From IMG/VR virus record IMGVR_UViG_3300003962_000117: a stretch of 64,000 bases of DNA, one strand, 5' to 3'. The position numbers and the translations under genes were made by a program. The number at the start of each line of letters is the position of its first letter. The stretch's first letter is position 1. The DNA comes from an uncultured virus (IMG/VR IMGVR_UViG_3300003962_000117) (Duplodnaviria > Heunggongvirae > Uroviricota > Caudoviricetes). Positions 1 to 64,000 of this stretch are shown one piece after another. The notes below the pieces were generated by a model. That model was given only the letters and a program-made list of their open reading frames with translations. It had not been told where the DNA came from and did not search any database.

Positions 1-2
1 GT

Positions 3-524
3 TTTAAGCGTGGCGATAAATACAGTTCGGTGGAATGGTATCTTGATGAGGCGAAATTGGAATGGGATAACTATGCTCGCGAAGGTGCTCTGGGCGACCT
101 CCAGATACGACCAAATCATTATTTGAATAGACTCGAAAAAGAAATACACGAAAAGGGGTCTTACTTTTACGAGTATGCTTTTGATGAATTGTACTATCAG
201 CTCTCGAAGCAGGGATATGCAAACGCCAAAATCCAATTCAACATTCACAGACAAAGAAAGCAGAGAGAGGATTTTGACTGGAATGAATTTTCGTTCCGGC
301 AAATGTTTGGAATCTTTAATGACTCTGAATATGATTCCTATTTCGATTTGCTCGGAATGAAAAAAGATGCTAAGGTCAAAGAAGAGGATATTAAAGCGAC
401 CTACCGCAGACTTTCCATGACACTGCATCCGGATAAAGGCGGAAGCGCTGAAAAGTTTATCGAAGTGACCGAAGCTAAAAACAAGTGCATCGAATACGTC
501 CGAATCAAGACCAGAAAAATATAA
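3..524 (+). CDS. J-domain (DnaJ-like) protein, 5' end probably outside window
   Basis: C-terminal YFDLLG...IKATYRRLSMTLHPDKGG with HPD motif; frame open to window edge. Confidence 0.8.
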   Translation, partial: FKRGDKYSSVEWYLDEAKLEWDNYAREGALGDLQIRPNHYLNRLEKEIHEKGSYFYEYAFDELYYQLSKQGYANAKIQFNIHRQRKQREDFDWNEFSFRQMFGIFNDSEYDSYFDLLGMKKDAKVKEEDIKATYRRLSMTLHPDKGGSAEKFIEVTEAKNKCIEYVRIKTRKI

Positions 525-554
525 TTATCAATAAAATAGAAACCCTAAAACAAA

Positions 555-2642
555 ATGAAAAATTACTTCTCAACTCTGCTCTTGGCGCTGTCGCTCACAT
601 CAATCATGGCGCAGTCACCGGAAATTGATTCACTCCAAACGCTGCTATCAAAAGAGCAGACCGATACCGGACGAATCAATATCATCAATCTCATCAGTCG
701 CGAATACATCAATGCCGGAGATAATAAATCAGCTCTGCGTCTTGCAAAGGATGCTCAAGAGCGTTCTGTTGTCGTTGGCTATAAAAGCGGAATAGCGGCC
801 TCATATAACAATATGGGAATCGTTTATACCATACAAACAGACTACGCGAAGGCGCTGGAGAATTATTTCTTAGCACTAAAATTTGGTGAAGAAGCTGGAG
901 ATAAAATCGCCCTGTCTAAGACCTATAATAATATGGGGATTGTCTATGACAGACAAAGTGATTACGCCAAAGCCGTAAACAGCTACTCCTCCTCTTTGAA
1001 GTTATCGGAAGAAATGAAAGACTGGAAAGGGGTCGCCTCTCTTTATCAGAACATCGGGAATATCTATTCAGACAGCAAGGAATATGAAACCGCGCTTTCA
1101 TATTTCAACAAATCGCTGGCCATCCGGAAAACACTGGACGACATAAGGGGCGAAGGAGGGACATACAACAGCATGACAACCGCTTATATTGGGCTTGGTC
1201 AATACGACAAGGCGTTAGAGGTTGGAGAAAAAGCTCTTGCGATAAATAAGCAATTTGGAGATAAGTATAGAACCGCATCAACACTATCAAATATCAGTGA
1301 AATATATTTTAAAACAAAAAATTACGACAAAGCGCTGGAGCGCTCGCAGGAAGCCCTCTCGTTGGCGGTAGGAATGGATGACAAGAACAGGCAAGGGAAT
1401 TACCACAACGGACTGGCGGATATATACATGGGTATGGGGGATTTCAATCGGTCGTACAAGCACTTAGACACTGCACTTAGTCTCGCCAAAAGCATTGACG
1501 ACAAATCTATACTCAAAGATTCGTATAAGATATTGTCCGACCTGTACATGAGAATGAATGATTGCAAAAAAGCATACGACTGCCACTTACTATATATCGC
1601 ATACAAGGATTCCATTAACACCACCGAAGGCGCTCTTGCAATGGAGCGTATGCAATCTAAGTACGAATCAGAAAAGAAAGAGAAGATTCGCGAGCTGGAG
1701 CAAGCCGCTAAGGATGAGAAGCAAAAAGCGAAGCTGGACAAAGAGCGTATGATGCGCTATGCTTTCATGGGGGGATTCGCTCTGATGATTGCACTATCAT
1801 TTTTCATCTACAAGGGATACAAGCAGAAAACAAAATCAAATAAAATAATTTCTGAACAGAAAAAACTTGTGGAAGAAAAGAACCATGAGATTACCGATAG
1901 CATCAGATACGCTTCCCGTGTTCAACAGGCGATACTTCCTCCGGACGACTTTATTAAAGGAGTAATGCCAGAGCACTTCATATATTTTTCTCCGAAAGAT
2001 ATTGTGTCTGGTGATTTCTACTTCGTAGATAAGCAGGGAGACAAATTATTTTGGGCGAGCTGCGATTGTACCGGACATGGCGTTTCTGGGTCTATGATGA
2101 GTATGCTTGGAGTGAATGCTATTTCGGGAATTATCAAAGACGGAGAAACAGTTCCGTCAAAAATTCTGGACAAGCTCAATGAGCGAATCAATCAATCCTT
2201 GCACAAGACCAGCGATGAATCTATCCGAGACGGTATGGATGTTTCATTCTGCCAGCTCGACACTTCATCGAATAAACTTTCTTGGGCTGGAGCAAACAAT
2301 CCTCTCTGGATAGTACGCGGGTCTGAAATCATTGAGTATAAAGCGGACAAGATGCCCATCGGTCAAATGTATAAGAGCGAGAACTACAAGAACCATGAAA
2401 TCGAAGTTCAGGCCGGAGACATCATCTATTCTTTCAGCGATGGCTACTGCGACCAATTCAATAAGGACGGAAAGAAGTTCATGAAGAAAAGATTCCGCGA
2501 ATTGCTGCTCTCTATCCGAGATAAATCAATGAGCGAGCAGAGAGATATAATCGAAAGTACAATGGATGAATGGAGGTCTGACGAAATAACAGAACTGACA
2601 GAGCAGACCGATGACCTCTTGGTGTTCGGGGTAAAAGTGTAA
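555..2642 (+). CDS. Membrane-anchored TPR + SpoIIE/RsbU (PP2C) phosphatase
   Basis: Signal peptide, multiple TPRs (YNNMGIVY), TM helix, IVSGDFY/DCTGHGV/DGMD/SDGYCDQF/QTDD PP2C motifs. Confidence 0.9.
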   Translation: MKNYFSTLLLALSLTSIMAQSPEIDSLQTLLSKEQTDTGRINIINLISREYINAGDNKSALRLAKDAQERSVVVGYKSGIAASYNNMGIVYTIQTDYAKALENYFLALKFGEEAGDKIALSKTYNNMGIVYDRQSDYAKAVNSYSSSLKLSEEMKDWKGVASLYQNIGNIYSDSKEYETALSYFNKSLAIRKTLDDIRGEGGTYNSMTTAYIGLGQYDKALEVGEKALAINKQFGDKYRTASTLSNISEIYFKTKNYDKALERSQEALSLAVGMDDKNRQGNYHNGLADIYMGMGDFNRSYKHLDTALSLAKSIDDKSILKDSYKILSDLYMRMNDCKKAYDCHLLYIAYKDSINTTEGALAMERMQSKYESEKKEKIRELEQAAKDEKQKAKLDKERMMRYAFMGGFALMIALSFFIYKGYKQKTKSNKIISEQKKLVEEKNHEITDSIRYASRVQQAILPPDDFIKGVMPEHFIYFSPKDIVSGDFYFVDKQGDKLFWASCDCTGHGVSGSMMSMLGVNAISGIIKDGETVPSKILDKLNERINQSLHKTSDESIRDGMDVSFCQLDTSSNKLSWAGANNPLWIVRGSEIIEYKADKMPIGQMYKSENYKNHEIEVQAGDIIYSFSDGYCDQFNKDGKKFMKKRFRELLLSIRDKSMSEQRDIIESTMDEWRSDEITELTEQTDDLLVFGVKV

Positions 2643-2686
2643 TACTGTATCTACGAATCGTAATGTGAGAAATGACCAATATTAAC

Positions 2687-2826
2687 GTAACTCATTGATA
2701 ATCAATATAGTTAAAATGTTGATAACTTTCAGTGCCAGTATTGAGATAATTCGTAGTTTTGTATTGTAATCGAAAGGAGAATCCGGCTGCCTAAAGTGCC
2801 GGAGCAAAAATAGAAAACCTAAAATG
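2687..2826 (+). promoter_or_regulatory. Bacteroidota-type promoter plus hairpin leader (copy 1)
   Basis: TAGTTTTG (TAnnTTTG) at 2754-2761, palindrome ATTGATAATCAAT 2694-2706, TCCGGC/GCCGGA hairpin; near-copy at 12130-12285. Confidence 0.75.
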
Positions 2827-3213
2827 AGAGACTCTAAAAAATCTTCCCCCGCAAAAAAATCAGGACGCGAACTGGCTGAGACCGCAAAAGCGATGCTCAA
2901 GCAAGGTAGCAAAAAAGTTCTGGTAAAAACCGTTGACTGCACCCCTGATTGGGTCGGGCTCGTTCCATTATTCATTGATTGGATTCAAAACGGCAATCAG
3001 CAGCAGTACGAAGAAGCGCAGAGGAGCATCATGCAGATGGCAAGAGTATCGGATGATTATAGAAAAAATCAATCGCTCTTTAAGGCAAGCCCAGATATGC
3101 TTGCGGCCTTGAAGGATGCACTGGAAATACTGGAAGCGTCTCCGGTTAAATTCAATGGAACTATCCTACAAGTAAAACAAGCTATCGCCAAAGCAGAAGG
3201 TAAGCAGTCGTAA
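2824..3213 (+). CDS. hypothetical phage protein
   Basis: ORF after promoter; C-terminal ASPDMLAALK...AIAKAEG motif common in small phage proteins. Confidence 0.7.
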   Translation: MRDSKKSSPAKKSGRELAETAKAMLKQGSKKVLVKTVDCTPDWVGLVPLFIDWIQNGNQQQYEEAQRSIMQMARVSDDYRKNQSLFKASPDMLAALKDALEILEASPVKFNGTILQVKQAIAKAEGKQS

Positions 3214-3243
3214 AAAAATAGAAACCCTAAAAACACAATTATC

Positions 3244-3558
3244 ATGGAAGAAGAATTAATCGTAAAGCTGGCACTCGGTCAAAAAGTTACCGACAAACAA
3301 ATCGTTTGCGCGGAACTGAGCAACAATGAAATTCCCTTTAAGCTCGGAAAAGGCGAAAAAATTTCTGACAGCGACATCGCAAATGAGCTCTATGAGATTT
3401 GCGACAGAGAGCACGCAGGCTGCAATAACGCCTGCCCTGTATTCCGCCTCAATGGAAGCGAAGTGGTTAAACCAAAAAAGGGATACCCTTATGGATGCGC
3501 TTGCTTCAAGAGTGGAAGTGAAATGCTGAAATTCATTCGCAAAAAATTCAAAGAATAA
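3244..3558 (+). CDS. hypothetical Cys-rich protein
   Basis: ORF preceded by AGAAACCCTAAAA leader. Confidence 0.7.
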   Translation: MEEELIVKLALGQKVTDKQIVCAELSNNEIPFKLGKGEKISDSDIANELYEICDREHAGCNNACPVFRLNGSEVVKPKKGYPYGCACFKSGSEMLKFIRKKFKE

Positions 3559-3585
3559 AAAACACAAGCTAATAAAAAAGTTAAC

Positions 3586-3876
3586 ATGAGAAACATGAAC
3601 ATTTTCGGAGGTCAAGGATACCTCACCGATGAACAAAGAAAAAAACCTCTGGCGCATGGATGCGACTACTTTAGCTTCGAGTCCTGCATAGACCTCTCCA
3701 AGCCAGTCAGGGTAATTCCTTTCGGAAACGCGACAGAGTTCTCTGTTGACCAGTACAGTCGCGATGTAGCGAGCTTTTTCTGCTGGTGGACAAATAATAT
3801 CCACAAAGACCTCAATGGATATTCTGGATTCCACAATGTACAATTTGAGCTCGTTGGATTCATCATTAAGTCGTAA
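3586..3876 (+). CDS. hypothetical protein
   Basis: co-oriented ORF with A-rich leader. Confidence 0.65.
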   Translation: MRNMNIFGGQGYLTDEQRKKPLAHGCDYFSFESCIDLSKPVRVIPFGNATEFSVDQYSRDVASFFCWWTNNIHKDLNGYSGFHNVQFELVGFIIKS

Positions 3877-3914
3877 TTAAAATAAAAACAGAAACCCTAA
3901 AACCAATCGTAACT

Positions 3915-4088
3915 ATGGTAAACTATCACAACAAATACGCAGGAGAGCGCCTTCCCTATGTAGCACCTGAGTTCCGCACAGTAGAAGAACTCATGCTGAT
4001 GCAATCAAAAGGCAAATCACTCACACGCGATGAAAAGAATCGCGTGGCCGCATACGCAGAGCAAAAGCGAAAACAAAAAAATGTATAA
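3915..4088 (+). CDS. 57-aa hypothetical protein (not in ORF track)
   Basis: MVNYHNKYAGERLPY...QKNV*, preceded by AGAAACCCTAAAA leader. Confidence 0.65.
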   Translation: MVNYHNKYAGERLPYVAPEFRTVEELMLMQSKGKSLTRDEKNRVAAYAEQKRKQKNV

Positions 4089-4122
4089 TTAAAAAAAACA
4101 GAAACCCTAAAACCAAGCTATC

Positions 4123-4461
4123 ATGTCAAGAAAAAAGAACTTAGCAAACAAGCTCGATGCCAATATGGTATTCGGAAAATTCCACAAGGAACGTAACCGC
4201 GAAAGCAAAATTGATTTCATCGGGAAAGTTCCAGCGCTGGTCAAAGAGATTTCCAGCGATTTCAAGGCAGTGGGCGATGTAAGAGTAGAAAAGGTGTTTG
4301 ACTCGGATTTATATCGAGTGGACATAAAGCCCAGACCCGCAATGATGGATATTGACCTGCTCTACATCACCATGAAAAAACATAGCATCGAAGGATTCTT
4401 CGTTGACTCCGGAAACCCAAGCATCTTTATTCACATCACCTACAATCAGCAAAATGGATAA
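4123..4461 (+). CDS. hypothetical protein
   Basis: ORF preceded by AGAAACCCTAAAA leader. Confidence 0.7.
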   Translation: MSRKKNLANKLDANMVFGKFHKERNRESKIDFIGKVPALVKEISSDFKAVGDVRVEKVFDSDLYRVDIKPRPAMMDIDLLYITMKKHSIEGFFVDSGNPSIFIHITYNQQNG

Positions 4462-4648
4462 AAATATCATCAATCAAATCGGTAAAACAAAAGTCAGCGG
4501 CAATATCCCAATCATGGGATTTATTGCCTCTGACTGGAATCAGAAGCTCTATACTGCTCCAGAGGGAAGCTCAGTGCGAATGATTTCATTTGGAAGGGCT
4601 TTTGCCGTCACAAACAGGATTCTTAAAAACTCAGCACAAAACAACTAA
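4454..4648 (+). CDS. hypothetical protein
   Basis: overlapping co-oriented ORF. Confidence 0.55.
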   Translation: MDKNIINQIGKTKVSGNIPIMGFIASDWNQKLYTAPEGSSVRMISFGRAFAVTNRILKNSAQNN

Positions 4649-4659
4649 TCCACACATTC

Positions 4660-4914
4660 ATGAGAGTCGTATTCGTAACCAACATTGACGCCTATAAAAC
4701 AAACTGCTTCCCAGCTAATCTACCTATGCCTCCCCGCGTAGGGGAATTGGTTAGCGTAGTGGATGTATTTATCAAGCACTTTCAAGACCAAAAACTCCCA
4801 ACGACTCTGGAAGTAGTTCGGGTAACATGGAAAGAGTATTGCGTTGTATGCGAACTCTGGTACAACAAAACACAAAAGGAGCTGGCTGATGCTGCCGGAG
4901 CTAAAACACTTTAA
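4660..4914 (+). CDS. hypothetical protein
   Basis: packed co-oriented ORF. Confidence 0.65.
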   Translation: MRVVFVTNIDAYKTNCFPANLPMPPRVGELVSVVDVFIKHFQDQKLPTTLEVVRVTWKEYCVVCELWYNKTQKELADAAGAKTL

Positions 4915-4919
4915 CCATC

Positions 4920-5153
4920 ATGGCGAACATTCTTTTTAAAATAGTTCATACTAAATCCCACATAGTCCTCAAAGAGTTCAATACTCTCGTGGACGCATTG
5001 AACTACCTACGAGTCAACATAAATGATTCGAGGAGCTGGGGAGTAGAAGAGTTTGAAAATGGAAAGCTGGTTGACTTAGCGTCAGCGTACTACTTAATTG
5101 AAAATTTAAAAAACAAGGACGATGTGCCATTCTCAATCCAAGATATAAGATGA
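4920..5153 (+). CDS. hypothetical protein
   Basis: packed ORF, ATGA overlap with next. Confidence 0.65.
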   Translation: MANILFKIVHTKSHIVLKEFNTLVDALNYLRVNINDSRSWGVEEFENGKLVDLASAYYLIENLKNKDDVPFSIQDIR

Positions 5154-5368
5154 AAGTCTTAACCCTACATCAATGCAGCTTATGTCACGGAAGCGGACTC
5201 GTTGACCCGTCCGATATGAATAAGATTTTAATGTCCGAGTCTATTCCTGAAATATCAAAAGAAATTTTCAAATGCCCAAGATGTCAGGGAAGAAAGAATG
5301 TCGAAGTCTGGATGGATGCAAAAGACTTCATCAGAATGTACATGGACGAAAAAATTAAACCTGAATAA
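5150..5368 (+). CDS. small zinc-finger protein (CxxCxGxG type)
   Basis: CSLCHGSG...CPRCQG. Confidence 0.65.
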   Translation: MKVLTLHQCSLCHGSGLVDPSDMNKILMSESIPEISKEIFKCPRCQGRKNVEVWMDAKDFIRMYMDEKIKPE

Positions 5369-5370
5369 CG

Positions 5371-6075
5371 ATGCTAATAAAAAGTAACTATAAAGATTAT
5401 TACGATTACATTTCCGGTATCTACGGGATTGACCCGAAAGTAGTTTATCACCGCGTATGCGCATCACCGCATGATGATGGCAAAAACAAAGTGGTATGGA
5501 ATAAGACCGGAATGTTCAAACCCAGTTATAGTGACGATTACGCTTGTTATATTCTGGCTATCTGCGGACAGTTCTATGTTTCATATTATTTCGCTGAGAA
5601 ATTTTATTTCTTTGAGCCAATGAAGGGTGGTGATTTTTCCACCTATCTATTCATGAAAAATATCTACTCTGGAAAAAAATTGACCAGAAATGAGCAGCTT
5701 GCGAAAGATATTCTGGATAGAATGAAAAGAGCTAAGTCCTATGCGCCAACATGGAGCACAACTGACCGGAAAGACCATTTTATAAACGACTTGTCGTATG
5801 TCAGAGAACATCTACATCCAACTGATATTAATGATAAATTAAATTGTCCGGTCTGCCTGATAGCTAAACGCGGCTACGGAAGATTGGATGATGTAGAATA
5901 TGTCAATGTCCGGCTCTCGGATTTCGGAATCGGGCAAATCGTATCGCCAAACGATATGTATATCATGATTTCAAATTTCCTGACCAGAGAAAAGAAGGTT
6001 GTAGATAAAAGAACCGACATTGAGAAAATTGTTGGTCATGGATTCGATAAAAAAACTTCATTCAGAAAAATGTAA
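5371..6075 (+). CDS. hypothetical phage protein
   Basis: 234-aa ORF; KDYYDY N-terminus and HGFDKKTSFR C-terminus typical of a phage family. Confidence 0.75.
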   Translation: MLIKSNYKDYYDYISGIYGIDPKVVYHRVCASPHDDGKNKVVWNKTGMFKPSYSDDYACYILAICGQFYVSYYFAEKFYFFEPMKGGDFSTYLFMKNIYSGKKLTRNEQLAKDILDRMKRAKSYAPTWSTTDRKDHFINDLSYVREHLHPTDINDKLNCPVCLIAKRGYGRLDDVEYVNVRLSDFGIGQIVSPNDMYIMISNFLTREKKVVDKRTDIEKIVGHGFDKKTSFRKM

Positions 6076-6079
6076 TATC

Positions 6080-6547
6080 ATGAAAGTAGAGAATGTTTAC
6101 TATGACGAAAACAGCTTCGGCATCACAAGAAAATCTCTCTTGATGCTCCGTAATGCTATCGGAGAAAACGTGAAGAGGGAGCTGCTGGTAGTCGAAGTTC
6201 CGACAGGTGACATTACTTGCGGGTTTTTCGTATTCGTCAAACACGAATGGTTCGCCATCGCTATTTGGTCTGGAGATGGGTTCCGGACAGACAGGGGCGG
6301 AGAGGGTGGTCGAGGATATGCCAATGCAATAAAGATGCTCGGAATTTTCGGACTGGACGCATACGAATTGCAATACCTGAATCACAAAGAAGTAATTAAA
6401 GAATGGGAATTGATACATGGCACAATGAATCCCGAAACTAAAGAAGAGAAAATATTATCCATGAGCCAAAAGGTTCTGGATGAATTTACCAGCGAAGAAA
6501 GTGGCGACCTCTTTAAGTCAATCTACGAAACGTATCCTCATTACTAA
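6080..6547 (+). CDS. hypothetical protein
   Basis: ATG at 6080 after previous stop. Confidence 0.65.
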   Translation: MKVENVYYDENSFGITRKSLLMLRNAIGENVKRELLVVEVPTGDITCGFFVFVKHEWFAIAIWSGDGFRTDRGGEGGRGYANAIKMLGIFGLDAYELQYLNHKEVIKEWELIHGTMNPETKEEKILSMSQKVLDEFTSEESGDLFKSIYETYPHY

Positions 6548-6571
6548 TCAATAAAAAAACAGCACACAGTT

Positions 6572-7252
6572 ATGGACGCATCAACTCAAAACACAATTAA
6601 GACAACACTAATTTTCCGTCAAGGCAAACAGCGCGGTGAATACGAAAAAGCTCCTGCGGTCAGCAAATACAATAAGATGGTAGTCATCGCTGATGAAAAA
6701 CTCAATGTAAAATTGGATGTATCATACGACTGCGAACTAATTCCGATGAAAACCGGAAAAGGGTACTTCGCAATCGCAGCAACCAAGACTCCGGTTATCA
6801 AAACTACTCTCATGTTCAAAAAGGGGAAAAAGATATACAATGAGTTCACCAATGAATACAAGCAGGACATGGTGGGCTCTTTTGACGGGCAAATCGTTAT
6901 CGCTCCCGACAACATGAACATTGAGCCCAATAAAGAGTACGACTGCGAAATCGTCATGTCCCCTAAAGGTCGGGCATACATCGTTGAATCCATAAAGCCA
7001 TCCGTTAGCACAAAGGAAGCGGAAATAATTGTCCGCCCGCATCCAGACATGATTGTTGAAGTGAAAATTGACGGAGTGCTGGCCGATGAGCTGAGATTCG
7101 ATTGCATGGGCGGTGATGAAAAAATATTGCAGTCCAAGATTTTCAAATTCAAGTGCCGGAACATCAAAGACAAGGATATGGCGGTCTCGAATTACGAAGC
7201 TGCCTGCCGAGATTTGATGTTGGAGCATCAAGAGAAAATTTCAAACAAATAA
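6572..7252 (+). CDS. hypothetical protein with internal tandem domain duplication
   Basis: IKTTLxF..GK...YDCE repeated twice. Confidence 0.7.
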   Translation: MDASTQNTIKTTLIFRQGKQRGEYEKAPAVSKYNKMVVIADEKLNVKLDVSYDCELIPMKTGKGYFAIAATKTPVIKTTLMFKKGKKIYNEFTNEYKQDMVGSFDGQIVIAPDNMNIEPNKEYDCEIVMSPKGRAYIVESIKPSVSTKEAEIIVRPHPDMIVEVKIDGVLADELRFDCMGGDEKILQSKIFKFKCRNIKDKDMAVSNYEAACRDLMLEHQEKISNK

Positions 7253-7271
7253 CAACAAAAAAAATAAAATC

Positions 7272-7487
7272 ATGGCAAAGGGCAAGAAATGGAAAATGCC
7301 GGAGTGGATGGAAAAGTACCGTCCGCTTATAGGCAGCACCGGAGGGAACTCTATCGAGGAGCTCTACAACGATGACGGGACAAATTCAAATGTGTTTGTC
7401 AATGCTCCACTGGCGCTCGTTTGCGTTGCGGTGAAAAATCAAGTAAACCTACTGATAAAACTTCACGAACAAAAATTACTGAAATGA
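7272..7487 (+). CDS. hypothetical protein
   Basis: packed ORF. Confidence 0.6.
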   Translation: MAKGKKWKMPEWMEKYRPLIGSTGGNSIEELYNDDGTNSNVFVNAPLALVCVAVKNQVNLLIKLHEQKLLK

Positions 7488-8200
7488 CTGGAGAAGAATT
7501 ATATGGTCACATTAAGAACATCTTTCTAAAAAAGCCGGAGATGAGGAGTGATGTTAATTTTTTCATCGCTCATGTTTTCAAGAGCGATTTAAAAAAGGGT
7601 GGTCTTGATTATGAAAAGATAACCGGAAAAGACCTCCTTAATGAGATGGTTAACAAAAGACTCTCCAGCGTTGATGAAATTATCGAAGTGCTGGAGAAGT
7701 TAAAAGACGAGTACAAAAATGACATCTCCGAAAATGTTGCGTCCAAAAGGGAGAACTCCAAAGTATCTAAGCCAGTTGGAATGAAAGAGTACGACATGGT
7801 TGATACGCACGGGAACAGACTGTACTCGAAAGGCGCAACCGTCTATCTTAAACTTGCAAAAGGTGGGCACAGAAAACTTGGCGTCATTGACCCGAAACAA
7901 AGAGTGTTCGCAATCAAACGTGAGCGAGGAGAACATTTATTCAGGAAGTTTAATGCGTATGGATTTAATCATCACTTCTTCTCGACCCCATCAGCAGTTT
8001 TCGATAAAATACTCCTTGAGGATGAATACGGAAAATATGTTTTTCCGGTAAAAGAAATCATAAACGACCATTCAACATACCTGCACTTCTTAGGGCAAAA
8101 ATTTGAACGCCAAGTATTCCTTCCACTGGAAGTTATGGAGAGATTCAGGCAGGATGGCGTACAGTCTGTCGAAGGGTCAGAAGATGAAACAGTGAAATAA
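7484..8200 (+). CDS. hypothetical protein
   Basis: ATGA overlap start at 7484. Confidence 0.7.
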   Translation: MTGEELYGHIKNIFLKKPEMRSDVNFFIAHVFKSDLKKGGLDYEKITGKDLLNEMVNKRLSSVDEIIEVLEKLKDEYKNDISENVASKRENSKVSKPVGMKEYDMVDTHGNRLYSKGATVYLKLAKGGHRKLGVIDPKQRVFAIKRERGEHLFRKFNAYGFNHHFFSTPSAVFDKILLEDEYGKYVFPVKEIINDHSTYLHFLGQKFERQVFLPLEVMERFRQDGVQSVEGSEDETVK

Positions 8201-8202
8201 CT

Positions 8203-8589
8203 ATGCAGATAGACACAGACAAATATATCCGAGAGGGCAATTCCCTAATCGCTGAGTTCTGCGGGGCAAATAAAGTTGTCAAGAGCAGAGAGGTGTATTA
8301 TGAGTGGGATAATGGGCGTAATTACCATGTGAGTGATTTGAAATTCCACTCCGATTGGAACTGGCTTTTTCGAGCCATTGATTCGGTGGAGGCGCTTGAT
8401 AAATCTCCGCTCAATGATTTCAAGGTAGTAATTGGCAGAACCACAGTTGTTGAATGGAGGGGTCGTAATGCCCACGAGGACTCACACCCTCTAATTGAAG
8501 TAAACTCCCATAGAAGAAACAGAATCCAGATGACTTGGAAGTGCATTTGCGACTTCATAAGATGGTACAATAAAAAAAATAAACCATGA
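8203..8589 (+). CDS. hypothetical phage protein
   Basis: NSLIAEF...FHSDWNWL motif typical of Bacteroidota phage ORFs. Confidence 0.7.
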   Translation: MQIDTDKYIREGNSLIAEFCGANKVVKSREVYYEWDNGRNYHVSDLKFHSDWNWLFRAIDSVEALDKSPLNDFKVVIGRTTVVEWRGRNAHEDSHPLIEVNSHRRNRIQMTWKCICDFIRWYNKKNKP

Positions 8590-8867
8590 AGAAGAATCCT
8601 CGTTTAGAGAAAACAGTATGCCCAGATTGCAAGACCCTATTGAGCGCAGCTACAAATGTTGGGTCTGATGAAAGCATTCAGCCAAAGCCGAATGATTTGA
8701 CGATTTGTGTTTATTGCGCCTCCATCTTGATTTACAACAAGGACTTTTCTCTGAGGCGGGCAACAGACTCAGACCTCGATTCTCTGGACGCAAGCACATT
8801 GTCGTCTTTACAAAAAGCGAAAGTGGCTGTAACTAAACGAATCATAGAAAACAGAAATCTAAATTAA
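8586..8867 (+). CDS. hypothetical zinc-binding protein
   Basis: CPDC...CVYC. Confidence 0.65.
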   Translation: MKKNPRLEKTVCPDCKTLLSAATNVGSDESIQPKPNDLTICVYCASILIYNKDFSLRRATDSDLDSLDASTLSSLQKAKVAVTKRIIENRNLN

Positions 8868-8874
8868 AATAAAA

Positions 8875-9255
8875 ATGGAACAGACAAATGCAATAGCGCC
8901 TCGCAGACAAACCATATTCATGGAAACTTGGAGCAATGGAAAATGGTACATAAAATTCCTCCTGATACTATTTGTCCCGTTTTCTATAATTTCCCCATAC
9001 CCATTCCTCGCGATATATTTCGTATCATGGGATGAGCTTCGCGAATCGAGTCAAAGAAAAAAGGAAGCTCAAATAAAAGAGGCGAGGGAGCTTCTGCGCA
9101 ATTACAAAGTAGAGTTTCGGACAAGACATGGGTTCCTTGCGACCGGAGCGCAAAGAGAACTCATTCAGCGCGATGTCCCGCTCACGGATGAACAAATTGA
9201 CGAGATACTGAAAACTATAAATCCAAGAGACATTCTAAAAACGGAAATACAATGA
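8875..9255 (+). CDS. hypothetical membrane protein
   Basis: one hydrophobic segment. Confidence 0.65.
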   Translation: MEQTNAIAPRRQTIFMETWSNGKWYIKFLLILFVPFSIISPYPFLAIYFVSWDELRESSQRKKEAQIKEARELLRNYKVEFRTRHGFLATGAQRELIQRDVPLTDEQIDEILKTINPRDILKTEIQ

Positions 9256-9551
9256 TAAGCGATTTGCATAACGACTTAAAAAAGAATCTTCTCGTCTTTG
9301 CTTGGGAGCGAATGAAAGACGATAATAAAAATACTTCCATCGGAAAATCCGTTGAAGGAGATTACTCCATACTTGTTGAATGCGTGATGGAAAAATTCTG
9401 GATATGGAGAGTTTTTCGCAAGGACGAATGGATTATGGACAGCAGTAATTATCCAAAAGGAAACTGCGACAACGAAAGGGATGCAACTAATCTCGCCATT
9501 GAAGTCGCAAGCACCCACTATCACAAGAACAATAAAACAGTTTGGAAATGA
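9252..9551 (+). CDS. hypothetical protein
   Basis: ATGA overlap. Confidence 0.65.
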   Translation: MISDLHNDLKKNLLVFAWERMKDDNKNTSIGKSVEGDYSILVECVMEKFWIWRVFRKDEWIMDSSNYPKGNCDNERDATNLAIEVASTHYHKNNKTVWK

Positions 9552-10024
9552 AATGCTTATTACGACTCGTCCCGTGCGAGAATCCACATGAGAAGCAGAA
9601 AGTTGTGTATGCAAAAAACATATACGAAATCTTTCATGTGGTCAAAGACCGTCCGTTTCAACATGAAATCGAGCTCTGCATCAGTAATGATGCTCACGAA
9701 ACGGTCGTACCACTCAGTCAGGTAAAACAGATAGCTTGCGAATATCCATCTGAGGGACGAATTATTTATGTCCCGCTAAATTTCGATTGCTACGAAAAAG
9801 CCTTGAAGTCGGTCAGCAAAAAAGTCAACATTATGCTCATGGATGCTCTTGGGGTGAGGAGTAAAAATAATTCCCTCGAAACATCAATAGCTTATATTGT
9901 ACCCGATGACCCTGAGAGCTGGGATGACATCATTCAGGATATTGCTGAGGAGCATAAAATTCTTATTGACCACCGCATTCAAGACTATCTCGAAGAAAAT
10001 TATCATCTGCCAAAAAGAAAATAA
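9548..10024 (+). CDS. hypothetical protein
   Basis: ATGA overlap. Confidence 0.65.
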   Translation: MKCLLRLVPCENPHEKQKVVYAKNIYEIFHVVKDRPFQHEIELCISNDAHETVVPLSQVKQIACEYPSEGRIIYVPLNFDCYEKALKSVSKKVNIMLMDALGVRSKNNSLETSIAYIVPDDPESWDDIIQDIAEEHKILIDHRIQDYLEENYHLPKRK

Positions 10025-10026
10025 AA

Positions 10027-10302
10027 ATGAAAACACTACTTACGAAAAAGAATCTTCCGAAAGATGTCAATATCGCAACAGAAAAAATGCTACGCAACAC
10101 TCCCGTTGAATCAAAAACAATTTATAGGGTTCTATGGGATATTCGGGTCGTCCCGCACTCGCAAGACCACGAGGACTTTGATACCAGAGAGCAGGCAGAG
10201 AAGAAGTTTCTTGAGGTGGCTAAAAATTACTACTATGTCAAATTGATTATAATCACCCAGCAGAAAGAAGTTGCCTATATGACTTACGGAAGTCATGTTT
10301 AA
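10027..10302 (+). CDS. hypothetical protein
   Basis: packed ORF. Confidence 0.6.
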   Translation: MKTLLTKKNLPKDVNIATEKMLRNTPVESKTIYRVLWDIRVVPHSQDHEDFDTREQAEKKFLEVAKNYYYVKLIIITQQKEVAYMTYGSHV

Positions 10303-10846
10303 TCTAAATAATATGAAATCGAATAAAATAAAAGAAGTCCTTGAGGCACTTGGCGACTCTATCCAAAAGAAAAATATAGAGCTATACAAAAAGCTGGCTG
10401 ACGAAGCTGTCAATCACGACATTGATACACCGGAGGACTTCTATATGTCCTTGATTTATCCGCACGAGAATTTCCTGAAAGGACTTATTCAGACAGAGAT
10501 AAGCAAGAATCATGAAGTAATTTTTTTGCTCATCCATTCCAATTATGTAGAGAATCATTTTGTAAAATTCATAAAAGACATCGAGGGCTTTGCCTGTTCT
10601 GCCGACAAGTCAAGAACGATTATGAATCGCCTGCTCAAGTGGTTCAAGGATGGCTCCCGAATAGAGTTCGACTATAATGCTGAATATACTTACCATCTCC
10701 CGAAAAGTGTTTTCACTACCCATGATGAAATAATAGAGTTCTATGAAGGCGTGAAAAGATTGTACTACGGCAACAGCAAAGAATATTTGGTTGCCATCAA
10801 AAACATTTATTCCAAAATTAAAAAAGATGGCTCAAGTCAACAGTGA
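10295..10846 (+). CDS. hypothetical protein
   Basis: 183-aa packed ORF. Confidence 0.7.
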   Translation: MFNLNNMKSNKIKEVLEALGDSIQKKNIELYKKLADEAVNHDIDTPEDFYMSLIYPHENFLKGLIQTEISKNHEVIFLLIHSNYVENHFVKFIKDIEGFACSADKSRTIMNRLLKWFKDGSRIEFDYNAEYTYHLPKSVFTTHDEIIEFYEGVKRLYYGNSKEYLVAIKNIYSKIKKDGSSQQ

Positions 10847-11171
10847 TAGTATGGCTGACGAAAAAATCATTTGCTCGGCAGTTTGGTATAAAGAGTTGCC
10901 GCTCAAGAAAAATGATATTCCAAAATCAAACATTTACCCCGTGAACGTAGATAGGGGGATTGTTTTCTGCGGATACCGACATCCGCATTGCTTGTATTCG
11001 ATGGTTGCGCTCACCGGACTCCGGCAATGTGAAGCCGGAGAAGAGGTGCAAGGATTCCTGACAAACAAGAACAGATTCGTTGACCGCGAAGAGGGCGCGA
11101 GGATTCACTTGGCCAATGGCGGCAAACTGAACTATTCATCCAAAAGATTATTCAGCGAGGACTTATATTGA
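10827..11171 (+). CDS. hypothetical phage protein
   Basis: CGYRH...QGFLTNKNRFVDREE...LFSEDLY, a recurrent phage family. Confidence 0.7.
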   Translation: MAQVNSDSMADEKIICSAVWYKELPLKKNDIPKSNIYPVNVDRGIVFCGYRHPHCLYSMVALTGLRQCEAGEEVQGFLTNKNRFVDREEGARIHLANGGKLNYSSKRLFSEDLY

Positions 11172-11393
11172 ATGTCCCGTTTTTTTTGAAGAGGCTATTA
11201 AATAAAAATGACATTAGGGGTAGATAGATTAACTGACGAGGAGCTATTGAAAGTAGTTATGACTTGCGCTGATATGTGCAGAACATCTATTGGGGCAATA
11301 TTGGACAAACTTGAAAAGAAGGACATAGAAAGATTTATAAAAACTCTAATTAAGCACAAAGAGCTGTGGGATAAGTAATTCTGTTATAGAAAA

Positions 11394-11705
11394 ATGGACT
11401 TTGAAGGCAAATATATTGACGAGCTGATTGAACTCAGAAGGGAGGCGCGGGAAAATAAAAACTGGGAGCTATCGGACGAAATACGAAATTATCTTGACAC
11501 GAAGCTGGTATTCATATTTGATACAAAGGCTGGCCAAGAAATTTATTACCTAACCGAAAGTTATTTCAGAAATCAGGAACGGGAAATAGAAACATTCGCC
11601 ATGAGCAAAAGGCAATATGTGGAACATCGAATCAAACAAGATATTGCTGCAATTAAAAATTTTGATGCGTGGCTATACTCAATACGAAAGAGCGCGGGAT
11701 TATGA
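11394..11705 (+). CDS. stand-alone protein resembling the CysRS C-terminal anticodon-binding domain
   Basis: IDELIELRREARENKNWELSDEIRNYL...IFDTKAG matches CysS R..AR..K.W..SD.IR..L...D...G pattern. Confidence 0.65.
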   Translation: MDFEGKYIDELIELRREARENKNWELSDEIRNYLDTKLVFIFDTKAGQEIYYLTESYFRNQEREIETFAMSKRQYVEHRIKQDIAAIKNFDAWLYSIRKSAGL

Positions 11706-11974
11706 AAAAGATAATTGACATCAAGGATATGCCCAACTTCAACGAAGCGGTGGCCAACGGAGCAGATAGCGTGTCTGCCGGAAAAGTCACATTGGAGTTC
11801 CATGAATCATCATTGTCGAACTTCTGGTCGCGAGTTCCGAGAAGCACTATCCATGAATTGAGGATTGGCTATTATCCGACCTGTCATCGGCACGGGGTTT
11901 TACTATGCGTCTCGGAGGATTGTAGAATCTGGCGGTGCATCGCTTGTAACGAAGGTTGCTATGTCATTGAATAG
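11702..11974 (+). CDS. hypothetical Cys-rich protein
   Basis: ATGA overlap. Confidence 0.55.
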   Translation: MKKIIDIKDMPNFNEAVANGADSVSAGKVTLEFHESSLSNFWSRVPRSTIHELRIGYYPTCHRHGVLLCVSEDCRIWRCIACNEGCYVIE

Positions 11975-12129
11975 TGCCCGTCCCAGCGATTTGCGTGCGC
12001 TCAGGGCGAGCGAAATGGGTTTTCCGGACTGGAGCCTCAGAACCGGAATCGGGACGAATAGGCTCAATTTAATGCGAGGAGACCATTACAAAATGACGAA
12101 TCGCAGGTTGTACATTACTGCTGAATTAT

Positions 12130-12285
12130 GTAACTCATTGATAATCAATATGATTAAATGTTAATAACTTTTGGCACAATATAGGTTGAGTATTCAGATA
12201 ATTTGTAATTTTGGCTTGTCAATCAGGGAGAATCCGGCTGCCTCAACAAAAAGTGCCGGAGCAACAAAATAGAAAACCTAAAATG
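12130..12285 (+). promoter_or_regulatory. Bacteroidota-type promoter plus hairpin leader (copy 2)
   Basis: TAATTTTG 12206-12213, ATTGATAATCAAT 12137-12149, TCCGGC/GCCGGA hairpin 12233-12260. Confidence 0.75.
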
Positions 12286-12537
12286 AAAATCTCTCAGCTA
12301 ATTTCCAAACTCCAAATCCTACAAGAGAAGCATGGTGATAATGACCTGCGCTTCACAGCAAAAGACGCTTTCTCTCGCTACGGAGAAGAAATCTCTATTG
12401 ACCTAAGAGTTGGCGACACAACCGGACTCCCTTCTGACTGGAATGACGTTGCATCGAATGGAAGCGGAACAACTACGCTCCTGTTCTGCATAAATCACAA
12501 GGACGGAAAATCACCTAAAATAACTTTCAGAAAGTGA
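12283..12537 (+). CDS. hypothetical protein
   Basis: ATG after conserved leader; MKISQLISKLQ..KHGD. Confidence 0.7.
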   Translation: MKISQLISKLQILQEKHGDNDLRFTAKDAFSRYGEEISIDLRVGDTTGLPSDWNDVASNGSGTTTLLFCINHKDGKSPKITFRK

Positions 12538-12558
12538 AACCCTAAAACCAATCACACG

Positions 12559-12957
12559 ATGAAGAAAGAATATACAAGAGAAGAGCTGATACAAATTTGC
12601 AAAGACGCCATTGTCCCTTGCGAAAAATGGAATGACAGAGATAGTTACTCTTCTCAGGTTTTAATCTCGGACATCCACGCACTTTTATCTACCGGAGCAG
12701 AATTTGAAATCGGAGAGAATACTGATGACGATACTATTTGGATTTATTTTAAGAATCTCACTGAGGAGCAAAAAAACAATCGTCATCAATATCAACTATC
12801 CATTGACAGTAGGGAAGATTATTTTGAAAAGCGTGACCCCGATTACGAAACCGAAATGTTTGATGGGCATGGGATTGATATTAATTCAAGTTATCTGGGA
12901 GGATATATGCCTACAAGAAAGAGGCTTGAAGAAAGCAATGGGGAGGACTGGTATTAA
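12559..12957 (+). CDS. hypothetical protein
   Basis: ORF after GAAACCCTAAAA leader. Confidence 0.7.
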   Translation: MKKEYTREELIQICKDAIVPCEKWNDRDSYSSQVLISDIHALLSTGAEFEIGENTDDDTIWIYFKNLTEEQKNNRHQYQLSIDSREDYFEKRDPDYETEMFDGHGIDINSSYLGGYMPTRKRLEESNGEDWY

Positions 12958-12991
12958 AAAAAATAAATAGAAACTCTAAAACCAACTAACT

Positions 12992-13294
12992 ATGGAAATC
13001 ACAAGAGGCACAATGAGGGCTGACGGAAAAACAGTCGGTCAGGCAATGGACGAGGACGCAGCATTCCTCCGCAGCATAGGAATTGATGCTAAGGACGGTG
13101 AGCCGACATTCGATGAAAAGAGGGTGGCGTTGCAAGAGAAGGTCAGAAGCGCTGTTCTTGATGCCCTCGATTCAGTTTCTCCGTCCGGAAAAGGATGGGA
13201 GGATAAGGACTTGACCAATCTCTTCAAAGGTCTCGACCAGCATTCCGAAGAATTATTCTACCGCTTGTTTGATGCCGGATACAGAAAATTTTAA
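12992..13294 (+). CDS. hypothetical protein
   Basis: ORF after AGAAACTCTAAAA leader. Confidence 0.7.
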   Translation: MEITRGTMRADGKTVGQAMDEDAAFLRSIGIDAKDGEPTFDEKRVALQEKVRSAVLDALDSVSPSGKGWEDKDLTNLFKGLDQHSEELFYRLFDAGYRKF

Positions 13295-13330
13295 TCATTC
13301 AAAAAACAGAAATCCTAATAACAAATTATC

Positions 13331-13561
13331 ATGAGCGACTTCAAATCAGAAATCAAGTCCATCCTAAACAATCACGGCTTCACTGAATCAGAACACGCAT
13401 CAGTATTCGAGGCAATGGCCGAAATCATGGAGGCCACCGCAGACCAAATCGAGGCGCATGAGCCTTATGCTAATGTGAGCATCAATTCTTTCAGAGCAAT
13501 ATCGGGCGACTTGTCTGACATGGAAAGTTTCGTGGACGAATATTCATACAATAATAAATAA
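13331..13561 (+). CDS. hypothetical acidic protein
   Basis: ORF after AGAAATCCTAATA leader. Confidence 0.65.
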   Translation: MSDFKSEIKSILNNHGFTESEHASVFEAMAEIMEATADQIEAHEPYANVSINSFRAISGDLSDMESFVDEYSYNNK

Positions 13562-13567
13562 AATCAC

Positions 13568-14191
13568 ATGAGAAACGAAATAATTCATGCACAAGCAGGC
13601 GAGCACATTGATGCGTTCACTGAAAAGCTGGTATCCCACTGGGAATACTTGGCAACAAAAATAAACGACAAAGAGCTCACCGTCTCTGGCGACTTTAATG
13701 GCGTAACTCTGACGGCTACCGGAAAAGAAACTCCTGAGATGCTCCAGAAACATTTCTCTGTCGAAATGAACAAGCAAGTTGAAGAGTATCGCAATTCCGA
13801 TGAATACAAAGCTCAGGAAGAGCGCAGGAGCAAAGAGGTCATTGAGCTCCAAAAGAAACATGATGCGCTGATTGCAAGCATTCCAAATCATGACTTCAAG
13901 GATTATGGCGCAACATTGGACTTGGTATATCGGTATTACGAAGTCACCGACCATGTTGGCGTCCAGAAAAATCATGGTTCTTTCATTGAGACCCTCGAAA
14001 AGAATGGCTATCTCCCGAATGCAAACACCGGAAGCCAATTCAAGAAAGATGACCCAGAGAATCATGCCAGATACTTAATCGGACAGTTCATGAGCTGCAC
14101 CAAAAGCATGGGTGCTTGCCCTCCGGTCATGGATAGCTTCTACAAAGAGTATGTAAAAATGTTTCGGAAAACAGAACCCTCAATCGCATAA
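13568..14191 (+). CDS. hypothetical protein
   Basis: 207-aa packed ORF. Confidence 0.7.
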   Translation: MRNEIIHAQAGEHIDAFTEKLVSHWEYLATKINDKELTVSGDFNGVTLTATGKETPEMLQKHFSVEMNKQVEEYRNSDEYKAQEERRSKEVIELQKKHDALIASIPNHDFKDYGATLDLVYRYYEVTDHVGVQKNHGSFIETLEKNGYLPNANTGSQFKKDDPENHARYLIGQFMSCTKSMGACPPVMDSFYKEYVKMFRKTEPSIA

Positions 14192-14194
14192 CCA

Positions 14195-14605
14195 ATGACT
14201 ACCGCCACTACGACTGACTACCAAAAGCAAGCTCAGGACTTTCTCGACAAGACCGGAGCGAAATTATCCATTAGCTATTTGAAGCATGGAAAATATTTCG
14301 ATGACGACAAAGACTCTCGCGATATTTATTCCTGCACCTTGAAGCGCGGAAAGAAGTCCTACAAATTCAATTTTGGTCAGAGTATCCGCAATAGCGATTT
14401 CGGAATCAAGCCGACCGCATACGACATCCTGACTTGTCTCCAGAAATATGACGTGGGCGACTTTGAAAACTTCTGCGGAGAGTTCGGCTACGACACCGAC
14501 AGCCGGAAAGCCGAAAATACTTACAAGGCAGTTGACAAAGAATACAAGTCGCTGGCGAAACTGTTTTCTGAAAATGAATTATCGCTCATGGCGGAAATCC
14601 AATGA
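14195..14605 (+). CDS. hypothetical phage protein
   Basis: PTAYDILTCL...FENFCGEFGYDTDSRKA motif, recurrent phage family. Confidence 0.7.
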   Translation: MTTATTTDYQKQAQDFLDKTGAKLSISYLKHGKYFDDDKDSRDIYSCTLKRGKKSYKFNFGQSIRNSDFGIKPTAYDILTCLQKYDVGDFENFCGEFGYDTDSRKAENTYKAVDKEYKSLAKLFSENELSLMAEIQ

Positions 14606-14946
14606 TGCACGACCAAAAAACATACGAGGCATTCATAAGGCGGATGGAGAAGAAGCTCGTTCTGGCTCTCAAAGAAGATGAGAGGCTCAGGAAGGTTGCA
14701 AGGTCTGTGCTGGATGGAGTTAAGCATCATACCGTAGATACTACGAGCGGGAAAGTAACCGGAAGGCTTGTCCCTCCTCATCTTAAAAAGGCAAGCGATG
14801 AAGCGTGGGATGCAGTAACAAAACACGAACTTCATGTCGTAAACAGTATCAAGAGTGACATTGGAAATGCAAGGAGAGCAATATTTATCGTCCAGTATGC
14901 CGAACAGCAAATCGGAGAAATGAAATTTAAACATAAAATCAAATAA
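14602..14946 (+). CDS. hypothetical protein
   Basis: ATGA overlap. Confidence 0.6.
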   Translation: MMHDQKTYEAFIRRMEKKLVLALKEDERLRKVARSVLDGVKHHTVDTTSGKVTGRLVPPHLKKASDEAWDAVTKHELHVVNSIKSDIGNARRAIFIVQYAEQQIGEMKFKHKIK

Positions 14947-15144
14947 CGATTACCATGAAAAAGAAAGTAAGAGACCTGTCAGAAGGAGACATCGTTCAAA
15001 CCGAAATCGGGGAAAGGGCTGTCAGAAAAGTAGAGAGACAAGTAGTATCTTCTGCCTACGACATTCACTTTACCAACGGAGATTACTCTATGGGTCATGG
15101 ACTGGACGAAGTAGAAGTGAAAATCAGATAACAACTCAATCACA

Positions 15145-15372
15145 ATGAATACAGAAATCAAACTTAACGAAAAAGTTCTTGCTGACAACTATCCTGTCTA
15201 TGGAGGCTATTTGTATGTATGCGATGGCAAGGTAGTAAGGAGCGACTTAATGGAAGGAACGGTAGCAGACCTCAAAAGAGATTTGCGCAATCACTTCAAG
15301 CTGGAAGCAAAGATGATTACTTCGTGTGACATTGAAGGGCGAAGAAAGATATTGCAAGCTCAGGAGAAGTAA
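15145..15372 (+). CDS. hypothetical protein
   Basis: packed ORF. Confidence 0.6.
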   Translation: MNTEIKLNEKVLADNYPVYGGYLYVCDGKVVRSDLMEGTVADLKRDLRNHFKLEAKMITSCDIEGRRKILQAQEK

Positions 15373-15402
15373 AAAAAAATAGAAACCAAAAACACCAATA
15401 TC

Positions 15403-15600
15403 ATGTCAACGAAAATCGTAAAATCACTCAGCGAAAAAACTGAGTTCGAGATTCAAGCCGGAGGCGTTACATCATTCGTCTCGTGGGAGCGTCTGAAAAA
15501 GCATCTGGAGACCGAAGTCGGAATCAGGGGCTCTGAGCGGATTGAGGGCATCATCGCGAACGAACAGGGGGTTCATGTACGAATCGGGCATAAAGAATAA
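15403..15600 (+). CDS. hypothetical protein
   Basis: ORF after AGAAACCAAAA leader. Confidence 0.6.
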   Translation: MSTKIVKSLSEKTEFEIQAGGVTSFVSWERLKKHLETEVGIRGSERIEGIIANEQGVHVRIGHKE

Positions 15601-15607
15601 TTACGAT

Positions 15608-15847
15608 ATGGCTAAAAAAATCTGGGATAAAAGATATGACGGCACTTCCGAGTCCTACTCTTTGAGCAAAGAGTATTGTTCGGATTGGTTTGCGTCTGTC
15701 TTTATGCATGAAGGCAAATGGACATTTCGGTTCGGCAGGCGCGGGACGCATGAATCATATTCGTCATCCAAGAAATTTTTGACGCCCGAATCCGCCAAGA
15801 CGTCTGCGCTAAAATATTTGTCACAAAAAACATTCTTAAAGCGATGA
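15608..15847 (+). CDS. hypothetical protein
   Basis: packed ORF. Confidence 0.6.
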   Translation: MAKKIWDKRYDGTSESYSLSKEYCSDWFASVFMHEGKWTFRFGRRGTHESYSSSKKFLTPESAKTSALKYLSQKTFLKR

Positions 15848-16047
15848 AAAAATCAGAAGTAAAAATACCAGTCAAATTCGGGGACATATTAGGCTCCGGC
15901 CATTGGATTGACGTCTGCAATAAGTATGGCCTCAACGAATGGTGTATCAACGAAGGGCGGGCAGACCGCGATGATACCATTGATATAACCATTGCAGATG
16001 CGGAGAGGTATGGCCTGCTGAAAAACGATGACGACAATAACAATTAA
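15844..16047 (+). CDS. hypothetical protein
   Basis: ATGA overlap. Confidence 0.6.
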   Translation: MKKSEVKIPVKFGDILGSGHWIDVCNKYGLNEWCINEGRADRDDTIDITIADAERYGLLKNDDDNNN

Positions 16048-16303
16048 GGCGATTATGAACTCACACAAAACATTCATTCAGCAATCCTCTGGCTACAAAT
16101 GGAATGTAATCGCTATATCCTCTCTGGATGCCGACCGCGCTTGCCATATCGCCCAGAGAGAGGCGCTGGAAAAAGCAAAAGAAGTTCTCAAGGGAATGCC
16201 CCGCAAAGACAACAACTGGATAAACATTGATGACGCTATCCGGCATATTGGCTCTCTCAAGGATTCAGTACCGGACGGATGGAAAAAATAATCAACTATA
16301 AAA

Positions 16304-16504
16304 ATGAAAATAAAAATTCCAGAAATCACAAATCGTCAGGAGCGAATGCTGAAAAAGGGCAAAGCTGTACAACTCATCAAAGTGCCAAAAGGCAAGCGCA
16401 TTTTTTGGTACAAAGACGGGAAACACTACAAACTTGTATTAGCGGAGCCCTTGCAACGCTCGCCAAAAATAAGAACTCGTTCACAAAAATGCCAGCTCAA
16501 ATGA
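16304..16504 (+). CDS. hypothetical basic protein
   Basis: packed ORF. Confidence 0.55.
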   Translation: MKIKIPEITNRQERMLKKGKAVQLIKVPKGKRIFWYKDGKHYKLVLAEPLQRSPKIRTRSQKCQLK

Positions 16505-17028
16505 ATGTAACAATAGAGAGCATTAAGGACGAGGTATCGAAAGAATATTCGACTCGCCAAAAGCGTAAGATTGAAAATTGGGAAAACGCCATAAGCGAAT
16601 ACTGCAAAGGCTATCTCGATGAAAAAGTCCTTGAAGAAATAATCAATCGCTCCATCAGGCTTTATCACACCCGTAAATGCGAGGAAGCCGGAAAGGACTT
16701 GCCGGATTCAAAATTCGTCCCGCACTATCACCATGTTGACTCAAACGAAGTTGGCGCTGAATGGATGAAGGGCAGAGCCATATCAATCCTTGCTTCTCTC
16801 AGGATACAGTTGGACGCAAAGGACGAAGAAAGAGAAGCGGCAATAACTCAACTAAATAATGGCTGGGATGCCGATAGGAAAAATTTATCTGACCAGCTCA
16901 AGCAAGCAAAAGAAAAGACAGAAAAGCTGAGAGCGAGATTAAGAAATCACGAATGCCTTAACTGCGGCTCAGGGAATCTTATAGGAGGAAATTTAATAAT
17001 CTGCAAAGACTGCGAATACAGACAATAA
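16501..17028 (+). CDS. hypothetical protein, coiled coil plus C-terminal zinc ribbon
   Basis: ATGA overlap; CLNC...CKDC. Confidence 0.6.
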   Translation: MNVTIESIKDEVSKEYSTRQKRKIENWENAISEYCKGYLDEKVLEEIINRSIRLYHTRKCEEAGKDLPDSKFVPHYHHVDSNEVGAEWMKGRAISILASLRIQLDAKDEEREAAITQLNNGWDADRKNLSDQLKQAKEKTEKLRARLRNHECLNCGSGNLIGGNLIICKDCEYRQ

Positions 17029-17038
17029 AAAATCCAAC

Positions 17039-17416
17039 ATGAAAACAATTATCATCCTACTTTCGATTATCACCATCAGCATCATTACCGGATGCAATGA
17101 TGACAATAAATTTCCGTACCGTTATGCCCATCGAGAGCAAGTGCCGGATAGCTTGCGGGGTGACATGGCGAGATTCATTACCGAAACAGTTCGAGCTGCC
17201 GACCAGCACCTAACTACTTCCGATTACGAGGACGTGGATGACGTAGTTGAGGAAGTGACGTACTCTGCCAATAAAGTGTATTCCATTCCGGTCGCTGGAC
17301 TGGAATATAACGACCCAGACGACCAATATACCGATAGTTGGGCATTTATTCCATACAATCAATTATCTGGCAACCAAAAGGCTATTTTCGACTCACTAAA
17401 GGCACATCAACAATAA
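17039..17416 (+). CDS. putative lipoprotein
   Basis: MKT + hydrophobic stretch + ITGC lipobox. Confidence 0.7.
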   Translation: MKTIIILLSIITISIITGCNDDNKFPYRYAHREQVPDSLRGDMARFITETVRAADQHLTTSDYEDVDDVVEEVTYSANKVYSIPVAGLEYNDPDDQYTDSWAFIPYNQLSGNQKAIFDSLKAHQQ

Positions 17417-17430
17417 AAATAAAACCAATC

Positions 17431-17970
17431 ATGAAAAAAAGAATCACGATTTTTGCTTTATGCGCATTTGCATTTATTCTTCTAACGAATGCCGATAGCT
17501 GCACCCCAACTCCAACTACGCAGGACATCGAGCAAAGCAAGGTGGAAGAAAATCAAAAACGATTAATGACCGAAACGGATATTCCAATTTTACATAGCTC
17601 TCTCGACAGGAAGCAAATATCAAAGCGACTGGTAATGTTTGAAGATGAAAACAAAGTCAGCTATATTTATCTTATAAGTTTTGGGAAAGTAATGGCTTTC
17701 TATCCAGTCAAAGGGAAAGTAACATCTGGCTCCAAGCGACTCACGACCAATGAAAAACTTGAAAGAGGAGATGGAGGTGAATATAGTTGCGACTTCGTAA
17801 TGGAATCGCCAAGTTTAGACGGAACGTATGGGTCGTCTGATTCCTATATTTTCTTCTGGACAACCGATGGAACCTATATTCAATGGAACGATGCGTACCT
17901 TTTATGCGACAAACCTCTAAAGATTACTACGCAGCCGGAGCTTATTTATGACGTCACTCCGAAGAAATAA
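17431..17970 (+). CDS. exported/lipoprotein-like phage protein
   Basis: signal peptide, ADSC, PSLDGTYGSSD motif. Confidence 0.7.
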   Translation: MKKRITIFALCAFAFILLTNADSCTPTPTTQDIEQSKVEENQKRLMTETDIPILHSSLDRKQISKRLVMFEDENKVSYIYLISFGKVMAFYPVKGKVTSGSKRLTTNEKLERGDGGEYSCDFVMESPSLDGTYGSSDSYIFFWTTDGTYIQWNDAYLLCDKPLKITTQPELIYDVTPKK

Positions 17971-18003
17971 AAAAAACAATTCATCATAAAAACCAAACCA
18001 AAA

Positions 18004-18495
18004 ATGACAACTCAAAATAACAACAATCGCACATGGGAGAGTCACGAACAGGAGTTCCTGAATAACCCCAAAAGAATGGTAAGGAGATTTATCCTATGGG
18101 TCATCGGACTATCGCTCCTGATTGGAGCGGGCTTCTGGGTGATTGACCTTGTTACAACGCCAGCGCAGACCGCCAAAGATGTTATCAAGAAAACATTGGA
18201 TGCGAACAATGTCATTCAAAATTACGAGTGGTTCAAGCAGCAATACAATGACTACCAAGCCATCAATACCAAAATAAATGATGCCGATAGCGCAGTGGTC
18301 AGATTTAAGCGCGAAGCCGGAGAGAGGTCTAAGTGGACGATGGAGGACAAGAATGAATCCAGCCGACTGCAAAGCATTTCCGATGGACTTAGGTTCCAGA
18401 GGGCGGACATTGCGGGAAAATACAACGCCCAAAGCAAGATGCTCAATCGGGAGTTGTTTAAGACCAGCGACCTTCCGGCAGAGCTTCCTCAATAA
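18004..18495 (+). CDS. membrane-anchored coiled-coil protein
   Basis: TM helix then NYEWF...YNAQS. Confidence 0.7.
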   Translation: MTTQNNNNRTWESHEQEFLNNPKRMVRRFILWVIGLSLLIGAGFWVIDLVTTPAQTAKDVIKKTLDANNVIQNYEWFKQQYNDYQAINTKINDADSAVVRFKREAGERSKWTMEDKNESSRLQSISDGLRFQRADIAGKYNAQSKMLNRELFKTSDLPAELPQ

Positions 18496-18529
18496 CGAAT
18501 AATCATTAGCGGGTAAAAAACAACTGGAC

Positions 18530-19783
18530 ATGAAAACAGAAAGCGAACAAGACCTTGACATCCAAGAGCTGATTACTGACTTAAAGAATCAGACCAAAAT
18601 CAAAAAGGACTATGTAGTCCCATCCAATTTCTTCGAGATGAAAAACGGAGAACTCCGGATTGTGAATCATAATGGAGAAAATAAAGTGCTGCACGATTTG
18701 CTTGTGGGTACTGGAATTTCCGTCCCGAATGATTTAGCTGAAAAGGAGCGCAGGATTACGCTCACCCCGCTCGATGTGTGCCATCATCACCTTTCGGAGA
18801 AGCTGGGAATACCGAAGAGGTATTATGACAAGATGAACAGCAAGAGCAATGTATCGCTGCTGGATAATAATGTCACCCACTGGTTCAAAGGAGGCGGAGA
18901 GAAGAATTACTTGGTCAGGACTTTCATTGACCCGAAGGAAGGCAAGGGTATTGCGCGGGCAATCTTGTCTGACCGATTCCTCCCCATTGACAACTTCGAT
19001 ATTCTGCTGGCTTGCTTGGATGCAATCAGGAGAGCGAACATTGACCCCAAACTTTTTGACATCAAAGGAGAAATCACCGAGAAGAGATTCTATGCCCGAT
19101 TCTCTGTTCCGTCCATCGAAGTGGATGCGCCAAATCTCCTCAAGAAATACCGTTCACCGGACGACCCCGATGGAAATGTCACGAGCACGGGAATCATGAG
19201 TGGGTTCGTCATCACCAATTCCGAAGTTGGTCATGGTCAATTTTCTATCAGCCCCCGCGTAGTAATTCTCAAATGCAAGAACGGGCTTTCGTTCACTGAG
19301 GATGCGTTTGAGAAAAAGCATCTGGGGGCGCAGCTCGATGAGTTCGCGCAAATTATCTGGAGCGATGAGACAAGAGAAAAAAATCGGGAGCTCATCATCA
19401 GCCAAATCAAAGACCGCATCAAACAATTTTTGAATCCGGCATATCTGGGAGCAAAAATCAGGAAGCTGGAAAAGCTCGCAGACAAGGAACTCAATTACCC
19501 GAATGATACGGTTCAGAATGTATGCTCATCGCTCAATCTCGATGAAGAAGCTGAAAGAAGCATTATCAATGCCTTCACTAAAGGCGCAGACCCGTCCCCT
19601 TTTGGCGTGGCGCAAGCCATAACCTATTACGCCCACACAGAAGCGGATGCCGACCAGCGCTATGACATGGAGGCTCAAGCCATAGAGATTATGGAGAAGA
19701 TTGACAGCTTCGACAAGCCTTTTGTGCGCGACAAAAAGACTGGACAGCTCGAACTTCCACCATTTGAATCAATAGCGAATTGA
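18530..19783 (+). CDS. DUF932-like phage protein
   Basis: KLGIPKRYYDKM, RAILSDRF, NSEVGHG, CKNG motifs. Confidence 0.7.
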   Translation: MKTESEQDLDIQELITDLKNQTKIKKDYVVPSNFFEMKNGELRIVNHNGENKVLHDLLVGTGISVPNDLAEKERRITLTPLDVCHHHLSEKLGIPKRYYDKMNSKSNVSLLDNNVTHWFKGGGEKNYLVRTFIDPKEGKGIARAILSDRFLPIDNFDILLACLDAIRRANIDPKLFDIKGEITEKRFYARFSVPSIEVDAPNLLKKYRSPDDPDGNVTSTGIMSGFVITNSEVGHGQFSISPRVVILKCKNGLSFTEDAFEKKHLGAQLDEFAQIIWSDETREKNRELIISQIKDRIKQFLNPAYLGAKIRKLEKLADKELNYPNDTVQNVCSSLNLDEEAERSIINAFTKGADPSPFGVAQAITYYAHTEADADQRYDMEAQAIEIMEKIDSFDKPFVRDKKTGQLELPPFESIAN

Positions 19784-19807
19784 TTCGAGGTATTAAATAA
19801 GGCCAAC

Positions 19808-20011
19808 ATGAAATTGTCAGAAAAATTTTTAGATAAGATGAACAAGCGGCAAAGGGTGAGAGGAACTCCCGAATATCAACTTTCAGATATAAAAGCATAC
19901 GGACTTATTTGTAGATACGAAGGAGGACTAACTTCGACAAATGATGACGGTAAAAGAAAGTTTTTTATGGAGCAGCTTATTGATATAGCAAACGAGCTTG
20001 ACATCAAATGA
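19808..20011 (+). CDS. hypothetical protein
   Basis: packed ORF. Confidence 0.55.
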   Translation: MKLSEKFLDKMNKRQRVRGTPEYQLSDIKAYGLICRYEGGLTSTNDDGKRKFFMEQLIDIANELDIK

Positions 20012-20029
20012 CCTTTTCAAAAAAAAATC

Positions 20030-20518
20030 ATGGAAATAAAAATCATACGCGACATTAAGCTGGGCGAGAAGCTCAAGGAGAATCCTGCTGAGGGCGAAAG
20101 CGCCATCGAATATGAATTTGTCGCCAGAGCTGGAACAATCATCGGAAAGGACGAGGACGGGGTGGTATTCACCGAGCTCAAGGACGGAAAGAAAAAGCAA
20201 TTAGCTCCCGTCAAACCGGAATTAGCCGAAGAGGTCTGGAAGAAGGCTCAGGAGCAGCTTCCGGAAGTTGAGGAGCAGGAGCGCATTGACGGAATCAAAG
20301 AAGAGCTCTCGAAGATGATTATCGGCAACTGCCGCAAAGCCCAGTTATGGAAGATGGAAGAGCAGCTCAAATTCATGAAGGAGAACCCAAATACCGTCCT
20401 CCCGACTGAATTAGATTATGCCACAACCGTAGAAGTATTTGAAAGGGCTATCAGCAAATTCAAATTCAATCTACTCAAAAGGAAAAAGAAATTGGATGCA
20501 GAAAAAGGAGTCAAGTAA
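20030..20518 (+). CDS. hypothetical protein
   Basis: 162-aa ORF. Confidence 0.7.
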   Translation: MEIKIIRDIKLGEKLKENPAEGESAIEYEFVARAGTIIGKDEDGVVFTELKDGKKKQLAPVKPELAEEVWKKAQEQLPEVEEQERIDGIKEELSKMIIGNCRKAQLWKMEEQLKFMKENPNTVLPTELDYATTVEVFERAISKFKFNLLKRKKKLDAEKGVK

Positions 20519-20582
20519 AACTTATTAACAACCATAGAATTTGAATTGAATCGGATTATCTTAGCGGGCAAAAAACACCATC

Positions 20583-20999
20583 ATGACCACATCATTCCTC
20601 ATCGCATTAAACCACTTTTTCGCTGACTTCTTGTGCCAGACGGATAAGATGGCTGTCAATAAATCGAAGTCAATCAAGTGGCTCACCATTCACGCCTGCA
20701 CCTATATAATTGCAATGTGTCCGATGGGTCTTTATCTCGACCATTCAACTTACGGACATTTTATCGGCTGGGGCTGGGGAGTCGGCAGCTCATGGCTGGC
20801 AATAAATTTAATCCTGCATTGGATTACAGATTTTTTCACAAGCAAATGGACTGGCTATCTATATAAAAAACACTTGGCTGACCCCAAAGCAGAATGGATG
20901 TTTCAGCCCTACGTTCATTGGTTTTTTTGCGTAATTGGATTTGACCAGACCATTCACTTCGCCTGCTTATTCTTTACATATCAATGGCTGTCAGTATGA
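20583..20999 (+). CDS. DUF3307-like membrane protein
   Basis: HFFADFLCQT...H...HWITD...GFDQTIH. Confidence 0.8.
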   Translation: MTTSFLIALNHFFADFLCQTDKMAVNKSKSIKWLTIHACTYIIAMCPMGLYLDHSTYGHFIGWGWGVGSSWLAINLILHWITDFFTSKWTGYLYKKHLADPKAEWMFQPYVHWFFCVIGFDQTIHFACLFFTYQWLSV

Positions 21000-21313
21000 A
21001 ACAACCAACCATTAAAATAGCGGAGCGCAGGGGATTTCATCCGGAGTCAGTTGAGGTTCATTTGAACAAGTCAGCTATCGAGCTCATCAAGTCAGACTTC
21101 ATTGCTTTTTTTATGGGCGAAAATGGATTGGTCATGAGGATTCCCTCTGTAAAGGATAAGGCATATAAAATTTCAAAGCATACTCAAATTTACAAGAAGA
21201 AAGAATATAACTCCTCAGCCAAATTCACTCCTCTGGTAAAAAAGTCCAAGAAAATTATGGGCAAATATGCCATAGAGAGACGCGGCAATAATTTCAAACT
21301 CGCAAAACAATGA
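20996..21313 (+). CDS. hypothetical protein
   Basis: ATGA overlap. Confidence 0.6.
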   Translation: MKQPTIKIAERRGFHPESVEVHLNKSAIELIKSDFIAFFMGENGLVMRIPSVKDKAYKISKHTQIYKKKEYNSSAKFTPLVKKSKKIMGKYAIERRGNNFKLAKQ

Positions 21314-21549
21314 CCGGAACACCAAAACAAGAAGCGGACAGACTTTACGATAAATTTTGGGGATTAGTCCCGTCCCGCGCCATGCACTTCGACCGACATA
21401 AAATGCTGGCTAAGGATTGCGCCTTAGCTTGCGTGGAGGAAATTATGAAGAGCGCGGAAGAGAGTTGGAATGTTGACGATAAAAATTACGAGCATTCCGG
21501 CCATTCAAAATTCTGGCTCGAAGTAAAACTTGAATTATTACAAAAATGA
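21310..21549 (+). CDS. hypothetical phage protein
   Basis: TPKQEA...AKDCALACVEEI...FWLEVK motif; paralogous to next ORF. Confidence 0.65.
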   Translation: MTGTPKQEADRLYDKFWGLVPSRAMHFDRHKMLAKDCALACVEEIMKSAEESWNVDDKNYEHSGHSKFWLEVKLELLQK

Positions 21550-21965
21550 ACGACCCGAAAGAAATAGCTAAGGAGATTTTCAGTAAGTTTATGTCGCTTG
21601 CTCTTAAAAACTTCGACTGGATTCCCAAGAAGCATTTTGGTCTGGACATGGAGGCTATGGCGGAACTCACAAACTCCATCCAGCAGCAAGCCAAGCAGTC
21701 TGCCATGCTCTATTGTGATGGAATGCAGGAAGAGAGGAGGCGCGGAGTAGATATTGCCTATTCGTTTCGCAAAGACTATATCAAAAGTTTTGAATCTAAA
21801 AAGAAGGCTGGAGGAGCGTTAGCTACCATCGCGCATATTGACGAGGATAGAGCCGAATCGTGCAGATTGGTTGGCAATACAATTAGTGGCCACAATGCAC
21901 TATCGGTCGCTTTGAAGGAGGAGGATTACTGGATTCGGGTAAAATCGGAAATAGAAAAATTGTAA
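21546..21965 (+). CDS. hypothetical phage protein
   Basis: PKEIA...AKQSA...YWIRVKSEIEKL. Confidence 0.65.
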   Translation: MNDPKEIAKEIFSKFMSLALKNFDWIPKKHFGLDMEAMAELTNSIQQQAKQSAMLYCDGMQEERRRGVDIAYSFRKDYIKSFESKKKAGGALATIAHIDEDRAESCRLVGNTISGHNALSVALKEEDYWIRVKSEIEKL

Positions 21966-21967
21966 GC

Positions 21968-22228
21968 ATGATTGAGAAATACGAAGATATTCCAAAGGCG
22001 GATTTGCAACCCATGATTGACGAAATCATCGGGATGGTCTTGACCAGATTCAGGGGATTCGTGCATGATAGCAATGGAGAGCTTATCAATGAAGATGCCT
22101 TTTACAAAATAGAAAAGCACGTTCCATCTGGAAATATCGTTATTACTCCGACCGGAAAGAATGCCAAGAAAGAATTTTTCAATGATATAATGAACAAGGG
22201 AATGAAATCAACCGGAAAACTAAATTAA
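21968..22228 (+). CDS. hypothetical protein
   Basis: packed ORF. Confidence 0.6.
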   Translation: MIEKYEDIPKADLQPMIDEIIGMVLTRFRGFVHDSNGELINEDAFYKIEKHVPSGNIVITPTGKNAKKEFFNDIMNKGMKSTGKLN

Positions 22229-22234
22229 AGTATC

Positions 22235-22594
22235 ATGGCAACGAAAGTAAAAAAGCGATTAGATGTATTTTGCATTCCAACCGAGAAGCAAATACAAGCT
22301 CGACTCAAAGAACGCTACTACGAAGAAGAGCCTTTTGTTGGTGAGGATGGGAAAGTAGAAATGCTTGGCGGATGGAACATTAACGCGGTGACTCCGCATG
22401 AAGAAGGCATGAAATGGTTTAAAGATTTCATCCTTAATAAGAAGAAGGCTATAACACTTCCTGACTTATTCCTACATCAATATGATACCACTAAGCCGGA
22501 GGAGATGCGAAGCATTGATGTTATGGAGCTGGATTCATTTTTTGAAGGGATAAAGGATATGAGGGATATGATGTTTAATAAACCAAAAAAATAA
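22235..22594 (+). CDS. hypothetical protein
   Basis: packed ORF. Confidence 0.6.
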   Translation: MATKVKKRLDVFCIPTEKQIQARLKERYYEEEPFVGEDGKVEMLGGWNINAVTPHEEGMKWFKDFILNKKKAITLPDLFLHQYDTTKPEEMRSIDVMELDSFFEGIKDMRDMMFNKPKK

Positions 22595-22611
22595 AATGCT
22601 GACAAAAATGT

Positions 22612-22962
22612 TTGAAGTCAGACCGCGATACATTTATTCCGGTCATAGCCACTAAACTGACTCCAGACAGCAGGTGGAGGATGGGTTCAGAATTGCCGGA
22701 ACTGGAAGCAGAGAAATTCCTACTGGAGTGTGCTGGATATAGAGATGGCAGGCAATATATCCTCATTTCAAAAATAGAGGGCGGAAGCTGCATAAGTAAC
22801 TATACGCCTTTCGGGTGGGACAAGAAAGATGGCAGGACTATGTTCTGTGCGCATGAATTTATCGAACAGAATTTCGACTCCCTTGAGAGCGGAGAGGTGA
22901 TTGATGTCGAATATCTCCTCCGCGAGACAAAAGTAAAGAAGGGAACGCAGCGTATTTTTTAA
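22612..22962 (+). CDS. hypothetical phage protein
   Basis: DRDTFIPVIA...GEVIDVEYLLRET; start uncertain. Confidence 0.6.
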   Translation: MKSDRDTFIPVIATKLTPDSRWRMGSELPELEAEKFLLECAGYRDGRQYILISKIEGGSCISNYTPFGWDKKDGRTMFCAHEFIEQNFDSLESGEVIDVEYLLRETKVKKGTQRIF

Positions 22963-23121
22963 GCGGGCAAAATTATGACCAACAGAGACAGCATAAGAAA
23001 GTTAATGCCAAAAGACATGGTGATTAAGTTTGCCATACTGCTGATAATACTTATGCCGATAGCCTTTTTCAGCAAGCAGGCATTTATATCAATTCTCATC
23101 TATTAGGCTTTCGTGCTATTC

Positions 23122-23589
23122 ATGGAGGTCATGGAAAGAATCTTAATTGAAAAATTATCCAACAGGCGTGAAGTAAAACAAACCTTAGACCTCGAAATCG
23201 GAAAGACTGATGTAAAAACGGATTATATCTTGAAGCAGATATTTGTGGCACTATCAGTCTCTAATGAGAGGTATCTTCTTAATATGAGAATGCTCGTTGA
23301 TACTGGATTTACGGGAGACCTATCGCTACCCCCGTCTATAACCAAAAAACTCGGACTCAAACCGCAGAAAGATAAAATCACTATCATATCTTCAACCGGA
23401 AAGAAGGACTGTACTTATTATGTGACTGACTTAAAACTATCCCATAAAACTCTCAAGAACATAACAGTCATCGAATCCCAGACCGAAGAAGAGAGTTACG
23501 GAATCATTGGTCTGAGAATTATTTCTCAAGGCGAGCTTACTGTAAAGAAAGATGGGCGCGACTATAACTATTCATTCAAACTTAACTAA
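23122..23589 (+). CDS. retropepsin-like (clan AA) aspartic protease
   Basis: LVDTGFTGDL...KKLGL...GIIGL. Confidence 0.75.
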   Translation: MEVMERILIEKLSNRREVKQTLDLEIGKTDVKTDYILKQIFVALSVSNERYLLNMRMLVDTGFTGDLSLPPSITKKLGLKPQKDKITIISSTGKKDCTYYVTDLKLSHKTLKNITVIESQTEEESYGIIGLRIISQGELTVKKDGRDYNYSFKLN

Positions 23590-23596
23590 TAGCAGT

Positions 23597-23902
23597 ATGG
23601 ACGAAATTCATCTCAAACGAGTCATTGACACTACCGAGAAAAAGCGATTCAAGGAGGACTCTATCTACTTTTCTGATTACGGCCTGACAGCATCAAAAGG
23701 CGAGCAAGGGATGGGCGTAGCTCTTCATACAATGAAAGAAACCACGATAGATGGTAGTATTGCCATGAGCCTTAAAACAACGGAAATAATTATTCCGGAG
23801 AAAAGTGCCGAAGGGGTCTTGACATCTGCCCTCGAATCATTCGTGCGATTTTATTTACCAAATGGCAAATATGAAATTTTAATCACGAAGAAAAATGATT
23901 AG
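23597..23902 (+). CDS. hypothetical protein
   Basis: packed ORF. Confidence 0.6.
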   Translation: MDEIHLKRVIDTTEKKRFKEDSIYFSDYGLTASKGEQGMGVALHTMKETTIDGSIAMSLKTTEIIIPEKSAEGVLTSALESFVRFYLPNGKYEILITKKND

Positions 23903-24024
23903 GAAGATGCTCGCAAAAATAGCAGCGATAATAATTATCATCTCATCGCTGCTATCATCATGCCGGAGTCACAAACAATGTCCAGCATACGGGAATCAAT
24001 ATAAGTACAAAAGAAGATAGCATA

Positions 24025-24429
24025 ATGGAAGCGAAACCATTTTTAAGAGTAATTGATGAAATGGGGAAGAATCTTTTGGGTTCTTTTGACGACAGGAACA
24101 ATGCTCAATGCAATTCGATTAGAGCCGGATGGTGCGATAAGTTAATCCATATATCCGAATTATACTCGATACCATTTCATCAGGAATTAATACCGGAGAT
24201 ATTCAAATACTGGCACAAGTCTGAGTTCAGTAATGACTTTGTGAATGTGAAAGACGGCTGTATCTGGTTCAGGGATAGTCAATACACTATACGAACCGAT
24301 AAAAACAACCCGTTGACAGGAACCATCTTAATGACGCCAAGAACCGTTGATGACTTCGTAAATGATTGTAGTCGAGTTGGCATTGATTTATTCTGGAAAG
24401 AAGAAATAATAAATAAATACTTTAGATAA
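24025..24429 (+). CDS. hypothetical protein
   Basis: packed ORF. Confidence 0.65.
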   Translation: MEAKPFLRVIDEMGKNLLGSFDDRNNAQCNSIRAGWCDKLIHISELYSIPFHQELIPEIFKYWHKSEFSNDFVNVKDGCIWFRDSQYTIRTDKNNPLTGTILMTPRTVDDFVNDCSRVGIDLFWKEEIINKYFR

Positions 24430-24430
24430 T

Positions 24431-24784
24431 ATGAGCGAATTAGTCAAACACGAAGGCACTAAAGGTGTTTCAAAGCGATGGATTCCCGAAGGGCACGACT
24501 ATGTGCTGCATCTTGGAACTATGAAAAGAGCCGTTGTTGTAGCGAGATACTCAGGGAATTGGACTGATGCTGTCATGGGCAAAGGGAGTCACTACGGAAT
24601 CTCCCCAAGAAGTTTCTTTCCGTTTGCCGAAAAACAAATGGACAAGAAGTTCGATACGGCTCAGGAGGCGGTTGCTTATGCCGAAAGAATCGTATTGAAA
24701 TGGCTCAACTCTATAATGGTTGACATGAACTCATCAGGAAATACTGACGAAATCTCTGGCGGGCAAAAATTACTTTCCGAATAA
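24431..24784 (+). CDS. hypothetical protein
   Basis: packed ORF. Confidence 0.65.
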   Translation: MSELVKHEGTKGVSKRWIPEGHDYVLHLGTMKRAVVVARYSGNWTDAVMGKGSHYGISPRSFFPFAEKQMDKKFDTAQEAVAYAERIVLKWLNSIMVDMNSSGNTDEISGGQKLLSE

Positions 24785-24785
24785 A

Positions 24786-25238
24786 ATGAAAGACGTAATT
24801 GACAAACTAAACGAAGCCCTCCTGCCGCAGAACGAGCAATGCGATGGCGCTGTATGTATGGGCTGCTGGAAAGATGCTGTAAGAAGCGCTATCAAAATAC
24901 TTGAGAAAAAGCAAGATGCCTATGGCACTGGTAATACGGATTTCAGGAGATACGAAAAATATGTCGGCCAGTATGTAAAGCGATTTTATGCCCCATTCAA
25001 CGAAGCGAGTATTTGGAAAATAGGGTCTTACAGAGAGGTTACATACTTTGAAGATGGAAAGCCAACCGAACCAAGAGCTGAATTTCATTACTGGAAGGGT
25101 CAAGAAGAGTTCTGGGCTGACGTAGAGGACTCTGTAATCATAACCAACGAGCAGGACATTAGCGATGATGAGCGGGTTGCAAATGTGAAGCACCCCAGAT
25201 ACATTGGCTGGAATCCTTTTGATAAGACAATAGTATGA
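24786..25238 (+). CDS. hypothetical protein
   Basis: packed ORF. Confidence 0.65.
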   Translation: MKDVIDKLNEALLPQNEQCDGAVCMGCWKDAVRSAIKILEKKQDAYGTGNTDFRRYEKYVGQYVKRFYAPFNEASIWKIGSYREVTYFEDGKPTEPRAEFHYWKGQEEFWADVEDSVIITNEQDISDDERVANVKHPRYIGWNPFDKTIV

Positions 25239-25747
25239 CGGACATTGTTAAGAAAAATAAGAAGTTTGTAATTCCTGTGACCGACCTAATTCGGGAAGGA
25301 ACTATTTTAGTTACCAAGAGAAAGCCAGAAACGCTTCCGTTTCAAGAGAGATTTATTAGGTATGCTCATCTTGGCATTGCGGCTCTTGACGAAAATAACG
25401 AGTATATAGTGTATGACCTACATCCGGAGAACAAAAATAGTCATGGAGGAAATCTCGAAAAAAGAAAGGTGGTTGATTATATGAAGGATAAGGATTTGAT
25501 AGGGACATACCACACCAATGCCAGTTCAGAGCGTATCAAGGCGATTGCCGATAAGTGCTGGGGCGACCAATACAATAATTACCACTTCAACTGTCAAAAA
25601 TTTATTGACGACATTACGCTAAAAGAAATAAGGTCTGATTTATACAGCTATTATTCCGGAATAATCTTGCCTCTGGCCGCGCTTGGGGTAATTATTGTCG
25701 GTGGAATAATTTACTCACTTGCAAGTGGAACAAAAAAACAACAATGA
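25235..25747 (+). CDS. LRAT/permuted papain-like (NlpC/P60 clan) protein with C-terminal TM
   Basis: YAHLGI...YNNYHFNCQKF catalytic His/Cys pattern. Confidence 0.6.
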   Translation: MTDIVKKNKKFVIPVTDLIREGTILVTKRKPETLPFQERFIRYAHLGIAALDENNEYIVYDLHPENKNSHGGNLEKRKVVDYMKDKDLIGTYHTNASSERIKAIADKCWGDQYNNYHFNCQKFIDDITLKEIRSDLYSYYSGIILPLAALGVIIVGGIIYSLASGTKKQQ

Positions 25748-25892
25748 TGCAATACAAAAATCACAAGCCGAAGAAAGAAATAACTTGCGATTGCGGAAGA
25801 AAAACAACTAAGCAGATTAAAGGCAAGTGTCAGCTCTGCTATCAAAAATTGAAAGAGGAAAGAAAGGCGAGCAGACGCCAATACGATTTGAT

Positions 25893-26387
25893 ATGAGAAA
25901 CAATCCGATATACATATTCTTCATAACAGTCAAGTACAGGCTGGTGTCTCTATTTCGAGAAAAGCCGAAAAGTGGCTACTACTTATTCCTCGATGACCAG
26001 CGCATCCCAGACCGAGTTTTTAAATTCACTGGCGAAAATGAATACATTGATTTCAGGTGGACTATCGTTAGAAACTACGGTCAATTTGTTAAGACTATAA
26101 CCAAAAGAGGGCTTCCTCTGCTATGTAGCTTCGACCACGATTTAGGATTAGAGCATACGAAGTATTTTTTCGATAATGGCGGATATGCGAACCCTCCCGA
26201 CCCATTAAAAGCAAATTTCAAAGAGAGGCATGGGTACGATGCGGCTAAATGGATGTCTGACTTCTGTATAGACAACAACTTAAAGCTCCCTGAGTTTAGG
26301 GTTCACTCGAAGAATCCAACCGGAAGAGATAATATACTTTTCTATTTAACCAATCACATAAAACATTTAGAAAACAATAAGACATGA
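25893..26387 (+). CDS. cyclic-phosphate-processing receiver-like domain protein
   Basis: LFLDDQRIP, WTIVRNY, SFDHDLG, GYD, VHSKNP motifs. Confidence 0.7.
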   Translation: MRNNPIYIFFITVKYRLVSLFREKPKSGYYLFLDDQRIPDRVFKFTGENEYIDFRWTIVRNYGQFVKTITKRGLPLLCSFDHDLGLEHTKYFFDNGGYANPPDPLKANFKERHGYDAAKWMSDFCIDNNLKLPEFRVHSKNPTGRDNILFYLTNHIKHLENNKT

Positions 26388-26863
26388 AAACGGAATTACA
26401 AAAAGTCACATATAGGCAAGCCCTGCTGCTGGAAGATTTGGGATTCAAAGGTAGCAGCGATTCCGGCTATGACTTAGAGGGGAATTATGGAATCAGGGTT
26501 GGCGAAGATGGAGATACAATATGGTTTTTCCGCCCGAAGAAAGGTAAGCCGCATCACCAATACGACTTCAATCATGAAATAAAACTCACCCCAGCCCCAG
26601 AGGTTGCACTTGCAATTAAGTGGCTTCTGGAAAAGAAGAAAATATATGTCAAGGTATTTCCCATGAGAAGAAAAAGGTGGTACTCAAATGTGACACTATT
26701 GAAAAAATGGAAAGGTGGGTCGTCAATCGGCATGATTCATCATGGCATAGAGGGCTCTTTTGACAGCCACGATAAAGCCGAGAGCGCAGGACTCGATTTG
26801 GCACTAACGCATTTAGTAAACGAAAAAATAAGAAAGTCTTTCAGAAAAAAATCAAAAACATGA
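26384..26863 (+). CDS. hypothetical phage protein
   Basis: VTYRQALLLEDLGF...AP....AIKWL motif. Confidence 0.65.
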   Translation: MKTELQKVTYRQALLLEDLGFKGSSDSGYDLEGNYGIRVGEDGDTIWFFRPKKGKPHHQYDFNHEIKLTPAPEVALAIKWLLEKKKIYVKVFPMRRKRWYSNVTLLKKWKGGSSIGMIHHGIEGSFDSHDKAESAGLDLALTHLVNEKIRKSFRKKSKT

Positions 26864-27126
26864 AAAAGAAACCAAAGAACTACCAGTCGCTTTTCCCAAA
26901 TAAAAAGCTAACTAAAGCGGAGCAAGAATGGTGTCGAACCTACGAAGGGAATACCATGTTTGAACCAATATACACAGAAGCCGTGAAGGATGATTTAACT
27001 TTCATCGAAATGATTCGCAAAAATCACAACTGGCTTGAATGTCATACAGGTGACGCTATTAAGTCGTCAGAACAAGCCATGAGAAAACTTCCGTATTTTG
27101 AAAAAATAATATACAGACACAAATGA
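26860..27126 (+). CDS. hypothetical protein
   Basis: ATGA overlap. Confidence 0.6.
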   Translation: MKKKPKNYQSLFPNKKLTKAEQEWCRTYEGNTMFEPIYTEAVKDDLTFIEMIRKNHNWLECHTGDAIKSSEQAMRKLPYFEKIIYRHK

Positions 27127-27356
27127 TAAAATTTTTATCAAAGCTCTGGTGGTGCTACATCTGGAATCATCACTCTTGGACTTCCCCGATAGAGGAGAAG
27201 AAGGGCTGGGTGGATATGGAAAAAGTAAAACGCGAGGGAATAGTAAAATCCGTACTGGATGATGCGGAGCTTTACTGCAAAAGATGCGGCCATGTATCCG
27301 AAGTGGCCATAGAAAATCGGGCAAAAATAGAAAAATCATTAGCGGGCAAAAAATAG
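27123..27356 (+). CDS. hypothetical protein
   Basis: C...H.W...CKRCG. Confidence 0.6.
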   Translation: MIKFLSKLWWCYIWNHHSWTSPIEEKKGWVDMEKVKREGIVKSVLDDAELYCKRCGHVSEVAIENRAKIEKSLAGKK

Positions 27357-27362
27357 AAAATC

Positions 27363-27632
27363 ATGACAGAAGAATTTTTAAACAAGGTTTATGACCTCCT
27401 CGTGAGCATAGGGGGCGCAGACGACTCCAATAATTTAAGGAGTTCCTTCATCTATAACCACAAGGATAGCAGGCATATCTGCAAAGAATGGCGCTTTGCC
27501 GGAAAGCTCGGATTCGGAGGAAAGTATTGGAGCGAAACCAATACGATTGATTGCTATCCGGAAGATGAAAATCCAGAAAGACTTGAAATCATCAAAACCC
27601 TTAACATTGAATTAAAAAAATTGTTAGCATGA
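27363..27632 (+). CDS. hypothetical protein
   Basis: EWRFAGKLGFGGK. Confidence 0.65.
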   Translation: MTEEFLNKVYDLLVSIGGADDSNNLRSSFIYNHKDSRHICKEWRFAGKLGFGGKYWSETNTIDCYPEDENPERLEIIKTLNIELKKLLA

Positions 27633-28318
27633 ATCGCGAAAAAGCCATAAAGCTGGCCAAGAAGCTAAAAGCCCTTTCCGAGCGCGGGGTAGAGGGAGAG
27701 AGGCATAGTGCAAAGCAGAAATTTGATGCTATCGTTGACAAGTACGGCCTCATGCCGGATGAAATCGGAGACACCATGAAGGTGTTCGAGCGCACAACCT
27801 TAAATGAAGGCAGCGTCATTCTTGAGCACATAATAAAATCGGTTGTTCCGGAAGCAAAAATATTTGTCAAGCAGATTAAATCAAAATTAATTATTGAATG
27901 TGAAATGTCTGACATTGAGTACAGGGAGGTGAATCAAAAATACAGGTGCTTTTGGAAGGGGTATAATAAGGGGCGCAAGTTATACTTGTCCGCTTTCGTA
28001 AACAAGAACTTCCAGCACTTGAAACCAGCCAAAAAGCACGAATCGAAACACGGTGGCTTCGATGTCGGAAAAATGGGTCAGGAATTTTCAGAGCCACCAC
28101 CCCCACCGCAGCAGGAAGAGCAGCCAACAGTAACAACTGAATCGAGCGCTGGCAATAGTAGTGGTCAGCCAAAGAAAAGAGACTTGACAAGAGAAGAGAC
28201 GATTAAGGTAAGAAAGATGATGGAGGCTCTCGATAAAGTGGATTACGAATCAATATTAAATGCCCTCGACAGCGACAATAAACCAAATAAAGACAACGAC
28301 TATGCCTCAAGCGAATGA
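27629..28318 (+). CDS. DUF2786-like N-terminal domain protein
   Basis: KKLKALSERGVEGERHSA...KYGL. Confidence 0.6.
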   Translation: MNREKAIKLAKKLKALSERGVEGERHSAKQKFDAIVDKYGLMPDEIGDTMKVFERTTLNEGSVILEHIIKSVVPEAKIFVKQIKSKLIIECEMSDIEYREVNQKYRCFWKGYNKGRKLYLSAFVNKNFQHLKPAKKHESKHGGFDVGKMGQEFSEPPPPPQQEEQPTVTTESSAGNSSGQPKKRDLTREETIKVRKMMEALDKVDYESILNALDSDNKPNKDNDYASSE

Positions 28319-28712
28319 TAGAAATGATGACGCAAAGCTCCCCTATTACGTCATCGCCAAATTCAATGGACTGACCAGAGCGAATCCGGATGACGATACG
28401 GTCTGGGTCAATGCAAAGGGCGAGCGGTTCGTGCTCGGAAAATTGGGCTTCTCCAGCGCCATACAGCACAGCTACATCTACTTATATAATAATCTCAAGA
28501 GAGAGTTCGACAAGTTGACCGCAGAGCACTCCGAGCTCAAATCGAGGCACGAGAATGTACTAAAGAATTACTCACCGCAGGATGCTCTCGGCAAAGGCTC
28601 AAGGAAGAAAATAAAATCCATTCTGAACTCCCCCAACTACCGGACAATAGAAGAGCGGTTCGAGGCGATAAAGAGGTATCTCAAGATGCCAGAGGACTTT
28701 AATGAGATTTAA
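28302..28712 (+). CDS. hypothetical protein
   Basis: packed ORF. Confidence 0.6.
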   Translation: MPQANDRNDDAKLPYYVIAKFNGLTRANPDDDTVWVNAKGERFVLGKLGFSSAIQHSYIYLYNNLKREFDKLTAEHSELKSRHENVLKNYSPQDALGKGSRKKIKSILNSPNYRTIEERFEAIKRYLKMPEDFNEI

Positions 28713-28764
28713 AGTTATTAACAATCGCAGAATAAAAAGATTTTTACATTAATTTTACCCCATT

Positions 28765-28962
28765 ATGGGAAAAGTTAGGACAAAGTGGTCGCCCAAAAAT
28801 AGGGCAAAAATAACAGAGGGTTCTATTCCAGAACTGCGAATAAAAAATCCTACTTTAGATGAATATATTTTCATTGCGACTCTTGCCCAACAAGGAATGA
28901 GAAGCATTCCAGACCAAATGAGATTAATAATTAAAGAGTATAAAAAATCATTACAACAATAA
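28765..28962 (+). CDS. small protein, possible ribbon-helix-helix regulator
   Basis: strand-helix-helix pattern ending RSIPDQMRLIIKEY. Confidence 0.45.
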   Translation: MGKVRTKWSPKNRAKITEGSIPELRIKNPTLDEYIFIATLAQQGMRSIPDQMRLIIKEYKKSLQQ

Positions 28963-28963
28963 T

Positions 28964-29527
28964 ATGAGAGCTCTTCCATTAATATTTTTTATTCTGCTCC
29001 TTGTCGGAACTTATTCCTTTCAACAAGAGCCCTGTGGCGGAAGAGATAGATGGGATATTAAAAATTTAACAGACGAATCCATCGGAAAAGTAAACTTCAA
29101 GCCAATCACAACCACTGTTGATTCACTAAGAAAGATAGAGCCGGAGAAAAAGGTTGGAGACAATACGGGGAGATTTGGAATCGAGTTTAATACATACGAA
29201 ATTAATTGCAAAATCAGAGAGTATGTTAAAGAGGATGATGGCGACTACCACTTAGTTCTCATGGATTTATCCGATACTTCCAAGACTATGATTGGAGAGA
29301 TTCCAGACCCATCATGTCCATCTGTCGCTAAAAGCAAGCACGCTAAAAAGTTTTCATCTACAAGGAAGTATTTTGAAGATAATGTAAGATTGAAAGGCAG
29401 GAAAGTTAGGTATGGGATATATAAAATCAGGGGAGTTGCTTTTTATGACCAGCCGCATAAACAACTGGGGGTCGCCCCTAATGCCATAGAGCTTCATCCG
29501 ATTTTATCATTAAAAAAGATAAAATAG
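28964..29527 (+). CDS. secreted OB-fold-like protein
   Basis: signal peptide; RWDIK, EDDGDYHLVL, ELHPI motifs. Confidence 0.65.
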   Translation: MRALPLIFFILLLVGTYSFQQEPCGGRDRWDIKNLTDESIGKVNFKPITTTVDSLRKIEPEKKVGDNTGRFGIEFNTYEINCKIREYVKEDDGDYHLVLMDLSDTSKTMIGEIPDPSCPSVAKSKHAKKFSSTRKYFEDNVRLKGRKVRYGIYKIRGVAFYDQPHKQLGVAPNAIELHPILSLKKIK

Positions 29528-29528
29528 A

Positions 29529-30203
29529 ATGCCGTACAAGGATAAAGAAAAAGAAAGGAAAGCAAAGAAGAAGTATCGCCTTCTCCATCTGGAAGAAATT
29601 AGAATTAAAAAGAGGCAATATCGTATTTTAAATGACAAGAAGATTAAAGCAAAAAAGAAAATATATCATATAAAAAACAGAGTTCGCATTAATGAAAAAT
29701 CAAAATTATACAGGATAAAAAATCGCGCTTTGCTTAGAATAAAAGATAGCATCCGAAATAAAAGCCAAAAGAGACGACTATATTGGCGTGTTCGCTATAC
29801 CAAGAATAGAGGAAAATTATTAGAACAAAAGAGGGAATATCACCAGAGAAATAAACACAAGAGGTCGGCTTATCGTAAAAAATACAAGAACACGATTAAT
29901 GGCAGAATAATAATCAGGCTGAACAACTTAAAGAGAAAGAGCAAAATAAAACGAGTTTCTGACGGAAGCATAAATCATGGGGCGATAATGAAAAAATTAG
30001 TTGAACAAAATATGAAATGCGTCTATTGCCCAAAAAATATTAAAATTAATTTTCATATAGACCATAAAACTCCTTTAATTCGAGGAGGTAAGCATACTAT
30101 ATCAAATGCTCAATTATTATGCCCTCCTTGTAATTTAAGGAAGAAGCACAGGACTCACAGGGAGTTTTTACATATTCTGAAAAATCAAAAAAAAGTAAAA
30201 TAA
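29529..30203 (+). CDS. HNH homing endonuclease
   Basis: basic repeats then CVYC..HIDHKTPL.RGGKH..SN...CPPCNLRK. Confidence 0.85.
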   Translation: MPYKDKEKERKAKKKYRLLHLEEIRIKKRQYRILNDKKIKAKKKIYHIKNRVRINEKSKLYRIKNRALLRIKDSIRNKSQKRRLYWRVRYTKNRGKLLEQKREYHQRNKHKRSAYRKKYKNTINGRIIIRLNNLKRKSKIKRVSDGSINHGAIMKKLVEQNMKCVYCPKNIKINFHIDHKTPLIRGGKHTISNAQLLCPPCNLRKKHRTHREFLHILKNQKKVK

Positions 30204-30334
30204 TATGCACTACTGTTTTATACAGAAGAAAAAAGTTTACGGCTGCGACCACTACGATTGTAATAACAAGAAAGATGGCCGCAAAGTTGGAACCAAAATA
30301 GAAGGCATGAGGTATTGTCTGGTCGCCAAGACTC

Positions 30335-30556
30335 ATGTATATAGCTGCGACCATCATCAATGTAATTAAAAAAATGACACCGGAAAAATTATTGAGCACG
30401 ATTGAGCGCCATGAAATTAAACCCATTGAAGTATGGGATAGGCTCCCATATTCAACCAAGATTCTCTATTGCGAAAGAGCTATTGAATCGGAGGACTGGG
30501 TGAACATCTTGTCTAAGCGTGGAGTTGAAGCTGGGCTGAATGAAGTTGCTGCATGA
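30335..30556 (+). CDS. hypothetical protein
   Basis: packed ORF. Confidence 0.5.
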   Translation: MYIAATIINVIKKMTPEKLLSTIERHEIKPIEVWDRLPYSTKILYCERAIESEDWVNILSKRGVEAGLNEVAA

Positions 30557-30735
30557 AGAAAAAGGGAAAGATAAAAGTTGAATTTGACGTAGAGATATGG
30601 AAGGACAAATCGTCCAAATCCTACATCGTATATTCCAAGAAGTACGACATCTCCGGATATGGCAGAACCATTGAGCGGGCAAAAAAGACATTTGAATTTA
30701 ATGTAAAAGAATACCTAAAGCACACGAAGCCATGA
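30553..30735 (+). CDS. HicB-like small protein
   Basis: YIVYS...ISGYGRTIERAKKTF. Confidence 0.55.
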   Translation: MKKKGKIKVEFDVEIWKDKSSKSYIVYSKKYDISGYGRTIERAKKTFEFNVKEYLKHTKP

Positions 30736-31091
30736 GCGATTACGCGGAACTTAAAATACAGGGCAAGACCGAGAATGAAATCCTCGAACAAGTGCATGAC
30801 ATCCAAAAGTGGTACGCCAATTATAAGGGCGAAAAAAAAGTCAAGATTGTAAACACCTTTGGCGAGACCACCATCCTTATTGACTTGTCGGAAATAGAGC
30901 TGGCGATAGAGAAGGGTGAGTTCTCGGCCTTTATAAAGAAGTTGCCGACAGACAGTCCGTACATCACACACAAAGAGCTGGTCGGGAAACTTGCTGACGG
31001 AGAGACCAGCCAAAGCATGAGGCGGGAAAGAAGGAAAAATAACAAGGAGGATTCATTCAGCAAAAAATTATTCAAAAAGAAGCGAATTTAG
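30732..31091 (+). CDS. hypothetical protein
   Basis: ATGA overlap. Confidence 0.6.
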   Translation: MSDYAELKIQGKTENEILEQVHDIQKWYANYKGEKKVKIVNTFGETTILIDLSEIELAIEKGEFSAFIKKLPTDSPYITHKELVGKLADGETSQSMRRERRKNNKEDSFSKKLFKKKRI

Positions 31092-31540
31092 ATTTTTTGG
31101 AACAGCTATTAAAAATAGAAATTAATAACTAAAATACAATGGACAGAATAGGGAGTAAAAATTCAACTAATTGCATTTGCCATCCAGAAACTTGTAGCCA
31201 TTCAGAACACATAGGGATGGACTTGGAAATAAAAAAGAAAAAGAGAAAGCGTAAAAAGAAGAAGTAATCATATTGGCTGTTGTGCCAAAAACTTGAAACT
31301 AATGATTGACTTAGCGCAGTATGGATTTACCGAAACCAAAAAGACAACCAGCTATACCGAATACGAACGGCTTAGTGACGGACTTCGCATCACCATCTTT
31401 GACTATCCGGTCAAGACATCTGACAACTCGGAAATCCACAGGCGAGTATTTGTGGTAAACACGAAACAAACAACCTCGATGCCATTTCCTCTTGTGGAGC
31501 TTGAGGGCTGGCTGAAAGAAAAAAACATAATTAAAACACA

Positions 31541-31849
31541 ATGAGGACGGGATTCGCGATTAAGGCATTTTCTAAAATGCTAAAGAAGGACAAGGGGATG
31601 CGAGAAGCAATCCATGCGAACATAGCAATGGCATTTGACGACTGCTATCATCAATACAGGTCGCTCAATAAAGTCACTAAGCCATCGGCAAGAGATATAC
31701 GCATAATCTCAAATAGCGCATCGGAGTATTTTCTTAGACTCATCTCTGATGATAAGAAGAAAAGCAATACGAATGCCGATGGAATGGTTGCTCTGGGCTT
31801 GGATTTGATTGAAATAATAAAAGAACAGGAAAAAATATCATACAAATGA
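31541..31849 (+). CDS. hypothetical protein
   Basis: ANIAMAFDD motif. Confidence 0.6.
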   Translation: MRTGFAIKAFSKMLKKDKGMREAIHANIAMAFDDCYHQYRSLNKVTKPSARDIRIISNSASEYFLRLISDDKKKSNTNADGMVALGLDLIEIIKEQEKISYK

Positions 31850-32154
31850 AAAAATATCGAATAAAAGTTCTTGAAGGTGCGGACGGAAGCAAAACATATA
31901 TCCCGCAATACAGGCAGGGGATATGGAATATGATAGCAAGAGTTATTTTATTCCCCATCACATTCCCATTCGCCATCCCAAGCATACTCGCATACGATAA
32001 TAATTACTTCTGGGACAGATTCCAGAGGACTGGCGAAGGATGGGTTGTGCGAAAAACGGAGGAAGAGGCGATGAGAATTATAAACGAGGAGAAAGCTCTG
32101 GAACTAAAAAGAAAAATGTCTGCGCCAATAAAATTAATTCACATCAAAGCATGA
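31846..32154 (+). CDS. hypothetical protein
   Basis: KYRIK...YIPQY. Confidence 0.6.
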   Translation: MKKYRIKVLEGADGSKTYIPQYRQGIWNMIARVILFPITFPFAIPSILAYDNNYFWDRFQRTGEGWVVRKTEEEAMRIINEEKALELKRKMSAPIKLIHIKA

Positions 32155-32390
32155 AGCATATCAAGTGCATATTGGGATTTCATAAATTCTCGGAAGGCAG
32201 AGTCACTGGAAAAGACGAGCACAGGCTTCCGAGCATTATCCCATTTGACCGGAATCACGAGGATGTGATAACCATGACATTCTACGAAAGCTCGTGCATG
32301 AGAAGCAACTGCAATAAAAAAGTAAAATACTTTGTGGGAACAAGTGAGCTTAAAAGAATCCAAGATGCCAAAATAACATTGGAAAAATAA
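32151..32390 (+). CDS. hypothetical protein
   Basis: CILGFHK...C..C. Confidence 0.55.
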   Translation: MKHIKCILGFHKFSEGRVTGKDEHRLPSIIPFDRNHEDVITMTFYESSCMRSNCNKKVKYFVGTSELKRIQDAKITLEK

Positions 32391-32576
32391 TGTGTAAAAA
32401 TTGTACCGGAGATAATAATGACTTTTACAAGATTCTTGGCATTGAGCCAGTTGAAGGTGAGCAGATATTCATATCGGCAAGCCCAGAGGCTATTAAGGCG
32501 GATGCGGAGCAGCTAAGAAGTGCTATAAAGATTGCCAGAAACTACTCAATGATGAAAAAACTTCTTGCCGAAAACA

Positions 32577-32861
32577 ATGAATAAAACGAAAATCAAAAAG
32601 ATACTAAGCGCTTACGACAAGAAGCTCAAAGAAGCTGGCTACGCTTGCGAAAAAGCCAATTATGACAAATACGTCAATTACGATGATGACGACTTCAACG
32701 AGAGCTTATCGCATTTCCGTTGGATGATTTCTCAAATGGATGAGTTTATTAGAGAGGGGAAAATGGATAAAGTTTTTAGGTGGCTTGGATTTATTCAAGG
32801 TTGTCTATGGGCTGGCAGAATCTATACCATCTCTGAAATGAAAACGCACAATCGAAAATGA
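32577..32861 (+). CDS. hypothetical phage protein
   Basis: KVFRWLGFIQGCL motif. Confidence 0.65.
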   Translation: MNKTKIKKILSAYDKKLKEAGYACEKANYDKYVNYDDDDFNESLSHFRWMISQMDEFIREGKMDKVFRWLGFIQGCLWAGRIYTISEMKTHNRK

Positions 32862-33451
32862 ATAAGACCACAGAAAAAATATTGTTGGCTCCAATCAATG
32901 CGCTGGTCTGGATAAGCCATAATCCGTCTGAAACTATTTTGGGGTCAATATTCGCATTCTCCGTATGTCCCCTTATTGGGATTCACATAGGCAGCACTGG
33001 ATTTCTCGGTGGGCTACTTGGATTTCTTGCCGTGATGAGTCAGAAATATATTTTCAAATACGAGAAAACGACCACTACATTCAATATACTCAGCATAATT
33101 CTATTGCTAATTGGCATCGTATCATTCTTTATTGTTGGGGATAAAAAGACGCTGGAGAACTGGTCTAATGTAGAGCTTTCTATCAATACATATTTTGGCG
33201 CTTTCTTCGGGATGATGGTTTCATTCTTTTTCATATCGTTTATTGATAGCGAAAAGGCTGCAAGGGATGAGCGGAGGAAAGAAAATGAGAGGGTCGCGCT
33301 GGTGATGAGAAAAAATAAAGAGATTGCCAAGAAAGAAAGCGAGGGATTTGTTGCTATTAGGGGCAAGGACTACAACCTTGTCGGGTATGTCGAGAAAGAA
33401 AAATATGACGACTTTGTGAATCAAAATCTAATTAAGGATGAAAGCAAGTGA
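32858..33451 (+). CDS. hypothetical membrane protein
   Basis: about four hydrophobic helices. Confidence 0.7.
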   Translation: MNKTTEKILLAPINALVWISHNPSETILGSIFAFSVCPLIGIHIGSTGFLGGLLGFLAVMSQKYIFKYEKTTTTFNILSIILLLIGIVSFFIVGDKKTLENWSNVELSINTYFGAFFGMMVSFFFISFIDSEKAARDERRKENERVALVMRKNKEIAKKESEGFVAIRGKDYNLVGYVEKEKYDDFVNQNLIKDESK

Positions 33452-33860
33452 AGAGAAAAGACTGAGAGCGAGAATTAAGGAGTTGCGCAGAATTGCCAAG
33501 AAGCATTCTGTCCTCTTCCGTGATGCTGCCGAATACGCCAGCAAGCTGGAAAGACCATTAGTGCTCAAGGAGACTAAGGAAAAATTTGAGGGGAAGTATT
33601 TTCAGAATATAGATGAGAATCAGGAAGAATATGTTTATTGCGAAAAGGTTACGGGTTACGAAAAAATATCTGGCGGAGAAATAACACCTACCGGAATTTT
33701 TACATTCATAAGAAGGGGTAAAAAAGATGATACTAATATCTCAATCAGTAGGTGTGCTATGGATTATGCTGGCGCTTACTGCAAGAATCCGATGCCAAGA
33801 AGTGTATATGCGAGCAGAGTAAACGCGATATTAAAAGACCTGAATTTGTATGGAGAATAA
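33438..33860 (+). CDS. hypothetical protein
   Basis: packed ORF. Confidence 0.6.
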   Translation: MKASEEKRLRARIKELRRIAKKHSVLFRDAAEYASKLERPLVLKETKEKFEGKYFQNIDENQEEYVYCEKVTGYEKISGGEITPTGIFTFIRRGKKDDTNISISRCAMDYAGAYCKNPMPRSVYASRVNAILKDLNLYGE

Positions 33861-35141
33861 ATCAAACGATAAGGCTGAAATCGAGATGAGTGGCAGAGGC
33901 TCCTTTAATGTCGGAGATAAAGTCAATTTCATTAAAGAAGGATATTTAACTATTAGCGAAGAATGGAATGGAAGTGAATTTGTCGAACAGGAACCTAAGA
34001 AGCTGCATATAAAGCCAGTCAAAGGAACTTACATCTGGGCGCGACTCGACCACCTGATGACCCGATATGTGATTCAGCACCCTAACGGACTATCTAAAGA
34101 GCATTTCATAAAAGACTATCTCGAAGGTAGGTTTGCTGATGGATTTGAATCCGTTCGCTCCAGTGAGCTCAAAGACGGTCTCAAATATATCTGGGCTTAC
34201 GCAGATGATTTGGAGCTTGTAAAAGCTAAGGCGGACAAGGGGATTAAAAAGGCGGTTCCAGAAAATAAATCGGATAAAAAAGATGTTGGAATAAATATCA
34301 GCCAGTCTTTACTGAAAGAGATTTGGAGTTACGCTAAAAAAGAATTATGCGGTCTCCAGTTCGAGGCACAGTACATTAAAAAGATTCCATTCCCGTCCAG
34401 CCCCGTTCAAAAACTCGGCTTATGGTTTGAATATATGTGTACCGGAGCGCTCCCCAGAGATGGAAAAGTTCCTGAGCCGGATAGGAAAAAGGACAGGGTT
34501 GAGATTACTAAAATCAAAGGCAAGAAACTGAAAAATGGTGGGCGGGCAAAAGATAAGGTCATCAAAAAGACCATTCAGGGTGAGCTTACTGCCCCGTATG
34601 AGCGAATGAAAGTTCAGGCCGACAGATTCAAAAAGACAATCAAGAAGTACGGAATAAAAATACTTGAAACTCAGACCGAATTAAAATTCGGGAATAAAAA
34701 AGGCGTATTGGATGCCCTAATTGAATTTAACGGAAGGAAGGCAATTCTCGACATCAAGAGAGCAGTGGCTTAATTGGAAATCGCTGGGATGAGCTCGGAT
34801 GGGAGACTGAATCTCTTCCGGAAAAAGACAAAATTACCATCCAGCCATTATTTTATAAATGGCTCTGGCGCAAACTTTACAACGAGGATATTCCGTTTTA
34901 CTTCTTGGTTTTTTCTAACACCAATGAATACGAGTGTTTGTTCTTGGAAATAATTGTAGATGAAGATGCTATCCAGAGATTCGATGGCCAGCTAAAAAAT
35001 GCTGAACTAATTCTTCAAAAAGAAATTACCAAAGGATTCAAGGCATATCCGTCCGTAGCAGCTTGCTATGATTGTCCGATAAAAGATAACTGCGCTCACT
35101 ACACTGACACCCCGTTGTTGCAAAAAATATATGTATCATAA
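33850..35141 (+). CDS. PD-(D/E)XK (Cas4/RecB-like) nuclease, frameshifted at ~34759
   Basis: GVLD...ILDIK then continues in another frame (SSGLIGNRW...CYDCPIKDNC); extra AG in AAGAGAGC. Confidence 0.7.
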
Positions 35142-35153
35142 ATTCAAATAAAA

Positions 35154-35399
35154 ATGAAAGTAGAATTAAACGATTTAAGATTGGGTATATCGGCCATTAT
35201 GGAGGAGTGCCAAGTTGGAATTATGGATAAGAAAAATCCGAATGTATGGAAACATAAAAAGGAAATCCATAATGATTTTCTACACGCAGTCGTAACTTGC
35301 TGGGCTGGTAAAAAACAAACAATACGGCAAGGCGAATATGAATATGAAATTTCCGTCAAGAAAACTAAAATAAATAGACAGAATGAAAGCAGGAGATAA
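35154..35399 (+). CDS. hypothetical protein
   Basis: packed ORF. Confidence 0.55.
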   Translation: MKVELNDLRLGISAIMEECQVGIMDKKNPNVWKHKKEIHNDFLHAVVTCWAGKKQTIRQGEYEYEISVKKTKINRQNESRR

Positions 35400-35985
35400 A
35401 GTCACTATCGCATTGGAAACCCCAGACGGTCTGGAAGAAAAGAAGTCCAAAATAACTTCAATCGAAGAAGAAAAAATATTCGTAGAAGGATTTGGCTTGT
35501 TCCGCGAGTCGAGCGGAGAGCATCTGGATAACTCTCCGGAAAGAAGGATGTTTATAAAAGAAATAAAAGGCGTAATGGGTAACTCCAAAGAAGCCATTGT
35601 GAATACCGCCCTTTCTCTGGCCACCAGCAAGGAAAGAGCCATAGAGATGCTGGCTCAAATGACCAAATCGCTCATTAGCGGTGACGGCAATATAAAACCA
35701 TTTCTTCTCGCATCCAAAGACGGAGATATACTCTGCCAAGAATGTGAAGTGGATGATGATGGGGTCATAAAACTTCCGGAAATCAAAGTTAATTCCAAGC
35801 GAGACATTGAAGCCAAATCAAAGTTTGTCAGAAAAATTCTCAAAGAAATAAATCCGGTCTTGAAGGCTGAAATCGAAAACGTCACATACGTTGCCTTGAT
35901 GCGCAAGGACGCGAAAAAGCTGGAGGGGATGATGAGAGCTTTGAGGGAGAAAAAGAAAAAAGACAAAAATAAAAGTCGAGAATAG
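35383..35985 (+). CDS. hypothetical protein
   Basis: 200-aa ORF. Confidence 0.7.
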   Translation: MKAGDKVTIALETPDGLEEKKSKITSIEEEKIFVEGFGLFRESSGEHLDNSPERRMFIKEIKGVMGNSKEAIVNTALSLATSKERAIEMLAQMTKSLISGDGNIKPFLLASKDGDILCQECEVDDDGVIKLPEIKVNSKRDIEAKSKFVRKILKEINPVLKAEIENVTYVALMRKDAKKLEGMMRALREKKKKDKNKSRE

Positions 35986-36045
35986 AGCCGGATGTATCTG
36001 GCTCATTATTGATGAATTTGAAGTTGTACTCTAAAAAAAATACCA

Positions 36046-36306
36046 ATGAAAAAACAAGACGCTTTATTAAAGGAAGAGAAAAAGCAATCCAGAAAAAAAG
36101 AATCCAAACTTGTGATTGCTCAAGTTCCAAGTGGCTCGATTTGCATACCCCCGAAGAAGATTAGAAAAATATTCAATCTTGTTTTTAAGGCTGGCATGAA
36201 ATGTCAGGAAATGCACCCCGATGACGATACCTATGATGATGTTCATTTTAATAATGCTCTCGACAAAGTATTCAAATCATTTCCAAAAGAAGCAAGACCG
36301 TATTAA
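36046..36306 (+). CDS. hypothetical protein
   Basis: ORF with A-rich leader. Confidence 0.55.
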   Translation: MKKQDALLKEEKKQSRKKESKLVIAQVPSGSICIPPKKIRKIFNLVFKAGMKCQEMHPDDDTYDDVHFNNALDKVFKSFPKEARPY

Positions 36307-36326
36307 AAATAAAAAAATACAATCAA

Positions 36327-36734
36327 ATGGGGAGCGTACAATCTTACATCGAATGTCCTGTATGCAAATCGGAAGATTGCTGGACTGATTTTGACTACAA
36401 ATTTGTGGTGAAGCTGAGAAAGTCCACTCCGAATACATTCAAGAAAAAGACCTTCATCATTGAGGCAATTCGTTACACCGGAGATAATGGAGCGGAGTTG
36501 AACAAATGGTCTGATGGAAAGGTAGTCGAAAGTCCAGTATTAGAGCCTACTAATTATAATCCCACAGGAGCGTATGTCCAGATACATCCGTCAATAAAAG
36601 GGGCTGATGCTAAAATGTTTATGCCAACAACCGCTATTGTAGGAGATTGGATATGCAAGGGAAGCGAGGGTAATTTTTATTCATGCAAGAATGATGTATT
36701 TGAAGCGCAGTATGAAAAAATCGAAGAAGAATAA
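36327..36734 (+). CDS. hypothetical phage protein
   Basis: KKK..IEAIRYTGDN...GDWICKG.EG.FYSCK..VF motif. Confidence 0.65.
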   Translation: MGSVQSYIECPVCKSEDCWTDFDYKFVVKLRKSTPNTFKKKTFIIEAIRYTGDNGAELNKWSDGKVVESPVLEPTNYNPTGAYVQIHPSIKGADAKMFMPTTAIVGDWICKGSEGNFYSCKNDVFEAQYEKIEEE

Positions 36735-37101
36735 ATTCAATCCAGTCCAAATCGGACTCAAGAGGCAAGTGATGGGCTACAAAAGCGTAGTGTACAACTT
36801 GATTAGAGATGGTGAGTTGATTGGATGGCTTTCATATCACGACTTTTTAAATCCCCCAGAATGGCTCGTTTACAAAAAACTATATGACGATGATGTGACA
36901 GGAGCTCAGGGAGGATTGGTTTATCAGGGGGCAATACCCAGTAATTCATTCGGCAAACAATTAATTAAGAATTTATTCCATACGACCTAATCCATGAAAC
37001 ATGACTTATTAACAATCTTGATGCTCTATAAACAGTCAAAGTTTTTAACAATCCGCTTTTTATTGAAATGAAATATTAATATTGTTCTCTGATTCAAAAG
37101 T

Positions 37102-37217
37102 TCCGATGGCAATCAAAATCGAAAACACTTATTTAGCAGACTATTAACACTGCGGGCGGTGGCGCACTGCTCCTCCTTTTCGATTGCCATCGGACAGGAC
37201 GCGGTGTCGCCACTTGC
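37102..37217 (+). promoter_or_regulatory. structured leader (hairpin whose loop is complementary to an upstream segment) before recT
   Basis: TCCGATGGCAATC 37102-37114 vs GATTGCCATCGGA 37182-37194; enclosing stem 37156-37174/37196-37217. Confidence 0.55.
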
Positions 37218-37261
37218 TTCGCATTTTATTTATTTTTATTTGATAATCGCGACAAAAGAAA

Positions 37262-38239
37262 ATGCAACAAGTGGAAGAAAGAAATAATAAGAGATGGCGT
37301 CCGGAAGAAATCTCATTCTTACAAAAGAATATTGATAAGCCGATTCCAGAGCTCGCATCAAGCCTAAACAGGTCTGAGGGTTCCGTCACGACTATGGTCT
37401 GGAAGATAAAGGAAGGGAAGTACCCAATATCAAATACCATATCATCAATCAAGTCCGAATGGGATTCCGGTAAAGCCAAGCCAGTAAAAGAACTACTAAG
37501 AACTGATGATAAGCCCCAGTGGAAAATCCAATTCGATAAAGCTCTAATAACGCTCGTTAAAAATCACGGAATGAGCGAGGAGCAGGCAAGGAGAGAGCTC
37601 GGTTACGCCTTATCCTCCTTTAGTGAAAAACCGGAGTTAAAAAATCTTCCTGTCGAATCAATATACAATACCCTGCTTGACATCGGCAGAACCAAAGTAT
37701 CGCTCAATCCGGCTCAGAAGCTCGCCTTTATTGTAGAGAGGGATGGAAAATGTGTGTTTGAAATCTCCTATCGCGGTCTCTGCAAAATTCTTATTGATAG
37801 TGGAAGTGTGAAAATTATTGACGCTTTCATCGTGTACGAAGGCGAAGAGTTCGATTATAATCCTGCCGAGAATATATTAACCCATAAGCCCAAGTTCGGG
37901 TTCAGCGAAGAAGAGAATAATAAGCGAAAAATAATTGGAGCTTACTCAAGAGCGATACTTGCTGACGGAATGAAGCACTTCCACTTCATTGAGCTCTATA
38001 AGTTGGAGAAGATTGAGCGAATGAGTAATGCCAGCTTTTATGGAGAGTGGCGGATGGATATGTACAAAAAGACCGCCATCAGAAGTCACTACAAATTCTT
38101 ACCCAAAAAAGATTTATCGGAGCATATTCACAATGCAATCCTTCTGGACGAGCAAAGCATGGCCATGAATTTCGACAAGAGTAAGAAAAAGGGTAAAAGC
38201 ATGATGGATTTTTTCAGCAACAATGATGAAATAATTTAG
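37262..38239 (+). CDS. recT: RecT-family ssDNA-annealing recombinase with N-terminal Myb/HTH-like domain
   Basis: SLNP...AFIV, ISYRGL, VYEGEEF, IGAY, MYKKTAIR...KFLP; N-term RWRPEE...LNRSEGSV. Confidence 0.8.
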   Translation: MQQVEERNNKRWRPEEISFLQKNIDKPIPELASSLNRSEGSVTTMVWKIKEGKYPISNTISSIKSEWDSGKAKPVKELLRTDDKPQWKIQFDKALITLVKNHGMSEEQARRELGYALSSFSEKPELKNLPVESIYNTLLDIGRTKVSLNPAQKLAFIVERDGKCVFEISYRGLCKILIDSGSVKIIDAFIVYEGEEFDYNPAENILTHKPKFGFSEEENNKRKIIGAYSRAILADGMKHFHFIELYKLEKIERMSNASFYGEWRMDMYKKTAIRSHYKFLPKKDLSEHIHNAILLDEQSMAMNFDKSKKKGKSMMDFFSNNDEII

Positions 38240-38240
38240 A

Positions 38241-38741
38241 ATGAACGCAGAGCAAATAATAAAATATTGCGAAGGCCGATTGACTGAGGAGGGACTGAAA
38301 GACCTTCCGTCTCAGGAGAGAATAAAGACCCTCCAAGAGATTATTGGATTTGCCAGAAACGCAGCTCACACCTCTGATGATGAAATAGAATCGTTCAAGA
38401 AAATTTGGCAAAAGCACCACAAAGACCACAAGCACACTCTGTATGTATTCGGAAAAAAGGACAATGACGAGATTAACGGAATCTTATCTCAAATCAAAGA
38501 GGAAATGATGCTCAATCAGCAAGTATATGGAAGCATGACTACCAGTCAATTCTTAGACTTGCTCCTAAAAAACTGCGATACATTCTGGAAAGACCGGACG
38601 TTCCAGACTTGGACATTCAATGAGAAGTTCAGGAAGATACTCTCTCCGGTATTAAATGGTGCTAATAATCGTAGCGGGCAAAAAAAGAAACCTTCGTATC
38701 AGGACGTAATGGCCAGAAATCCATTTGGAATAAATGAATGA
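38241..38741 (+). CDS. hypothetical protein (replication block)
   Basis: packed ORF. Confidence 0.65.
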   Translation: MNAEQIIKYCEGRLTEEGLKDLPSQERIKTLQEIIGFARNAAHTSDDEIESFKKIWQKHHKDHKHTLYVFGKKDNDEINGILSQIKEEMMLNQQVYGSMTTSQFLDLLLKNCDTFWKDRTFQTWTFNEKFRKILSPVLNGANNRSGQKKKPSYQDVMARNPFGINE

Positions 38742-39117
38742 CTTTTTCTACATAATCGGAATTGCTTTCATCCCGCTCCTGTTCATTCTGGCTTTTAGGA
38801 GAAAGGATAAGGTGCTTCAAGAGCAGGATGATTTAAGATATTGCATGGGCAATCCATTTGAGACGATGAACTTTGTAAGGAATAATCTTGCCAAGATAAT
38901 AGTGAGCCTCTTATTTTATTCTTGGGTCGTAATTGGAGTTATTGCCTCCAATCAGCGATTAGCATTTAGCTCTCTTATTGGATATGGCTTAATCATGTCA
39001 TACATGACTTATTTCATTGACGACAGAAATAAAAGATATTGGGCTGAAACGATTGGATATTTAGTAGGTATCCTTATTGTTTGCTCTATAATTTATGTTC
39101 ATTATCACCAAGCATGA
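38734..39117 (+). CDS. hypothetical membrane protein
   Basis: four hydrophobic segments. Confidence 0.65.
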   Translation: MNDFFYIIGIAFIPLLFILAFRRKDKVLQEQDDLRYCMGNPFETMNFVRNNLAKIIVSLLFYSWVVIGVIASNQRLAFSSLIGYGLIMSYMTYFIDDRNKRYWAETIGYLVGILIVCSIIYVHYHQA

Positions 39118-39908
39118 GCGGTAATAATAAATTAGTATCGGCACAGCAAGCAGCAATGCTGGTCGGGCAAAAAGCCCAGACGATTGTCCCTATGCTCATA
39201 CAGGCAACCAGAGAGGTTGACCCGCAGAAGCAGTTTGGCAAGATGATTACGATATTCCGGAAAGTTGATGTTAAAATGAGTGAGCTCGAAATCCATGCTA
39301 AGGTTGAATCCGAAAATGTTGTGAAGCGGGAATTAGTGGAATGCGAGATGACTATCCCAAAATCACAATACGATGCGATGATAAAAGCCGGATACTCGGA
39401 GGACTACATGAAGAGAAGTTTCTGCATGAAGGTTGTGAGCAATACGGAAAAAAGCCGACTTATCAATCACCTTATAAAGCATATCGGTATCGAGGAAACT
39501 GCTGCGATTGTCCGGCTATTAATTGTAAACCTAAACGAATCATTCAATGTCAAAAACCCATTAAAGCTCGAACAGATATACGAGTGCGCGGAACTTATCA
39601 TTGAGAAGTATGGAGACAGACTATACATTGATGAGCTTATATACATTTTCAAGCGGGCAAAAATGGAGGCTCGAACCTATGACCATCTGAGCGGCAATAT
39701 GATTTACTCTTACATAGATGGTTTTTTTGAAGGGCTGGAAAGACGAAAGAATGAGAACCACATAGAAAATAAGACCAAAGATTTTAATGTTCCAGATATT
39801 CAAAACTCTCTATTCCCTCATGTGCAAGATAAAATGATGGAGGACTATAAAAAGAATTTTATAAATATAACTGACTCGGAAAAGGAGAGTAAGGCCAAGA
39901 AAAAATGA
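39114..39908 (+). CDS. hypothetical protein, possible helicase loader
   Basis: directly upstream of dnaB; FNV...QI.ECAELIIE.Y..L...EL..IF pattern. Confidence 0.55.
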   Translation: MSGNNKLVSAQQAAMLVGQKAQTIVPMLIQATREVDPQKQFGKMITIFRKVDVKMSELEIHAKVESENVVKRELVECEMTIPKSQYDAMIKAGYSEDYMKRSFCMKVVSNTEKSRLINHLIKHIGIEETAAIVRLLIVNLNESFNVKNPLKLEQIYECAELIIEKYGDRLYIDELIYIFKRAKMEARTYDHLSGNMIYSYIDGFFEGLERRKNENHIENKTKDFNVPDIQNSLFPHVQDKMMEDYKKNFINITDSEKESKAKKK

Positions 39909-41386
39909 GTACCGCTAAAGGCAGTAAGAAAAAATCCGGAGTAACTCCGCAGCAACTATTGGAGCTCGGAAAAATTCCTCCTCAAGCTATCGAGCTCGAA
40001 GAAGCCGTTCTTGGAGCAATGATGCTTGACAGGGATGCGCTTGCAAATGTCATTGACCTTGTTAAGCCCGATATGTTCTACAAGGAGGCTCATCAGCATA
40101 TATTTCAAGCCATTCATGATTTATTTCACGATTCGAGTCCAGTAGATATTTTGACTGTTACACAGCAGTTAAAGAAAAATGGCGAACTCCAAAATGCCGG
40201 AGGCGCTCACTATGTCACTACCCTGACAAACAGAATTACCTCATCCTCCAATATTGAAGTTCATGCAAGGCTGGTTATTGAGCAGTTCTTAAAAAGAGAG
40301 GTGATAAGGGTTGCGCAAAATATTCTCCAAGAAGGATTTGAAGATACATCGGATGTCTTTTCCTTGTTAGAGAGCGCGGAGCAACAGTTATTCGATGTCA
40401 GTCAGAACAATATCAAGAAAAACTATAAGTCAATCAAAGACTTATTAGGGGAGGCCATAAAGCAGATTGAAGGGGCGAGAGACCAGCAGTTTCAAGGAGT
40501 GCCGAGTGGGTACTCTCGAATGGATGCTATTACCGGAGGATGGCAGAATGCTGACTTTATTTTACTTGCGGCTCGGCCTGCAATGGGAAAAACGGCATTC
40601 GCCATAAGCGTTGCCAGAAATGCTGCGGTGGATTTCGGAAAACCCATTGCAATATTCTCTCTTGAAATGACTGCCGTTCAATTAACGAGCAGGCTTATTT
40701 CAATGGAAGCTGAGTTCTCGTCAGAAAAGCTAAGAAAGGGAGACTTGACATCAGAGGATTTTATCAACATGAATCATAAAATCAGCAAGCTGGCAGAAGC
40801 CCCGATTTTTATTGACGACACTCCAGCCTTATCGGTTTTCGATTTCAGAGCAAAGGCAAGGCGATTAAAGTCCCAGCATGGAGTTGGGCTTATTGTTATT
40901 GACTACCTCCAGCTAATGACAATGGGTGCTGGCAAGAAAGGAAACAGAGAGCAGGAGGTGAGTATGATTTCCCAGAACTTAAAAGCGATTGCCAAAGAAC
41001 TCAATATCCCAATCATCGCTCTTTCACAGCTCAGTCGTGCCGTTGAGACGCGGGACAGGGGCTCTAAAAAGCCTCAGCTATCCGACCTTAGAGAATCCGG
41101 CTCTCTGGAGCAGGATGCTGACCTTGTTATGTTCTTGTACAGGCCGGAGTATTATGGCATCACGGTTGACGATGACGGAAATTCGACTGAGGGGATAGCA
41201 GAAGTGATAATTGCCAAGCACCGGAACGGGCGAGTGGGAACCGAACAACTGATGTTTATACCACACTTTACAAAATTCATTCAACCGTCAGAATCGCTTT
41301 TCTATGAAAAGAAAAATGAGGAAGCTCCATTTAGCTCAACCTCAGCTACAACAGAACCACATAGGAGTATCGAAGAAGATTTTTGA
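39905..41386 (+). CDS. dnaB: replicative DNA helicase
   Basis: PPQAIELEEAVLG, AARPAMGKT, FSLEM, IDYLQL, LSQLSR, SDLRESGSLEQDAD, AKHRNG. Confidence 0.97.
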   Translation: MSTAKGSKKKSGVTPQQLLELGKIPPQAIELEEAVLGAMMLDRDALANVIDLVKPDMFYKEAHQHIFQAIHDLFHDSSPVDILTVTQQLKKNGELQNAGGAHYVTTLTNRITSSSNIEVHARLVIEQFLKREVIRVAQNILQEGFEDTSDVFSLLESAEQQLFDVSQNNIKKNYKSIKDLLGEAIKQIEGARDQQFQGVPSGYSRMDAITGGWQNADFILLAARPAMGKTAFAISVARNAAVDFGKPIAIFSLEMTAVQLTSRLISMEAEFSSEKLRKGDLTSEDFINMNHKISKLAEAPIFIDDTPALSVFDFRAKARRLKSQHGVGLIVIDYLQLMTMGAGKKGNREQEVSMISQNLKAIAKELNIPIIALSQLSRAVETRDRGSKKPQLSDLRESGSLEQDADLVMFLYRPEYYGITVDDDGNSTEGIAEVIIAKHRNGRVGTEQLMFIPHFTKFIQPSESLFYEKKNEEAPFSSTSATTEPHRSIEEDF

Positions 41387-41390
41387 TAGC

Positions 41391-41642
41391 ATGGAGCTCA
41401 TAGGTGAAAATATAAAGAGTAGTGGTCTTTCAGACTTCAAAGACCCGTTCAATAAAGAATGCGTAAGGGAAATTTTCTTTTTTGTAAGAAAGGAATTTTG
41501 TGGGAATAAGGGTATTCAATATGACTCTACCGTATATTTCAAAAACGGCAATACTAAGGGAGAGCAAAATATAAAAGCTGACGATTTCGTCTCCCTCGTA
41601 AAAAAGACAGAAGATTTTGTGAAATCATTAGAGAATAAATGA
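41391..41642 (+). CDS. hypothetical protein
   Basis: packed ORF. Confidence 0.6.
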   Translation: MELIGENIKSSGLSDFKDPFNKECVREIFFFVRKEFCGNKGIQYDSTVYFKNGNTKGEQNIKADDFVSLVKKTEDFVKSLENK

Positions 41643-42418
41643 AAGAGTTTTATTATCAGATAAAAGGCAAGCGGGCAAAGAAAGACCGAAATAGCGGCCT
41701 TTACAATGGAATTTCCAACTGGACATTTCCTCCTATATTTTCCGGAAAGGTAGAGGCTGAAACAAAAGAAGAGGCGAATGAAAAAATAAATGCTCTATAT
41801 GGAAAAAAATTTCCAAGACGGGTGGCCAAAAAGGATTTGAAATCAAATGAGTTCCTGCTGCATATCGAAGAGATAAAAGAGGGCAGTCATTTATCCAGAT
41901 TATTCCAAGAAAATAAATGCGAGCACTGCCAGAGACCTTACAGGATTATTGACAAGTATAATGACAGTCATTGCGATTATAAAGGATTTGGCTATTGTTC
42001 AAATCATTGCAGACAACAGGCGTATCAGGTTCAACAATACAAGCGCAGGGAGATGGAGAATAACGGCATGGGCGGAACCCGTGCGCCAGTCATCTATAAA
42101 ATAACCAACCGGAATACGAGTCAGGTTTATATCGGAAAGACGAATCAAGTATTTACTCTCCGGTGGTATCAGCACTTTTTTCAAAGCGAGAACACCAAAT
42201 TCCATAAAGCAATCAATTCTACAAAGGTGACGGAGTGGCTCTTCGAGATAATCGAGATAGTAAGCATTCCGGACGAATTGAAAGCCGATATGGACATTCA
42301 AAAGTACATTGTGTCCCGCGAAATGCACTGGATAAATCATTACAACTCCATTAATAACGGATACAATACGCTTTCCTCAATAGACGAAAAGGAGAGCGCT
42401 GAAAAATTAATGCAATGA
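41639..42418 (+). CDS. GIY-YIG endonuclease domain protein
   Basis: IYKITN...VYIGKT...RW.QH...E..WI......NGYN. Confidence 0.85.
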   Translation: MKEFYYQIKGKRAKKDRNSGLYNGISNWTFPPIFSGKVEAETKEEANEKINALYGKKFPRRVAKKDLKSNEFLLHIEEIKEGSHLSRLFQENKCEHCQRPYRIIDKYNDSHCDYKGFGYCSNHCRQQAYQVQQYKRREMENNGMGGTRAPVIYKITNRNTSQVYIGKTNQVFTLRWYQHFFQSENTKFHKAINSTKVTEWLFEIIEIVSIPDELKADMDIQKYIVSREMHWINHYNSINNGYNTLSSIDEKESAEKLMQ

Positions 42419-42654
42419 CAGTTAAAGAAGGAACATATATGGTGATGTGGTTTTACAACCAAGATAATCCAAAAGAAGGAATCTCTACGAAATTATTTGA
42501 CTCCGTTCTGGATGTTCATGATTTCATAAGAGAAAATATCAAAGGAGACCATCTCATATTGAAATGCGCATCCACCCTAAAGAATAAAGACAACTGGGTT
42601 ATCGTCAAATTGAATTACTCAAAAAGCAATATCTGGAAAATATTTAAAAAATAA
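42415..42654 (+). CDS. hypothetical protein
   Basis: ATGA overlap. Confidence 0.55.
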   Translation: MTVKEGTYMVMWFYNQDNPKEGISTKLFDSVLDVHDFIRENIKGDHLILKCASTLKNKDNWVIVKLNYSKSNIWKIFKK

Positions 42655-42655
42655 A

Positions 42656-42925
42656 TTGACAATGGAACTAAAATTATTTTCTGCCACTATTGAATGCTGG
42701 AATAGCTGCTATACTCAGACCTATGTGATAGCCGCAAAAGACAGTAGCGGGGCGCACAGGCTCATTAAAGAGAAGAGACAAAAAGACCACAACACCGACT
42801 ACTTGAAGTATCTTCGGGAGGTTCAGGAAATTCCAATTAAGGTGAGCGAAAACGACCACGAAAAGATAGTGGAAGTATGGTTTGGTCACAATGAAAGCAA
42901 GAACAGGTCAATGGTTGACGATTAA
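42656..42925 (+). CDS. hypothetical protein
   Basis: packed ORF. Confidence 0.55.
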   Translation: MTMELKLFSATIECWNSCYTQTYVIAAKDSSGAHRLIKEKRQKDHNTDYLKYLREVQEIPIKVSENDHEKIVEVWFGHNESKNRSMVDD

Positions 42926-42937
42926 CACAAAACAAAT

Positions 42938-43702
42938 ATGATACACAATCACATTCAAAAACCAGTCGTATTTTTCGACCTCGAAACAACCGGAGTGGAC
43001 ATCGCCAAAGACCGCATCGTAAGCATCTATCTGAAAAAGATTGAGCCGAGCGGAAGAATAGTAGAATCAGGCTGCTATTATGTAAATCCTCAGATGCCCA
43101 TCCCTATTGAGGCGTCAAATGTTCATGGGATTACTGATGAAAAGGTTAAAGACGCTCTTACTTTTGACAAGATAGCTAAACCGATACATGATTTCATTGA
43201 AGGCTGCGACCTTGCCGGATTCAATATCGTTTATTTTGACATCCCGCTACTGGCAGAAGAATTTGCGAGGTGCGACATGAGCTTCCCGTCTCCAGAAGCA
43301 AAATTCTACGATAGCTGCACTGTGTTCAAGATGAAAGAACGCAGAACGCTTGGAGCTGGATATAAATTCTACTGTGGAAAGGAGCTGACGGACGCTCATG
43401 ATGCACGGGCGGACGTAAATGCAACATTCGAGATACTCCCTAAACAAATGGAAATGTACGGAATGACGCTGGACGATGTGGCCAAAATGTCGAAGCCGGA
43501 TACCCGCGTTGACTTGGCGGGCAAGATTATGCTTGATAAAGACGGAGACCCCATATATACTTTTGGAAAATCTCGTGGCGTAAAAATAAAAAATGACCCA
43601 ACATTCGGAACTTGGATGCTCTCGCAATCCTTCGTTACGCTGGATACAAAGCGCCACATAAGAAGAATCTTTAAAGAACTAAACGAAAAACATACCTCAT
43701 GA
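42938..43702 (+). CDS. dnaQ: DEDDh 3'-5' exonuclease (DNA Pol III epsilon-like)
   Basis: FFDLETTG, VHGITD, GFN..FD, AHDARAD motifs. Confidence 0.9.
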   Translation: MIHNHIQKPVVFFDLETTGVDIAKDRIVSIYLKKIEPSGRIVESGCYYVNPQMPIPIEASNVHGITDEKVKDALTFDKIAKPIHDFIEGCDLAGFNIVYFDIPLLAEEFARCDMSFPSPEAKFYDSCTVFKMKERRTLGAGYKFYCGKELTDAHDARADVNATFEILPKQMEMYGMTLDDVAKMSKPDTRVDLAGKIMLDKDGDPIYTFGKSRGVKIKNDPTFGTWMLSQSFVTLDTKRHIRRIFKELNEKHTS

Positions 43703-43911
43703 AATCGTATTTCGTTATCAAAAAATGGTACTACAAATTTGGATGGTACTACTACTCAGGAAATAAGCCAACCACCAGCACTTTTTCCGACAACATCACT
43801 AAGGCGATACTGTACAGTGATTTTGACGGAGCGGAAGAAATATTGAAAAAAATATCCACTCATGCTGTCGGAGACATATTTTCGATTGAAAAAATATACA
43901 TGAAAAGATAA
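43699..43911 (+). CDS. hypothetical protein
   Basis: packed ORF. Confidence 0.55.
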   Translation: MKSYFVIKKWYYKFGWYYYSGNKPTTSTFSDNITKAILYSDFDGAEEILKKISTHAVGDIFSIEKIYMKR

Positions 43912-44408
43912 TGAACAAGAAAATACTCTTCATAGATATGGACGGAGTGGTTTGCGATTTAGGCAAAGCCATAAATAAGCTGAGGCCGGATTTAGACCCA
44001 AAAGTATTTCATTCAGATGTTGATGATTTATTTAAGGCTAATCCGTATATGTTTCACGACCTCGAACCAATAGAGGGGGCAATTAGCGCAGTGATAGACC
44101 TATCGCAGCATTTCGACCTCTATTTCCTGTCAACTCCAGCATGGGCTTCTCCAGATAGTTTTAGCGGAAAACGCATCTGGCTAGAAAATCATTTCGGGAG
44201 TCATGCCGAAAGAAGATTGATACTCACCCATAGAAAGGATTTGGTGATGGGACATTACCTCGTTGATGATAGCGAAAGACATGGAGTGAAGGACTTCAAG
44301 GGAGAGCATATTCATTTTGGCACTGAAAAATTCCCTGATTGGAAATCCGTATATGATTACTTAATGATTGATGCGGAAGCAAGAAAATCAATAGATAAAT
44401 ATTTGTAA
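43911..44408 (+). CDS. 5'(3')-deoxyribonucleotidase (NT5C, HAD)
   Basis: IDMDGVVCD, LST, K..WL..HFG, THRKDL..G.YLVDD. Confidence 0.9.
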   Translation: MNKKILFIDMDGVVCDLGKAINKLRPDLDPKVFHSDVDDLFKANPYMFHDLEPIEGAISAVIDLSQHFDLYFLSTPAWASPDSFSGKRIWLENHFGSHAERRLILTHRKDLVMGHYLVDDSERHGVKDFKGEHIHFGTEKFPDWKSVYDYLMIDAEARKSIDKYL

Positions 44409-44415
44409 CCTGCGC

Positions 44416-44847
44416 ATGGAATTAAAGTATTTCAACATAGGTGACGATAAGGATACTCTCAAGAAGAAGTGGAAGCAGCTTGCCTTAAAGCATCATCCAG
44501 ACCGAAATCTGGGCAAGGAGGCCGAATCCACCAAAATAATGCAGGAGATAAATAATGAGCTGGCTTATTGCATTAAGTATGGGGGCGGATTTGATGTAGG
44601 AAAAATAGACCTAAATAATGCTGATGATGCCATTACTATCATTAATCGGATAATGAACGAAATGATTGATGAGGCGATAAATTCCGAACCTAATTATTCT
44701 GTACGAAATTTCTTCACTCAGGCAAAAGGATTTATGGGCAGCATCGGAGCTCCGCCCAAAATAATACCTGTCCTGAAAGATGATGACAACGAAAACAATA
44801 AATCCATAATCTATGTCCAGAAAATACACCGCAAAAAGAAAAGATGA
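44416..44847 (+). CDS. J-domain protein
   Basis: LKKKWKQLALKHHPDR...MQEIN. Confidence 0.8.
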   Translation: MELKYFNIGDDKDTLKKKWKQLALKHHPDRNLGKEAESTKIMQEINNELAYCIKYGGGFDVGKIDLNNADDAITIINRIMNEMIDEAINSEPNYSVRNFFTQAKGFMGSIGAPPKIIPVLKDDDNENNKSIIYVQKIHRKKKR

Positions 44848-45058
44848 AATCAAGAAGAGGGAATCAAAAGCAACCTCGAATCCAAAACTTCAAATTACTA
44901 ATGAGATTATCTGCATGAGCTGCGGAAAATTTTCCGGCTGGACAAATGACGACCTCGTGTATGTGAGCGGGCGCAGGACAATTAACTGCAAGTCATGTAA
45001 AAAGCCTTGCATCGAAGTGATGTGCAAAACGAATGGAATAGAAAATAAAAATCTATAA
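44813..45058 (+). CDS. zinc-ribbon protein
   Basis: CMSC...CKSC. Confidence 0.55.
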   Translation: MSRKYTAKRKDEIKKRESKATSNPKLQITNEIICMSCGKFSGWTNDDLVYVSGRRTINCKSCKKPCIEVMCKTNGIENKNL

Positions 45059-45059
45059 T

Positions 45060-45581
45060 ATGCTTACAGAAACACTATCCGGTAAATGCCCTTGCTGCAA
45101 CTATGACAAACTTTTGCAGCGATATGGAAGTCAGGGCTACTATCAGCTTGACGGATGCCCCAACTGCGGATTTGGATACGGATATTCTATGGGTCAGGAG
45201 CATGAGACCGTAGTTGGCGAAGATGCGTGGCTCGACTATGGCGCACACCTGATGGCTTGCTTGGATGCTGAAAAATATGAGAGTATGTTTCAGGATGATG
45301 AGTGCGTTGTAAGAGAAGAAAGCGAAGCCCTTGATGGTGCAAGTAAAAAAGGGGAGAGAATAACCTATCATGGCGGTAGAACCAGAGGGCAGAAGGCGTT
45401 TGACCATGCCGTTCAATTATTCAAGAGCCTGCCCAAAGAGGAATTACGCAAGCGGATATTTGACTGGGCGGAAAGCACCGACAGGAGCGATGATGTTGAG
45501 ACAACTGTATTTAAGTACACCGAAGATGATATTAAAAATTATCTGGCCACCAATCCTGTAATCTTCAAAAAAGTTGCTTAA
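45060..45581 (+). CDS. hypothetical zinc-binding protein
   Basis: CPCC...CPNCG. Confidence 0.65.
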   Translation: MLTETLSGKCPCCNYDKLLQRYGSQGYYQLDGCPNCGFGYGYSMGQEHETVVGEDAWLDYGAHLMACLDAEKYESMFQDDECVVREESEALDGASKKGERITYHGGRTRGQKAFDHAVQLFKSLPKEELRKRIFDWAESTDRSDDVETTVFKYTEDDIKNYLATNPVIFKKVA

Positions 45582-46050
45582 ATCTGAGGACATACTCAAT
45601 TCAACTTTTGAATATGCGTGCTCCACTTCAATAAAAGAAAATGAGAGCAAGGAGACGCTATTAAAAAAGTTCAATGGAGACAAGATAGCTCTAATGAAAT
45701 TTCTTAGAGACCGTAGTTATGATGAGTGGATTAAGACAAATAAGAAGCCAGCCGACACGAGCGACATTCAGAAGGGAATCCAAAAAGTAATTGATAAGCG
45801 TAAGGAGGAAAAAGAAAAGGAAAGAGAGCTTGAGGAGAAATTTAACAAAGACAAGGATAAAAATAACGATGCTCCGGCTGTTGAAGAAAAGAAGCCGATA
45901 GGACTTGCTGGGATAGTGGAAAAAGCAACCTCTCCGCGACCTCCAGCTCCCAAGCAGAAGCAGCAAGCTGCCGAGAAAAAGCGAACATGGACTAAGGCTC
46001 CTAAGAAGTCGCCTCCTCCGGACAACAGTGGCCAAGCAAGCCTTTTTTAA
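45574..46050 (+). CDS. hypothetical protein
   Basis: low-complexity tail ending QASLF (clamp-binding-like); start uncertain. Confidence 0.6.
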   Translation: MLKSEDILNSTFEYACSTSIKENESKETLLKKFNGDKIALMKFLRDRSYDEWIKTNKKPADTSDIQKGIQKVIDKRKEEKEKERELEEKFNKDKDKNNDAPAVEEKKPIGLAGIVEKATSPRPPAPKQKQQAAEKKRTWTKAPKKSPPPDNSGQASLF

Positions 46051-46062
46051 AATCCAATAACT

Positions 46063-46821
46063 ATGTCAGATATTTACTCTACGCTTCGAGGCAGATTTCC
46101 AGAGAACGAATACGTTCTGATGAAAGAAGTCAGCGATAAAGCCGGACATGGACGGTCAAGGTCTGCCGATTACATTGCGGTCAACTTGTATCCATCCAGA
46201 GGGCTCGCCATTCATGGCATTGAGCTCAAAAGCTATCGCGGGGACTGGCTTAACGAATTAAAAAATCCATCCAAGCAAGAAAATCATTTTCAATATTGTG
46301 ACTACTTCTGGTTACTCACAGAGGATGAAAAGATTGCGAAGCTGGAAGAAATACCTGTCTCATGGGGCTGGCTCTGCATCAGAGGAGATAGGATTTTCAC
46401 CAAGAAGCAAGCGCCCCAATTAAAAAAGCCAAAGCCCGTAACAAGGAGCTTCATGTGCGCCATGTTAAAAAGAGCGGCAAGCAAAGACGGATATATTCTT
46501 CGGGAGTCAATCAAAGATAAAATAGATGACGCATATAAGCGTGGCGAAGATGCGAGTTTCCGCGAAATGAAAAAATTAAAAGACAGGCTAATTGAGATAG
46601 AGAAAAATATTGATGAGTTCGAGAAAGCGTCTGGCGTTTCCCTGAAAGAGTTGACCAGAGATTATTTTTGGGGAGACCCCGAAAAAATGGGCAAGACATT
46701 TAAGCTGCTCAATGACGCCAGAGGTATTGATGGTATCAGGGGCGAGCTGACAAGGCTGGAGGAAATATCGAAAGATATTTACGAAAAAATATCAAGTACC
46801 GTGAAATTGCTACCGCAATAA
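46063..46821 (+). CDS. MmcB-like / restriction-fold nuclease
   Basis: EV...RSAD.IA..L.PSRG..IHGIELKS.R.DW..EL..P.K. Confidence 0.65.
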   Translation: MSDIYSTLRGRFPENEYVLMKEVSDKAGHGRSRSADYIAVNLYPSRGLAIHGIELKSYRGDWLNELKNPSKQENHFQYCDYFWLLTEDEKIAKLEEIPVSWGWLCIRGDRIFTKKQAPQLKKPKPVTRSFMCAMLKRAASKDGYILRESIKDKIDDAYKRGEDASFREMKKLKDRLIEIEKNIDEFEKASGVSLKELTRDYFWGDPEKMGKTFKLLNDARGIDGIRGELTRLEEISKDIYEKISSTVKLLPQ

Positions 46822-46861
46822 GTGGTTGATAACTATTTAATAAGCAATCCTATATATTGCA

Positions 46862-46869
46862 TAATTTTG
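46862..46869 (+). promoter_or_regulatory. Bacteroidota -7 promoter element upstream of ssb
   Basis: TAATTTTG in intergenic gap. Confidence 0.6.
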
Positions 46870-46910
46870 TCACCGAACAACGACAAAAACAACCATAACA
46901 AAAAGAAACC

Positions 46911-47315
46911 ATGTCTGTAAATCGCGTCACGCTAATCGGCAACTTGGGCAAGAATCCCGAAATCAAACAACTCGAAGATGGGGCTACACTCGCAACATTC
47001 CCTCTTGCAACAAATGAAACATTCAAAGATAAATCTACCGGAGAAAAAAGAGAGCAGGTAGAATGGCATAACATCGCCATGTGGCGCGGCCTTGCGGAGA
47101 GCGTTCAAAAATCCGAACTCAAGAAGGGAGACCAGATATATCTGGAAGGCAAAATCAGGTCTCGCAAATGGCAGGATAAAGAAGGGAACAACAAGCAGAA
47201 TGTTGAAATCGTTGCCGACTCCTTCACTATCCTGAGTAGAAAGAGGAATGATAGCGCTGCTCCTCCGGACGCTGCGACTAAAAATGATGCCGAGTCCGTT
47301 GTTAACAATTACTAA
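46911..47315 (+). CDS. ssb: single-stranded DNA-binding protein
   Basis: SVNRVTLIGNLGKNPE, LATNE, EWHNI, LKKG..IYLEGKI. Confidence 0.95.
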   Translation: MSVNRVTLIGNLGKNPEIKQLEDGATLATFPLATNETFKDKSTGEKREQVEWHNIAMWRGLAESVQKSELKKGDQIYLEGKIRSRKWQDKEGNNKQNVEIVADSFTILSRKRNDSAAPPDAATKNDAESVVNNY

Positions 47316-47325
47316 AATCAATCAC

Positions 47326-47574
47326 ATGGTAAAGAAATTGTCTTGGCTTGTGCTGACAAATATAGGCCGCTACCTATTATTTTTTGTGATGTTGATTATC
47401 GGATGGTTTCTTGCCGACAACATTTCTAATCCCAATGGCCTCGCCTATTCGATACTTAACTGGATAGGCTGGATTGGAGCTGCGGGGATAGCCATACAAA
47501 CGCTTGTATTCATAGCATTCGCATGGATTATCAACCCAATAAGAGAGAAAAAGAATGAGAACCGACAGAACTGA
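47326..47574 (+). CDS. small membrane protein
   Basis: two hydrophobic helices. Confidence 0.6.
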   Translation: MVKKLSWLVLTNIGRYLLFFVMLIIGWFLADNISNPNGLAYSILNWIGWIGAAGIAIQTLVFIAFAWIINPIREKKNENRQN

Positions 47575-47785
47575 CATTTGGGGAGAAGAAGTGTTCGTGG
47601 GCGATACCGTCCGCGTTGGTGCGAAGCCGTACCTCATCAAATATGGCAACTACAAGCATTTAGGCGTTGAGAGAATAGGCATCTATGCTGAGAGCGAATC
47701 TCAGAGCCACCCAGCCGACATCATGCCTCTAATGCAGCTTAAAACCTTCATAAAGGTAAAAGAAGAGGATGCGGTACTTAGTTAA
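47555..47785 (+). CDS. YopX-like fragment / hypothetical protein
   Basis: DIWGEEVFVGDTV resembles D.NG.EI.EGDI. Confidence 0.45.
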   Translation: MRTDRTDIWGEEVFVGDTVRVGAKPYLIKYGNYKHLGVERIGIYAESESQSHPADIMPLMQLKTFIKVKEEDAVLS

Positions 47786-48392
47786 AGAGGGGCATCACAA
47801 CCGCCCATCCCTGCCGAGCATCCACTTTGGCATCAAGTACCTGAGATTTCGCATAAAATTCGAGGAAAATTGCTACTATCCGGTTCTGGATACGGATGAC
47901 TATGACCTCAATAAAGGCTATGGCTGGACGTACTGGCTAATCCACCACAATTCAATCCGGCTCTGCTGGAGACCAGATGAGAAGCTGGTCAACAGAATCC
48001 AGCTCCATACTTATGTCTATAATAAAGCGAGTGAGAAAAAAGTATCATGGAGCAGCATCTTTACCTCTGCGGATGGAAATATACTCAGCCGAATAAAGCG
48101 TGTAGTCATGAGCCGGATAAAAAGCGGGGTCAGGACTATGAATTATATCACGACCATCGAGACCGGAGTGTGGTACGATATTGAAATTAAAGTGACAGAA
48201 CCGCTAAACACGGTTTCATACTTGGTTAAGACCGATTCCGGATTATTCTTAGCTCAGACCGGAGAAAAATTTGTCATGCCCAAATTTAGATGGGGATATT
48301 TTGCCGACCTCTTTATGGGTGGGACTAAGCCCGCCAGACAAGATACAGTAGTCTGGATTGAGAAGATTGAGAGCCGATACTCTATCCTTTAA
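47769..48392 (+). CDS. hypothetical beta-rich protein
   Basis: 207-aa ORF, last of + strand run. Confidence 0.65.
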   Translation: MRYLVKEGHHNRPSLPSIHFGIKYLRFRIKFEENCYYPVLDTDDYDLNKGYGWTYWLIHHNSIRLCWRPDEKLVNRIQLHTYVYNKASEKKVSWSSIFTSADGNILSRIKRVVMSRIKSGVRTMNYITTIETGVWYDIEIKVTEPLNTVSYLVKTDSGLFLAQTGEKFVMPKFRWGYFADLFMGGTKPARQDTVVWIEKIESRYSIL

Positions 48393-48582
48393 CAAATCTG
48401 ATTTTCCTGATTTCAGATTTCATCAAGACGACCATCGAATCAGAGTCGGCATCAACACTCCTTTTTTCCGAGAACTCGTAACAATCCTCGAACTCTTCAA
48501 CCTTTGAAGTTGGCTTGAACTCATCCGATTCTCCATCCTCATAGAGAACGCTAATGGAGGAGCATTTGTCTGGTAGTTTCAT
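48382..48582 (-). CDS. hypothetical acidic protein
   Basis: last ORF of - strand operon. Confidence 0.55.
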   Translation of the reverse strand: MKLPDKCSSISVLYEDGESDEFKPTSKVEEFEDCYEFSEKRSVDADSDSMVVLMKSEIRKIRFVKG

Positions 48583-48589
48583 ATTGGTG

Positions 48590-48718
48590 TTATTTGTGAT
48601 TTTCGATGTACTCTATCGCATCCTCAACGGTAACGATTTTTTCCATGTCATCATCCGGTATGGTTATCTTGAATGCTTTTTCAAGCTCAAGAATTAACTC
48701 CACCATGTCCAGAGAAGA
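48590..48718 (-). pseudogene. acpP: C-terminal half of acyl carrier protein
   Basis: [43 protein letters not shown]-terminal helix absent, replaced by tRNA-Cys. Confidence 0.75.
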
Positions 48719-48724
48719 CCCTTG

Positions 48725-48795
48725 AGGTCGTAATCTGATTTGAACAGATGTACGCAGTTTTGCAGACTGCTGGATAACCGCTCTCCCATACGACC
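48725..48795 (-). tRNA. tRNA-Cys(GCA)
   Basis: GGTCGTA/TACGACC stem, GCAGT CTGCAAA ACTGC, TTCAAAT T-loop, U73. Confidence 0.9.
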
Positions 48796-48878
48796 AATTA
48801 AACCCTGTCATCGCAATAGTCATCAAACCGAACTCAGTCGCAAGGGTTTTCAGCCCCATATTGCGAGACAAAGTTTTG

Positions 48879-48952
48879 AGCGAAAGACGGGGGTCGAACC
48901 CGCGAACCTCCACATTGGCAACGTGGCGCTCTACCGACTGAGCTACTTTCGC
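48879..48952 (-). tRNA. tRNA-Gly(GCC)
   Basis: GCGAAAG/CTTTCGC, CCACG TTGCCAA TGTGG. Confidence 0.92.
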
Positions 48953-48962
48953 ATGATAATAA

Positions 48963-49679
48963 TTATTCACGTTTATCTCTTTTTATATGCCTGTTTACCA
49001 TAGCGCATAGTGGTCGAAAATTCGTATAATGATTTAATCTTATTAATTCCTCTTTCGTCTTTGCGCTTTTTAATGGAACTATATGGTCTAAATCCCATCC
49101 ATAATTAAATTTTCCGTTATATTTGCCTTTATTTTTCCAAGTCATCCATTTTTCAAACTTGGACTCAATGTGTGTTTTAAATTCCAGAAATGTGCATCCT
49201 AATATGCTTTGAGTTACCTCCTTCTTAATATACCCATTCTTCTTGATAGACTCTCTTATCAATCTGCTAATAGTGCATTGCAGGGAAAACAATGAATTGT
49301 TCGCTCTTTTGTTTCTCATGTACATCCTTTTTCTTTCCCTGAATTTTATTTTATGTTCAACATAGTAGTCGTGAGCATATTGGGATAGGGCTTTCTTGTT
49401 TTTATCTCTATACACCTTAGTTGATGACAGGAAGCATTCTTTGCATACTTTTTTGTGTTTATAAAATTTAGAAATATCCTTAATCTCCAAGCATTTGCTG
49501 CATTTTTTTTGACTTATATTTCTGCCGAATGGAAGTATGATATTATTCTTTTTTGCAAATTTTTTAACTAACTTAAAGTTTCTCCCATAATATTTTAACC
49601 CTAAATTCTCCAATACGCCTCTCATATTTATGGAAGATTTAACTGCATTTGTTAGCTCTGTTTTCGTAATTTTTTTCAT
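48963..49679 (-). CDS. HNH-family endonuclease inside the tRNA array
   Basis: CSKC/CKEC zinc knuckle; ILGCT...MTWKN...WDLDHIVPL...[10 protein letters not shown]. Confidence 0.8.
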
Positions 49680-49880
49680 GGAAATTAGTATAACCCCGAT
49701 TCTGTTTTATTTTGTCATTTATCTAAGCCACAACCCGACTTCATAGGAAAACCGACATCCTCTGTCTGTTTGTGTTGCTACTTCCATAGTGATAGCGAAT
49801 GTTTTTCATTCTTCTATGTTAGGTTTGGTAGTCGGGAGTTTCCTCTGATAATTAACCAGCGACAAACCCTATTACTTCCA
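49677..49880 (-). ncRNA. rnpB: minimal RNase P RNA
   Basis: GAGGAAACTCCCGA pairs with AACAGAATCGGGGTTA (P4 with bulged U); P2 TTTGTC/GACAAA, P3 CTGGT/ATCAG, GGCTTAGATAAATGA, AGTAGCAACACAAA. Confidence 0.85.
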
Positions 49881-49888
49881 CAAATATA
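49881..49888 (-). promoter_or_regulatory. Bacteroidota -7 promoter for rnpB/HNH
   Basis: TATATTTG on - strand immediately 5' of the RNA. Confidence 0.6.
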
Positions 49889-49941
49889 CTATTTTTCAAG
49901 ATTCTGTTTTATAACACGCATATAATATTTCAAAAAACGAG

Positions 49942-50015
49942 AGCGGATGGCGAGGCTCGAACTCGCGACCTGAACATTGGAAGTGTTCCATTCTACCAAA
50001 CTGAACTACATCCGC
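49942..50015 (-). tRNA. tRNA-Gly(TCC)
   Basis: GCGGATG/CATCCGC, GAACA CTTCCAA TGTTC. Confidence 0.92.
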
Positions 50016-50025
50016 ATTTATTTAG

Positions 50026-50097
50026 TACCCCGTAGGGTAATCGAAACCCTATCTTTTGGTTGAAAACCAAACGTGCTGACCTTTACACCAACGGGGC
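50026..50097 (-). tRNA. tRNA-Glu(TTC)
   Basis: GCCCCGT/ACGGGGT, TTTGG TTTTCAA CCAAA. Confidence 0.88.
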
Positions 50098-50146
50098 GTA
50101 GTCTCCTCCGCCTCGTCAGTTTCTTCAACTATGTTAATCACGTTTG

Positions 50147-50275
50147 TCATTTTGCTTCTTGTTTCAAAATTCTCCTTGTTGATTTATTTGCCAGTCGTTT
50201 TCCATCTTTACGCAAGTGCTTGTGCCAGCCTGTTTCGCTTCTTGATTTTCCGCTTACCGGATATTGCTTTTTCAT
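50147..50275 (-). CDS. 42-aa basic peptide
   Basis: MKKQYPVSGKSRSETGWHKHLRKDGKRLANKSTRRILKQEAK*. Confidence 0.55.
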   Translation of the reverse strand: MKKQYPVSGKSRSETGWHKHLRKDGKRLANKSTRRILKQEAK

Positions 50276-50286
50276 TCTATTCTTAT

Positions 50287-50436
50287 TTATGAATCCGGTG
50301 TTTCAAAACAATGTCCGCATTCAGTGCATTTTTTCCCGTATGGATTATCTGGGTCTATATCGAGAGCGTCTGGTGTATGTCCGCAATTAGGACAATCATA
50401 ACCTTGCTCGTCATAATATATAACTCCATTTTTCAT
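50287..50436 (-). CDS. 49-aa zinc-ribbon protein
   Basis: MKNG...CPNCG...CTECG; ATG just 3' of tRNA-Asp. Confidence 0.6.
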   Translation of the reverse strand: MKNGVIYYDEQGYDCPNCGHTPDALDIDPDNPYGKKCTECGHCFETPDS

Positions 50437-50438
50437 TG

Positions 50439-50514
50439 CGGATGTGAAGGGGCTCGAACCCTCGACCTCTCCCGTGACAGGGGAGCACTCTAACCAAAAC
50501 TGAGCTACACATCC
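50439..50514 (-). tRNA. tRNA-Asp(GTC)
   Basis: GGATGTG/CACATCC, CTCCC CTGTCAC GGGAG, G73. Confidence 0.92.
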
Positions 50515-50526
50515 ATATTTTTTTTC

Positions 50527-50603
50527 TGGCTCTCGCGGCAAGACTTGAACTTGCGACCCTCTGATTAACAGTCAGATGCTCTAACCAACTGAGCTACGCG
50601 AGA
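50527..50603 (-). tRNA. tRNA-Asn(GTT)
   Basis: TCTCGCG/CGCGAGA, TCTGA CTGTTAA TCAGA, encoded CCA. Confidence 0.93.
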
Positions 50604-50617
50604 ATTTATATTTCATG

Positions 50618-50691
50618 TACGCAAGGCTGGATTTGAACCAGCGACCCCAACATTATCAGTGTTGTACTCTAACCAACTGAGCTACTCGCGT
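50618..50691 (-). tRNA. tRNA-Ile(GAT)
   Basis: ACGCGAG/CTTGCGT, CAACA CTGATAA TGTTG. Confidence 0.92.
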
Positions 50692-50844
50692 ATAATATGC
50701 TGCCATCGAGACAAACAAGATTTGTTGCAACAAAATCCTGCCTGACATTCTTTATATAGCGGTGGCGGACGCTACTTAATCTCATGCGGTTTGCAACATA
50801 CGATTTGCGCCTACACGATTTCAGTTTCTCAAAGAACAACTTCG

Positions 50845-50946
50845 TAGCGGGTGTGAGAGTCGAACTCACTATCTCTGAGGGTATGAGCCTCGAATGATTC
50901 ATGCAATTCATTTCTGGCATTGCAATCTCCGTTTCACTCCCCCGCA
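50845..50946 (-). tRNA. tRNA-Met(CAT), initiator-like, with enlarged D-loop
   Basis: GAGG CTCATAC CCTC anticodon arm, GTGAG TTCGACT CTCAC T-arm, 1:72 mismatch, 36-nt D-loop. Confidence 0.65.
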
Positions 50947-50962
50947 ATATATTTTTCTTCCG

Positions 50963-51035
50963 TAGCGATAGGCAGACTCGAACTGCCGACCTTGAGTTTA
51001 TGAATCTCACGCTCTACCACCTGAGCTATATCGCT
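50963..51035 (-). tRNA. tRNA-Met(CAT) (elongator Met or Ile2)
   Basis: AGCGATA/TATCGCT, loop TTCATAA. Confidence 0.88.
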
Positions 51036-51047
51036 GTCATTTTTTAG

Positions 51048-51120
51048 AGCCAGTTGAGGGACTCGAACCCCCGACCAACTGATTACAAATCAGCCGTTCT
51101 ACCAACTGAACTAAACTGGC
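51048..51120 (-). tRNA. tRNA-Thr(TGT)
   Basis: GCCAGTT/AACTGGC, GCTGA TTTGTAA TCAGT. Confidence 0.93.
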
Positions 51121-51121
51121 A

Positions 51122-51193
51122 TGGTAGCGATAAGAGGACTTTCACCCCTTGTTAGGCTCGCGAGAACCTAACCCCCGTGATGAGAATATCGCT
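51122..51193 (-). ncRNA. tRNA-like RNA with ACCA end, no anticodon loop
   Basis: AGCGATA/TATCGCT-ACCA, T-like arm AGGGG TGAAAGT CCTCT, 8-bp hairpin with 4-nt loop. Confidence 0.6.
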
Positions 51194-51279
51194 GGACGAA
51201 TCCGTTTTAGCCGTAACCTATTGTACAATTCAGTTACGATTTATCATCTTCATCTTTCTGCATTATGGTTTAGCAGAAG

Positions 51280-51354
51280 TGGCAACAGTTGGACTCGAAC
51301 CAACAACGGGCAGATTTTCAGTCTGCTGCTCTACCAAATTGGAGCTATGTTGCC
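51280..51354 (-). tRNA. tRNA-Phe(GAA)
   Basis: GGCAACA/TGTTGCC, GCAGA CTGAAAA TCTGC. Confidence 0.93.
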
Positions 51355-51446
51355 ATTCAAGCAGGGCGATTCCGATAGAACGGAAAGATTACAGGGCGCT
51401 GATTCTTTTTTTTGCTCTTTCACCCAGACCTGCTTCGTGGAATTGT

Positions 51447-51592
51447 TGGCGCAGGCGGTAGTTTATCCCCGCGTCCTCCTCCTTCTCAGGCAGAGGTGAA
51501 CAACTTTGGTCTTAATGGGTCACGTTAACCCACTCCGATGGATAATGATTCAGCGCTGAATCATCGCTCCCCATTCTGTTCTACTGCACGCA
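51447..51592 (-). ncRNA. unassigned multibranch structured RNA
   Basis: closing stem GCGTGCAGTAG/CTACCGCCTGCGC, three inner hairpins. Confidence 0.45.
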
Positions 51593-51600
51593 TCTTAAAT

Positions 51601-51676
51601 ATCGCTGTCGGGCAGGGCTCGAACCTGCGACCTCCTCCCTCGCGGGAGTGCTCTACCAACTGAGCTACCGACCGAT
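51601..51676 (-). ncRNA. tRNA-like RNA with GCGA tetraloop replacing the anticodon loop
   Basis: canonical D arm TAGCTCAGTTGGTAGAGC and T arm GCAGG TTCGAGC CCTGC; CTCCC GCGA GGGAG. Confidence 0.75.
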
Positions 51677-51773
51677 GTCTCAGGAGACCCGACCAGCAGA
51701 ATTTCGTTTACGAGACGAAACCCCGCAGTTCGTTAGATTGTACCTAATCCCCATCCACACCTTCTTCAATATC

Positions 51774-51878
51774 TTCGGCAAGAGAACTGTTCCGCACCAT
51801 CGTAGTCCCGTTGGAACTGTACGTTGTTACGATGGGTGTCCATCTGGTGTGATACTCCCTTTCAGGAGTCCTGCCGAA
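51774..51878 (-). ncRNA. unassigned structured RNA
   Basis: TTCGGCAG/TTGCCGAA, ACTCCT GAAA GGGAGT, CACCCATCGTA/TACGATGGTG. Confidence 0.5.
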
Positions 51879-51923
51879 TAATTTCCAATAATAATTTTCA
51901 AAGAACATTTACTATCACTATCG

Positions 51924-51996
51924 CGCAAGTGACAGGGCTCGAACCTATGGCCTACGGTTTTGGAGACCGTTGCTCTACCAACTGAGCTACACTTGC
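51924..51996 (-). tRNA. tRNA-Trp(CCA)
   Basis: GCAAGTG/CACTTGC, ACGGT CTCCAAA ACCGT, G73. Confidence 0.93.
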
Positions 51997-52010
51997 GTTT
52001 GACCGGACTT

Positions 52011-52047
52011 AAAACAAAAAGCCCCGAACATTTCTGTCGGGGCTTTC
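52011..52047 (-). terminator. intrinsic terminator (attenuator) directly upstream of the tRNA array
   Basis: GAAAGCCCCGAC-AGAAATGT-TCGGGGCTTT followed by TTGTTTT. Confidence 0.8.
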
Positions 52048-52066
52048 CGCTTTAGGTCTTGTATCT

Positions 52067-52213
52067 TTATCCTTCATCAGAATACAAAACTTTGTAGAAA
52101 GCCCCGACCGCATCCTCGTCCCCCGCCTTATTAAAGCGAATGACTGACACGGCACAGGTTTTACCCGCTATCGTAGGCCACATTGTTGTTGTATTTTTTT
52201 GAAGTGAAAGCAT
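52067..52213 (-). CDS. 48-aa putative leader peptide overlapping antiterminator
   Basis: MLSLQKNTTTMWPTIAGKTCAVSVIRFNKAGDEDAVGAFYKVLYSDEG*; A-rich Bacteroidota-style leader before ATG. Confidence 0.65.
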   Translation of the reverse strand: MLSLQKNTTTMWPTIAGKTCAVSVIRFNKAGDEDAVGAFYKVLYSDEG

Positions 52214-52259
52214 TTTCTGTTTTTGTTGTTGACTACTTCGTGTTGTTGCTATTATGACG

Positions 52260-52267
52260 CAAAGTTA
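52260..52267 (-). promoter_or_regulatory. Bacteroidota -7 promoter of the tRNA operon
   Basis: TAACTTTG(C) on - strand, about 47 nt before leader ATG. Confidence 0.7.
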
Positions 52268-52409
52268 TACTAAAAGTTGCTTACATCGCGCAACTATTTT
52301 TCAATAACGGTGTAAGTTATTGATTTTCAATAAATAAAAAGGTAATTATATACTATTTTACACCGTATTGATATTTTGCTTATATTTGTAGTATCTAAAC
52401 CTACTAATC

Positions 52410-53364
52410 ATGGCAAAGAAAGCAATCAAACAAATCTGCTCCCTCTACGACTTACTAAAGAAATTTCCCACTGAAAAGGACTGCATCGAATACTTCGAGC
52501 AAATAATCTGGCAGGGGAAACCAATATCTCCATTCGATGAGACCTCGAAGGTCTATAAATGCTCTGGCAACAAATATAAATGCAAAAAGACTGGAAAATA
52601 CTTCAACATTAAGAACGGAACTATTTTCGAGAACAGCAACATTAAACTACAAAAGTGGCTTATGGCTATTTACCTGATGACTTCACACAAGAAAGGTATC
52701 AGTTCTATCCAGCTATCGAAAGACATAGGCGTTACTCAAAAGAGCGCATGGTTTATACTCCACAGACTTCGTTATGCAATGGCTCACAGAGACTTTAAGA
52801 AGCCACTGGGGAACACCGTTGAGTGCGATGAGGCATATATCGGTGGAAAGGAAAAGAACAAGCACGCAAGCAAGAAAAGAGGTCAAGGACAGGGTTCATT
52901 GGACAGAGAGGCATTGGATAAGGCAACCGTATTCGGAGCAGTTGAGCGGGGGTGGAAAGGTTGTAGTGGAGAAAATAGCCAATGCTAACAAGGAAAATAT
53001 AGAGCCGATTATATTCAAGAACGTAAAAGAAGGTTCAAGAATATTTACTGACGAATGGTATGGCTATCATGCGCTCGGAAAAACTTACGAGCATAAATCA
53101 ATTAAGCATAATGTAAAGCAGTATGTAGATGGTGAAGTCCATACGAATACCATCGAAAATTTCTGAGCGTGTTTAAAGCGCGGGCTATACGGCATATACC
53201 ATAAGACCGACAAAGCACATCTACAATGGTATCTGGATGAGTTCGCCTTTCGATATAATACCAGAGATATGGCGGAACTTCCAAGATGCGAAATGTTTTT
53301 AGAGAGAACTCAAGGAAGATTGAAATACGCAGATTTAATAAAATCCAATTCTAAGAAAAAATAA
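52410..53364 (+). pseudogene. IS1595 (ISXO2-like) DDE transposase, frameshift plus in-frame TGA
   Basis: KKGISS.QL, VECDEAYIGG, TDEW..Y, HTNTIENF*, YLDEF.FRYN; extra G at 52948-52952, TGA at 53164. Confidence 0.85.
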
Positions 53365-53398
53365 AACTATATGCTTATTAATACAAATTTTTATAGTT

Positions 53399-53617
53399 CT
53401 AATCTCCATAATAATCCGTTGTTGCAGGTAAAGATTTGCCTGCAACAAACATTGTTACAAGCCCTCCAATGGAAATAGCTACTCCAGACCAAAGAATAAT
53501 TCCATTTATTTTCTTGTCATTAACAGGTGTTTTAATGGAAAACCTTATAGTACCAAGACCTATAACGCTTGATACCGCTCCGCCAGCAAATACCAGTATG
53601 GCTTTTTCTTTTGTCAT
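53399..53617 (-). CDS. small two-TM passenger protein
   Basis: two hydrophobic helices; TACTTTTG promoter-like element upstream. Confidence 0.5.
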   Translation of the reverse strand: MTKEKAILVFAGGAVSSVIGLGTIRFSIKTPVNDKKINGIILWSGVAISIGGLVTMFVAGKSLPATTDYYGD

Positions 53618-53804
53618 AATGTTTTAGATTAATTTATTTGAAATAAGTATATAATTACAAAAGTAATAAATTAAAATAATTTAATACGATTCAACTTCTA
53701 CCATATTCCGACGGTAGTTATTGTCGCCTATACTATGATAGACCGACACTAACTACCAATAAGCATGATAATAGGCATTCGATAATTTTGCTTATTTTTG
53801 CTAA

Positions 53805-53933
53805 ATGCCTAAAAGACCATCAAAAAAAATAAACTCTAAGAGCATTAAAAAGCGTGGAGGAGTCATGTCAGAACAAGAGTTTAATGAAGTTATCCAAAGA
53901 ATTGTTCGAGTTAAACCAAAGCGCAGTAAATAA
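53805..53933 (+). CDS. 42-aa basic passenger peptide near right IS end
   Basis: MPKRPSKK...MSEQEFNEVIQRIVRVKPKRSK*. Confidence 0.45.
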   Translation: MPKRPSKKINSKSIKKRGGVMSEQEFNEVIQRIVRVKPKRSK

Positions 53934-54062
53934 TCCCGCATTACCCGCTATTGATTTTTTTTACTATTTTCACAGGTGTAAAATAGTATATAATTACCAA
54001 TAAAAGTGATAATAAAAATAGAAATTGTAGCGATAAATTAGTATATTACCGCCAAGATGGAA

Positions 54063-54572
54063 TTATTGAGTGTAACTTATAATCGGTCTTGCTCCGAGCA
54101 TATACTTTGTTTCTCCGGATGGAAAACTCTGACTTCCGTGCTCAAGACTGATGTCAAATAAAATCCCGCGACCCATCTTATTTTCGACTGGAGTTATGTT
54201 TTCTCCGTCATAGAAATTTGTTCCGCCACCTCTGGATAAGTCGTTGAGATAGAAGGCCAGCTTAAAAAATACTCCGGCATCAGCTCTATCCTTATGCTTT
54301 CCAAGTGGAGAATAGGCTCTGGTCATGGTCATGTCGCTTCCGATGCCCATAATCCTGAATGATTTATTCCGGAGCTCGTCTCGAAATGTCATTGCGGAAA
54401 TTTTATCACGGATGAATCCCCATAATTGGTTGCTCAGTAGCGGCATTGTGATTATTACCTGATGCTCGCCAACGGAATCAATTTCCTTTCTTAGATATTC
54501 GCATTGCTCTGGAGTGAGAATATTTCCCATCAAATAGATGCTTGTTCCAAAGCATTTTTTAACCCCCGACAT
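54063..54572 (-). CDS. 2OG-Fe(II) oxygenase (prolyl-hydroxylase-like)
   Basis: KHKD...FYLND...GGGTNF...G.GILFD...EHG...KY. Confidence 0.75.
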   Translation of the reverse strand: MSGVKKCFGTSIYLMGNILTPEQCEYLRKEIDSVGEHQVIITMPLLSNQLWGFIRDKISAMTFRDELRNKSFRIMGIGSDMTMTRAYSPLGKHKDRADAGVFFKLAFYLNDLSRGGGTNFYDGENITPVENKMGRGILFDISLEHGSQSFPSGETKYMLGARPIISYTQ

Positions 54573-54575
54573 TGT

Positions 54576-54992
54576 TTACTGTTTTAAATAAAACTCCAAC
54601 TCTTTATGAATAATGCTGCTTACGTTTTTCTTCCAAGATTCATCATTTACTCTTATAGAATTTCTTATATCCGTAGCGCTAATCATTGACACGGAGCCAT
54701 CAACCTTTATTTCATCTATCGAATATCCAACATTTCTTCCATATTTTATAGAGCAAATATTCGGAACGATAATTACTTCAACCAATTCATTGCCAGCATA
54801 TATCATCTCCCACAGCCTCTTAACTATGTCCGCCTTGAGGGGATTTTGCTCTGATGGCTCCATATTCCTTATTGCTATGCAAATCCTTTTTCCTGCATTT
54901 ATTGATTCATTAAAAATAGTCATGTGTCCGATATGGGGAGGTTGAAATCTCCCAACATACAAAACACACTCCCTGTAATCATTACTTTCCAT
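54576..54992 (-). CDS. HxGH nucleotidyltransferase (cytidylyltransferase-like)
   Basis: GRFQPPHIGH...YGRNVGY...ISATDIR. Confidence 0.85.
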   Translation of the reverse strand: MESNDYRECVLYVGRFQPPHIGHMTIFNESINAGKRICIAIRNMEPSEQNPLKADIVKRLWEMIYAGNELVEVIIVPNICSIKYGRNVGYSIDEIKVDGSVSMISATDIRNSIRVNDESWKKNVSSIIHKELEFYLKQ

Positions 54993-55003
54993 GCTTTGAT
55001 TTA

Positions 55004-55996
55004 TTATTTAAGCGACTTAATTACTTCTACTACTCGGCCAGACGCCATTCCGTCCCCATAGGGACAAAAATGCTTACTCGGAATATAATTTCTTACCACT
55101 TTATCAAATATCTCAGGAAGCTCATCTGGTTCCGCGCATAAAAATGAATGAATACCGAGAACTTCTGGTCGCTCGGTACAATCGCGACATACGATAGCTT
55201 TCTTATTAAAAAAGGCTGCCTCCTCCTGCAATCCGCCACTATCGGTAATCAAGAACTTACACTCGGAGACCGCTTTTATCATCTGGTCGTATGGCATTGG
55301 ATTTAATACACGCATATAACTAAGCAACTTTGCGTGCTTGACTACATTTGGATTTGGATGAATCGGGATAGTAAAAATCAAATCGGAATTATGCTGGGCT
55401 AATAAATTTATTACTCTGAACCATTCGTGCATATTTTCATGATTCTCTCTACGGTGCATTGTCACCATAACAACATCATTATATGACGGGGAGATGCCTC
55501 TCAAATTATCAAGTCCGGTATTTCCGGTCACTACAACCGATTTCCCAAATCCTTCCCTGTATAAATTTGAGGCATTTTCTGGAGTGGGGCATAAATGAAG
55601 GTCAGATAAAGTGTCAATTAAACGCCTATTCATCTCTTCCGGATATGGATTCTTTTGATAAGTCCTGAGCCCAGCCTCAAGATGAATGACTTTTATCTTT
55701 CGGTGAAATGCAGCAAGAGCTACTCCGAGAGCGCTTGAAGTATCTCCTTGAACAATTACATGAGTAGCCCCGTGAAATATCCAATCGTCATTCATGCAGG
55801 ATGATACAATGGCGTCCAGTCTGTTCTTGGCCGACTTTTCAATACTTATGCGCTTATGAAATTCACCTTCGGCAATATCCTCCTGCTGGCCAGTAAATAA
55901 AACCTCATGCTTAATTCCAGATTTTTCGAGCTCAGAAATTAATGGCTTAATTTTTATATACTCAGGTCTTGTTCCGTATGCAATCAGTAAACTCAT
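55004..55996 (-). CDS. wecB: UDP-N-acetylglucosamine 2-epimerase (non-hydrolysing)
   Basis: GTRPEYIK, VQGDT, HLEAGLR, PEEMNR, HRREN, TDSGGLQEEA, TERPE, YGDG. Confidence 0.95.
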   Translation of the reverse strand: MSLLIAYGTRPEYIKIKPLISELEKSGIKHEVLFTGQQEDIAEGEFHKRISIEKSAKNRLDAIVSSCMNDDWIFHGATHVIVQGDTSSALGVALAAFHRKIKVIHLEAGLRTYQKNPYPEEMNRRLIDTLSDLHLCPTPENASNLYREGFGKSVVVTGNTGLDNLRGISPSYNDVVMVTMHRRENHENMHEWFRVINLLAQHNSDLIFTIPIHPNPNVVKHAKLLSYMRVLNPMPYDQMIKAVSECKFLITDSGGLQEEAAFFNKKAIVCRDCTERPEVLGIHSFLCAEPDELPEIFDKVVRNYIPSKHFCPYGDGMASGRVVEVIKSLK

Positions 55997-56019
55997 TTTA
56001 AAGATATTTTTTATAGTTG

Positions 56020-57147
56020 TTATTCGCTCAAAAACAACATCCTGTCAGTTGTTGCATTTACAATATGAATGAAATTATTAAGAGTCTTTTGCTCGACAAC
56101 TTTAAATCCATTTCCAATCATTTCATCAATCATGTCGAGAACCCAATCCATTTGATATATCGGATTGTCTTTTTCATAATTTATAACAAAAACCCAATCA
56201 TCGAACCCCGTTTTAAAATCAGCATGAAGAACATCGTGCTTCTGGGGATGCTCGAATACAATCTTGCATTTCTTTTTCCTAAATTCTGATAACGGAATTA
56301 TTCCCCTAAATATCCCCCAAGCATTTATTCTATCGCTAAACACTCCATGATGAAAACAATAGCTAAATGGGAGTCTATCAATCTCAAACGGAAATGGATA
56401 ATAGGTGTTTTGTGGATACTTGTCTAATGACAAATCCTGCTTAATCTCAGCTCCGTGCCGAGCCCAAGTTTCGCCCCTGTGAATAAAGCATTTCTCTAAC
56501 GATGGCCTAATATTTGAATAATAGCAATCAAAATAATCAACCTCGTCTGGGTCGAGCAGGCTTTCTATCCGTCCGGATTTATACCATTTTTTATAATCTT
56601 TATATCTGCGCAATTCGATAACATCCGCAATCAAGAATGGATGATTGTATTCTTTTGGCCTAAGATGGCTATATACTTGCGGAAGAAGAGAAGGGAAGTA
56701 GGATTCGAGGTCACTATCATGATTTTTTATTTTATGACCCTTAGTTCTGAGAAAATCATGGAGGAGGCATGATGCGTGAAGCAAGTCAATGGATATTTTG
56801 GAATTGCATTTATCTGAAAAATACTTCGGATTATTAACATCGCTGAGGCTTTTATTTAAAAGCCCAAACTCGCCCCTCATTAAGATTCCGGCTACTATAC
56901 TTGTTGACATTCCGTGCATCAAGCCATGCTTCAAGTCGGATGTCCACCCATTAATATCCCTGTATTTAACTCCGGCAAGTAAGTCGTTTATGCTTCCGCG
57001 ATGATGGACGTTCCATAACAGGTTGCTTACCGAGACCGGAGTGTTGTTGTTTTTTGCGCACCTGCTACAAAGCGAATAAATAAGCAGCTCCAGATAATCG
57101 TTGATTACCTTTGATGTCTTTTGAAAAGATTCAAAATTACTTCTCAT
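56020..57147 (-). CDS. HD-domain-like protein
   Basis: HG..H ... LLHDF ... H ... IAD spacing. Confidence 0.5.
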   Translation of the reverse strand: MRSNFESFQKTSKVINDYLELLIYSLCSRCAKNNNTPVSVSNLLWNVHHRGSINDLLAGVKYRDINGWTSDLKHGLMHGMSTSIVAGILMRGEFGLLNKSLSDVNNPKYFSDKCNSKISIDLLHASCLLHDFLRTKGHKIKNHDSDLESYFPSLLPQVYSHLRPKEYNHPFLIADVIELRRYKDYKKWYKSGRIESLLDPDEVDYFDCYYSNIRPSLEKCFIHRGETWARHGAEIKQDLSLDKYPQNTYYPFPFEIDRLPFSYCFHHGVFSDRINAWGIFRGIIPLSEFRKKKCKIVFEHPQKHDVLHADFKTGFDDWVFVINYEKDNPIYQMDWVLDMIDEMIGNGFKVVEQKTLNNFIHIVNATTDRMLFLSE

Positions 57148-57655
57148 AATCCGATAATATCACCCTGTATTCGTTATCTCTATCGCAATCGTCCATAGCC
57201 CAGTATTTAAAATCACAAGACGGATACTTGTCTGGCAGATTCATATTTTCATACTTATCCCAAACATGAAATCGTATTTTCATCTTAGTGTTAGCAGTGT
57301 TTTTTATCACACGTTCTATAATGTTTACAAAAGAGGAAGGATTATGCAGGCCAATATTGATGGCATTTACGCCCATAAGCTCTAATTGATGCGCCTTTTC
57401 TATGTCAAGATAAATTCCATTTGTATAGAGTATAATAAACTTATCCTTTGATAGCTCGCAAACCTGCCTAATCCTATCCATAAACATAAGGGGCTCTCCT
57501 CCTGAAATGCAAACATTACTGTATTTTTTAAAATCAATTTCTTCGAGAAAAGAACCATAAATGTCTTTCCTAAACCTATGATTCTCGTTGCAGCAGTAGG
57601 AGCACGATAGATTGCATTCCCACGCCACTAATATTCGTATAGTATCCACTTTCAT
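57137..57655 (-). CDS. radical SAM protein
   Basis: CNLSCSYC, ISGGEP, YTNG. Confidence 0.9.
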   Translation of the reverse strand: MKVDTIRILVAWECNLSCSYCCNENHRFRKDIYGSFLEEIDFKKYSNVCISGGEPLMFMDRIRQVCELSKDKFIILYTNGIYLDIEKAHQLELMGVNAINIGLHNPSSFVNIIERVIKNTANTKMKIRFHVWDKYENMNLPDKYPSCDFKYWAMDDCDRDNEYRVILSDYEK

Positions 57656-58338
57656 ATTTTGTGCAGTATTTTTTTAACACATTCTCCAATCGGACGTGCC
57701 GTATCAATAATAAGCTCTGGGCGCTCAGGCTTTTCATAGGGGCTATCAATTCCGGTAAACTCTTTTATCTCACCCCTCCTTGCCTTTACATACAATCCCT
57801 TTACATCCCTGCTCTCGCAAACCGATAAAGGCGTACTTATGTAGGTCTCGATAAATCTCGCACACATCTTCCTGCACGAATCTCTGGCCTCTGCAAATGG
57901 AGAAATCATGCTGACAATCACAATATACCCCTGCTTCTCAAAAATAGAGGCCATATAACCCACACTAACATTGTGCTTAATTCTCTCTTCTATACTAAAT
58001 CCGACTGGCGGTGGGACGATTTTTCTTATCTCATCTCCGTCAAGCAATATGCACTTTGCGCCTACTCCTGTCAATTTTTTAAATAACAACTTAGCTATCG
58101 TTGTCTTGCCAGCTCCCGACAATCCGGTCATCCATATAACACATGGCTTGTAGTTAAAGATGGTTTTATGCCAGAATAAATCAAAGGCAGAGTATGAAAA
58201 TATTTTAACAAAAACATCAATTCCTCCTAATGATAATGACAGTTTAAAATCTCCAGTAATTATAAAAGCCAGCACAGCAGTTATTATCGAGGAATAAATT
58301 CTGTATATGGTAGATTTTATTATGAGAATGTATTTCAT
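57652..58338 (-). CDS. cysC: adenylyl-sulfate (APS) kinase with N-terminal DUF2061-like membrane domain
   Basis: WMTGLSGAGKTT, LDGD, RDVKGLY, FTGIDSPYE. Confidence 0.93.
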   Translation of the reverse strand: MKYILIIKSTIYRIYSSIITAVLAFIITGDFKLSLSLGGIDVFVKIFSYSAFDLFWHKTIFNYKPCVIWMTGLSGAGKTTIAKLLFKKLTGVGAKCILLDGDEIRKIVPPPVGFSIEERIKHNVSVGYMASIFEKQGYIVIVSMISPFAEARDSCRKMCARFIETYISTPLSVCESRDVKGLYVKARRGEIKEFTGIDSPYEKPERPELIIDTARPIGECVKKILHKI

Positions 58339-58964
58339 GCCGCCTCCCTTATAAGTTTAAACCACGTTTGATGGCCATTGACGTGAACGTATTCCAGCCT
58401 CTCATAAATAAAACCAAAGGTCTTGGCTGCATCAATAATAAATCCCTCTGTATATGTTACGCATTCCGGATACTCCCATTCACTCCCAGAGTAGTCACTT
58501 TTCCCCTCCATAAATGTTCCAAAAAATAACGAATCTCCGCGCATGACCTCGCCTAAGCTCATAAGGCATTTCTCAATTTGGCGTTTCGAGCAATGCGTAA
58601 ATATTGAATGGGCTAAGACAAAATCAAAATCGCACCCAAACTCACCTAACTCGAAATTACTATCGTGCGAAAAATGTGGCTTCTTTATTCTAACCAAATC
58701 CCATCCAATCTCCTTTTCAATCCCAGTATTCAGCACGGATTCATTTGGCTCAATTCCATAGTAATTGCCCTCCATTAAATACGGTATCAATAATTTTCCA
58801 GCCCTCAAAGAACCGCATCCTATATCAAGAACTCTATGATACTCTCTGAGGCCAAGCTGAAAAAGTAGAATGAATTGATGGGCAGAAAAAAGGTCGTACT
58901 TGCGCCTGTGGCCTTTTCCGACATACTCCCTGTAATCAAAGTCTTTAGAATCTACGTCTATCAT
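58335..58964 (-). CDS. class I SAM methyltransferase
   Basis: VLDIGCGSLRAG, FD..LAHSIFTH. Confidence 0.9.
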   Translation of the reverse strand: MIDVDSKDFDYREYVGKGHRRKYDLFSAHQFILLFQLGLREYHRVLDIGCGSLRAGKLLIPYLMEGNYYGIEPNESVLNTGIEKEIGWDLVRIKKPHFSHDSNFELGEFGCDFDFVLAHSIFTHCSKRQIEKCLMSLGEVMRGDSLFFGTFMEGKSDYSGSEWEYPECVTYTEGFIIDAAKTFGFIYERLEYVHVNGHQTWFKLIREAA

Positions 58965-58966
58965 TT

Positions 58967-59641
58967 TTAATGATGCTTTAATGACTTGTCCAAAAATTCA
59001 TTCACCTTAATCAAATTATCCTCGCTATAATTTAAAAATGGAAGCTCGTGCTGCAATTTAGAAATGACGCTCTGCGTATTGTTGATGAGATGGTCGAACT
59101 TGACAACAACCCTACTCTCTTTAATCATGGCGCTTTCTAAATGATATAAATATTTTCTTATCAATGCCCTGCACACATCTTCCTCAAACCCATTTCTGGC
59201 AATCAAAGATTTCACTATTTTATATTCATCTCTAACGGATTGAACATACTTGACATCATATCCGAGCTTAATCAAAGCACTCTTATACAAAGGCAGTAGC
59301 AAACAAATTCTTGGGTCTTTAATTGCAATGAGAGGATGCCCGCCAAATACAGATTCGAGTACATACTCAATCAATGGCTTTAATTCACTTATGAGAGATT
59401 CGTGATTTACTAATACTCTCAGAACTGCATCGTGCGGGTCATCCCAAGAACTATTTAGCTTCTTGCTGAGAATGTACTCATTCAGGTTGAATATGCTTTT
59501 GTTTTCAAAAAAGCCCTTCGGGTTATCCTCTGCTGGAGGGGATATATCCTCGCCCAAATATGCACCTAAAATATTAATAACCCCAGTAAGCGCACTTGTC
59601 CCGCTCCGGTGCATACCAACTATTAAAATTGCGACCTTCAT
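58967..59641 (-). CDS. sulfotransferase-family protein
   Basis: GMHRSGTS, NPKGFFE, KDPR. Confidence 0.85.
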   Translation of the reverse strand: MKVAILIVGMHRSGTSALTGVINILGAYLGEDISPPAEDNPKGFFENKSIFNLNEYILSKKLNSSWDDPHDAVLRVLVNHESLISELKPLIEYVLESVFGGHPLIAIKDPRICLLLPLYKSALIKLGYDVKYVQSVRDEYKIVKSLIARNGFEEDVCRALIRKYLYHLESAMIKESRVVVKFDHLINNTQSVISKLQHELPFLNYSEDNLIKVNEFLDKSLKHH

Positions 59642-59688
59642 ATATCTGCTTTCAAAAAAATGCGTCTCGAAATATTATTTTAAAAAGG

Positions 59689-60219
59689 CTATATCTTCTC
59701 GATAAAATAACTCGACCAGTCATCGGTTGAGATGAACATCTTAAATCCGTTGTTCAAGCAAAATTCATCAACGGCTTTTTTAACCTCGTGATATGGATAG
59801 TCGTGACCGCACAAATATCCACCCTTTTTAACTTTATGCCACCACATACCCAAGTCCTTTGTAACCGCATCATAGCTATGGTTGGCGTCAATATAAACAA
59901 AGTCAAGGCTGTTATCATCAAACATACTGACAGCCCTGTGCCCAGTAGCCCTTATCATGGTCGCTCTCTCTCCGAAAGAGTATATCCTATCAAATGCGCT
60001 TGACAGGTTTTCCCTCTGAGCGTCTGCGCCCACATTAGCTACATCATTATAAGATTCTCTTGGCAGCTCCCTCCAAATATCAATCAGGACTAACTCTCTT
60101 CCATTCCAATTTTTCAGTATGTGCTCAGAATACTTCGCCTTCTGAACTCCGAGCTCAACCCCGATTCCTACCAGACCTTTTTCATTAAGAAATGCTGGAA
60201 AATCTTCCCTTGTTTTCAT
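59689..60219 (-). CDS. Methyltransf_24-type SAM methyltransferase
   Basis: GVELGV, LDFVYIDANHSY, KKGG...GHDY. Confidence 0.9.
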   Translation of the reverse strand: MKTREDFPAFLNEKGLVGIGVELGVQKAKYSEHILKNWNGRELVLIDIWRELPRESYNDVANVGADAQRENLSSAFDRIYSFGERATMIRATGHRAVSMFDDNSLDFVYIDANHSYDAVTKDLGMWWHKVKKGGYLCGHDYPYHEVKKAVDEFCLNNGFKMFISTDDWSSYFIEKI

Positions 60220-60226
60220 TTTTGTT

Positions 60227-61078
60227 TTATTTAGTTGGTTTATAATTTATTGCTTGTTCTGCTATTTTCAGATACCTGTGAATCATTAAATGATTGTTCA
60301 TTATCCAATTTTGATTATCCTTTATCATCGCCTCATAACCCGCCTTTGGTATAGACAATATTTTTTCTATCTGCGAGAATATATCTTCATAGTTGTGATA
60401 AAAATACGCCCTGTCAGCGAGTGAAGGTATCTTTGCGCACTCCTCGTTATAATCAGTAAGCAGCATTCCGCCAAATCCTATATTCTCAAAGACTCTATAA
60501 TTGCATTCGTTGGTACTGGACTTGTTAAACGCCACATAGGAGTCCTGAACTACATTAGCATACTCTCTCCATGAAGCGGTTTTTATTGTATAAGATATTT
60601 TTCTCGCATCTAAATCAGACTTGAATTTATCAAAAAACAATTTCCTATTGACATATTCATCAATATGGCCGACAAACGAAAGCTGCTTCCCCCTGCCCTC
60701 TTTTATTCTTCTCATCAAATCTAATGTAAAAAAGAATCCGAGAGGAAGATGGGTTGACGGCCTATTCAGTTTCCTCCTCATTCCATCAACAGACATAAAA
60801 ATATAATCATACGAGTTTGCATAATTCGGATAGGCGCTAAAAATTCCGCCATTATCTATGAACCACATTGCTTTAGGCACTTTTACGCTGGCCATGAGAT
60901 GCGAATAGATGGACTTACCTTCATTAAATTCCTGCTCTATAATTAAATCTGCATTTTTTGCTCGCTCGTAAAAAACCTCTTTAGGCATTTTATAATTATA
61001 AAAACTCGCATCAAAATATTCACCGAGCCCCATAAAATCCGAGTCCCATAGCGTGAGAAATAATACCTTTGGCTTCAT
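60227..61078 (-). CDS. CgeB-like glycosyltransferase
   Basis: SFVG, FN......NYRVFE..G.G.MLLTD. Confidence 0.75.
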   Translation of the reverse strand: MKPKVLFLTLWDSDFMGLGEYFDASFYNYKMPKEVFYERAKNADLIIEQEFNEGKSIYSHLMASVKVPKAMWFIDNGGIFSAYPNYANSYDYIFMSVDGMRRKLNRPSTHLPLGFFFTLDLMRRIKEGRGKQLSFVGHIDEYVNRKLFFDKFKSDLDARKISYTIKTASWREYANVVQDSYVAFNKSSTNECNYRVFENIGFGGMLLTDYNEECAKIPSLADRAYFYHNYEDIFSQIEKILSIPKAGYEAMIKDNQNWIMNNHLMIHRYLKIAEQAINYKPTK

Positions 61079-61728
61079 ATTGAATACCCTAATTGCTTTT
61101 CCTGATTTATATCAAGGCGCTTTCTTATCGCAGACATATATCGAGATGGGATTTTGTATTTCGGCTTACGAATATATGTTCCGCCATACGTCTCGTCACT
61201 ACTCGTTATAATTATGTTGCTGCTTTTCCTTTTAATGGAAAAATTCTTTCCAATATCTACAATGATTTCCCTTCCGTTTCTTTTTATATCCTCGTACCTT
61301 ATCAGCACATAATTACTTACCATCTCAGGCATCCTGTCGAGCAAGTATTCATTTTTCAACTTCCTTAACTCAAAAATATCCTTATACTTTTTTTTATCTT
61401 TCCAATTCCTATCCTCTATAATTTCATTTCCAGTCGCCTCATCAATAGAAACCCATTCGTCAAGTAAAAATGAACCCCATCTCTTATTTCGACCAATAGG
61501 AAGATGATGAGGGTGTTTTTTTAAAGAAGCCATCCATTGAACAGGGTTCCTGACAATTCCTATAAATAAAACATCATCAGTTCCAGATAGGTCGCTGTGT
61601 CCAAAAAAATGCTTCCATCCCCATAACTGCAAATGCTCTATGTCAAAATTATCTAACATAATCTTTTGAATAAAGTTAGTGCCGGAACAACGCTCTCCGT
61701 ATATGGTAAAGATTTTTATATCGCCCAT
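61075..61728 (-). CDS. sulfotransferase-like protein
   Basis: GERCSGTNF, GWKH, RNP..W..S, IRYED. Confidence 0.75.
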   Translation of the reverse strand: MGDIKIFTIYGERCSGTNFIQKIMLDNFDIEHLQLWGWKHFFGHSDLSGTDDVLFIGIVRNPVQWMASLKKHPHHLPIGRNKRWGSFLLDEWVSIDEATGNEIIEDRNWKDKKKYKDIFELRKLKNEYLLDRMPEMVSNYVLIRYEDIKRNGREIIVDIGKNFSIKRKSSNIIITSSDETYGGTYIRKPKYKIPSRYMSAIRKRLDINQEKQLGYSI

Positions 61729-61746
61729 TACTATTAAATTCTCAAA

Positions 61747-62490
61747 CTACAAGTTCATTTTTTTCACTCCTAAAAAAAGACCTCTGTATTTATTATATTC
61801 AAATGGCTTGCCTTCGCTAAATACGGTCTGCTGATACACGATGTCAAACCCTACCTCTTTGATTGCCTGAATTAGTTGCGTTTTTTTGAGCCAAAAAGAT
61901 TTGCTATTACTGTACGAAGCCCATTTATTCATCTCGACTTTATCGCGAGTGGTATTGGAGTCGTATTCAAAAAACCACCTACCCAACTTCCCTTCATTCT
62001 CGCATATTGGAGATAAGCTAAACTGGCAATCGCGCATATCATCCTCTGCATAATGAGTGTCTATGATTATAGTGTCGGTTATAGCTCCCATCTGCTTTAA
62101 AAATGAAACCGGATTGTCCAGATGGTACAAAATCCCGCAACAAAGAATCGCACCATACTTTTTTGACGAGCCGATATTTTTTACATCATCTTTCACAAAG
62201 ATGAGATTTGATAGTTGTTTAAACTTGCTTTTTACAAATAGGCATTTCTGATAATTGGACTCGCGAGCCTCTACCCCAATTACGTCATATCCCATCTGCG
62301 CAAGCGCCACCGAATATCCGCCCTCAAGACATCCTAAATCCAAAATAGACGACTTAGCTCTAACGAATCTGCCTATACTGTCATAAACGGCTCGACTAAG
62401 AACGGAGTCTTTGTGCTCCTCTTTGCCAGCATCCATCGTAAATGTTCCGTCTGGAAATTTTATATTATGGGCTGTAAATTGCTCTGTCAT
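61747..62490 (-). CDS. class I SAM methyltransferase
   Basis: ILDLGCLEGGYS, GVEAR, CCGILYHLDNP. Confidence 0.9.
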   Translation of the reverse strand: MTEQFTAHNIKFPDGTFTMDAGKEEHKDSVLSRAVYDSIGRFVRAKSSILDLGCLEGGYSVALAQMGYDVIGVEARESNYQKCLFVKSKFKQLSNLIFVKDDVKNIGSSKKYGAILCCGILYHLDNPVSFLKQMGAITDTIIIDTHYAEDDMRDCQFSLSPICENEGKLGRWFFEYDSNTTRDKVEMNKWASYSNSKSFWLKKTQLIQAIKEVGFDIVYQQTVFSEGKPFEYNKYRGLFLGVKKMNL

Positions 62491-63998
62491 TATAGATTTA
62501 TGTTGATATATTTTTTCTCAATCCATCCAACAGTCACTTCATAATTTTCAACCGACAATCCCCATCTTTCACAAAATGCCTTACGCCTCTCTTTGTACAT
62601 ATCGCTCAATCCGCGCTTTTTAAGCTCCCTTCGTCCAAAATTTTTATCGTGATAATAATTGGGCGCATTTACCGAATATGACTTCCAGCCCTTAGCTCTC
62701 ATTGCGTAGAAAAAATAATCATCTTCATATCCCCATCCAAAGCTATTAAAGGGTGGGTGCGATGGGAATCTTACCTCCCTAAGCACATCTGTTCTAAATA
62801 ATCCATACTGCGTCCAAGCCATTGGATACCAGCAGTTGATTTTCGTAATGACTCCCATTTTTTCATCCGCATCGCTCCGGCTTAATGTGCCGCTCCAGTG
62901 TCCATTATTTTTTTGACTCCTTTCATAATCGTAATACCCAATGATTGCTGCGTCCGGAAACATATCCATTACCAGAGAATACTTTCTGATAGTGTCTGGC
63001 ACATAAAGAATATCTCCATCAATCAAGAATGTTCGCTCGTGCGAAGCCAAGCATACGCCAAGATTTCGAGCAATAGACGAGCCGTAATTGTCGTTAAGTC
63101 GAACGTATTTTATCTGAGAACCAAACTCCTTAAATAGCTTGCCCGAATTATCATCGGAGCCATTATCCACCACTATGACCTCTATGCCTTCGGCCAGCAA
63201 CCTTCGGGCTGACTCTACGGATACATGACTCTCGTTCCAGTTAGTAATAATGGCGCTGGCCTTAACATCTTGATATTTTTTGTCATACACTTTTTTCATT
63301 CCGTTCTTAAATTCAAATTGCTTTTCTTCATCAAGAAATTTATGACTCACTCCGCCAAGATGATTAACGATTGAGTCTTTTACAAGTGCGTGCCTGAATC
63401 CGTGATTTTGTAATTGTTTTGCGTAATCATTATCCTGAAACCAGAACTTAAACTTCTCATCGAACTCTCCTATCTTTTTCAAAACCTCTTTCTTCATTAC
63501 AACGCAGTACCCGAATACCTGCTCGCCAACATTATAGCCGAGCCATACCGGAGACGGGACGGATATTTCGGGTCTCGCCTCGAACCACTCTTTCCAGAAA
63601 GGACAAGCCGAATCGAGATTGTGCTCGCCCATTGCATTTACCATTTCAGATAACCACCCTCCTTCAAAAATCACATCGTTGTTTGTAGCGACAATGTACT
63701 TGCTTTTGCATTTTGAAAATCCTATGTTCAAAAACTTGTTGAAATTAAATTCCTGCTTCGGAATAATCACATTAGCGTCATATCCTTTTGGGAAATCCTT
63801 GTCGAATTTTTTATTGGTTTCTATCAAATACACATTGAACTTGACTTCTTTTTGAGAGCCTCTCAGAGATGAAATTGCGTTCTTGGTCATTTCGTATATC
63901 TGCTTATCCTTCGTATAGGACAGCATTACCACATCAACCTCAATGCCTATTGGGTGCTGCTTTACGAGCTTAATGGAATATAGCTTCCACCCTTCGCA
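62490..63998 (-). CDS. tandem GT2 glycosyltransferase, 5' end outside window
   Basis: two GT-A domains (NNDV...FDEKF.FWFQDND; VVDNGSDD...RNLG...IDGD...WGYEDD); frame open to edge. Confidence 0.9.
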   Translation of the reverse strand, partial: CEGWKLYSIKLVKQHPIGIEVDVVMLSYTKDKQIYEMTKNAISSLRGSQKEVKFNVYLIETNKKFDKDFPKGYDANVIIPKQEFNFNKFLNIGFSKCKSKYIVATNNDVIFEGGWLSEMVNAMGEHNLDSACPFWKEWFEARPEISVPSPVWLGYNVGEQVFGYCVVMKKEVLKKIGEFDEKFKFWFQDNDYAKQLQNHGFRHALVKDSIVNHLGGVSHKFLDEEKQFEFKNGMKKVYDKKYQDVKASAIITNWNESHVSVESARRLLAEGIEVIVVDNGSDDNSGKLFKEFGSQIKYVRLNDNYGSSIARNLGVCLASHERTFLIDGDILYVPDTIRKYSLVMDMFPDAAIIGYYDYERSQKNNGHWSGTLSRSDADEKMGVITKINCWYPMAWTQYGLFRTDVLREVRFPSHPPFNSFGWGYEDDYFFYAMRAKGWKSYSVNAPNYYHDKNFGRRELKKRGLSDMYKERRKAFCERWGLSVENYEVTVGWIEKKYININL

Positions 63999-64000
63999 TC

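Follow-up and report, generated by a model that had tools for sequence, protein, structure and literature searches.

Bacterial RNase P RNA of type A (RF00010; E. coli M1 RNA) is about 370 nt long, whereas the RNA described here from a viral tRNA array measures about 200 nt. The two have in common CR-I, CR-IV and CR-V, P1-P5, P15-P17, the P4 pseudoknot and GGU, but the phage RNA lacks P18, has P7-P14 reduced, is encoded inside tRNA arrays of phage-like contigs and stays below Rfam gathering; members of its family score 42.9-77.9 bits with RF00010, apart from L010 (207 nt) with 118.5 bits, above the type A gathering threshold of 100. Natural RNase P RNAs of about 200 nt without a specificity domain are described, in the passages cited, for Thermoproteaceae (type T, RF02357; Lai et al. 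2010 as cited in PMC12974513; Chan et al. 2012, PMC3579882). However, type T is encoded by an essential gene of archaeal cells and works with archaeal proteins, whereas the relatives of the phage RNA resemble bacterial type A; our control locus L028 matches RF02357 at 119 bits, but RF02357 is not the best clan match for the RNA studied here. According to the relevant part of PMC5839562, an engineered E. coli RNA reduced to the catalytic domain still cleaves, at a rate about 100-fold below that of the full-length molecule; the C5 protein stimulates it, and P18 is dispensable. That construct is laboratory-made, whereas the phage RNA would be a natural, conserved counterpart with predicted activity.

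In amino-acid operon attenuators (thr, ilv, trp), a small ORF precedes three helices, the anti-antiterminator, the antiterminator and the terminator. Phage leaders share this build but would govern the expression of tRNA genes and a ribozyme instead of biosynthetic enzymes, and they sample several amino acids matching the downstream tRNA set, although in the locus studied here this match is not significant. The tRNA cluster of T4 encodes, besides its tRNAs, the stable RNA species 1 and 2. The T-even cluster with SegB (PMC13096335) likewise is an array interrupted by a free-standing homing endonuclease and extra small RNAs; SegB is a GIY-YIG enzyme, as is the one in our locus L071, whereas the endonuclease studied here is HNH/EndoVII-like, and the cited part of that report describes neither an RNase P RNA nor an attenuator. 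Theta (HDV-like) ribozymes adjoin gut-phage tRNAs, mostly in phages predicted for Bacteroidota, and are also phage-encoded ribozymes tied to phage tRNA maturation; as presented in the cited text they are small ribozymes that cleave themselves, acting in cis on 3' trailers, whereas the phage RNase P type is predicted to act in trans on 5' leaders (PMC10879173). The RNase P-like RNA of a eukaryotic virus is virus-encoded and derived from RNase P RNA as well, but in the section consulted it is discussed only as a possible decoy and without a tRNA array context (PMC3001073).

We analysed a 64,000-nt stretch of an uncultured virus (the window). Between 48.4 and 52.3 kb its minus strand carries 11 canonical tRNA genes, three tRNA-derived RNAs unable to decode normally, a 202-nt RNase P RNA, an HNH/EndoVII-like gene, a conserved zinc-ribbon mini-gene and a leader that contains a small ORF. 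In the direction of transcription the features are:

52260..52267 (-): promoter-like -7 motif (TAnnTTTG type) ahead of the leader; consensus match only
52067..52213 (-): leader ORF, 48 codons; indel pattern in relatives
52008..52179 (-): four-region attenuator; folding, leader fold z = -5.0
about 52160-52179 with 52096-52112 (-): anti-antiterminator; folding
52096-52108 with 52037-52049 (-): antiterminator; folding
52037-52053 with 52011-52027 (-): terminator hairpin, then U run; folding
51923..51996 (-): tRNA-Trp (CCA); ARAGORN, Rfam tRNA 71.8 bits
51675..51922 (-): spacer with 54-codon ORF (51744-51908); 51763-51922 conserved in relatives
51604..51674 (-): tRNA-shaped RNA with a GCGA tetraloop as anticodon loop (ARAGORN 'Leu-gag'); ARAGORN, Rfam tRNA 39.3 bits, fold
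51355..51603 (-): spacer; 51377-51478 conserved in relatives
51279..51354 (-): tRNA-Phe (GAA); ARAGORN, Rfam tRNA
51122..51193 (-): tRNA shape without anticodon loop; fold of spacer S3, z = -3.2
51047..51120 (-): tRNA-Thr (UGU); ARAGORN, Rfam tRNA
50962..51035 (-): tRNA with CAU anticodon, Met and Ile2 being indistinguishable here; ARAGORN, Rfam tRNA
50845..50946 (approx.; -): tRNA(CAU)-derived RNA with a hairpin of ~29 nt within the D loop; fold, comparison with L072-L074
50438..50691 (-): tRNA-Ile (GAU), tRNA-Asn (GUU), tRNA-Asp (GUC); ARAGORN, Rfam tRNA
50287..50433 (-): zinc-ribbon ORF, 48 aa; weak Pfam zinc-ribbon matches, conserved in relatives
50147..50275 (-): basic ORF, 42 aa; absent from one relative
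49941..50097 (-): tRNA-Glu (UUC), tRNA-Gly (UCC); ARAGORN, Rfam tRNA
49881..49888 (-): second promoter-like -7 motif, 2 nt before the ribozyme; consensus match only
49678..49879 (-): miniature RNase P RNA, 202 nt, catalytic domain only; Rfam 47.2 bits, own model R1 179 bits, family covariation
48963..49679 (-): HNH/EndoVII-like endonuclease gene; PHROG 1035 'endonuclease VII', 1.3e-14
48724..48952 (-): tRNA-Gly (GCC), 82-nt hairpin spacer (fold z = -4.5), tRNA-Cys (GCA); ARAGORN, Rfam tRNA
48590..48859 (-): acyl-carrier-protein (ACP) remnant; Pfam PP-binding positions 30-67 of 67, NCBIfam acyl_carrier 52.5 bits (cut-off 70.45)

An IS1595-type transposase lies directly upstream of the tRNA unit. 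ARAGORN finds 12 tRNA genes on the minus strand from 48724 to 51996, all above gathering in the Rfam tRNA model, and the 11 canonical ones (Trp, Phe, Thr-UGU, Met/CAU, Ile-GAU, Asn, Asp, Glu, Gly-UCC, Gly-GCC and Cys) score 57.5-73.3 bits. Of the 12 tRNAs with two Met listed in the initial annotation, 11 thus stand, whereas the 'second Met' is the CAU-loop element with the D-loop hairpin. No HDV-like match was obtained in the window with Rfam.

The RNase P RNA proposed in the initial annotation is real and comprises the catalytic domain only. Although its match to RNaseP_arch stays below gathering (47.2 bits vs 84; E 2.7e-11), its membership in a covarying family is strong. The Rfam alignment covers CR-I, CR-IV and CR-V, and 9 nt replace 89 model positions of the specificity domain. 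P1-P5, P15-P17, the P4 pseudoknot with its bulged U and GGU are kept as well, while P7-P14 is reduced to one short helix and a hairpin and P18 is absent. In bacterial RNase P RNA, GGU binds the CCA end of the tRNA and the specificity domain reads the tRNA elbow. The family comprises 12 distinct sequences from phage-like contigs, and three members outside the seed score 141, 130 and 122 bits with model R1. Pairing holds in 88.8% of 589 cells compared to 63.6% in shuffles, with 0 of 500 shuffles reaching 88.8%, and compensatory changes on both sides occur in 40 of 50 pairs. Slid controls give 35-41%. P4 is 100% paired with three covarying pairs and retains the bulged U, and all 12 of 12 sequences carry GGT in the P15/16 loop. 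Fitting the alignment to the model biases it towards pairing, but the concern about an artefact is countered by MAFFT-based counts and the slid controls. A family-specific pattern gave 0 matches in 185,579 species genomes.

The helices that bind RnpA in bacterial RNase P RNA are among those retained, and none of the 97 ORFs of the window, 17 ORFs flanking the operon and 59 ORFs near family members was identified as an RnpA gene; any activity of the ribozyme would thus depend on a host partner. The same two observations would suit an RNA that acts as a competitor and does not process phage tRNAs, and the cited part of PMC3001073 considers a decoy role for a viral RNase P-like RNA. We consider this very unlikely, since the catalytic core (P4 bulged U, ACAGAA, GGU) is conserved in every detail in 12 sequences, which would be needless for a mere protein sponge, and since the ribozyme lies among tRNA genes, its natural substrates, one of which begins 2-8 nt past it in 4/12 family loci (L016, L035, L048 and L057). 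Against an enzyme speaks that, despite the retained CCA-binding motif, few tRNAs encode CCA as read from the sequence: tRNA-Asn, 1 of the 11, and in addition one tRNA-like RNA. As an enzyme, the mini RNase P RNA would most likely pair with host RnpA and cut the 5' leaders of phage pre-tRNAs, whose maturation would thereby become independent of the host ribozyme. Because the specificity domain for the elbow is lost, the unusual tRNA-shaped RNAs of the array may be substrates for it as well. With a promoter-like motif 2 nt upstream, the ribozyme may be a separate transcription unit.

All parts of the proposed attenuator were found: leader ORF, anti-antiterminator, antiterminator and terminator, the three helices being mutually exclusive (-32.3, -32.8 and -28.0 kcal/mol). 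In relatives, the listed indels in the leader ORF occur in nearby sets summing to 3 (52173 and 52175; 52107 and 52114), and paired insertions at 52036 and 52026 give the terminator stem one extra A-U pair, a compensatory change. Thr_leader (RF00506) matches weakly at the terminator (22.8 bits, E 0.52). The leader residues do not follow the tRNA set of this array beyond chance (0.49 vs 0.50 in random sets, P 0.61), and the promoter-like motif counts as a consensus match only, because its 65 occurrences in the window are no enrichment over the 59 expected. Transcription could start at a putative promoter near 52260; smooth passage of the ribosome through the 48-codon ORF would then let the terminator form just ahead of tRNA-Trp, whereas a stall early in the ORF would favour the antiterminator, so that RNA polymerase continues into the tRNA genes.

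A leader ORF and terminator followed by same-strand tRNA genes and the ribozyme occur in 6/6 family loci with enough upstream flank, with little or no spacer sequence in common, which makes leader, tRNAs and ribozyme a recurring three-part architecture. Besides the present locus these are L002, L022, L035, L048 and L071. In four of these five, the fit of the leader residues to the downstream tRNA set exceeds that of random sets (P 0.005-0.036), with runs of consecutive in-set residues of 15 in L002 and 12 in L022. Folds of the pre-terminator region show an antiterminator in both L035 and L048, and inspection shows a complementary arm in L071. The L035 leader matches Thr_leader weakly, with 34.8 bits (E 0.0098), and its Thr/Ile run resembles thrL. 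Within 4 kb of the ribozyme, 8/12 family members have 6-22 tRNA genes, and three IMG/VR records searched whole contain 27, 14 and 43.

The initial annotation had joined all elements into one module. Leader switch, tRNA genes and RNase P RNA do recur together, but the whole set does not hold as a conserved module. The endonuclease gene, whose start codon directly follows the last base of the ribozyme, has a DH..N..N motif and the PHROG match, which favour the proposed HNH nuclease, but no Pfam match; its protein relatives in L003-L005 have no tRNA gene nearby and no ribozyme match. Endonuclease genes lie directly 3' of the ribozyme in 2/12 family loci, and the GIY-YIG gene of L071 is a plain insertion relative to the syntenic L048; by this comparison, such genes appear as sporadic insertions. 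Close relatives are mosaic: 51034-51203 is replaced, 51479-51762 (including the GCGA element) does not align in the long contig X1 record 2, an X2 contig skips 50141-50285, with 28 other letters between, and in run X2 one contig of a close relative joins 48953 to 50100, with a flanking match of only 41 nt. This last joint (48954-50099) leaves out tRNA-Glu, tRNA-Gly, the ribozyme and the HNH gene, so that the ribozyme may not be fixed in the phage lineage. Such swaps, the sporadic endonucleases, the upstream transposase and the ACP remnant, of which the C-terminal half alone matches while its N-terminal part is overlapped by tRNA-Cys, would agree with there being no functional unit, only parts that move independently (tRNA genes and decayed tRNA pseudogenes, small ORFs and a ribozyme gene that homing endonucleases bring along), gathered in a recombination hot spot behind an ordinary terminator. 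We regard this as unlikely given the constant one-strand order in 6/6 loci despite little shared spacer sequence, the leader peptides that follow their tRNA sets in 4/5 other loci and the strong structural selection on the ribozyme.

Of the smaller elements, the zinc-ribbon ORF is probably a real gene, as codon position 3 accounts for 8/10 of the listed differences to relatives (binomial P about 0.003), whereas the 42-aa basic ORF, without a family match in Pfam, PHROG or NCBIfam, appears dispensable given its loss in X2. The several further structured RNAs of the initial annotation are mostly unsupported: the spacers have fold z-scores of -1.4 (51675-51922), -2.4 (51355-51603) and -0.8, and blastn found no homologue in L001-L005 and L008-L069 save short tRNA-region matches for two. 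None has an Rfam match, and 51675-51922 with its 54-codon ORF has no PHROG or NCBIfam match either.

The expected tRNA-shaped RNAs without anticodon, at least two, are present by folding. In 51604-51674 a 5-bp anticodon stem is closed by the GCGA tetraloop, which places it among them; 51122-51193 has a 7-bp acceptor stem, a 9-bp stem with a tetraloop replacing the anticodon arm, a non-canonical T loop and an encoded ACCA end, and is covered in relatives X1 and X4, while X2 has 169 other letters instead. The third RNA, 50845-50946, carries CAU in its loop and shares 23 identical nt, the T arm and the acceptor 3' strand, with ordinary tRNA(CAU) genes of three other viral contigs (L072-L074); it is 90-99% conserved in relatives of four runs. 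An anti-tRNA-nuclease and decoy function had been inferred for the array, in which the tRNAs would replace host tRNAs destroyed by anticodon nucleases, the anticodon-less shapes would serve as decoys or sponges of tRNA-targeting enzymes and the attenuator would switch on when the attack stalls ribosomes. An attenuator responsive to stalled ribosomes would indeed react to tRNA loss, the clean tetraloops of two RNAs are unlike random decay, and relatives preserve two of the three unusual RNAs with 90-99% identity. Still, according to ARAGORN the array has no Lys or Tyr tRNA, the classical and best-known nuclease targets. RNAs without an anticodon loop could not mimic the usual cleavage site, and one of them is unaligned and the other replaced in a relative. 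Searches with Pfam, PHROG and the window ORFs showed no defence or anti-defence protein family adjoining the unit. In favour of such a role, phage tRNAs together with a homing endonuclease in a tRNA array help T-even phages to escape Septu, which cleaves tRNA-Tyr, according to the cited part of PMC13096335. On balance, we doubt a counter-defence role.

Overall, we favour, with a joint probability of roughly 60% for the explanation as a whole, that the region serves a large phage as its tRNA supply unit, in which a leader-peptide attenuator would gate a co-transcribed tRNA array, the mini RNase P RNA would process it and the three tRNA-derived RNAs would be non-decoding by-products or accessories. 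Neither mini RNase P RNAs of phages nor attenuators ahead of phage tRNA arrays were described in any paper that we found. The layout of attenuator, tRNA array and own half-sized RNase P RNA, apparently undescribed in print, is shared by other big phages.

Two elements of the minus-strand unit carry our interpretation, an RNase P RNA that appears to be cut down to its catalytic domain and a leader with the layout of an attenuator.

49678-49879, minus strand: mini RNase P RNA, 202 nt
52008-52213, minus strand: leader with attenuator, ahead of tRNA-Trp (51923-51996)

At Rfam gathering thresholds only tRNAs are reported in the unit. The RNase P RNA appears in E-value mode, where the full RNaseP_arch model matches 49680-49879(-) as the best of its clan (47.2 bits, gathering 84, E 2.7e-11). 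In the cmscan alignment CR-I (GAGGAAAnUCC), CR-IV and CR-V (ACAGAA..GGnUUA) are present in the correct order. The specificity domain (P7-P14) is absent, 9 nt replacing 89 model positions. A pattern for short spacing between CR-I and CR-V matched 4 viral contigs and 62 metagenome loci; the latter include, as controls, full-length bacterial RNase P RNAs (locus L019, 193 bits) and archaeal type T (locus L028, RF02357, 119 bits), and also chance matches in coding sequence. The family that includes the window RNA comes from 13 loci and has 12 distinct sequences, because L009 is identical to L001. The columns of CR-I, CR-IV and CR-V are invariant in 9 and in 11 of these sequences, and the region of the specificity domain holds just a 5-bp helix and one hairpin. 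Family members do not reach Rfam gathering (42.9-77.9 bits versus about 100 for type A, RF00010); the sole RNA past the bacterial type A threshold is that of the more distant locus L010 (118.5 bits). A covariance model built from 9 members scores three left-out members at 141, 130 and 122 bits.

Base pairing within the family follows the RNase P fold. In the 12-sequence alignment, which was fitted to the covariance model and to which P4 was added, 88.8% of 589 cells hold standard pairs versus 63.6% in shuffles, and 0 of 500 shuffles reach the observed value. Both sides change in 40 of 50 pairs, covariation supports helices P1, P2, P3, P5 and P15-P17, and sliding the partners by 1-3 columns lowers pairing to 35-41%. 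The P4 pseudoknot between CR-I and CR-V is paired in 100% of cells across the 12 sequences, with 3 covarying pairs and the bulged U kept. A plain MAFFT alignment likewise gives 7/7 pairs of P4 in 9/9 sequences and near-complete pairing of P5, a P7-like helix, P16 and P17. On the 3' side of the P15/P16 loop, GGT is invariant in 12/12 sequences; we take this to be the loop motif with which bacterial type A enzymes bind the CCA end of tRNA. The window RNA has no P18. In two members P3 is expanded by about 115-125 nt (L022, about 3880-4165; L038, about 2283-2582), giving ribozymes of roughly 300 nt that still have no specificity domain. Natural RNase P RNAs without this domain occur in Thermoproteaceae (PMC3579882). 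An assignment of the window RNA to that type T (RF02357) was rejected, since RF02357 is not the best clan match and the contexts are phage-like contigs with tRNA arrays. Taken together, the conserved regions, the covariation and P4 identify the window RNA, at the level of sequence, as a true RNase P RNA that keeps its catalytic domain and just a stub of the specificity domain. The RNase P RNA called in the initial annotation is thus borne out by the cmscan match and by the covarying 12-sequence family.

The window looks like part of a large phage. Its plus strand up to 48.4 kb carries genes for a DnaB-like helicase, RecT, SSB and an exonuclease along with many small ORFs of no family. On the minus strand, genes for sugar and sulphate modification occupy 54 to 64 kb, and the tRNA unit lies between these two blocks. 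Such modification genes occur on ribozyme-bearing phage contigs (window 54063-64000(-), L011 4216-7635, L002 6026-6598), comprising UDP-GlcNAc 2-epimerase, APS kinase, glycosyltransferases, UDP-galactopyranose mutase, pyruvyl transferase and sulfotransferase. Directly upstream of the tRNA unit and divergent from it, two overlapping frames at 52410-53166(+) (52410-52988 and 52774-53166) encode an IS1595-family transposase, likely a frameshifted insertion sequence within the phage genome. Far from the unit, ORF 25827-26387(+) contains a cREC_REC domain (cyclic-phosphate-processing receiver, 3e-17), a domain known from RNA-repair contexts. Among 50,697 phage records there is no close relative: blastn of the unit returned tRNA-level or short matches only, with 0 records at 80% cover or more, and the best matches of the DnaB protein in these records are fragments, 48-51% identical. 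A Bacteroidota host would be a guess, drawn solely from a promoter-like motif without enrichment in the window. Searches of viral contigs with the 207-aa ORF adjoining the unit found no relatives, and an exact 23-mer from spacer S1 gave 0 matches in viral contigs and 0 in genome contigs.

A pattern specific to the ribozyme family gave 0 matches when 185,579 prokaryote species were searched, each represented by one genome, and four family contigs are in IMG/VR; the three IMG/VR contigs searched whole, fragments of 7-39% completeness (CheckV), have 27, 14 and 43 tRNA genes. In 8 of the 12 family members, 6-22 tRNA genes lie within 4 kb (window 12, L002 14, L016 7, L022 6, L035 6, L048 9, L057 22, L071 8); L001 and L011 have 1 each, and L038 and L045, on short contigs, none. 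A tRNA gene begins only 2-8 nt past the ribozyme in L016, L035, L048 and L057, so that tRNA 5' processing would also form the 3' end of the ribozyme. Among the neighbours, L002 encodes a CCA-adding-type nucleotidyltransferase (PolyA_pol head domain, 1e-30) at 4669-5988(-), 0.5 kb away from its ribozyme, and a PTH2 peptidyl-tRNA hydrolase (2e-32) lies within the tRNA array of L057 (4101-4517(-)). The family model gives no more than 20-57 bits to twelve more reduced RNase P-like RNAs, each about 180-235 nt long (L010, L012, L013, L014, L015, L021, L023, L037, L040, L050, L054, L067). That of L010 (207 nt) has 13 tRNA genes upstream on a 190-kb viral contig; the other 11 have 0-1 tRNA genes nearby.

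We favour, with a probability of roughly 60%, an attenuator-gated tRNA operon with an embedded catalytic-domain RNase P RNA that uses host RnpA. Together with this host protein, the phage RNA would trim phage pre-tRNAs. Having no domain that reads the elbow, the phage enzyme might, we propose, accept tRNA shapes that have no normal elbow. A gene for RnpA was found neither in 59 ORFs of at least 100 aa beside family members nor in 97 ORFs of the window or 17 ORFs flanking the operon. On its own, the E. coli catalytic domain retains activity, at a rate about 100-fold below that of the full RNA, and C5 stimulates it (PMC5839562). The mini RNA might instead act as a competitor for RnpA or for pre-tRNA, and we regard this as very unlikely. 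Transcription of the ribozyme together with the tRNAs is inferred from its position; a promoter-like -7 motif lies 2 nt upstream of it, and this motif is not enriched in the window.

Upstream of tRNA-Trp, the leader folds more strongly than any other stretch of the unit (z = -5.0) and includes a short reading frame.

52213-52067, minus strand: leader ORF, 48 codons

The attenuator proposed here from sequence inspection is found with all its parts ahead of tRNA-Trp, namely leader ORF, terminator, antiterminator and sequestering upstream helix. A terminator hairpin with U run (-28.0 kcal/mol) ends 15 nt before tRNA-Trp, the antiterminator (-32.8 kcal/mol) takes the 5' arm of the terminator, and the upstream helix inside the leader ORF (-32.3 kcal/mol) sequesters the other arm of the antiterminator. 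The ORF spans the first two arms and its stop is 13 nt before the terminator arm; the helices are mutually exclusive, the same four-region logic as in thr- and trp-type attenuators. In relatives from four metagenome runs, insertions at 52036 and 52026 jointly add one A-U pair to the terminator stem, and indels in the leader ORF, among the differences listed, come in nearby sets summing to 3. A consensus scan for sigma-70 promoters and terminators did not pick up the leader terminator, and its sites were no more numerous than in shuffles. In the favoured reading, ribosome stalling in the leader would let the attenuator raise tRNA output.

Small ORFs ending shortly before a strong terminator just upstream of tRNA genes are also found in L002, L022, L035, L048 and L071, and in 6/6 loci (these five and the window) the leader is upstream of the ribozyme on the same strand. 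For each leader we took the fraction of residues with an amino acid served by a downstream tRNA gene and compared it with random sets of the same size, which the leaders of 4 of the 5 other loci (L002, L022, L035, L048) exceed.

Share of leader residues with a matching downstream tRNA gene in five compared loci
L002: in-set share 0.54, P 0.015
L022: in-set share 0.68, P 0.0065
L035: in-set share 0.52, P 0.036
L048: in-set share 0.63, P 0.005
L071: in-set share 0.44, P 0.10

The L002 leader has 15 consecutive Leu/Ser/Phe/Tyr residues before a Phe/Tyr/Leu/Ser array, and that of L022 has 12 Ser/Thr/Ile residues in a row ahead of an Ile/Thr/Leu/Ser array. The leader peptide of L035 is rich in Thr and Ile and weakly matches the Rfam Thr_leader (34.8 bits, E 0.0098). 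The window leader does not match its array by this measure (0.49 versus 0.50 in random sets, P 0.61); a local run of Asn, three Thr, Met and Trp, picked after the fact, is suggestive. Antiterminators are present in the pre-terminator folds of L035 and L048 and not evident in those of L002 or L022, and a complementary arm was seen by eye in L071.

Downstream of the leader, 12 tRNAs had been claimed. ARAGORN does make 12 calls at 48724-51996(-), all above Rfam gathering, but only 11 are ordinary tRNAs (57.5-73.3 bits): Trp, Phe, Thr(UGU), CAU, Ile(GAU), Asn, Asp, Glu, Gly(UCC), Gly(GCC) and Cys. The supposed second Met and two tRNA-shaped RNAs without anticodons correspond to three odd elements.

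51604-51674, minus strand: tRNA shape of 39.3 bits with normal D and T arms and an anticodon stem closed by a GCGA tetraloop
51122-51193, minus strand: tRNA shape whose 7-bp acceptor stem is perfect and whose ACCA end is encoded
about 50845-50946, minus strand: tRNA(CAU)-derived element with a CAU anticodon loop and, by alignment, a hairpin of about 29 nt inserted in the D loop

None of the three has the form of a canonical decoding tRNA (7-nt anticodon loop and standard D arm), and ARAGORN misses two of them even at lowered thresholds. In the shape at 51122-51193 the anticodon arm gives way to a 9-bp stem with a tetraloop, and the D and T loops are without the usual elbow nucleotides. In the element at 50845-50946, 23 nt of T arm and acceptor 3' strand agree base for base with ordinary tRNA(CAU) genes in three other viral contigs; the exact 23-mer found in viral contigs only such genes, with no ribozyme nearby. 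A T-arm scan detected similar non-standard tRNA-like elements in 7 of 10 other loci, among them L002, L010, L016, L022, L035 and L057, with chance-looking matches as well in L002 and L010; elements of this kind are therefore not peculiar to the phage of the window. Three tRNA matches of about 100 nt in L035 (4816-4915, 4926-5025, 5051-5151; 47-53 bits) are missed by ARAGORN and carry about 25 nt of inserted sequence apiece, close to the anticodon region. The array of L071 that holds its mini RNase P RNA also has a suppressor tRNA with a CUA anticodon (7496-7568), which suggests a stop-codon-recoded phage. At the other end of the window's array, an acyl-carrier-protein ORF (48590-48859(-)) matches ACP families only in its C-terminal half, from the Ser-Leu-Asp attachment motif on. 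Its N-terminal 48 codons overlap tRNA-Cys and have no similarity, suggesting a remnant gene that a tRNA gene has overwritten.

A dedicated counter-defence module with decoys is a rival reading. The odd shapes recur in kind in other loci, and in close relatives of the phage two of them are replaced or fall in a stretch that does not align: 169 other letters stand in one relative for 51034-51203, which holds tRNA-Thr and the ACCA-ended shape, and 51479-51762, with the tetraloop shape, does not align in another. We consider such a module unlikely. Equally doubtful is a joint reading of the unit as a demand-sensing, self-processing tRNA factory with a shortage-sensing leader, an elbow-blind ribozyme and decoy tRNA shapes. 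Here, a leader peptide of several codons would sense a shortage of the carried tRNAs caused by codon mismatch, host shut-off or a tRNA-cleaving defence, and the response would be the co-transcription of those tRNAs with the ribozyme. The ribozyme would also mature the anticodon-less, elbow-less shapes, which would serve as sponges or decoys for host tRNA-binding enzymes.

Other parts of the unit are less constant. Contigs from four metagenome runs cover 50438-52223 piecewise at 90-99% identity and as a mosaic. One contig from run X2 joins 48953 to 50100 with a flanking match of just 41 nt and skips tRNA-Glu, tRNA-Gly(UCC), the ribozyme and the HNH gene; no other piece from the four runs lies on 49005-49850, which by itself is uninformative. 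The relatives are thus mosaic, and at strain level the parts do not make up a fixed module. The 238-aa ORF annotated as an HNH nuclease begins at the base right after the ribozyme. It matches PHROG 1035 (endonuclease VII, 1.3e-14) and by eye has a DH..N..N motif, but it has no Pfam match, no meaningful NCBIfam match and no related solved structure. Its three viral-contig relatives share the C-terminal half only, and their loci are without a tRNA gene or ribozyme match, for which reason we rejected the endonuclease as a partner of the ribozyme. At the same position L071 has a GIY-YIG/NUMOD3 gene that, compared with the syntenic L048, is an insertion between ribozyme and tRNA-Trp. The plus strand of the window has two more genes of homing-endonuclease type (HNH, 29529-30203, Pfam 3.6e-12; GIY-YIG, 41639-42418, 2.2e-9). 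Free-standing homing endonucleases occur in phage tRNA arrays, and one of them, SegB, helps phages to amplify tRNA genes against a tRNA-cleaving defence (PMC13096335). The endonuclease gene of the window is best read as a mobile insertion; a side benefit is conceivable.

The small peptides of the unit fared unevenly. For the zinc-ribbon ORF (50287-50433), 10 differences are listed in relatives and 8 of these are at the third position of a codon (binomial P about 0.003), which makes it probably a real gene on this codon pattern, but a 42-aa basic ORF is skipped in one relative. The ORFs of 54, 42 and 66 aa belong to no PHROG, Pfam or NCBIfam family. Several unassigned structured RNAs, also expected initially, did not materialize: the fold z-scores of the spacers (-1.4, -2.4, -0.8) are not convincing, Rfam matches at E up to 10 are at chance level, and blastn of the spacers against L001-L005 and L008-L069 found no homologue, two elements giving short matches to tRNA regions. 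Most of what was initially observed thus holds. One integrated anti-nuclease module finds only partial support: the layout of leader, tRNA genes and ribozyme does recur, but the endonuclease gene is not the partner of the ribozyme and the relatives are mosaic. That the whole unit is a functionless mosaic also seems improbable to us. Within the favoured operon reading, the solid core is a recurring phage architecture of translation-sensing leader, tRNA genes and minimal RNase P ribozyme.

RNase P RNA counts as a universal ribozyme of cells. In the full-text literature, which leaves subscription journals largely uncovered and thus is not proof, we found no description of a phage-encoded RNase P RNA, and likewise none of leader-peptide attenuators ahead of phage tRNA genes. 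The nearest published items are the theta ribozymes that neighbour tRNAs of gut phages (PMC10879173), an RNase P-like RNA of camelpox (PMC3001073) and the SegB work (PMC13096335).

A conserved viral family of the catalytic half would constitute a minimal RNase P of natural origin, of a size that suits structural and engineering work, and would show that large phages take over tRNA 5' maturation besides tRNA supply. With ribozyme and tRNA genes placed behind leader-peptide attenuators, an amino-acid-sensing mechanism known from textbooks would gain tRNA production as a new output. In conclusion, attenuated tRNA arrays would directly link ribosome stalling during infection to the expression of phage tRNAs, a link that bears on why phages carry tRNA arrays at all, be it for codon compensation, for host shut-off or for escape from tRNA-targeting defences.

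Follow-up and report, generated by a model that had tools for sequence, protein, structure and literature searches.

Results and Discussion

Identification of a Miniature RNase P RNA in the tRNA Array of a Phage-Like Genome

RNase P is a universal and essential ribozyme which, to our knowledge, has been treated until now as an enzyme of cells and organelles only. Our analysis indicates that a large phage-like genome probably carries within its own tRNA array a genuine gene, maintained by selection, for a miniature RNase P RNA of the bacterial type, which would cut pre-tRNAs together with the protein RnpA. The gene is 200 nt long and lies on the minus strand of the window, by which we mean the whole 64-kb stretch of DNA analyzed (Table 1). 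The RNA is homologous to RNase P RNA and retains its fold, and the catalytic core is under purifying selection. The gene is linked to tRNA genes, and in relatives it co-occurs with rnpA.

The original prediction had placed a minimised RNase P RNA at 49677-49888 and had proposed an Infernal search against Rfam as a check. This search (cmscan, E-value thresholds) returned a full-length match of RF00373 (RNaseP_arch) to 49680-49879, covering model positions 1-288 of 288 at 47.2 bits. The E-value was 1.9e-11 when 3.6 kb was searched and 1.7e-12 when 321 nt was searched. Together with the covariation described below, this match bears out the prediction, though at a score below the gathering threshold. 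With Rfam at gathering thresholds, just 12 tRNAs were reported and the RNase P RNA was not called (47.2 bits vs 84). Routine annotation misses the RNA because its RF00373 score is sub-gathering. The core of the RNA at 49691-49868 is also matched by our covariance model R1, with a score that is high by construction, the window RNA being an R1 seed.

RF00373 was the top-scoring Rfam model for the window RNA. Since the top models of the relatives vary (bact_a, bact_b or arch), the most likely reason for the archaeal best hit is that the same elements have been lost, not that the RNA is of archaeal descent. Single-sequence folding gave a minimum free energy of -41.9 kcal/mol (z = -1.18), which is no better than shuffles, and a predicted structure unlike RNase P. 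Minimum free energy folding is uninformative for an AT-rich, pseudoknotted RNA.

Table 1. Positions of the RNA, its structural parts and its neighbors in the window
Feature	Position	Strand	Remarks
Whole miniature RNase P RNA gene	49680-49879	minus	200 nt; window coordinate = 49880 - p, where p is the position in the RNA
P1 5' strand GGAAGU, AA bulge, UAG	49869-49879	minus	pairs with 49680-49688; by-column pairs in alignment A3
P1 3' strand CUA, AUUUCC	49680-49688	minus	directly adjoins the start codon (ATG, 49679) of the following ORF
P2 5' strand UUUGUC	49861-49866	minus	pairs with GACAAA 49711-49716; 5/7 pairs change on both sides (20 sequences)
P3 hairpin CUGGU/AUCAG	49845-49859	minus	98.8% of cells paired; 4/5 pairs compensatory
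CR-I GAGGAAA and P4 5' strand AAC(U)CCCGA	49832-49845	minus	bulged U at 49837
P5 5' strand CUAC	49828-49831	minus	pairs with GUAG 49778-49781; 100% paired, 3/4 compensatory
P6 pseudoknot 5' strand AAACC in J5/7	49822-49826	minus	partner GGUUU 49749-49753 in the P17 loop
P7 CAUAG/CUAUG around the specificity-domain remnant	49785-49818	minus	remnant of 24 nt, one hairpin GAAUG-AAAAA-CAUUC
J5/15 AGCAA	49775-49779	minus	G, C, A and A conserved in 20, 17, 20 and 20 of 20
P15 (CAC/GUG), L15, P16 (GAC/GUC), P17 (AGGA/UCCU)	49729-49774	minus	L15 GGU at 49733-49735; without P18
J15/2 (CR-IV) GCUUAGAUAAAU	49717-49728	minus	UAGAU.AAUGA conserved in 19-20 of 20
CR-V: J2/4 AAAACAGAA, P4 3' strand UCGGGGUU, A	49691-49710	minus	P4 3' strand at 49692-49699
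12 tRNA genes around the RNA	48724-51996	minus	all on the same strand as the RNA
tRNA-Gly(UCC), nearest upstream tRNA	49941-50015	minus
238-aa endonuclease VII-like/homing-endonuclease-like ORF	48963-49679	minus	phrog_1035, E 1.3e-14
TATATTTG motif	49881-49888	minus	promoter candidate of the original prediction

Structure of the Window RNA

Judged by alignment with its relatives, the RNA folds as a complete catalytic domain made up of P1-P5, the P4 and P6 pseudoknots, P15-P17, the GGU of L15, J5/15, J15/2 and J2/4. P1, which was checked by script, is supported in a 7-sequence alignment, and the terminal helix is also found in the flanks of relatives; a candidate 11-bp extension would reach 49674-49885. 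P4 had been proposed from the window alone as a helix with compensatory changes and a retained bulged U. Across 20 sequences, P4 is 97.5% paired, 7 of its 8 pairs are compensatory and the bulged U is present in all 20, although P4 is absent from the covariance model. P6 is likewise absent from the model and had been missing from the earlier list of helices; it is present and covaries, being 91.4% paired with compensatory changes in all five pairs. All five pairs of P7 are compensatory as well. Further compensatory pairs were found in P15 (3/3) and P17 (4/5), and support for P16 comes from a set of 7 sequences.

The single-stranded core is equally conserved. GAGGAA occurs in 18-20 of the 20 sequences, ACAGAA in 19-20 and the terminal UA in all 20, and the three positions of the L15 GGU are conserved in 17, 15 and 16 of 20. 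The core strands GAGGAAA, UAGAU.AAUGA and ACAGAA...UUA, which we take to be CR-I, CR-IV and CR-V, align with the upper-case RF00373 consensus. The motifs from which the gene was originally recognised, AAC(U)CCCGA (49832-49840), UCGGGGUU (49692-49699), GGCUUAGAUAAAUGA, ACAGAA and AGUAGCAAC, were all located in the RNA.

The specificity domain normally comprises about 150 nt and reads the T-loop/D-loop elbow of the tRNA. In the window RNA, P8-P12 with CR-II and CR-III are not retained beyond a one-hairpin stub, and this 24-nt stub within P7 stands in the place of the domain. Inside P7, 89 Rfam model positions are deleted; across the family, the P7 insert ranges from 19 to 102 nt. P13 and P14 are absent, the interior of P7 being too small for them, and P18 is absent, with GCUUAGAUAAAUGA directly following the 3' strand of P15. 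The earlier claim that P15-P18 are missing was correct for P18, with P13 and P14 missing too, and wrong for P15, P16 and P17, which are present and covary. Similarly, AGUAGCAAC had been taken for a shrunken specificity domain. It is actually J5/15, and AGUAGCAACACAAA consists of the P5 3' strand, J5/15 and the P15 5' strand and belongs entirely to the catalytic domain; the true stub is the hairpin enclosed by P7 at 49785-49818.

A Family of Phage RNAs Supported by Covariation

R1, which spans P2 to P4 only and was built without the P4 and P6 pairs, was used to search 88 sources. This search yielded 24 matches, 20 of them distinct, all from phages or viral contigs. The matches include 16 of 80 new viral loci from a gapped-motif scan. 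The family has at least 20 distinct members. The relative L006 was excluded from the R1 search, its 130-nt flank being identical to that of L002.

P4 and P6 provided an independent test of the fold. In these two helices, 95.7% of cells were paired compared to 69.4% in shuffles, and none of 500 shuffles scored as high. Sliding the partner strand reduced pairing to 23-45%, and 12 of the 13 pairs change on both sides in the 20 sequences. For eight helices together, 94.4% of cells were paired and 36 of 42 pairs were compensatory, against 31-43% pairing in slid controls. Because the P4 and P6 pairs lie outside the model and still covary, the resemblance to RNase P is not due to chance.

Scores of family members on Rfam models were 25-63 bits (17 with a hit) against gathering scores of 84-100, placing every tested member below threshold. 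Several relatives score best with RF00010. No RNase P model of Rfam matched L001, L002 or L006 at E<=1, and none matched L109 or L098 at E<=0.01; L001 and L002 belong to the phage RNA family by R1 and by covariation. As a control, cellular RNAs with the same 3' motif were found in 12 of 20 bacterial loci, where they measured 241-371 nt and scored 126-287 bits on RF00010. Cellular RNase P RNAs reached at most 53 bits on R1. Two candidate markers were rejected. An exact 15-mer as a family marker matched mostly by chance (24 of 30 viral loci unrelated). The gapped motif as a phage-specific marker left 64 of 80 loci without an R1 hit, and ordinary bacterial rnpB genes carry it too. Searches by blastn for further phage homologues gave no match for the queries L039 and L030, and the sole match for L046 was the annotated RNase P RNA of a Salmonella contig.

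Relatives of the RNA are present in the curated huge-phage genomes LR745206.1, LR756500.1 and LR756502.1. The cultured Stenotrophomonas phage vB_SmaS-DLP_6 (DLP_6, KU682439.2) has an unannotated copy at about 105774-106022, which ends 3 nt ahead of a tRNA-Arg gene; no rnpA was found in this phage. At the short loci of 10 of the 20 relatives, tRNA genes were also found.

Genomic Neighborhood

The predicted location inside a tRNA array was confirmed, with 12 tRNA genes flanking the RNA. At four places the tRNA genes are separated by spacers of 9-13 nt, and other gaps in the array measure 158-340 nt. The genes for tRNA-Glu and tRNA-Gly(UCC) form a dicistron at 49941-50097. CCA is encoded by one of the 12 genes only, that for tRNA-Asn, so primary transcripts may not be what the GGU loop acts on. 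A look-up of sequencing runs listed no RNA run for this DNA, and the DNA runs that it listed contain small shares only. The 238-aa endonuclease-like ORF begins at the base right after the RNA and has no Pfam family at E 0.001. The motif TATATTTG, proposed as a dedicated promoter, is present and not enriched: the window contains 65 copies of TAnnTTTG vs 59.1 expected, and 23 of 100 shuffles reach 65. No motif of this type was seen upstream of the two relatives with aligned flanks. Instead of a promoter, TATATTTG may be partly within an extended P1. Scans for sigma-70 sites and terminators were at background and gave no minus-strand site on either side of the RNA. Recoding of TAG to glutamine produced no general lengthening of the window ORFs.

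Comparison with Known RNase P RNAs

The window RNA resembles bacterial type A RNA (E. coli M1 RNA/rnpB, RF00010) in P1-P5, the bulged U of P4, the P6 pseudoknot, P15-P16-P17 with the GGU internal loop, J5/15 AGCAA, the J18/2-like UAGAUAAAUGA and J2/4 ACAGAA. Unlike type A, it is carried by a phage-like genome, and its score is 47 bits, compared to 126-287 bits for the cellular RNAs that share its 3' motif. It also has a C-G pair beside the bulged U where the Rfam consensus has G-C. Engineered or naturally small bacterial P RNAs include that of Mycoplasma fermentans (276 nt), the "mini/micro P" deletion RNAs and the catalytic domain of B. subtilis, which is active with its protein; a bacterial catalytic domain with little specificity domain can still cleave pre-tRNA, especially with RnpA. 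Those RNAs were either made in the laboratory or come from cells and measure at least 270 nt, in contrast to a natural phage family of about 200 nt.

The window RNA had been estimated at about half the length of a typical bacterial rnpB, which agrees with 200 nt vs the 340-420 nt that PMC4919922 gives for bacterial P RNA; unlike type A, it also lacks P18, P13/P14 and nearly all of P8-P12. The type T/P RNA of Pyrobaculum (Lai et al. 2010, cited in PMC4919922) is a natural RNase P RNA that likewise keeps the catalytic domain and has nearly lost the specificity domain. The likeness is limited to this loss. The Pyrobaculum RNA is archaeal and cellular, occurs in Thermoproteaceae and works with archaeal Rpp proteins, whereas the window RNA has bacterial-type architecture, a viral carrier and RnpA in its relatives. 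Like archaeal type A (RF00373), as outlined in PMC4919922, it is without P13/P14 and P18. Unlike archaeal type A, it lacks the specificity domain and scores under the gathering threshold of 84.

In the literature searched, neither an RNase P RNA nor an RnpA encoded by a phage has been reported. The main text of PMC7162821 mentions neither RNase P, ribonuclease P nor rnpA, and its supplements may list rnpA annotations. The sole viral RNase P-like RNA met in the literature searched is that of camelpox virus (PMC3001073). According to PMC3001073, this orthopoxvirus RNA is virus-encoded and RNase P-like in secondary structure, as is the phage RNA, but it shows partial likeness and no pre-tRNA processing, whereas the phage RNA has a full, covarying and conserved core.

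Protein Partner

No rnpA gene was found in the window by Pfam over 67 ORFs or by tblastn. A profile HMM of rnpA run over 739 window frames gave a best E of 0.59 (positive control, 1e-46). All three methods uphold the earlier observation that rnpA is absent from the window. The accompanying suggestion that host RnpA is used needs amendment, as the closest RNA relatives sit in genomes with their own RnpA. These are phages of 476-642 kb; the window RNA is 74% identical to the RNA of G010 and 68% identical to those of LR745206 and G008. The phage RnpA is of the bacterial type with the RNR motif (PF00825) and is short (about 100 aa); the RnpA ORF of LR745206.1 spans positions 1501-1809 of its locus (L147).

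RnpA exceeded the Pfam cut-off in two of the 11 RNA-bearing phage records, LR745206.1 (49 bits) and LR756502.1 (52 bits), and the other nine were without it. In the reverse count, the RNA was found in four of nine RnpA-encoding viral contigs, including both of those that are at least 90% complete. Since the window and 9 of the 11 RNA-bearing records lack rnpA, an RnpA partner is unproven for the window. RnpA could come from another part of the phage genome, as in the closest relatives, or from the host. For the largest phages (476-642 kb), we lean toward a complete viral RNase P holoenzyme of an approximately 200-nt RNA and an approximately 100-aa RnpA, which would process the phage's own tRNAs independently of the host.

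Proposed Function and Alternative Explanations

With RnpA, the RNA would trim 5' leaders and the 9-13-nt spacers from polycistronic phage pre-tRNAs. Efficient recognition of pre-tRNAs is not guaranteed, because the T-loop-binding elements of the specificity domain are gone. The same loss would suit a non-catalytic mimic or decoy that binds RnpA or pre-tRNAs and thereby diverts or throttles the host enzyme or regulates the phage tRNA supply. We consider such a role unlikely. It draws some support from the camelpox virus RNA, reported in PMC3001073 to be inactive on pre-tRNA, and from the nine of 11 RNA-bearing records without RnpA, in which the RNA would encounter the host protein. However, a decoy needs just protein- or tRNA-binding surfaces, whereas here the catalytic core is near-invariant (P4, the bulged U in 20/20, ACAGAA and GCAA), and the joint presence of RNA and RnpA in some phages fits the building of an enzyme over titration. 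An active ribozyme with shifted substrates, cutting mainly other phage RNAs (tRNA-like or hairpin RNAs or operon mRNAs, for example) or tight tRNA junctions only rather than serving as a general RNase P, appears quite improbable. The missing reader of the tRNA elbow and the array itself, with 9-13-nt spacers at four tRNA pairs and gaps of 158-340 nt, are compatible with it. Yet the consistent neighbors of the family are ordinary tRNA genes, and L15 GGU and J5/15, through which the tRNA 3' end and the site of cleavage are contacted, are retained. Bacterial RNase P does cut several non-tRNA RNAs, phage-induced regulatory RNAs included, as described in PMC4919922, but no alternative substrate was identified in our analysis.

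The gene might also not belong to a phage at all, the window deriving from a bacterium with a small genome or from some other mobile element, or the RNA being a decaying copy of a captured host rnpB. Capsid, tail and terminase genes are absent among the window ORFs scanned, and the window encodes a transposase of the IS1595 type as well as a cluster of sugar-modification genes. IMG/VR labels as proviruses the two contigs with one RNA sequence in common (G001 with L043, G004 with L039) and the RnpA-bearing contig G010, and an RNase P RNA of 241 nt was found in a contig whose bin is named "uncultured bacterium". Nevertheless, we regard a nonphage origin as highly improbable. The window proteins match phage-only PHROG families, three homing-type endonucleases are present, and 42 of 67 ORFs have no Pfam family. 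Relatives of the RNA reside in the three huge phages and the cultured phage named above. Decay is ruled out because compensatory changes span 20 sequences. The DnaB and phrog_1362 proteins of the window are 31-51% identical to those of other phages, and no LR records are among the matches listed, so it is only through the RNA and a single tRNA that the window is tied to Mahaphage-type phages. We prefer the reading of an RNase P RNA that is encoded by a phage and acts on pre-tRNAs, and its outcome would be a phage-owned capacity for tRNA 5' maturation during infection.

Conclusions

If our interpretation is true, this RNA would be part of the first catalytic RNase P from any virus, within the literature searched. 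Among natural RNase P enzymes of the bacterial type it would be the smallest, and it would show that the specificity domain is naturally dispensable. Dozens of natural minimal P RNAs would allow covariation to define what a catalytic core needs, which is relevant to the RNA world and to ribozyme engineering. All tested members fall under the Rfam gathering scores, revealing a blind spot of annotation. The family is open to experiment, with DLP_6 as a cultured carrier and the giant phages as a source of matched RnpA. For large phages, tRNA 5' maturation would join the translation functions formed by tRNAs, tmRNA and synthetases. The benefit to the phage may lie in host shut-off, in a burst of phage tRNAs or in evading defence aimed at tRNA processing.

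Identity and Anatomy of the RNA

Every motif listed by the original prediction was found on the minus strand, in the reverse complement of 49960 to 49600. Rfam at gathering thresholds reported only tRNAs and no RNase P RNA around the candidate. At E-value thresholds, 49680–49879 gave an end-to-end match to the archaeal RNase P model RF00373 (model positions 1–288 of 288), with E-values of 1.9e-11 in a 3.6-kb search and 1.7e-12 in a 321-nt search. This full-length match scored 47.2 bits, below the model's gathering threshold of 84, and supports the proposed RNase P RNA identity. The RNA aligned to the upper-case consensus at GAGGAAA-UCC, AGCAA, GCUUAG..AAUG, ACAGAA, and UUA, and 89 model positions were deleted in the specificity domain.

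A position in the RNA equals 49880 minus its coordinate in the window. Helix-by-helix anatomy (see table) revealed that P18 and P13/P14 are missing and the S-domain is reduced to a stub, with P15–P17 and P6 retained. The earlier statement that P15–P18 appear absent thus holds for P18 but not for P15–P17, and the string previously assigned to the S-domain is instead the P5 3′ strand, J5/15, and P15. The changed pair beside the bulged U had been read correctly, being C-G here versus G-C in the Rfam consensus. In E. coli numbering, J5/15 contacts the cleavage site, the GGU of L15 base-pairs to the CCA at the 3′ end of the tRNA, and the catalytic metal ions are bound at P4.

Elements of the candidate RNA and features of the window and related phages
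Feature	Coordinates	Strand	Sequence or remark
P1			GGAAGU/AUUUCC plus UAG/CUA
P2			UUUGUC/GACAAA
P3			CUGGU/AUCAG
P4			AAC(U)CCCGA/UCGGGGUU, bulged U in brackets
P5			CUAC/GUAG
P6 pseudoknot			AAACC/GGUUU
P7			CAUAG/CUAUG; encloses 24 nt only, one hairpin
J5/15			AGCAA
P15			CAC/GUG, L15 GGGUU
P16			GAC/GUC
P17			AGGA/UCCU
Order 3′ of P15 3′ strand			GCUUAGAUAAAUGA, then P2 3′ strand, AAAACAGAA, P4 3′ strand
TPR-SpoIIE (PP2C phosphatase) protein	555-2639	+
cREC_REC (cyclic-phosphate processing receiver) domain protein	25827-26384	+
Endonuclease VII-like / homing-type ORF	48963-49679	-	phrog_1035; begins at the base after the RNA 3′ end
Small Cys-rich (CPNC...CTEC) ORF	within 50287-50541	-	gap in tRNA array
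IS1595-family transposase	52410-53166	+	apparently split, 192-aa and 130-aa frames overlapping; next to tRNA array on its upstream side
Glycosyltransferase, methyltransferase, APS kinase, UDP-GlcNAc 2-epimerase, radical SAM, cytidylyltransferase-like genes	54063-63998	-
RnpA, LR745206.1	76444-76752 (fetched locus L147:1465-1812)		634-kb phage; short, bacterial-type, intact RNR motif
RnpA, LR756502.1	525189-525473 (fetched locus L152:1435-1803)		642-kb phage; short, bacterial-type, intact RNR motif

A Family of Related Phage RNAs

Blastn against 50,697 phage records gave partial matches in the uncultured huge phages LR745206.1 (634,780 bp) and LR756500.1 (462,018 bp), and LR756502.1 (642,428 bp) was found with a relative as the query. 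An exact 15-mer scan of IMG/VR returned 30 loci, six with RNase-P-like context, and a gapped motif scan returned at least 114 stretches, and sequence was retrieved for 80 loci. With Rfam, 5 of the first 7 loci and 11 of 13 later ones matched RNase P over the full length but below threshold; the best model was bact_a, bact_b, or arch, at 25–63 bits and never at gathering score. The family covariance model R1, searched against 88 sources, produced 24 matches (20 distinct), and 16 of the 80 newly retrieved loci were among them (37–192 bits); the window is one of the four seed sequences, whose matches follow from the way the model was made. The cultured Stenotrophomonas phage vB_SmaS-DLP_6 (KU682439.2, 168,489 bp) carries a 249-nt member, unannotated in its record, at about 105774–106022 (L153:660–908), 3 nt upstream of a tRNA-Arg gene. 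With R1 this copy reached 65.3 bits (E 4e-16), and with the bacterial type A model RF00010, whose gathering score is 100, it reached 54.7 bits. On another contig, a tmRNA gene 3′ end fragment (L036:1–50) lies about 160 nt upstream of the mini RNase P RNA.

Helices were placed by hand on A3, a seven-sequence MAFFT alignment, in which by-column counts support P1 (outer and inner), P2, P3, P5, P7, P15, P16, P17, and the pseudoknots P4 and P6. For R1, four sequences were cut back to the span from P2 to P4 (alignment A4), and the P4 and P6 pairs were deliberately omitted. Because those pairs are absent from R1, their pairing is an independent test. Across the 20 distinct sequences, 95.7% of 230 P4 and P6 cells were paired versus 69.4% in shuffles (0 of 500 as high) and 23–45% in slid-partner controls, and 12 of 13 pairs showed both-sided changes, upholding the claim of compensatory change in P4. 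The eight helices together were paired in 94.4% of 751 cells, with 36 of 42 pairs compensatory and slid controls at 31–43%, figures in which the six non-pseudoknot helices are biased toward the model they were fitted to. The core strands are nearly invariant: GAGGAA (18–20 of 20), the bulged U (20 of 20), GCAA (17–20), L15 GGU (15–17), UAGAU.AAUGA (19–20), and ACAGAA (19–20). Almost every member has a terminal P1 helix in its flanking sequence, and estimated total lengths are about 199–310 nt.

The 3′ motif of the family also occurs in bacterial genomes (at least 80 loci). RF00010 matched 12 of 20 such loci far above its gathering score (126–287 bits, 241–371 nt); the motif is therefore an ordinary AT-rich rnpB feature. 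R1 reached at most 53 bits on 80 bacterial motif loci. The phage RNAs constitute a separate group, much shorter and more diverged than cellular RNase P RNAs. The P RNAs of marine Flavobacteriaceae and Bacteroidetes loci measured 291–297 nt. A 50-kb "uncultured bacterium" MAG contig (CAYZAK010000010.1, L171:259–499) holds a 241-nt RNase P RNA that exceeds the RF00010 gathering score with 126 bits and reaches 53 bits on R1. Either this is a cellular P RNA of very small size, or a phage contig was binned into the MAG.

Genome Context

ARAGORN and Rfam placed 12 tRNA genes from 48724 to 51996, all on the minus strand. The RNA lies 61 nt downstream of tRNA-Gly(UCC) (49941–50015). Spacers of 9–13 nt occur at four places in the array, and only tRNA-Asn encodes CCA. 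Of 20 relatives, 10 have tRNA genes inside their short loci, always on the same strand as the RNA. Gaps of 158–340 nt also separate tRNA genes (e.g., 50098–50437), one with the small Cys-rich ORF; tRNA-Leu (51604–51674) scored only 39 bits.

An extended P1 (49674–49885) could pair across the AUG of the adjacent endonuclease VII-like ORF, and the RNA fold might therefore occlude its start codon. Alternatively, this endonuclease may have homed beside a conserved RNA gene. The TATATTTG motif proposed as a promoter is present, but its class occurs at chance level (65 versus 59.1 expected), and sigma-70 and terminator scans of the region were at background.

Of the 67 ORFs in the window with 120 aa or more, Pfam assigned no family to 42. 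Assigned families include DnaB, RecT, SSB, an RNase T-like exonuclease, GIY-YIG and HNH endonucleases, a split IS1595 transposase (probably frameshifted or decayed), and a run at the window's end that resembles a gene cluster for modifying sugars or the cell surface, unusual beside phage replication genes. PHROG families matched 11 of 20 window ORFs, one of which (18530–19780) has relatives in 244 phage records. The phage nature of this piece is well supported, although short of proof because no virion gene was among the ORFs scanned in the 64 kb.

The Proposed RnpA Protein Partner

As originally stated, no rnpA was seen in the window: Pfam on its ORFs found none, the top tblastn hit for a phage RnpA query had E 1.4, and a profile made from 120 homologues and run on 739 frames had a best E of 0.59 (positive control 1e-46). 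Whole-record searches found RnpA in 2 of 11 RNA-bearing records, DLP_6 being counted and encoding none. The Pfam cutoff was exceeded in LR745206.1, at 49 bits for a frame of 115 aa that contains the KRAVDRNRIKRLMRE motif, and in LR756502.1, at 52 bits; in both, rnpA is far from the mini P RNA gene (at 502 kb and 614 kb, respectively). At E ≤ 1e-3, this RnpA had 294 metagenomic homologues; among the 120 listed, lengths were 86–145 aa, most about 100, and some were on contigs up to 481 kb. In the reverse direction, nine viral contigs encode such RnpA, and R1 found the RNA in four, among them the only two whose completeness reaches 90% (483 and 476 kb). The core of the window RNA is closest to RNAs of RnpA-bearing phages (74% identity to viral contig G010, 68% to LR745206 and contig G008). 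An rnpA gene may thus also lie in the window's genome beyond the 64 kb. PMC7162821 places genomes >634 kb in the Mahaphage clade, with Bacteroidetes as predicted hosts.

Function and Alternatives

Loss of the elbow-reading domain and absence of the partner from the window count against an active ribozyme, as does an uninformative single-sequence fold. Less probably, the RNA is a noncatalytic decoy; the camelpox RNase P-like RNA, the sole viral case found in the literature searched, is described as inactive in PMC3001073. Other less probable readings are an enzyme with shifted substrates and a non-phage or decaying copy. These alternatives are to be set beside a fold and a catalytic core under selection across the family, linkage to tRNA genes, and rnpA in related phages.

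No description of a phage-encoded RNase P RNA or RnpA was found in the full-text literature, in which few subscription-journal papers are covered, and RNase P goes unmentioned in the main text of the huge-phage paper PMC7162821. The catalytic activity of the RNA, its substrate, its partner, and its benefit to the phage are what we infer. We favor a streamlined and active RNase P RNA, which would work with RnpA to trim the phage's own pre-tRNAs.

Follow-up and report, generated by a model that had tools for sequence, protein, structure and literature searches.

In this work, we have used computational approaches to examine the leader region that precedes the tRNA array of a phage, and we propose, with a probability of about 0.6, that it is a ribosome-mediated (leader-peptide) transcription attenuator gating this array. 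The proposal is built on the anatomy of the leader, on its statistical significance, on the conservation of its open reading frame (ORF) and of its alternative pairings, and on the energetics of the competing folds. The window, by which we mean the whole stretch of 64,000 nucleotides that was analysed, is a phage-like contig. Its + strand carries genes up to ~48.4 kb, including those for RecT, DnaB, a polymerase exonuclease subunit and an SSB, and its - strand carries genes from 64 kb downward, including those for glycosyltransferases, methyltransferases, a radical-SAM protein and an APS kinase. Twelve tRNA genes are found on the - strand, from 51996 to 48724, and the leader sits at the 5΄ edge of this array (Table 1). 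An initial annotation had described the leader as a candidate translation-sensing attenuator; the anatomy that it depicted was supported and could be extended, with a conserved ORF and with alternative folds that recur in a relative, whereas codons cognate to the array tRNAs proved not to be enriched overall.

Table 1. Features of the leader, of the genes behind it and of the neighbouring insertion element
Feature	Position	Strand	Remarks
IS1595-family element	52341..53998	+	inserted 73 nt ahead of the -7 box; terminal inverted repeats perfect over 24 nt; transposase frameshifted
Bacteroidota-type sigma-A -7 box TAACTTTG	52260..52267	-	matches the consensus TAnnTTTG
Leader ORF, 48 codons + TAA	52067..52213	-	ATG 52213, TAA 52069-52067
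Segment 1 (anti-antiterminator strand)	52172..52204	-	codons 4-14, including AAT ACA ACA ACA ATG TGG
Two internal hairpins (52168-52154 and 52146-52114)	52114..52168	-	between segments 1 and 2; in the folds of the window and of L001
Segment 2	52072..52108	-	codons 36-47; carries GTCGGGGCTTTC (52108-52097) and GTTTTGTATT (52090-52081); partner is segment 1 or 3
Segment 3	52036..52065	-	post-stop GATACAAGAC (52065-52056) and terminator 5΄ arm GAAAGCCCCGAC (52047-52036); partner is segment 2 or 4
Segment 4	52011..52030	-	terminator 3΄ arm TCGGGGCTTT and U tract TTGTTTT
Putatively gated genes, first part	from 51996	-	tRNA-Trp, Leu(GAG), Phe, Thr(UGU), Met, Ile(GAU), Asn, Asp, Glu, Gly(UCC)
Putatively gated genes, rest	to 48724	-	RNase P-like RNA, endonuclease ORF, Gly(GCC), Cys

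The promoter and the ORF that had been annotated are both present, the former as TAACTTTG at 52267-52260 on the - strand and the latter running from the ATG at 52213 to the TAA at 52069-52067. According to a study of Flavobacteria, TAnnTTTG is the -7 box of sigma-A promoters and occupies -12 to -5 (PMC9723704), which would place the transcription start at ~52255. The only other TAnnTTTG on the - strand of 48400-52500 lies at 49888, and this is consistent with the genes from Trp to Gly(UCC) forming a single unit behind the leader. The ORF is preceded by a 5΄ UTR of 42 nt, A-rich and unstructured, and its product, MLSLQKNTTTMWPTIAGKTCAVSVIRFNKAGDEDAVGAFYKVLYSDEG, uses 19 of the 20 amino acids, as had been claimed, His being the missing one. 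The predicted intrinsic terminator just ahead of tRNA-Trp was also found: it consists of AAAGCCCCGA, a 9-nt loop and TCGGGGCTTT followed by TTGTTTT, that is, of a GC-rich 10-bp stem and TTTTTGTTTT, and it ends at 52011 on the - strand, leaving a gap of 14 nt (~15 nt in the initial annotation) before tRNA-Trp starts at 51996. Inside the ORF, the antiterminator 12-mer GTCGGGGCTTTC is indeed perfectly complementary to 52047-52036; the same pair emerged from a repeat search, in which segments 2 and 4 came out as direct repeats with the common sequence TCGGGGCTTT. The presence of RNase P RNA among the genes behind the leader, which the initial annotation had put in its title, corresponds to just a sub-threshold Rfam match (RF00373 at 49879-49680, scoring 47.2 bits where the gathering threshold is 84). 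The IS1595-family element upstream of the leader is found at the same site in the IMG/VR relative L004 too.

The leader RNA has a strongly non-random predicted fold. The minimum free energy (MFE) of 52255-52005 is -77.9 kcal/mol (z = -5.6), a value that none of 200 shuffles equalled. In this fold the ORF closes on itself, segment 1 (52204-52172, codons 4-14) pairing with 52106-52072 (codons 36-47) around the two small hairpins, and the terminator with an A/U extension is formed as well; the 1:2 duplex contributes -17.7 kcal/mol and the whole ORF-closed form (1:2 plus inner hairpins) -44.2 kcal/mol. In the nascent transcript without the 3΄ arm, a 2:3 antiterminator hairpin (52110-52034; 13 + 10 bp, -32.8 kcal/mol) is formed instead, in which the pairing of the 12-mer is lengthened to 13 by a G-U pair and a second helix of 10 bp joins GTTTTGTATT (52090-52081) to the post-stop GATACAAGAC (52065-52056), with the stop codon lying in the loop. 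The 3:4 terminator (52060-52005, with the A/U extension) has an energy of -31.9 kcal/mol, nearly equal to that of 2:3, and both use the terminator 5΄ arm, so the mutual exclusion that had been claimed is borne out. Folding thus recovered both conformers of the initial annotation and added to them the 1:2 duplex and the second 10-bp helix.

When the MFE was followed stepwise along the growing transcript, 1:2 prevailed up to 52048, 2:3 with the 3΄ end at 52036-52020, and 1:2 plus the terminator from 52011. With findpath, the direct path leading from 1:2 to 2:3 in the nascent RNA was estimated to have a barrier of ~19 kcal/mol, which indicates that an RNA folding without a ribosome should remain in 1:2 and terminate. 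With a ribosome footprint masked at codon 9, 12 or 20, in turn, the nascent MFE is 2:3. According to these models, the leader has the full four-segment layout of a trp leader (1:2 / 2:3 / 3:4). As in an attenuator, the terminator stands between the leader ORF and the regulated genes, the antiterminator excludes it because 2:3 takes the terminator 5΄ arm, and 1:2 is predicted, in the folds of both the window and the related contig L001, to lie inside the presumably translated region.

Relatives of the leader peptide were found in one IMG/VR contig (L001/L004) and among three small proteins of a set of 5.8 billion, and a profile search of 1.84 billion sequences returned five small-ORF homologues, of which one (P0001) was already among those three. 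The other five of the ten profile matches (P0006-8, P0010 and P0011) were dropped as non-relatives, being long proteins matched in many short stretches; P0010 and P0011 are repeat proteins. In the nine variants besides the window's own, which come from other metagenomes, the frame is open at 45-48 codons, with P0004 called at 85 aa through an upstream extension. Close variants differ by whole-codon indels, and the distant ones (P0005, P0009 and P0012) are 65-42% identical with lengths of 46-48 aa; 15 columns are invariant over 8 peptide sequences at 42-87% identity. The whole-codon indels and the open frame in nine variants argue that translation matters and, judged from these comparisons, the ORF is real, conserved and frame-protected. 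Against our proposal, the distant homologues have not retained, at the protein level, the GAF codons in which segment 2 lies. We also observed that T9 (ACA) goes with V42 (GTT) in the clade of the window, and N9 with D42 or G42 in three distant peptides; were the codons of the latter AAT and GAT/GGT, helix 1:2 would have undergone a compensatory change.

Neither Pfam nor PHROGs gave a family for the peptide, and in the Atlas the best score was 0.82, with recognition below the threshold. The AlphaFold2 model built on the 8-sequence alignment has a mean pLDDT of 52 and a pTM of 0.19, which is weak evidence because the alignment is shallow. As weak negatives, these results leave room for a novel micro-protein. 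The conservation of the peptide along its whole length is the main argument for a function of its own, possibly besides attenuation. Conservation that reaches so far beyond a few regulatory codons sets it apart from classical leader peptides and would be in line with a functional micro-protein.

At the nucleotide level, the window was compared with L001. In this contig the leader lies ahead of the same array, and the product of the neighbouring protein gene shares just 35-66% aa identity with that of the window. From the end of the IS element to the -7 box, 46 of 72 positions are identical (64%; 1 gap column), and in the 5΄ UTR 36 of 46 (22 gap columns). Within codons 1-28 identity is complete (78/78, two 3-nt gaps), and it is 51/60 from codon 29 to the stop (one 3-nt gap), 23/27 from the stop to the 5΄ arm (6 gap columns) and again complete over the loop, 3΄ arm and U tract (25/25, 2 gap columns). 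The three indels inside the ORF are thus of 3 nt each, against the 22, 6 and 2 gap columns outside it. Segment 1 is nucleotide-identical save for one codon indel, and the -7 box, TACATTTG in L001, keeps TAnnTTTG with the nn changed. A frame-protected open ORF with frozen synonymous sites suggests that selection has acted on translation as well as on the sequence of the RNA or of the codons.

L001 goes through the same order of folds as the window, with -28.6 kcal/mol for 2:3 and -21.7 kcal/mol for the terminator. Against our proposal, its terminator is weaker than that of the window, and its full-length MFE holds 2:3 until well beyond the U tract; a ~300-codon ORF lies between this terminator and tRNA-Trp. 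Pairs were compared between the separate folds of the two sequences. The pair between U at 52107 and A at 52037 in the window is G and C in L001, a change that is compensatory for 2:3 and by which the terminator pair is lost. Three L001 substitutions in the inner strand of segment 3 (GAUACAAGAC to AAUACGAAAC) keep the pairing with U through GU/AU exchange. In one internal hairpin, AAG has become GAA in L001, X1 and X2, turning one G-U into A-U and one A-U into G-U with both pairs kept. Also against our proposal, only one pair is fully compensatory over the two full DNA sequences and the difference tables for 3-4 contigs, and the T at 52076 (- strand) is C in every relative, disrupting a 1:2 pair with no compensating change. 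Of the layout that the initial annotation suggested looking for in related phages, the ORF stays open, the switch recurs in L001 with one compensatory pair and the elements are contiguous in X1 and X2.

Logan contigs from four metagenome runs (X1-X4) were compared with 51850-52420, with 14 indel rows left out of the difference table; X4, which offered only 112 nt of the ORF and, over 52010-52049, a contig that is unclear, was left out of the pairing arguments. One contig of X1 and one of X2 span the ORF, the terminator and tRNA-Trp contiguously, and among the differences listed none falls in 52011-52048. Their segment 2, as read by hand, contains ...CGGGGCTTTCC and gives 11 contiguous pairs with the unchanged terminator arm GGAAAGCCCCG; its codons (...ACA CGC GGG GCT TTC CAC, converted by hand) agree with peptide P0001. 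In both, the ORF lacks 2 nt at one place and 1 nt at another over a span of 8 nt, by which the frame is restored, and the post-stop indels listed are of 1 nt each. The -7 box of X2 reads TATCTTTG (52265 T to A on the + strand), so that TAnnTTTG is kept. In X3 the 42-nt 5΄ UTR differs by 6 substitutions, and none is listed for 52140-52213; this pattern and the 78/78 identity between the window and L001 in codons 1-28 are in keeping with selection on RNA pairing as well as on codon identity.

Among GenBank phages, blastn with 51000-53500 gave tRNA matches only, tblastn with P0009 gave nothing at E ≤ 1, and DnaB pointed to no close phage, every match being below 60%. IMG/VR, searched by peptide, by two DNA patterns and by peptide alignment, returned the one related contig only, and it returned none for the exact pattern from antiterminator to terminator and none for relatives of the neighbouring 207-aa protein. 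The JGI metagenome contigs held no relatives by peptide alignment or by a 24-nt pattern. Two weak matches in GTDB (L005 and L006) were rejected: neither goes with tRNAs, and the match in L005 is out of frame within a larger open frame. No RNA run was listed as containing the stretch, and next to none of its words occurred in the two metatranscriptome runs of the X1 study. Rfam gave chance-level rows only over the leader (CrcZ at 16 bits, Rev39 at 15 bits) and no T-box match at E ≤ 1 in 48400-52450.

The initial annotation had also held that the ORF contains codons read by every tRNA type of the array. All 12 species do have cognate codons within codons 1-35, and against a background of 6671 48-codon windows drawn from 28 ORFs picked as likely genes among the 119 ORFs of at least 100 aa, such coverage is uncommon (2.0% of the windows over 48 codons, 0.16% in the first 35 codons). 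Codons 7-12 (AAT ACA ACA ACA ATG TGG), in segment 1, are all read by array tRNAs. The cognate fraction of the leader (24/48), however, is near the background of 0.448, and a cognate run of at least 6 occurs in 23% of the gene windows, so that a codon breadth matched to the array is suggestive from the sequence, and not established.

We propose that the leader would work as follows. Transcription would start ~5 nt past the TAnnTTTG box, and during synthesis segment 1 (codons 4-14) would pair with segment 2 (codons 36-47), freeing segment 3 for segment 4; a strong intrinsic terminator would then form and release a leader RNA of ~245 nt. A ribosome running smoothly to the stop codon would favour termination as well, since that codon lies in the 2:3 loop and a ribosome placed there should prevent 2:3. 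A ribosome stalled in the first ~30 codons, in turn, would occupy segment 1, including the codons for the Asn, Thr, Met and Trp tRNAs of the array. Segment 2 would then be free to pair with segment 3 (13 + 10 bp), the terminator would not form and the RNA polymerase would proceed into the tRNAs. The net outcome would be a feedback in which phage tRNA goes up with slow decoding and down with fast decoding. We infer the translation of the ORF, the coupling of ribosome and polymerase, the response to stalling and the shortage that is sensed; transcription-translation coupling in the host is an assumption of the model.

Could the arrangement be accidental, an unrelated ORF-like frame and an ordinary terminator happening to share a complementary 12-mer? 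Partial complements to short GC-rich terminator arms can arise randomly: among 5000 dinucleotide shuffles of the 195 nt upstream, searched for complements to the terminator 5΄ half, 59 contained one of at least 9 nt. Twelve nt, however, was reached in none of them (the maximum was 11, in 2 shuffles), so the complement is beyond chance. The window offers a natural control: when it was scanned for hairpins resembling terminators, strict rules left that of the leader as the sole one found in the 64 kb, and relaxed rules gave 12 such hairpins, the other 11 of which have upstream complements of just 4-8 nt. Pairing and ORF are, moreover, found again in diverged relatives, and a chance arrangement, already disfavoured by these observations, seems to us very improbable. 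We give somewhat more room, while still holding it unlikely, to a small phage gene of the ordinary kind, equipped with a terminator of its own, which would encode a functional micro-protein of 45-48 aa; the tRNAs would be expressed by constitutive leak and the complementarity would be incidental, arising for instance from an ancient duplication of the terminator 3΄ arm. The whole-length conservation of the peptide, with its 15 invariant columns and homologues down to 42% identity, the protected frame and the direct repeats of segments 2 and 4 sharing TCGGGGCTTT would all suit such a gene. On the other side stand the absence of a family in Pfam, PHROGs and the Atlas and, more weakly on its shallow alignment, the AlphaFold2 result, as well as the 78/78 identity of codons 1-28 with L001, synonymous sites included and despite diverged flanks, which protein-level selection alone does not predict. 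A duplication relic would leave unexplained the second 10-bp helix with its GU/AU-only substitutions, the compensatory pair and the 1:2 helix, and the 14 nt between the terminator and tRNA-Trp give no room for a separate promoter.

A further explanation, to which we attach slightly less weight than to the small gene, is an RNA switch or structured leader that acts independently of a stalled ribosome. It could bind a protein or RNA factor, could be a 5΄ leader of the tRNA precursor under the control of temperature or of processing, or could be a trans-acting small RNA of ~245 nt like rnTrpL of Sinorhizobium; freed attenuator RNAs and leader peptides with functions in trans have been described (PMC6614838, PMC7968998). 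The non-random fold (z = -5.6, 0/200 shuffles) and the extreme conservation at the nucleotide level are what such an RNA would lead one to expect. It does not account as well for the whole-codon indels and the open frame across nine variants, and apart from the chance-level rows no Rfam match was obtained, including T-box at E ≤ 1 on 48400-52450. The stop codon in the 2:3 loop and segment 1 inside the ORF are, furthermore, the geometry needed for ribosome-mediated attenuation, the reading that we prefer.

Leader-peptide attenuators are known from the amino-acid operons of enterobacteria, where they include trpL, hisL, thrL, leuL and pheL and the multivalent leader of ilvGMEDA. The phage leader resembles them in its short leader ORF, here one predicted to be translated, in its four segments with the pairings 1:2, 2:3 and 3:4, in the candidate codons in segment 1 and in the terminator directly ahead of the regulated genes. 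Unlike them, it is borne by a phage, and what it would regulate are tRNAs and an RNase P-like RNA and not biosynthetic enzymes. Its ORF is of 48 codons, with two extra hairpins and a window of ~27 codons within which segment 2 could be released by a stalled ribosome; its codons include no long run of any one kind, only three ACA flanked by AAT, ATG and TGG, and the peptide is conserved along its full length. T-box riboswitches, the tRNA-sensing terminator/antiterminator leaders of Gram-positive aminoacyl-tRNA synthetase and amino-acid genes, bind uncharged tRNA directly and need no ORF. The leader proposed here would share with them a choice between terminator and antiterminator that reports the state of the tRNA pool, and differs from them in its conserved ORF and in the lack of an Rfam T-box match.

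The pheL attenuator is covered in PMC3082878, and a study of Flavobacterium psychrophilum, a bacterium with TAnnTTTG promoters, speaks of ‘strong clues’ for leader-peptide attenuation (PMC9723704), which makes the mechanism plausible in Bacteroidota hosts. The phage leader shares with those candidates the TAnnTTTG -7 box and a context without Shine-Dalgarno sequence. The F. psychrophilum candidates precede bacterial amino-acid biosynthesis operons, and none is reported there before tRNA genes or in phages. In Sinorhizobium meliloti, rnTrpL and peTrpL are described as dual-function products of an attenuator (PMC6614838, PMC7968998). By analogy, the terminated leader RNA and the conserved leader peptide of the phage could have functions of their own, in a different gene context, and a function like that of peTrpL might account for the strong conservation of the peptide.

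The purpose of phage tRNA genes is debated, codon compensation and escape from tRNA-targeting defences being among the views put forward in recent work (eLife 2023, PMC10264068; Nat Commun 2024, PMC11555353), and the control of their expression has hardly been addressed. At the level of abstracts, we found no description of leader-peptide attenuation of phage tRNA genes among 8.1 million PMC papers and 0.36 million preprints. A bolder and more tentative version of our proposal, possible in our view and clearly less probable than attenuation as such, is that the leader acts as a gauge of decoding for the whole array: a ribosome short of any of the tRNAs for which the array has a replacement would stall in the first ~30 codons, and this would switch on the entire set together with an RNase P-like RNA for processing, until the newly made tRNAs turn the switch off again. 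The leader would in that case be a member of a widespread, undescribed class of attenuators at the head of phage tRNA arrays. Such a shortage might be due to anticodon nucleases of the host, to a loss of tRNA induced by the phage or to codon mismatch; sensing across all the tRNAs, or of anticodon nucleases, is a reading that we infer.

If the attenuator is real, the phage would gauge the speed of decoding directly and would tune its tRNA supply by feedback, and a classic mechanism of amino-acid operons would be extended to the translation machinery itself. It would offer a testable link between tRNA depletion and the counter-measures of phages, and would give Bacteroidota-type expression systems a compact natural means of sensing translation elongation.

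Between tRNA-Trp and the tRNA that follows it in the array, the window and one related IMG/VR contig (handles L001 and L004), which was found through the leader peptide, share a predicted structured RNA (see the table). The two sequences are 80.6% identical over 155 nt in this region, and of the 31 consensus pairs of the predicted RNA, four, including three in a row, differ at both bases yet still pair. The peptides of the ORFs overlapping this RNA are unrelated between the window and L004, and Rfam returned no match for it.

Our alignment of eight leader peptides pairs T9 with V42 in the window clade, versus N9 with D42 or G42 in three distant homologues (P0005, P0009 and P0012). Since codons 9 and 42 lie opposite each other in predicted helix 1:2, formed by codons 4–14 and 36–47 of the leader ORF, this joint change may represent covariation at the RNA level, the distant homologues being compared as peptides. 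The leader terminator is the sole canonical intrinsic terminator that a scan of the whole 64 kb found under strict criteria (a perfect stem of at least 7 bp, and T at six or more of 9 positions).

The array also contains an RNase P RNA-like element, which covers the entire RF00373 model (1–288) and scores 47.2 bits (E = 2e-12), below the Rfam gathering score of 84. It retains GAGGAAAcUCC, GCUUAG and ACAGAA, and nine of its positions stand in for 89 positions of the model. Directly upstream, at 49888, there is a TAnnTTTG box; the element itself is absent from L004. Two of the tRNA calls are unusual: tRNA-Leu(GAG) of the window scores just 39.3 bits and no counterpart was called in L001, while tRNA-Trp of L001 has a called length of 86 nt and gives a weak Rfam match to tRNA-Sec.

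Features of the tRNA arrays and their surroundings
Feature	Window	Strand	Relative	Strand	Location or characteristics
IS1595-family element	52341-53998		L004 2022-3852		24-nt perfect terminal inverted repeats
Predicted structured RNA, ~105 nt	~51773-51878	-	L004 ~5256-5362	+	Conserved; between tRNA-Trp and following tRNA
tRNA-Leu(GAG)	51604-51674	-
RNase P RNA-like element, 200 nt	49680-49879	-			Within tRNA array; RF00373 match
Endonuclease VII-like ORF (PHROG 1035)	48963-49679	-			Between Gly(UCC) and Gly(GCC)
Cys-rich ORF, ~300 aa			L001 ~3247-4120	+	Between leader terminator and tRNA-Trp
tRNA-Trp			L001 4129-4214	+

An IS1595-family element lies 73 nt upstream of the −7 box of the leader, and L004 carries the same element at the identical site. 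The window copy is flanked by an 8-bp target duplication (AATAAAAA / AATAAAAG) and its transposase is broken into two ORFs; in the L004 copy (target duplication TTTTTACT) the interior is inverted with respect to the flanks. Within the arrays, the endonuclease-like ORFs are inserted at different points in the window and in L001, and they are probably homing endonucleases.
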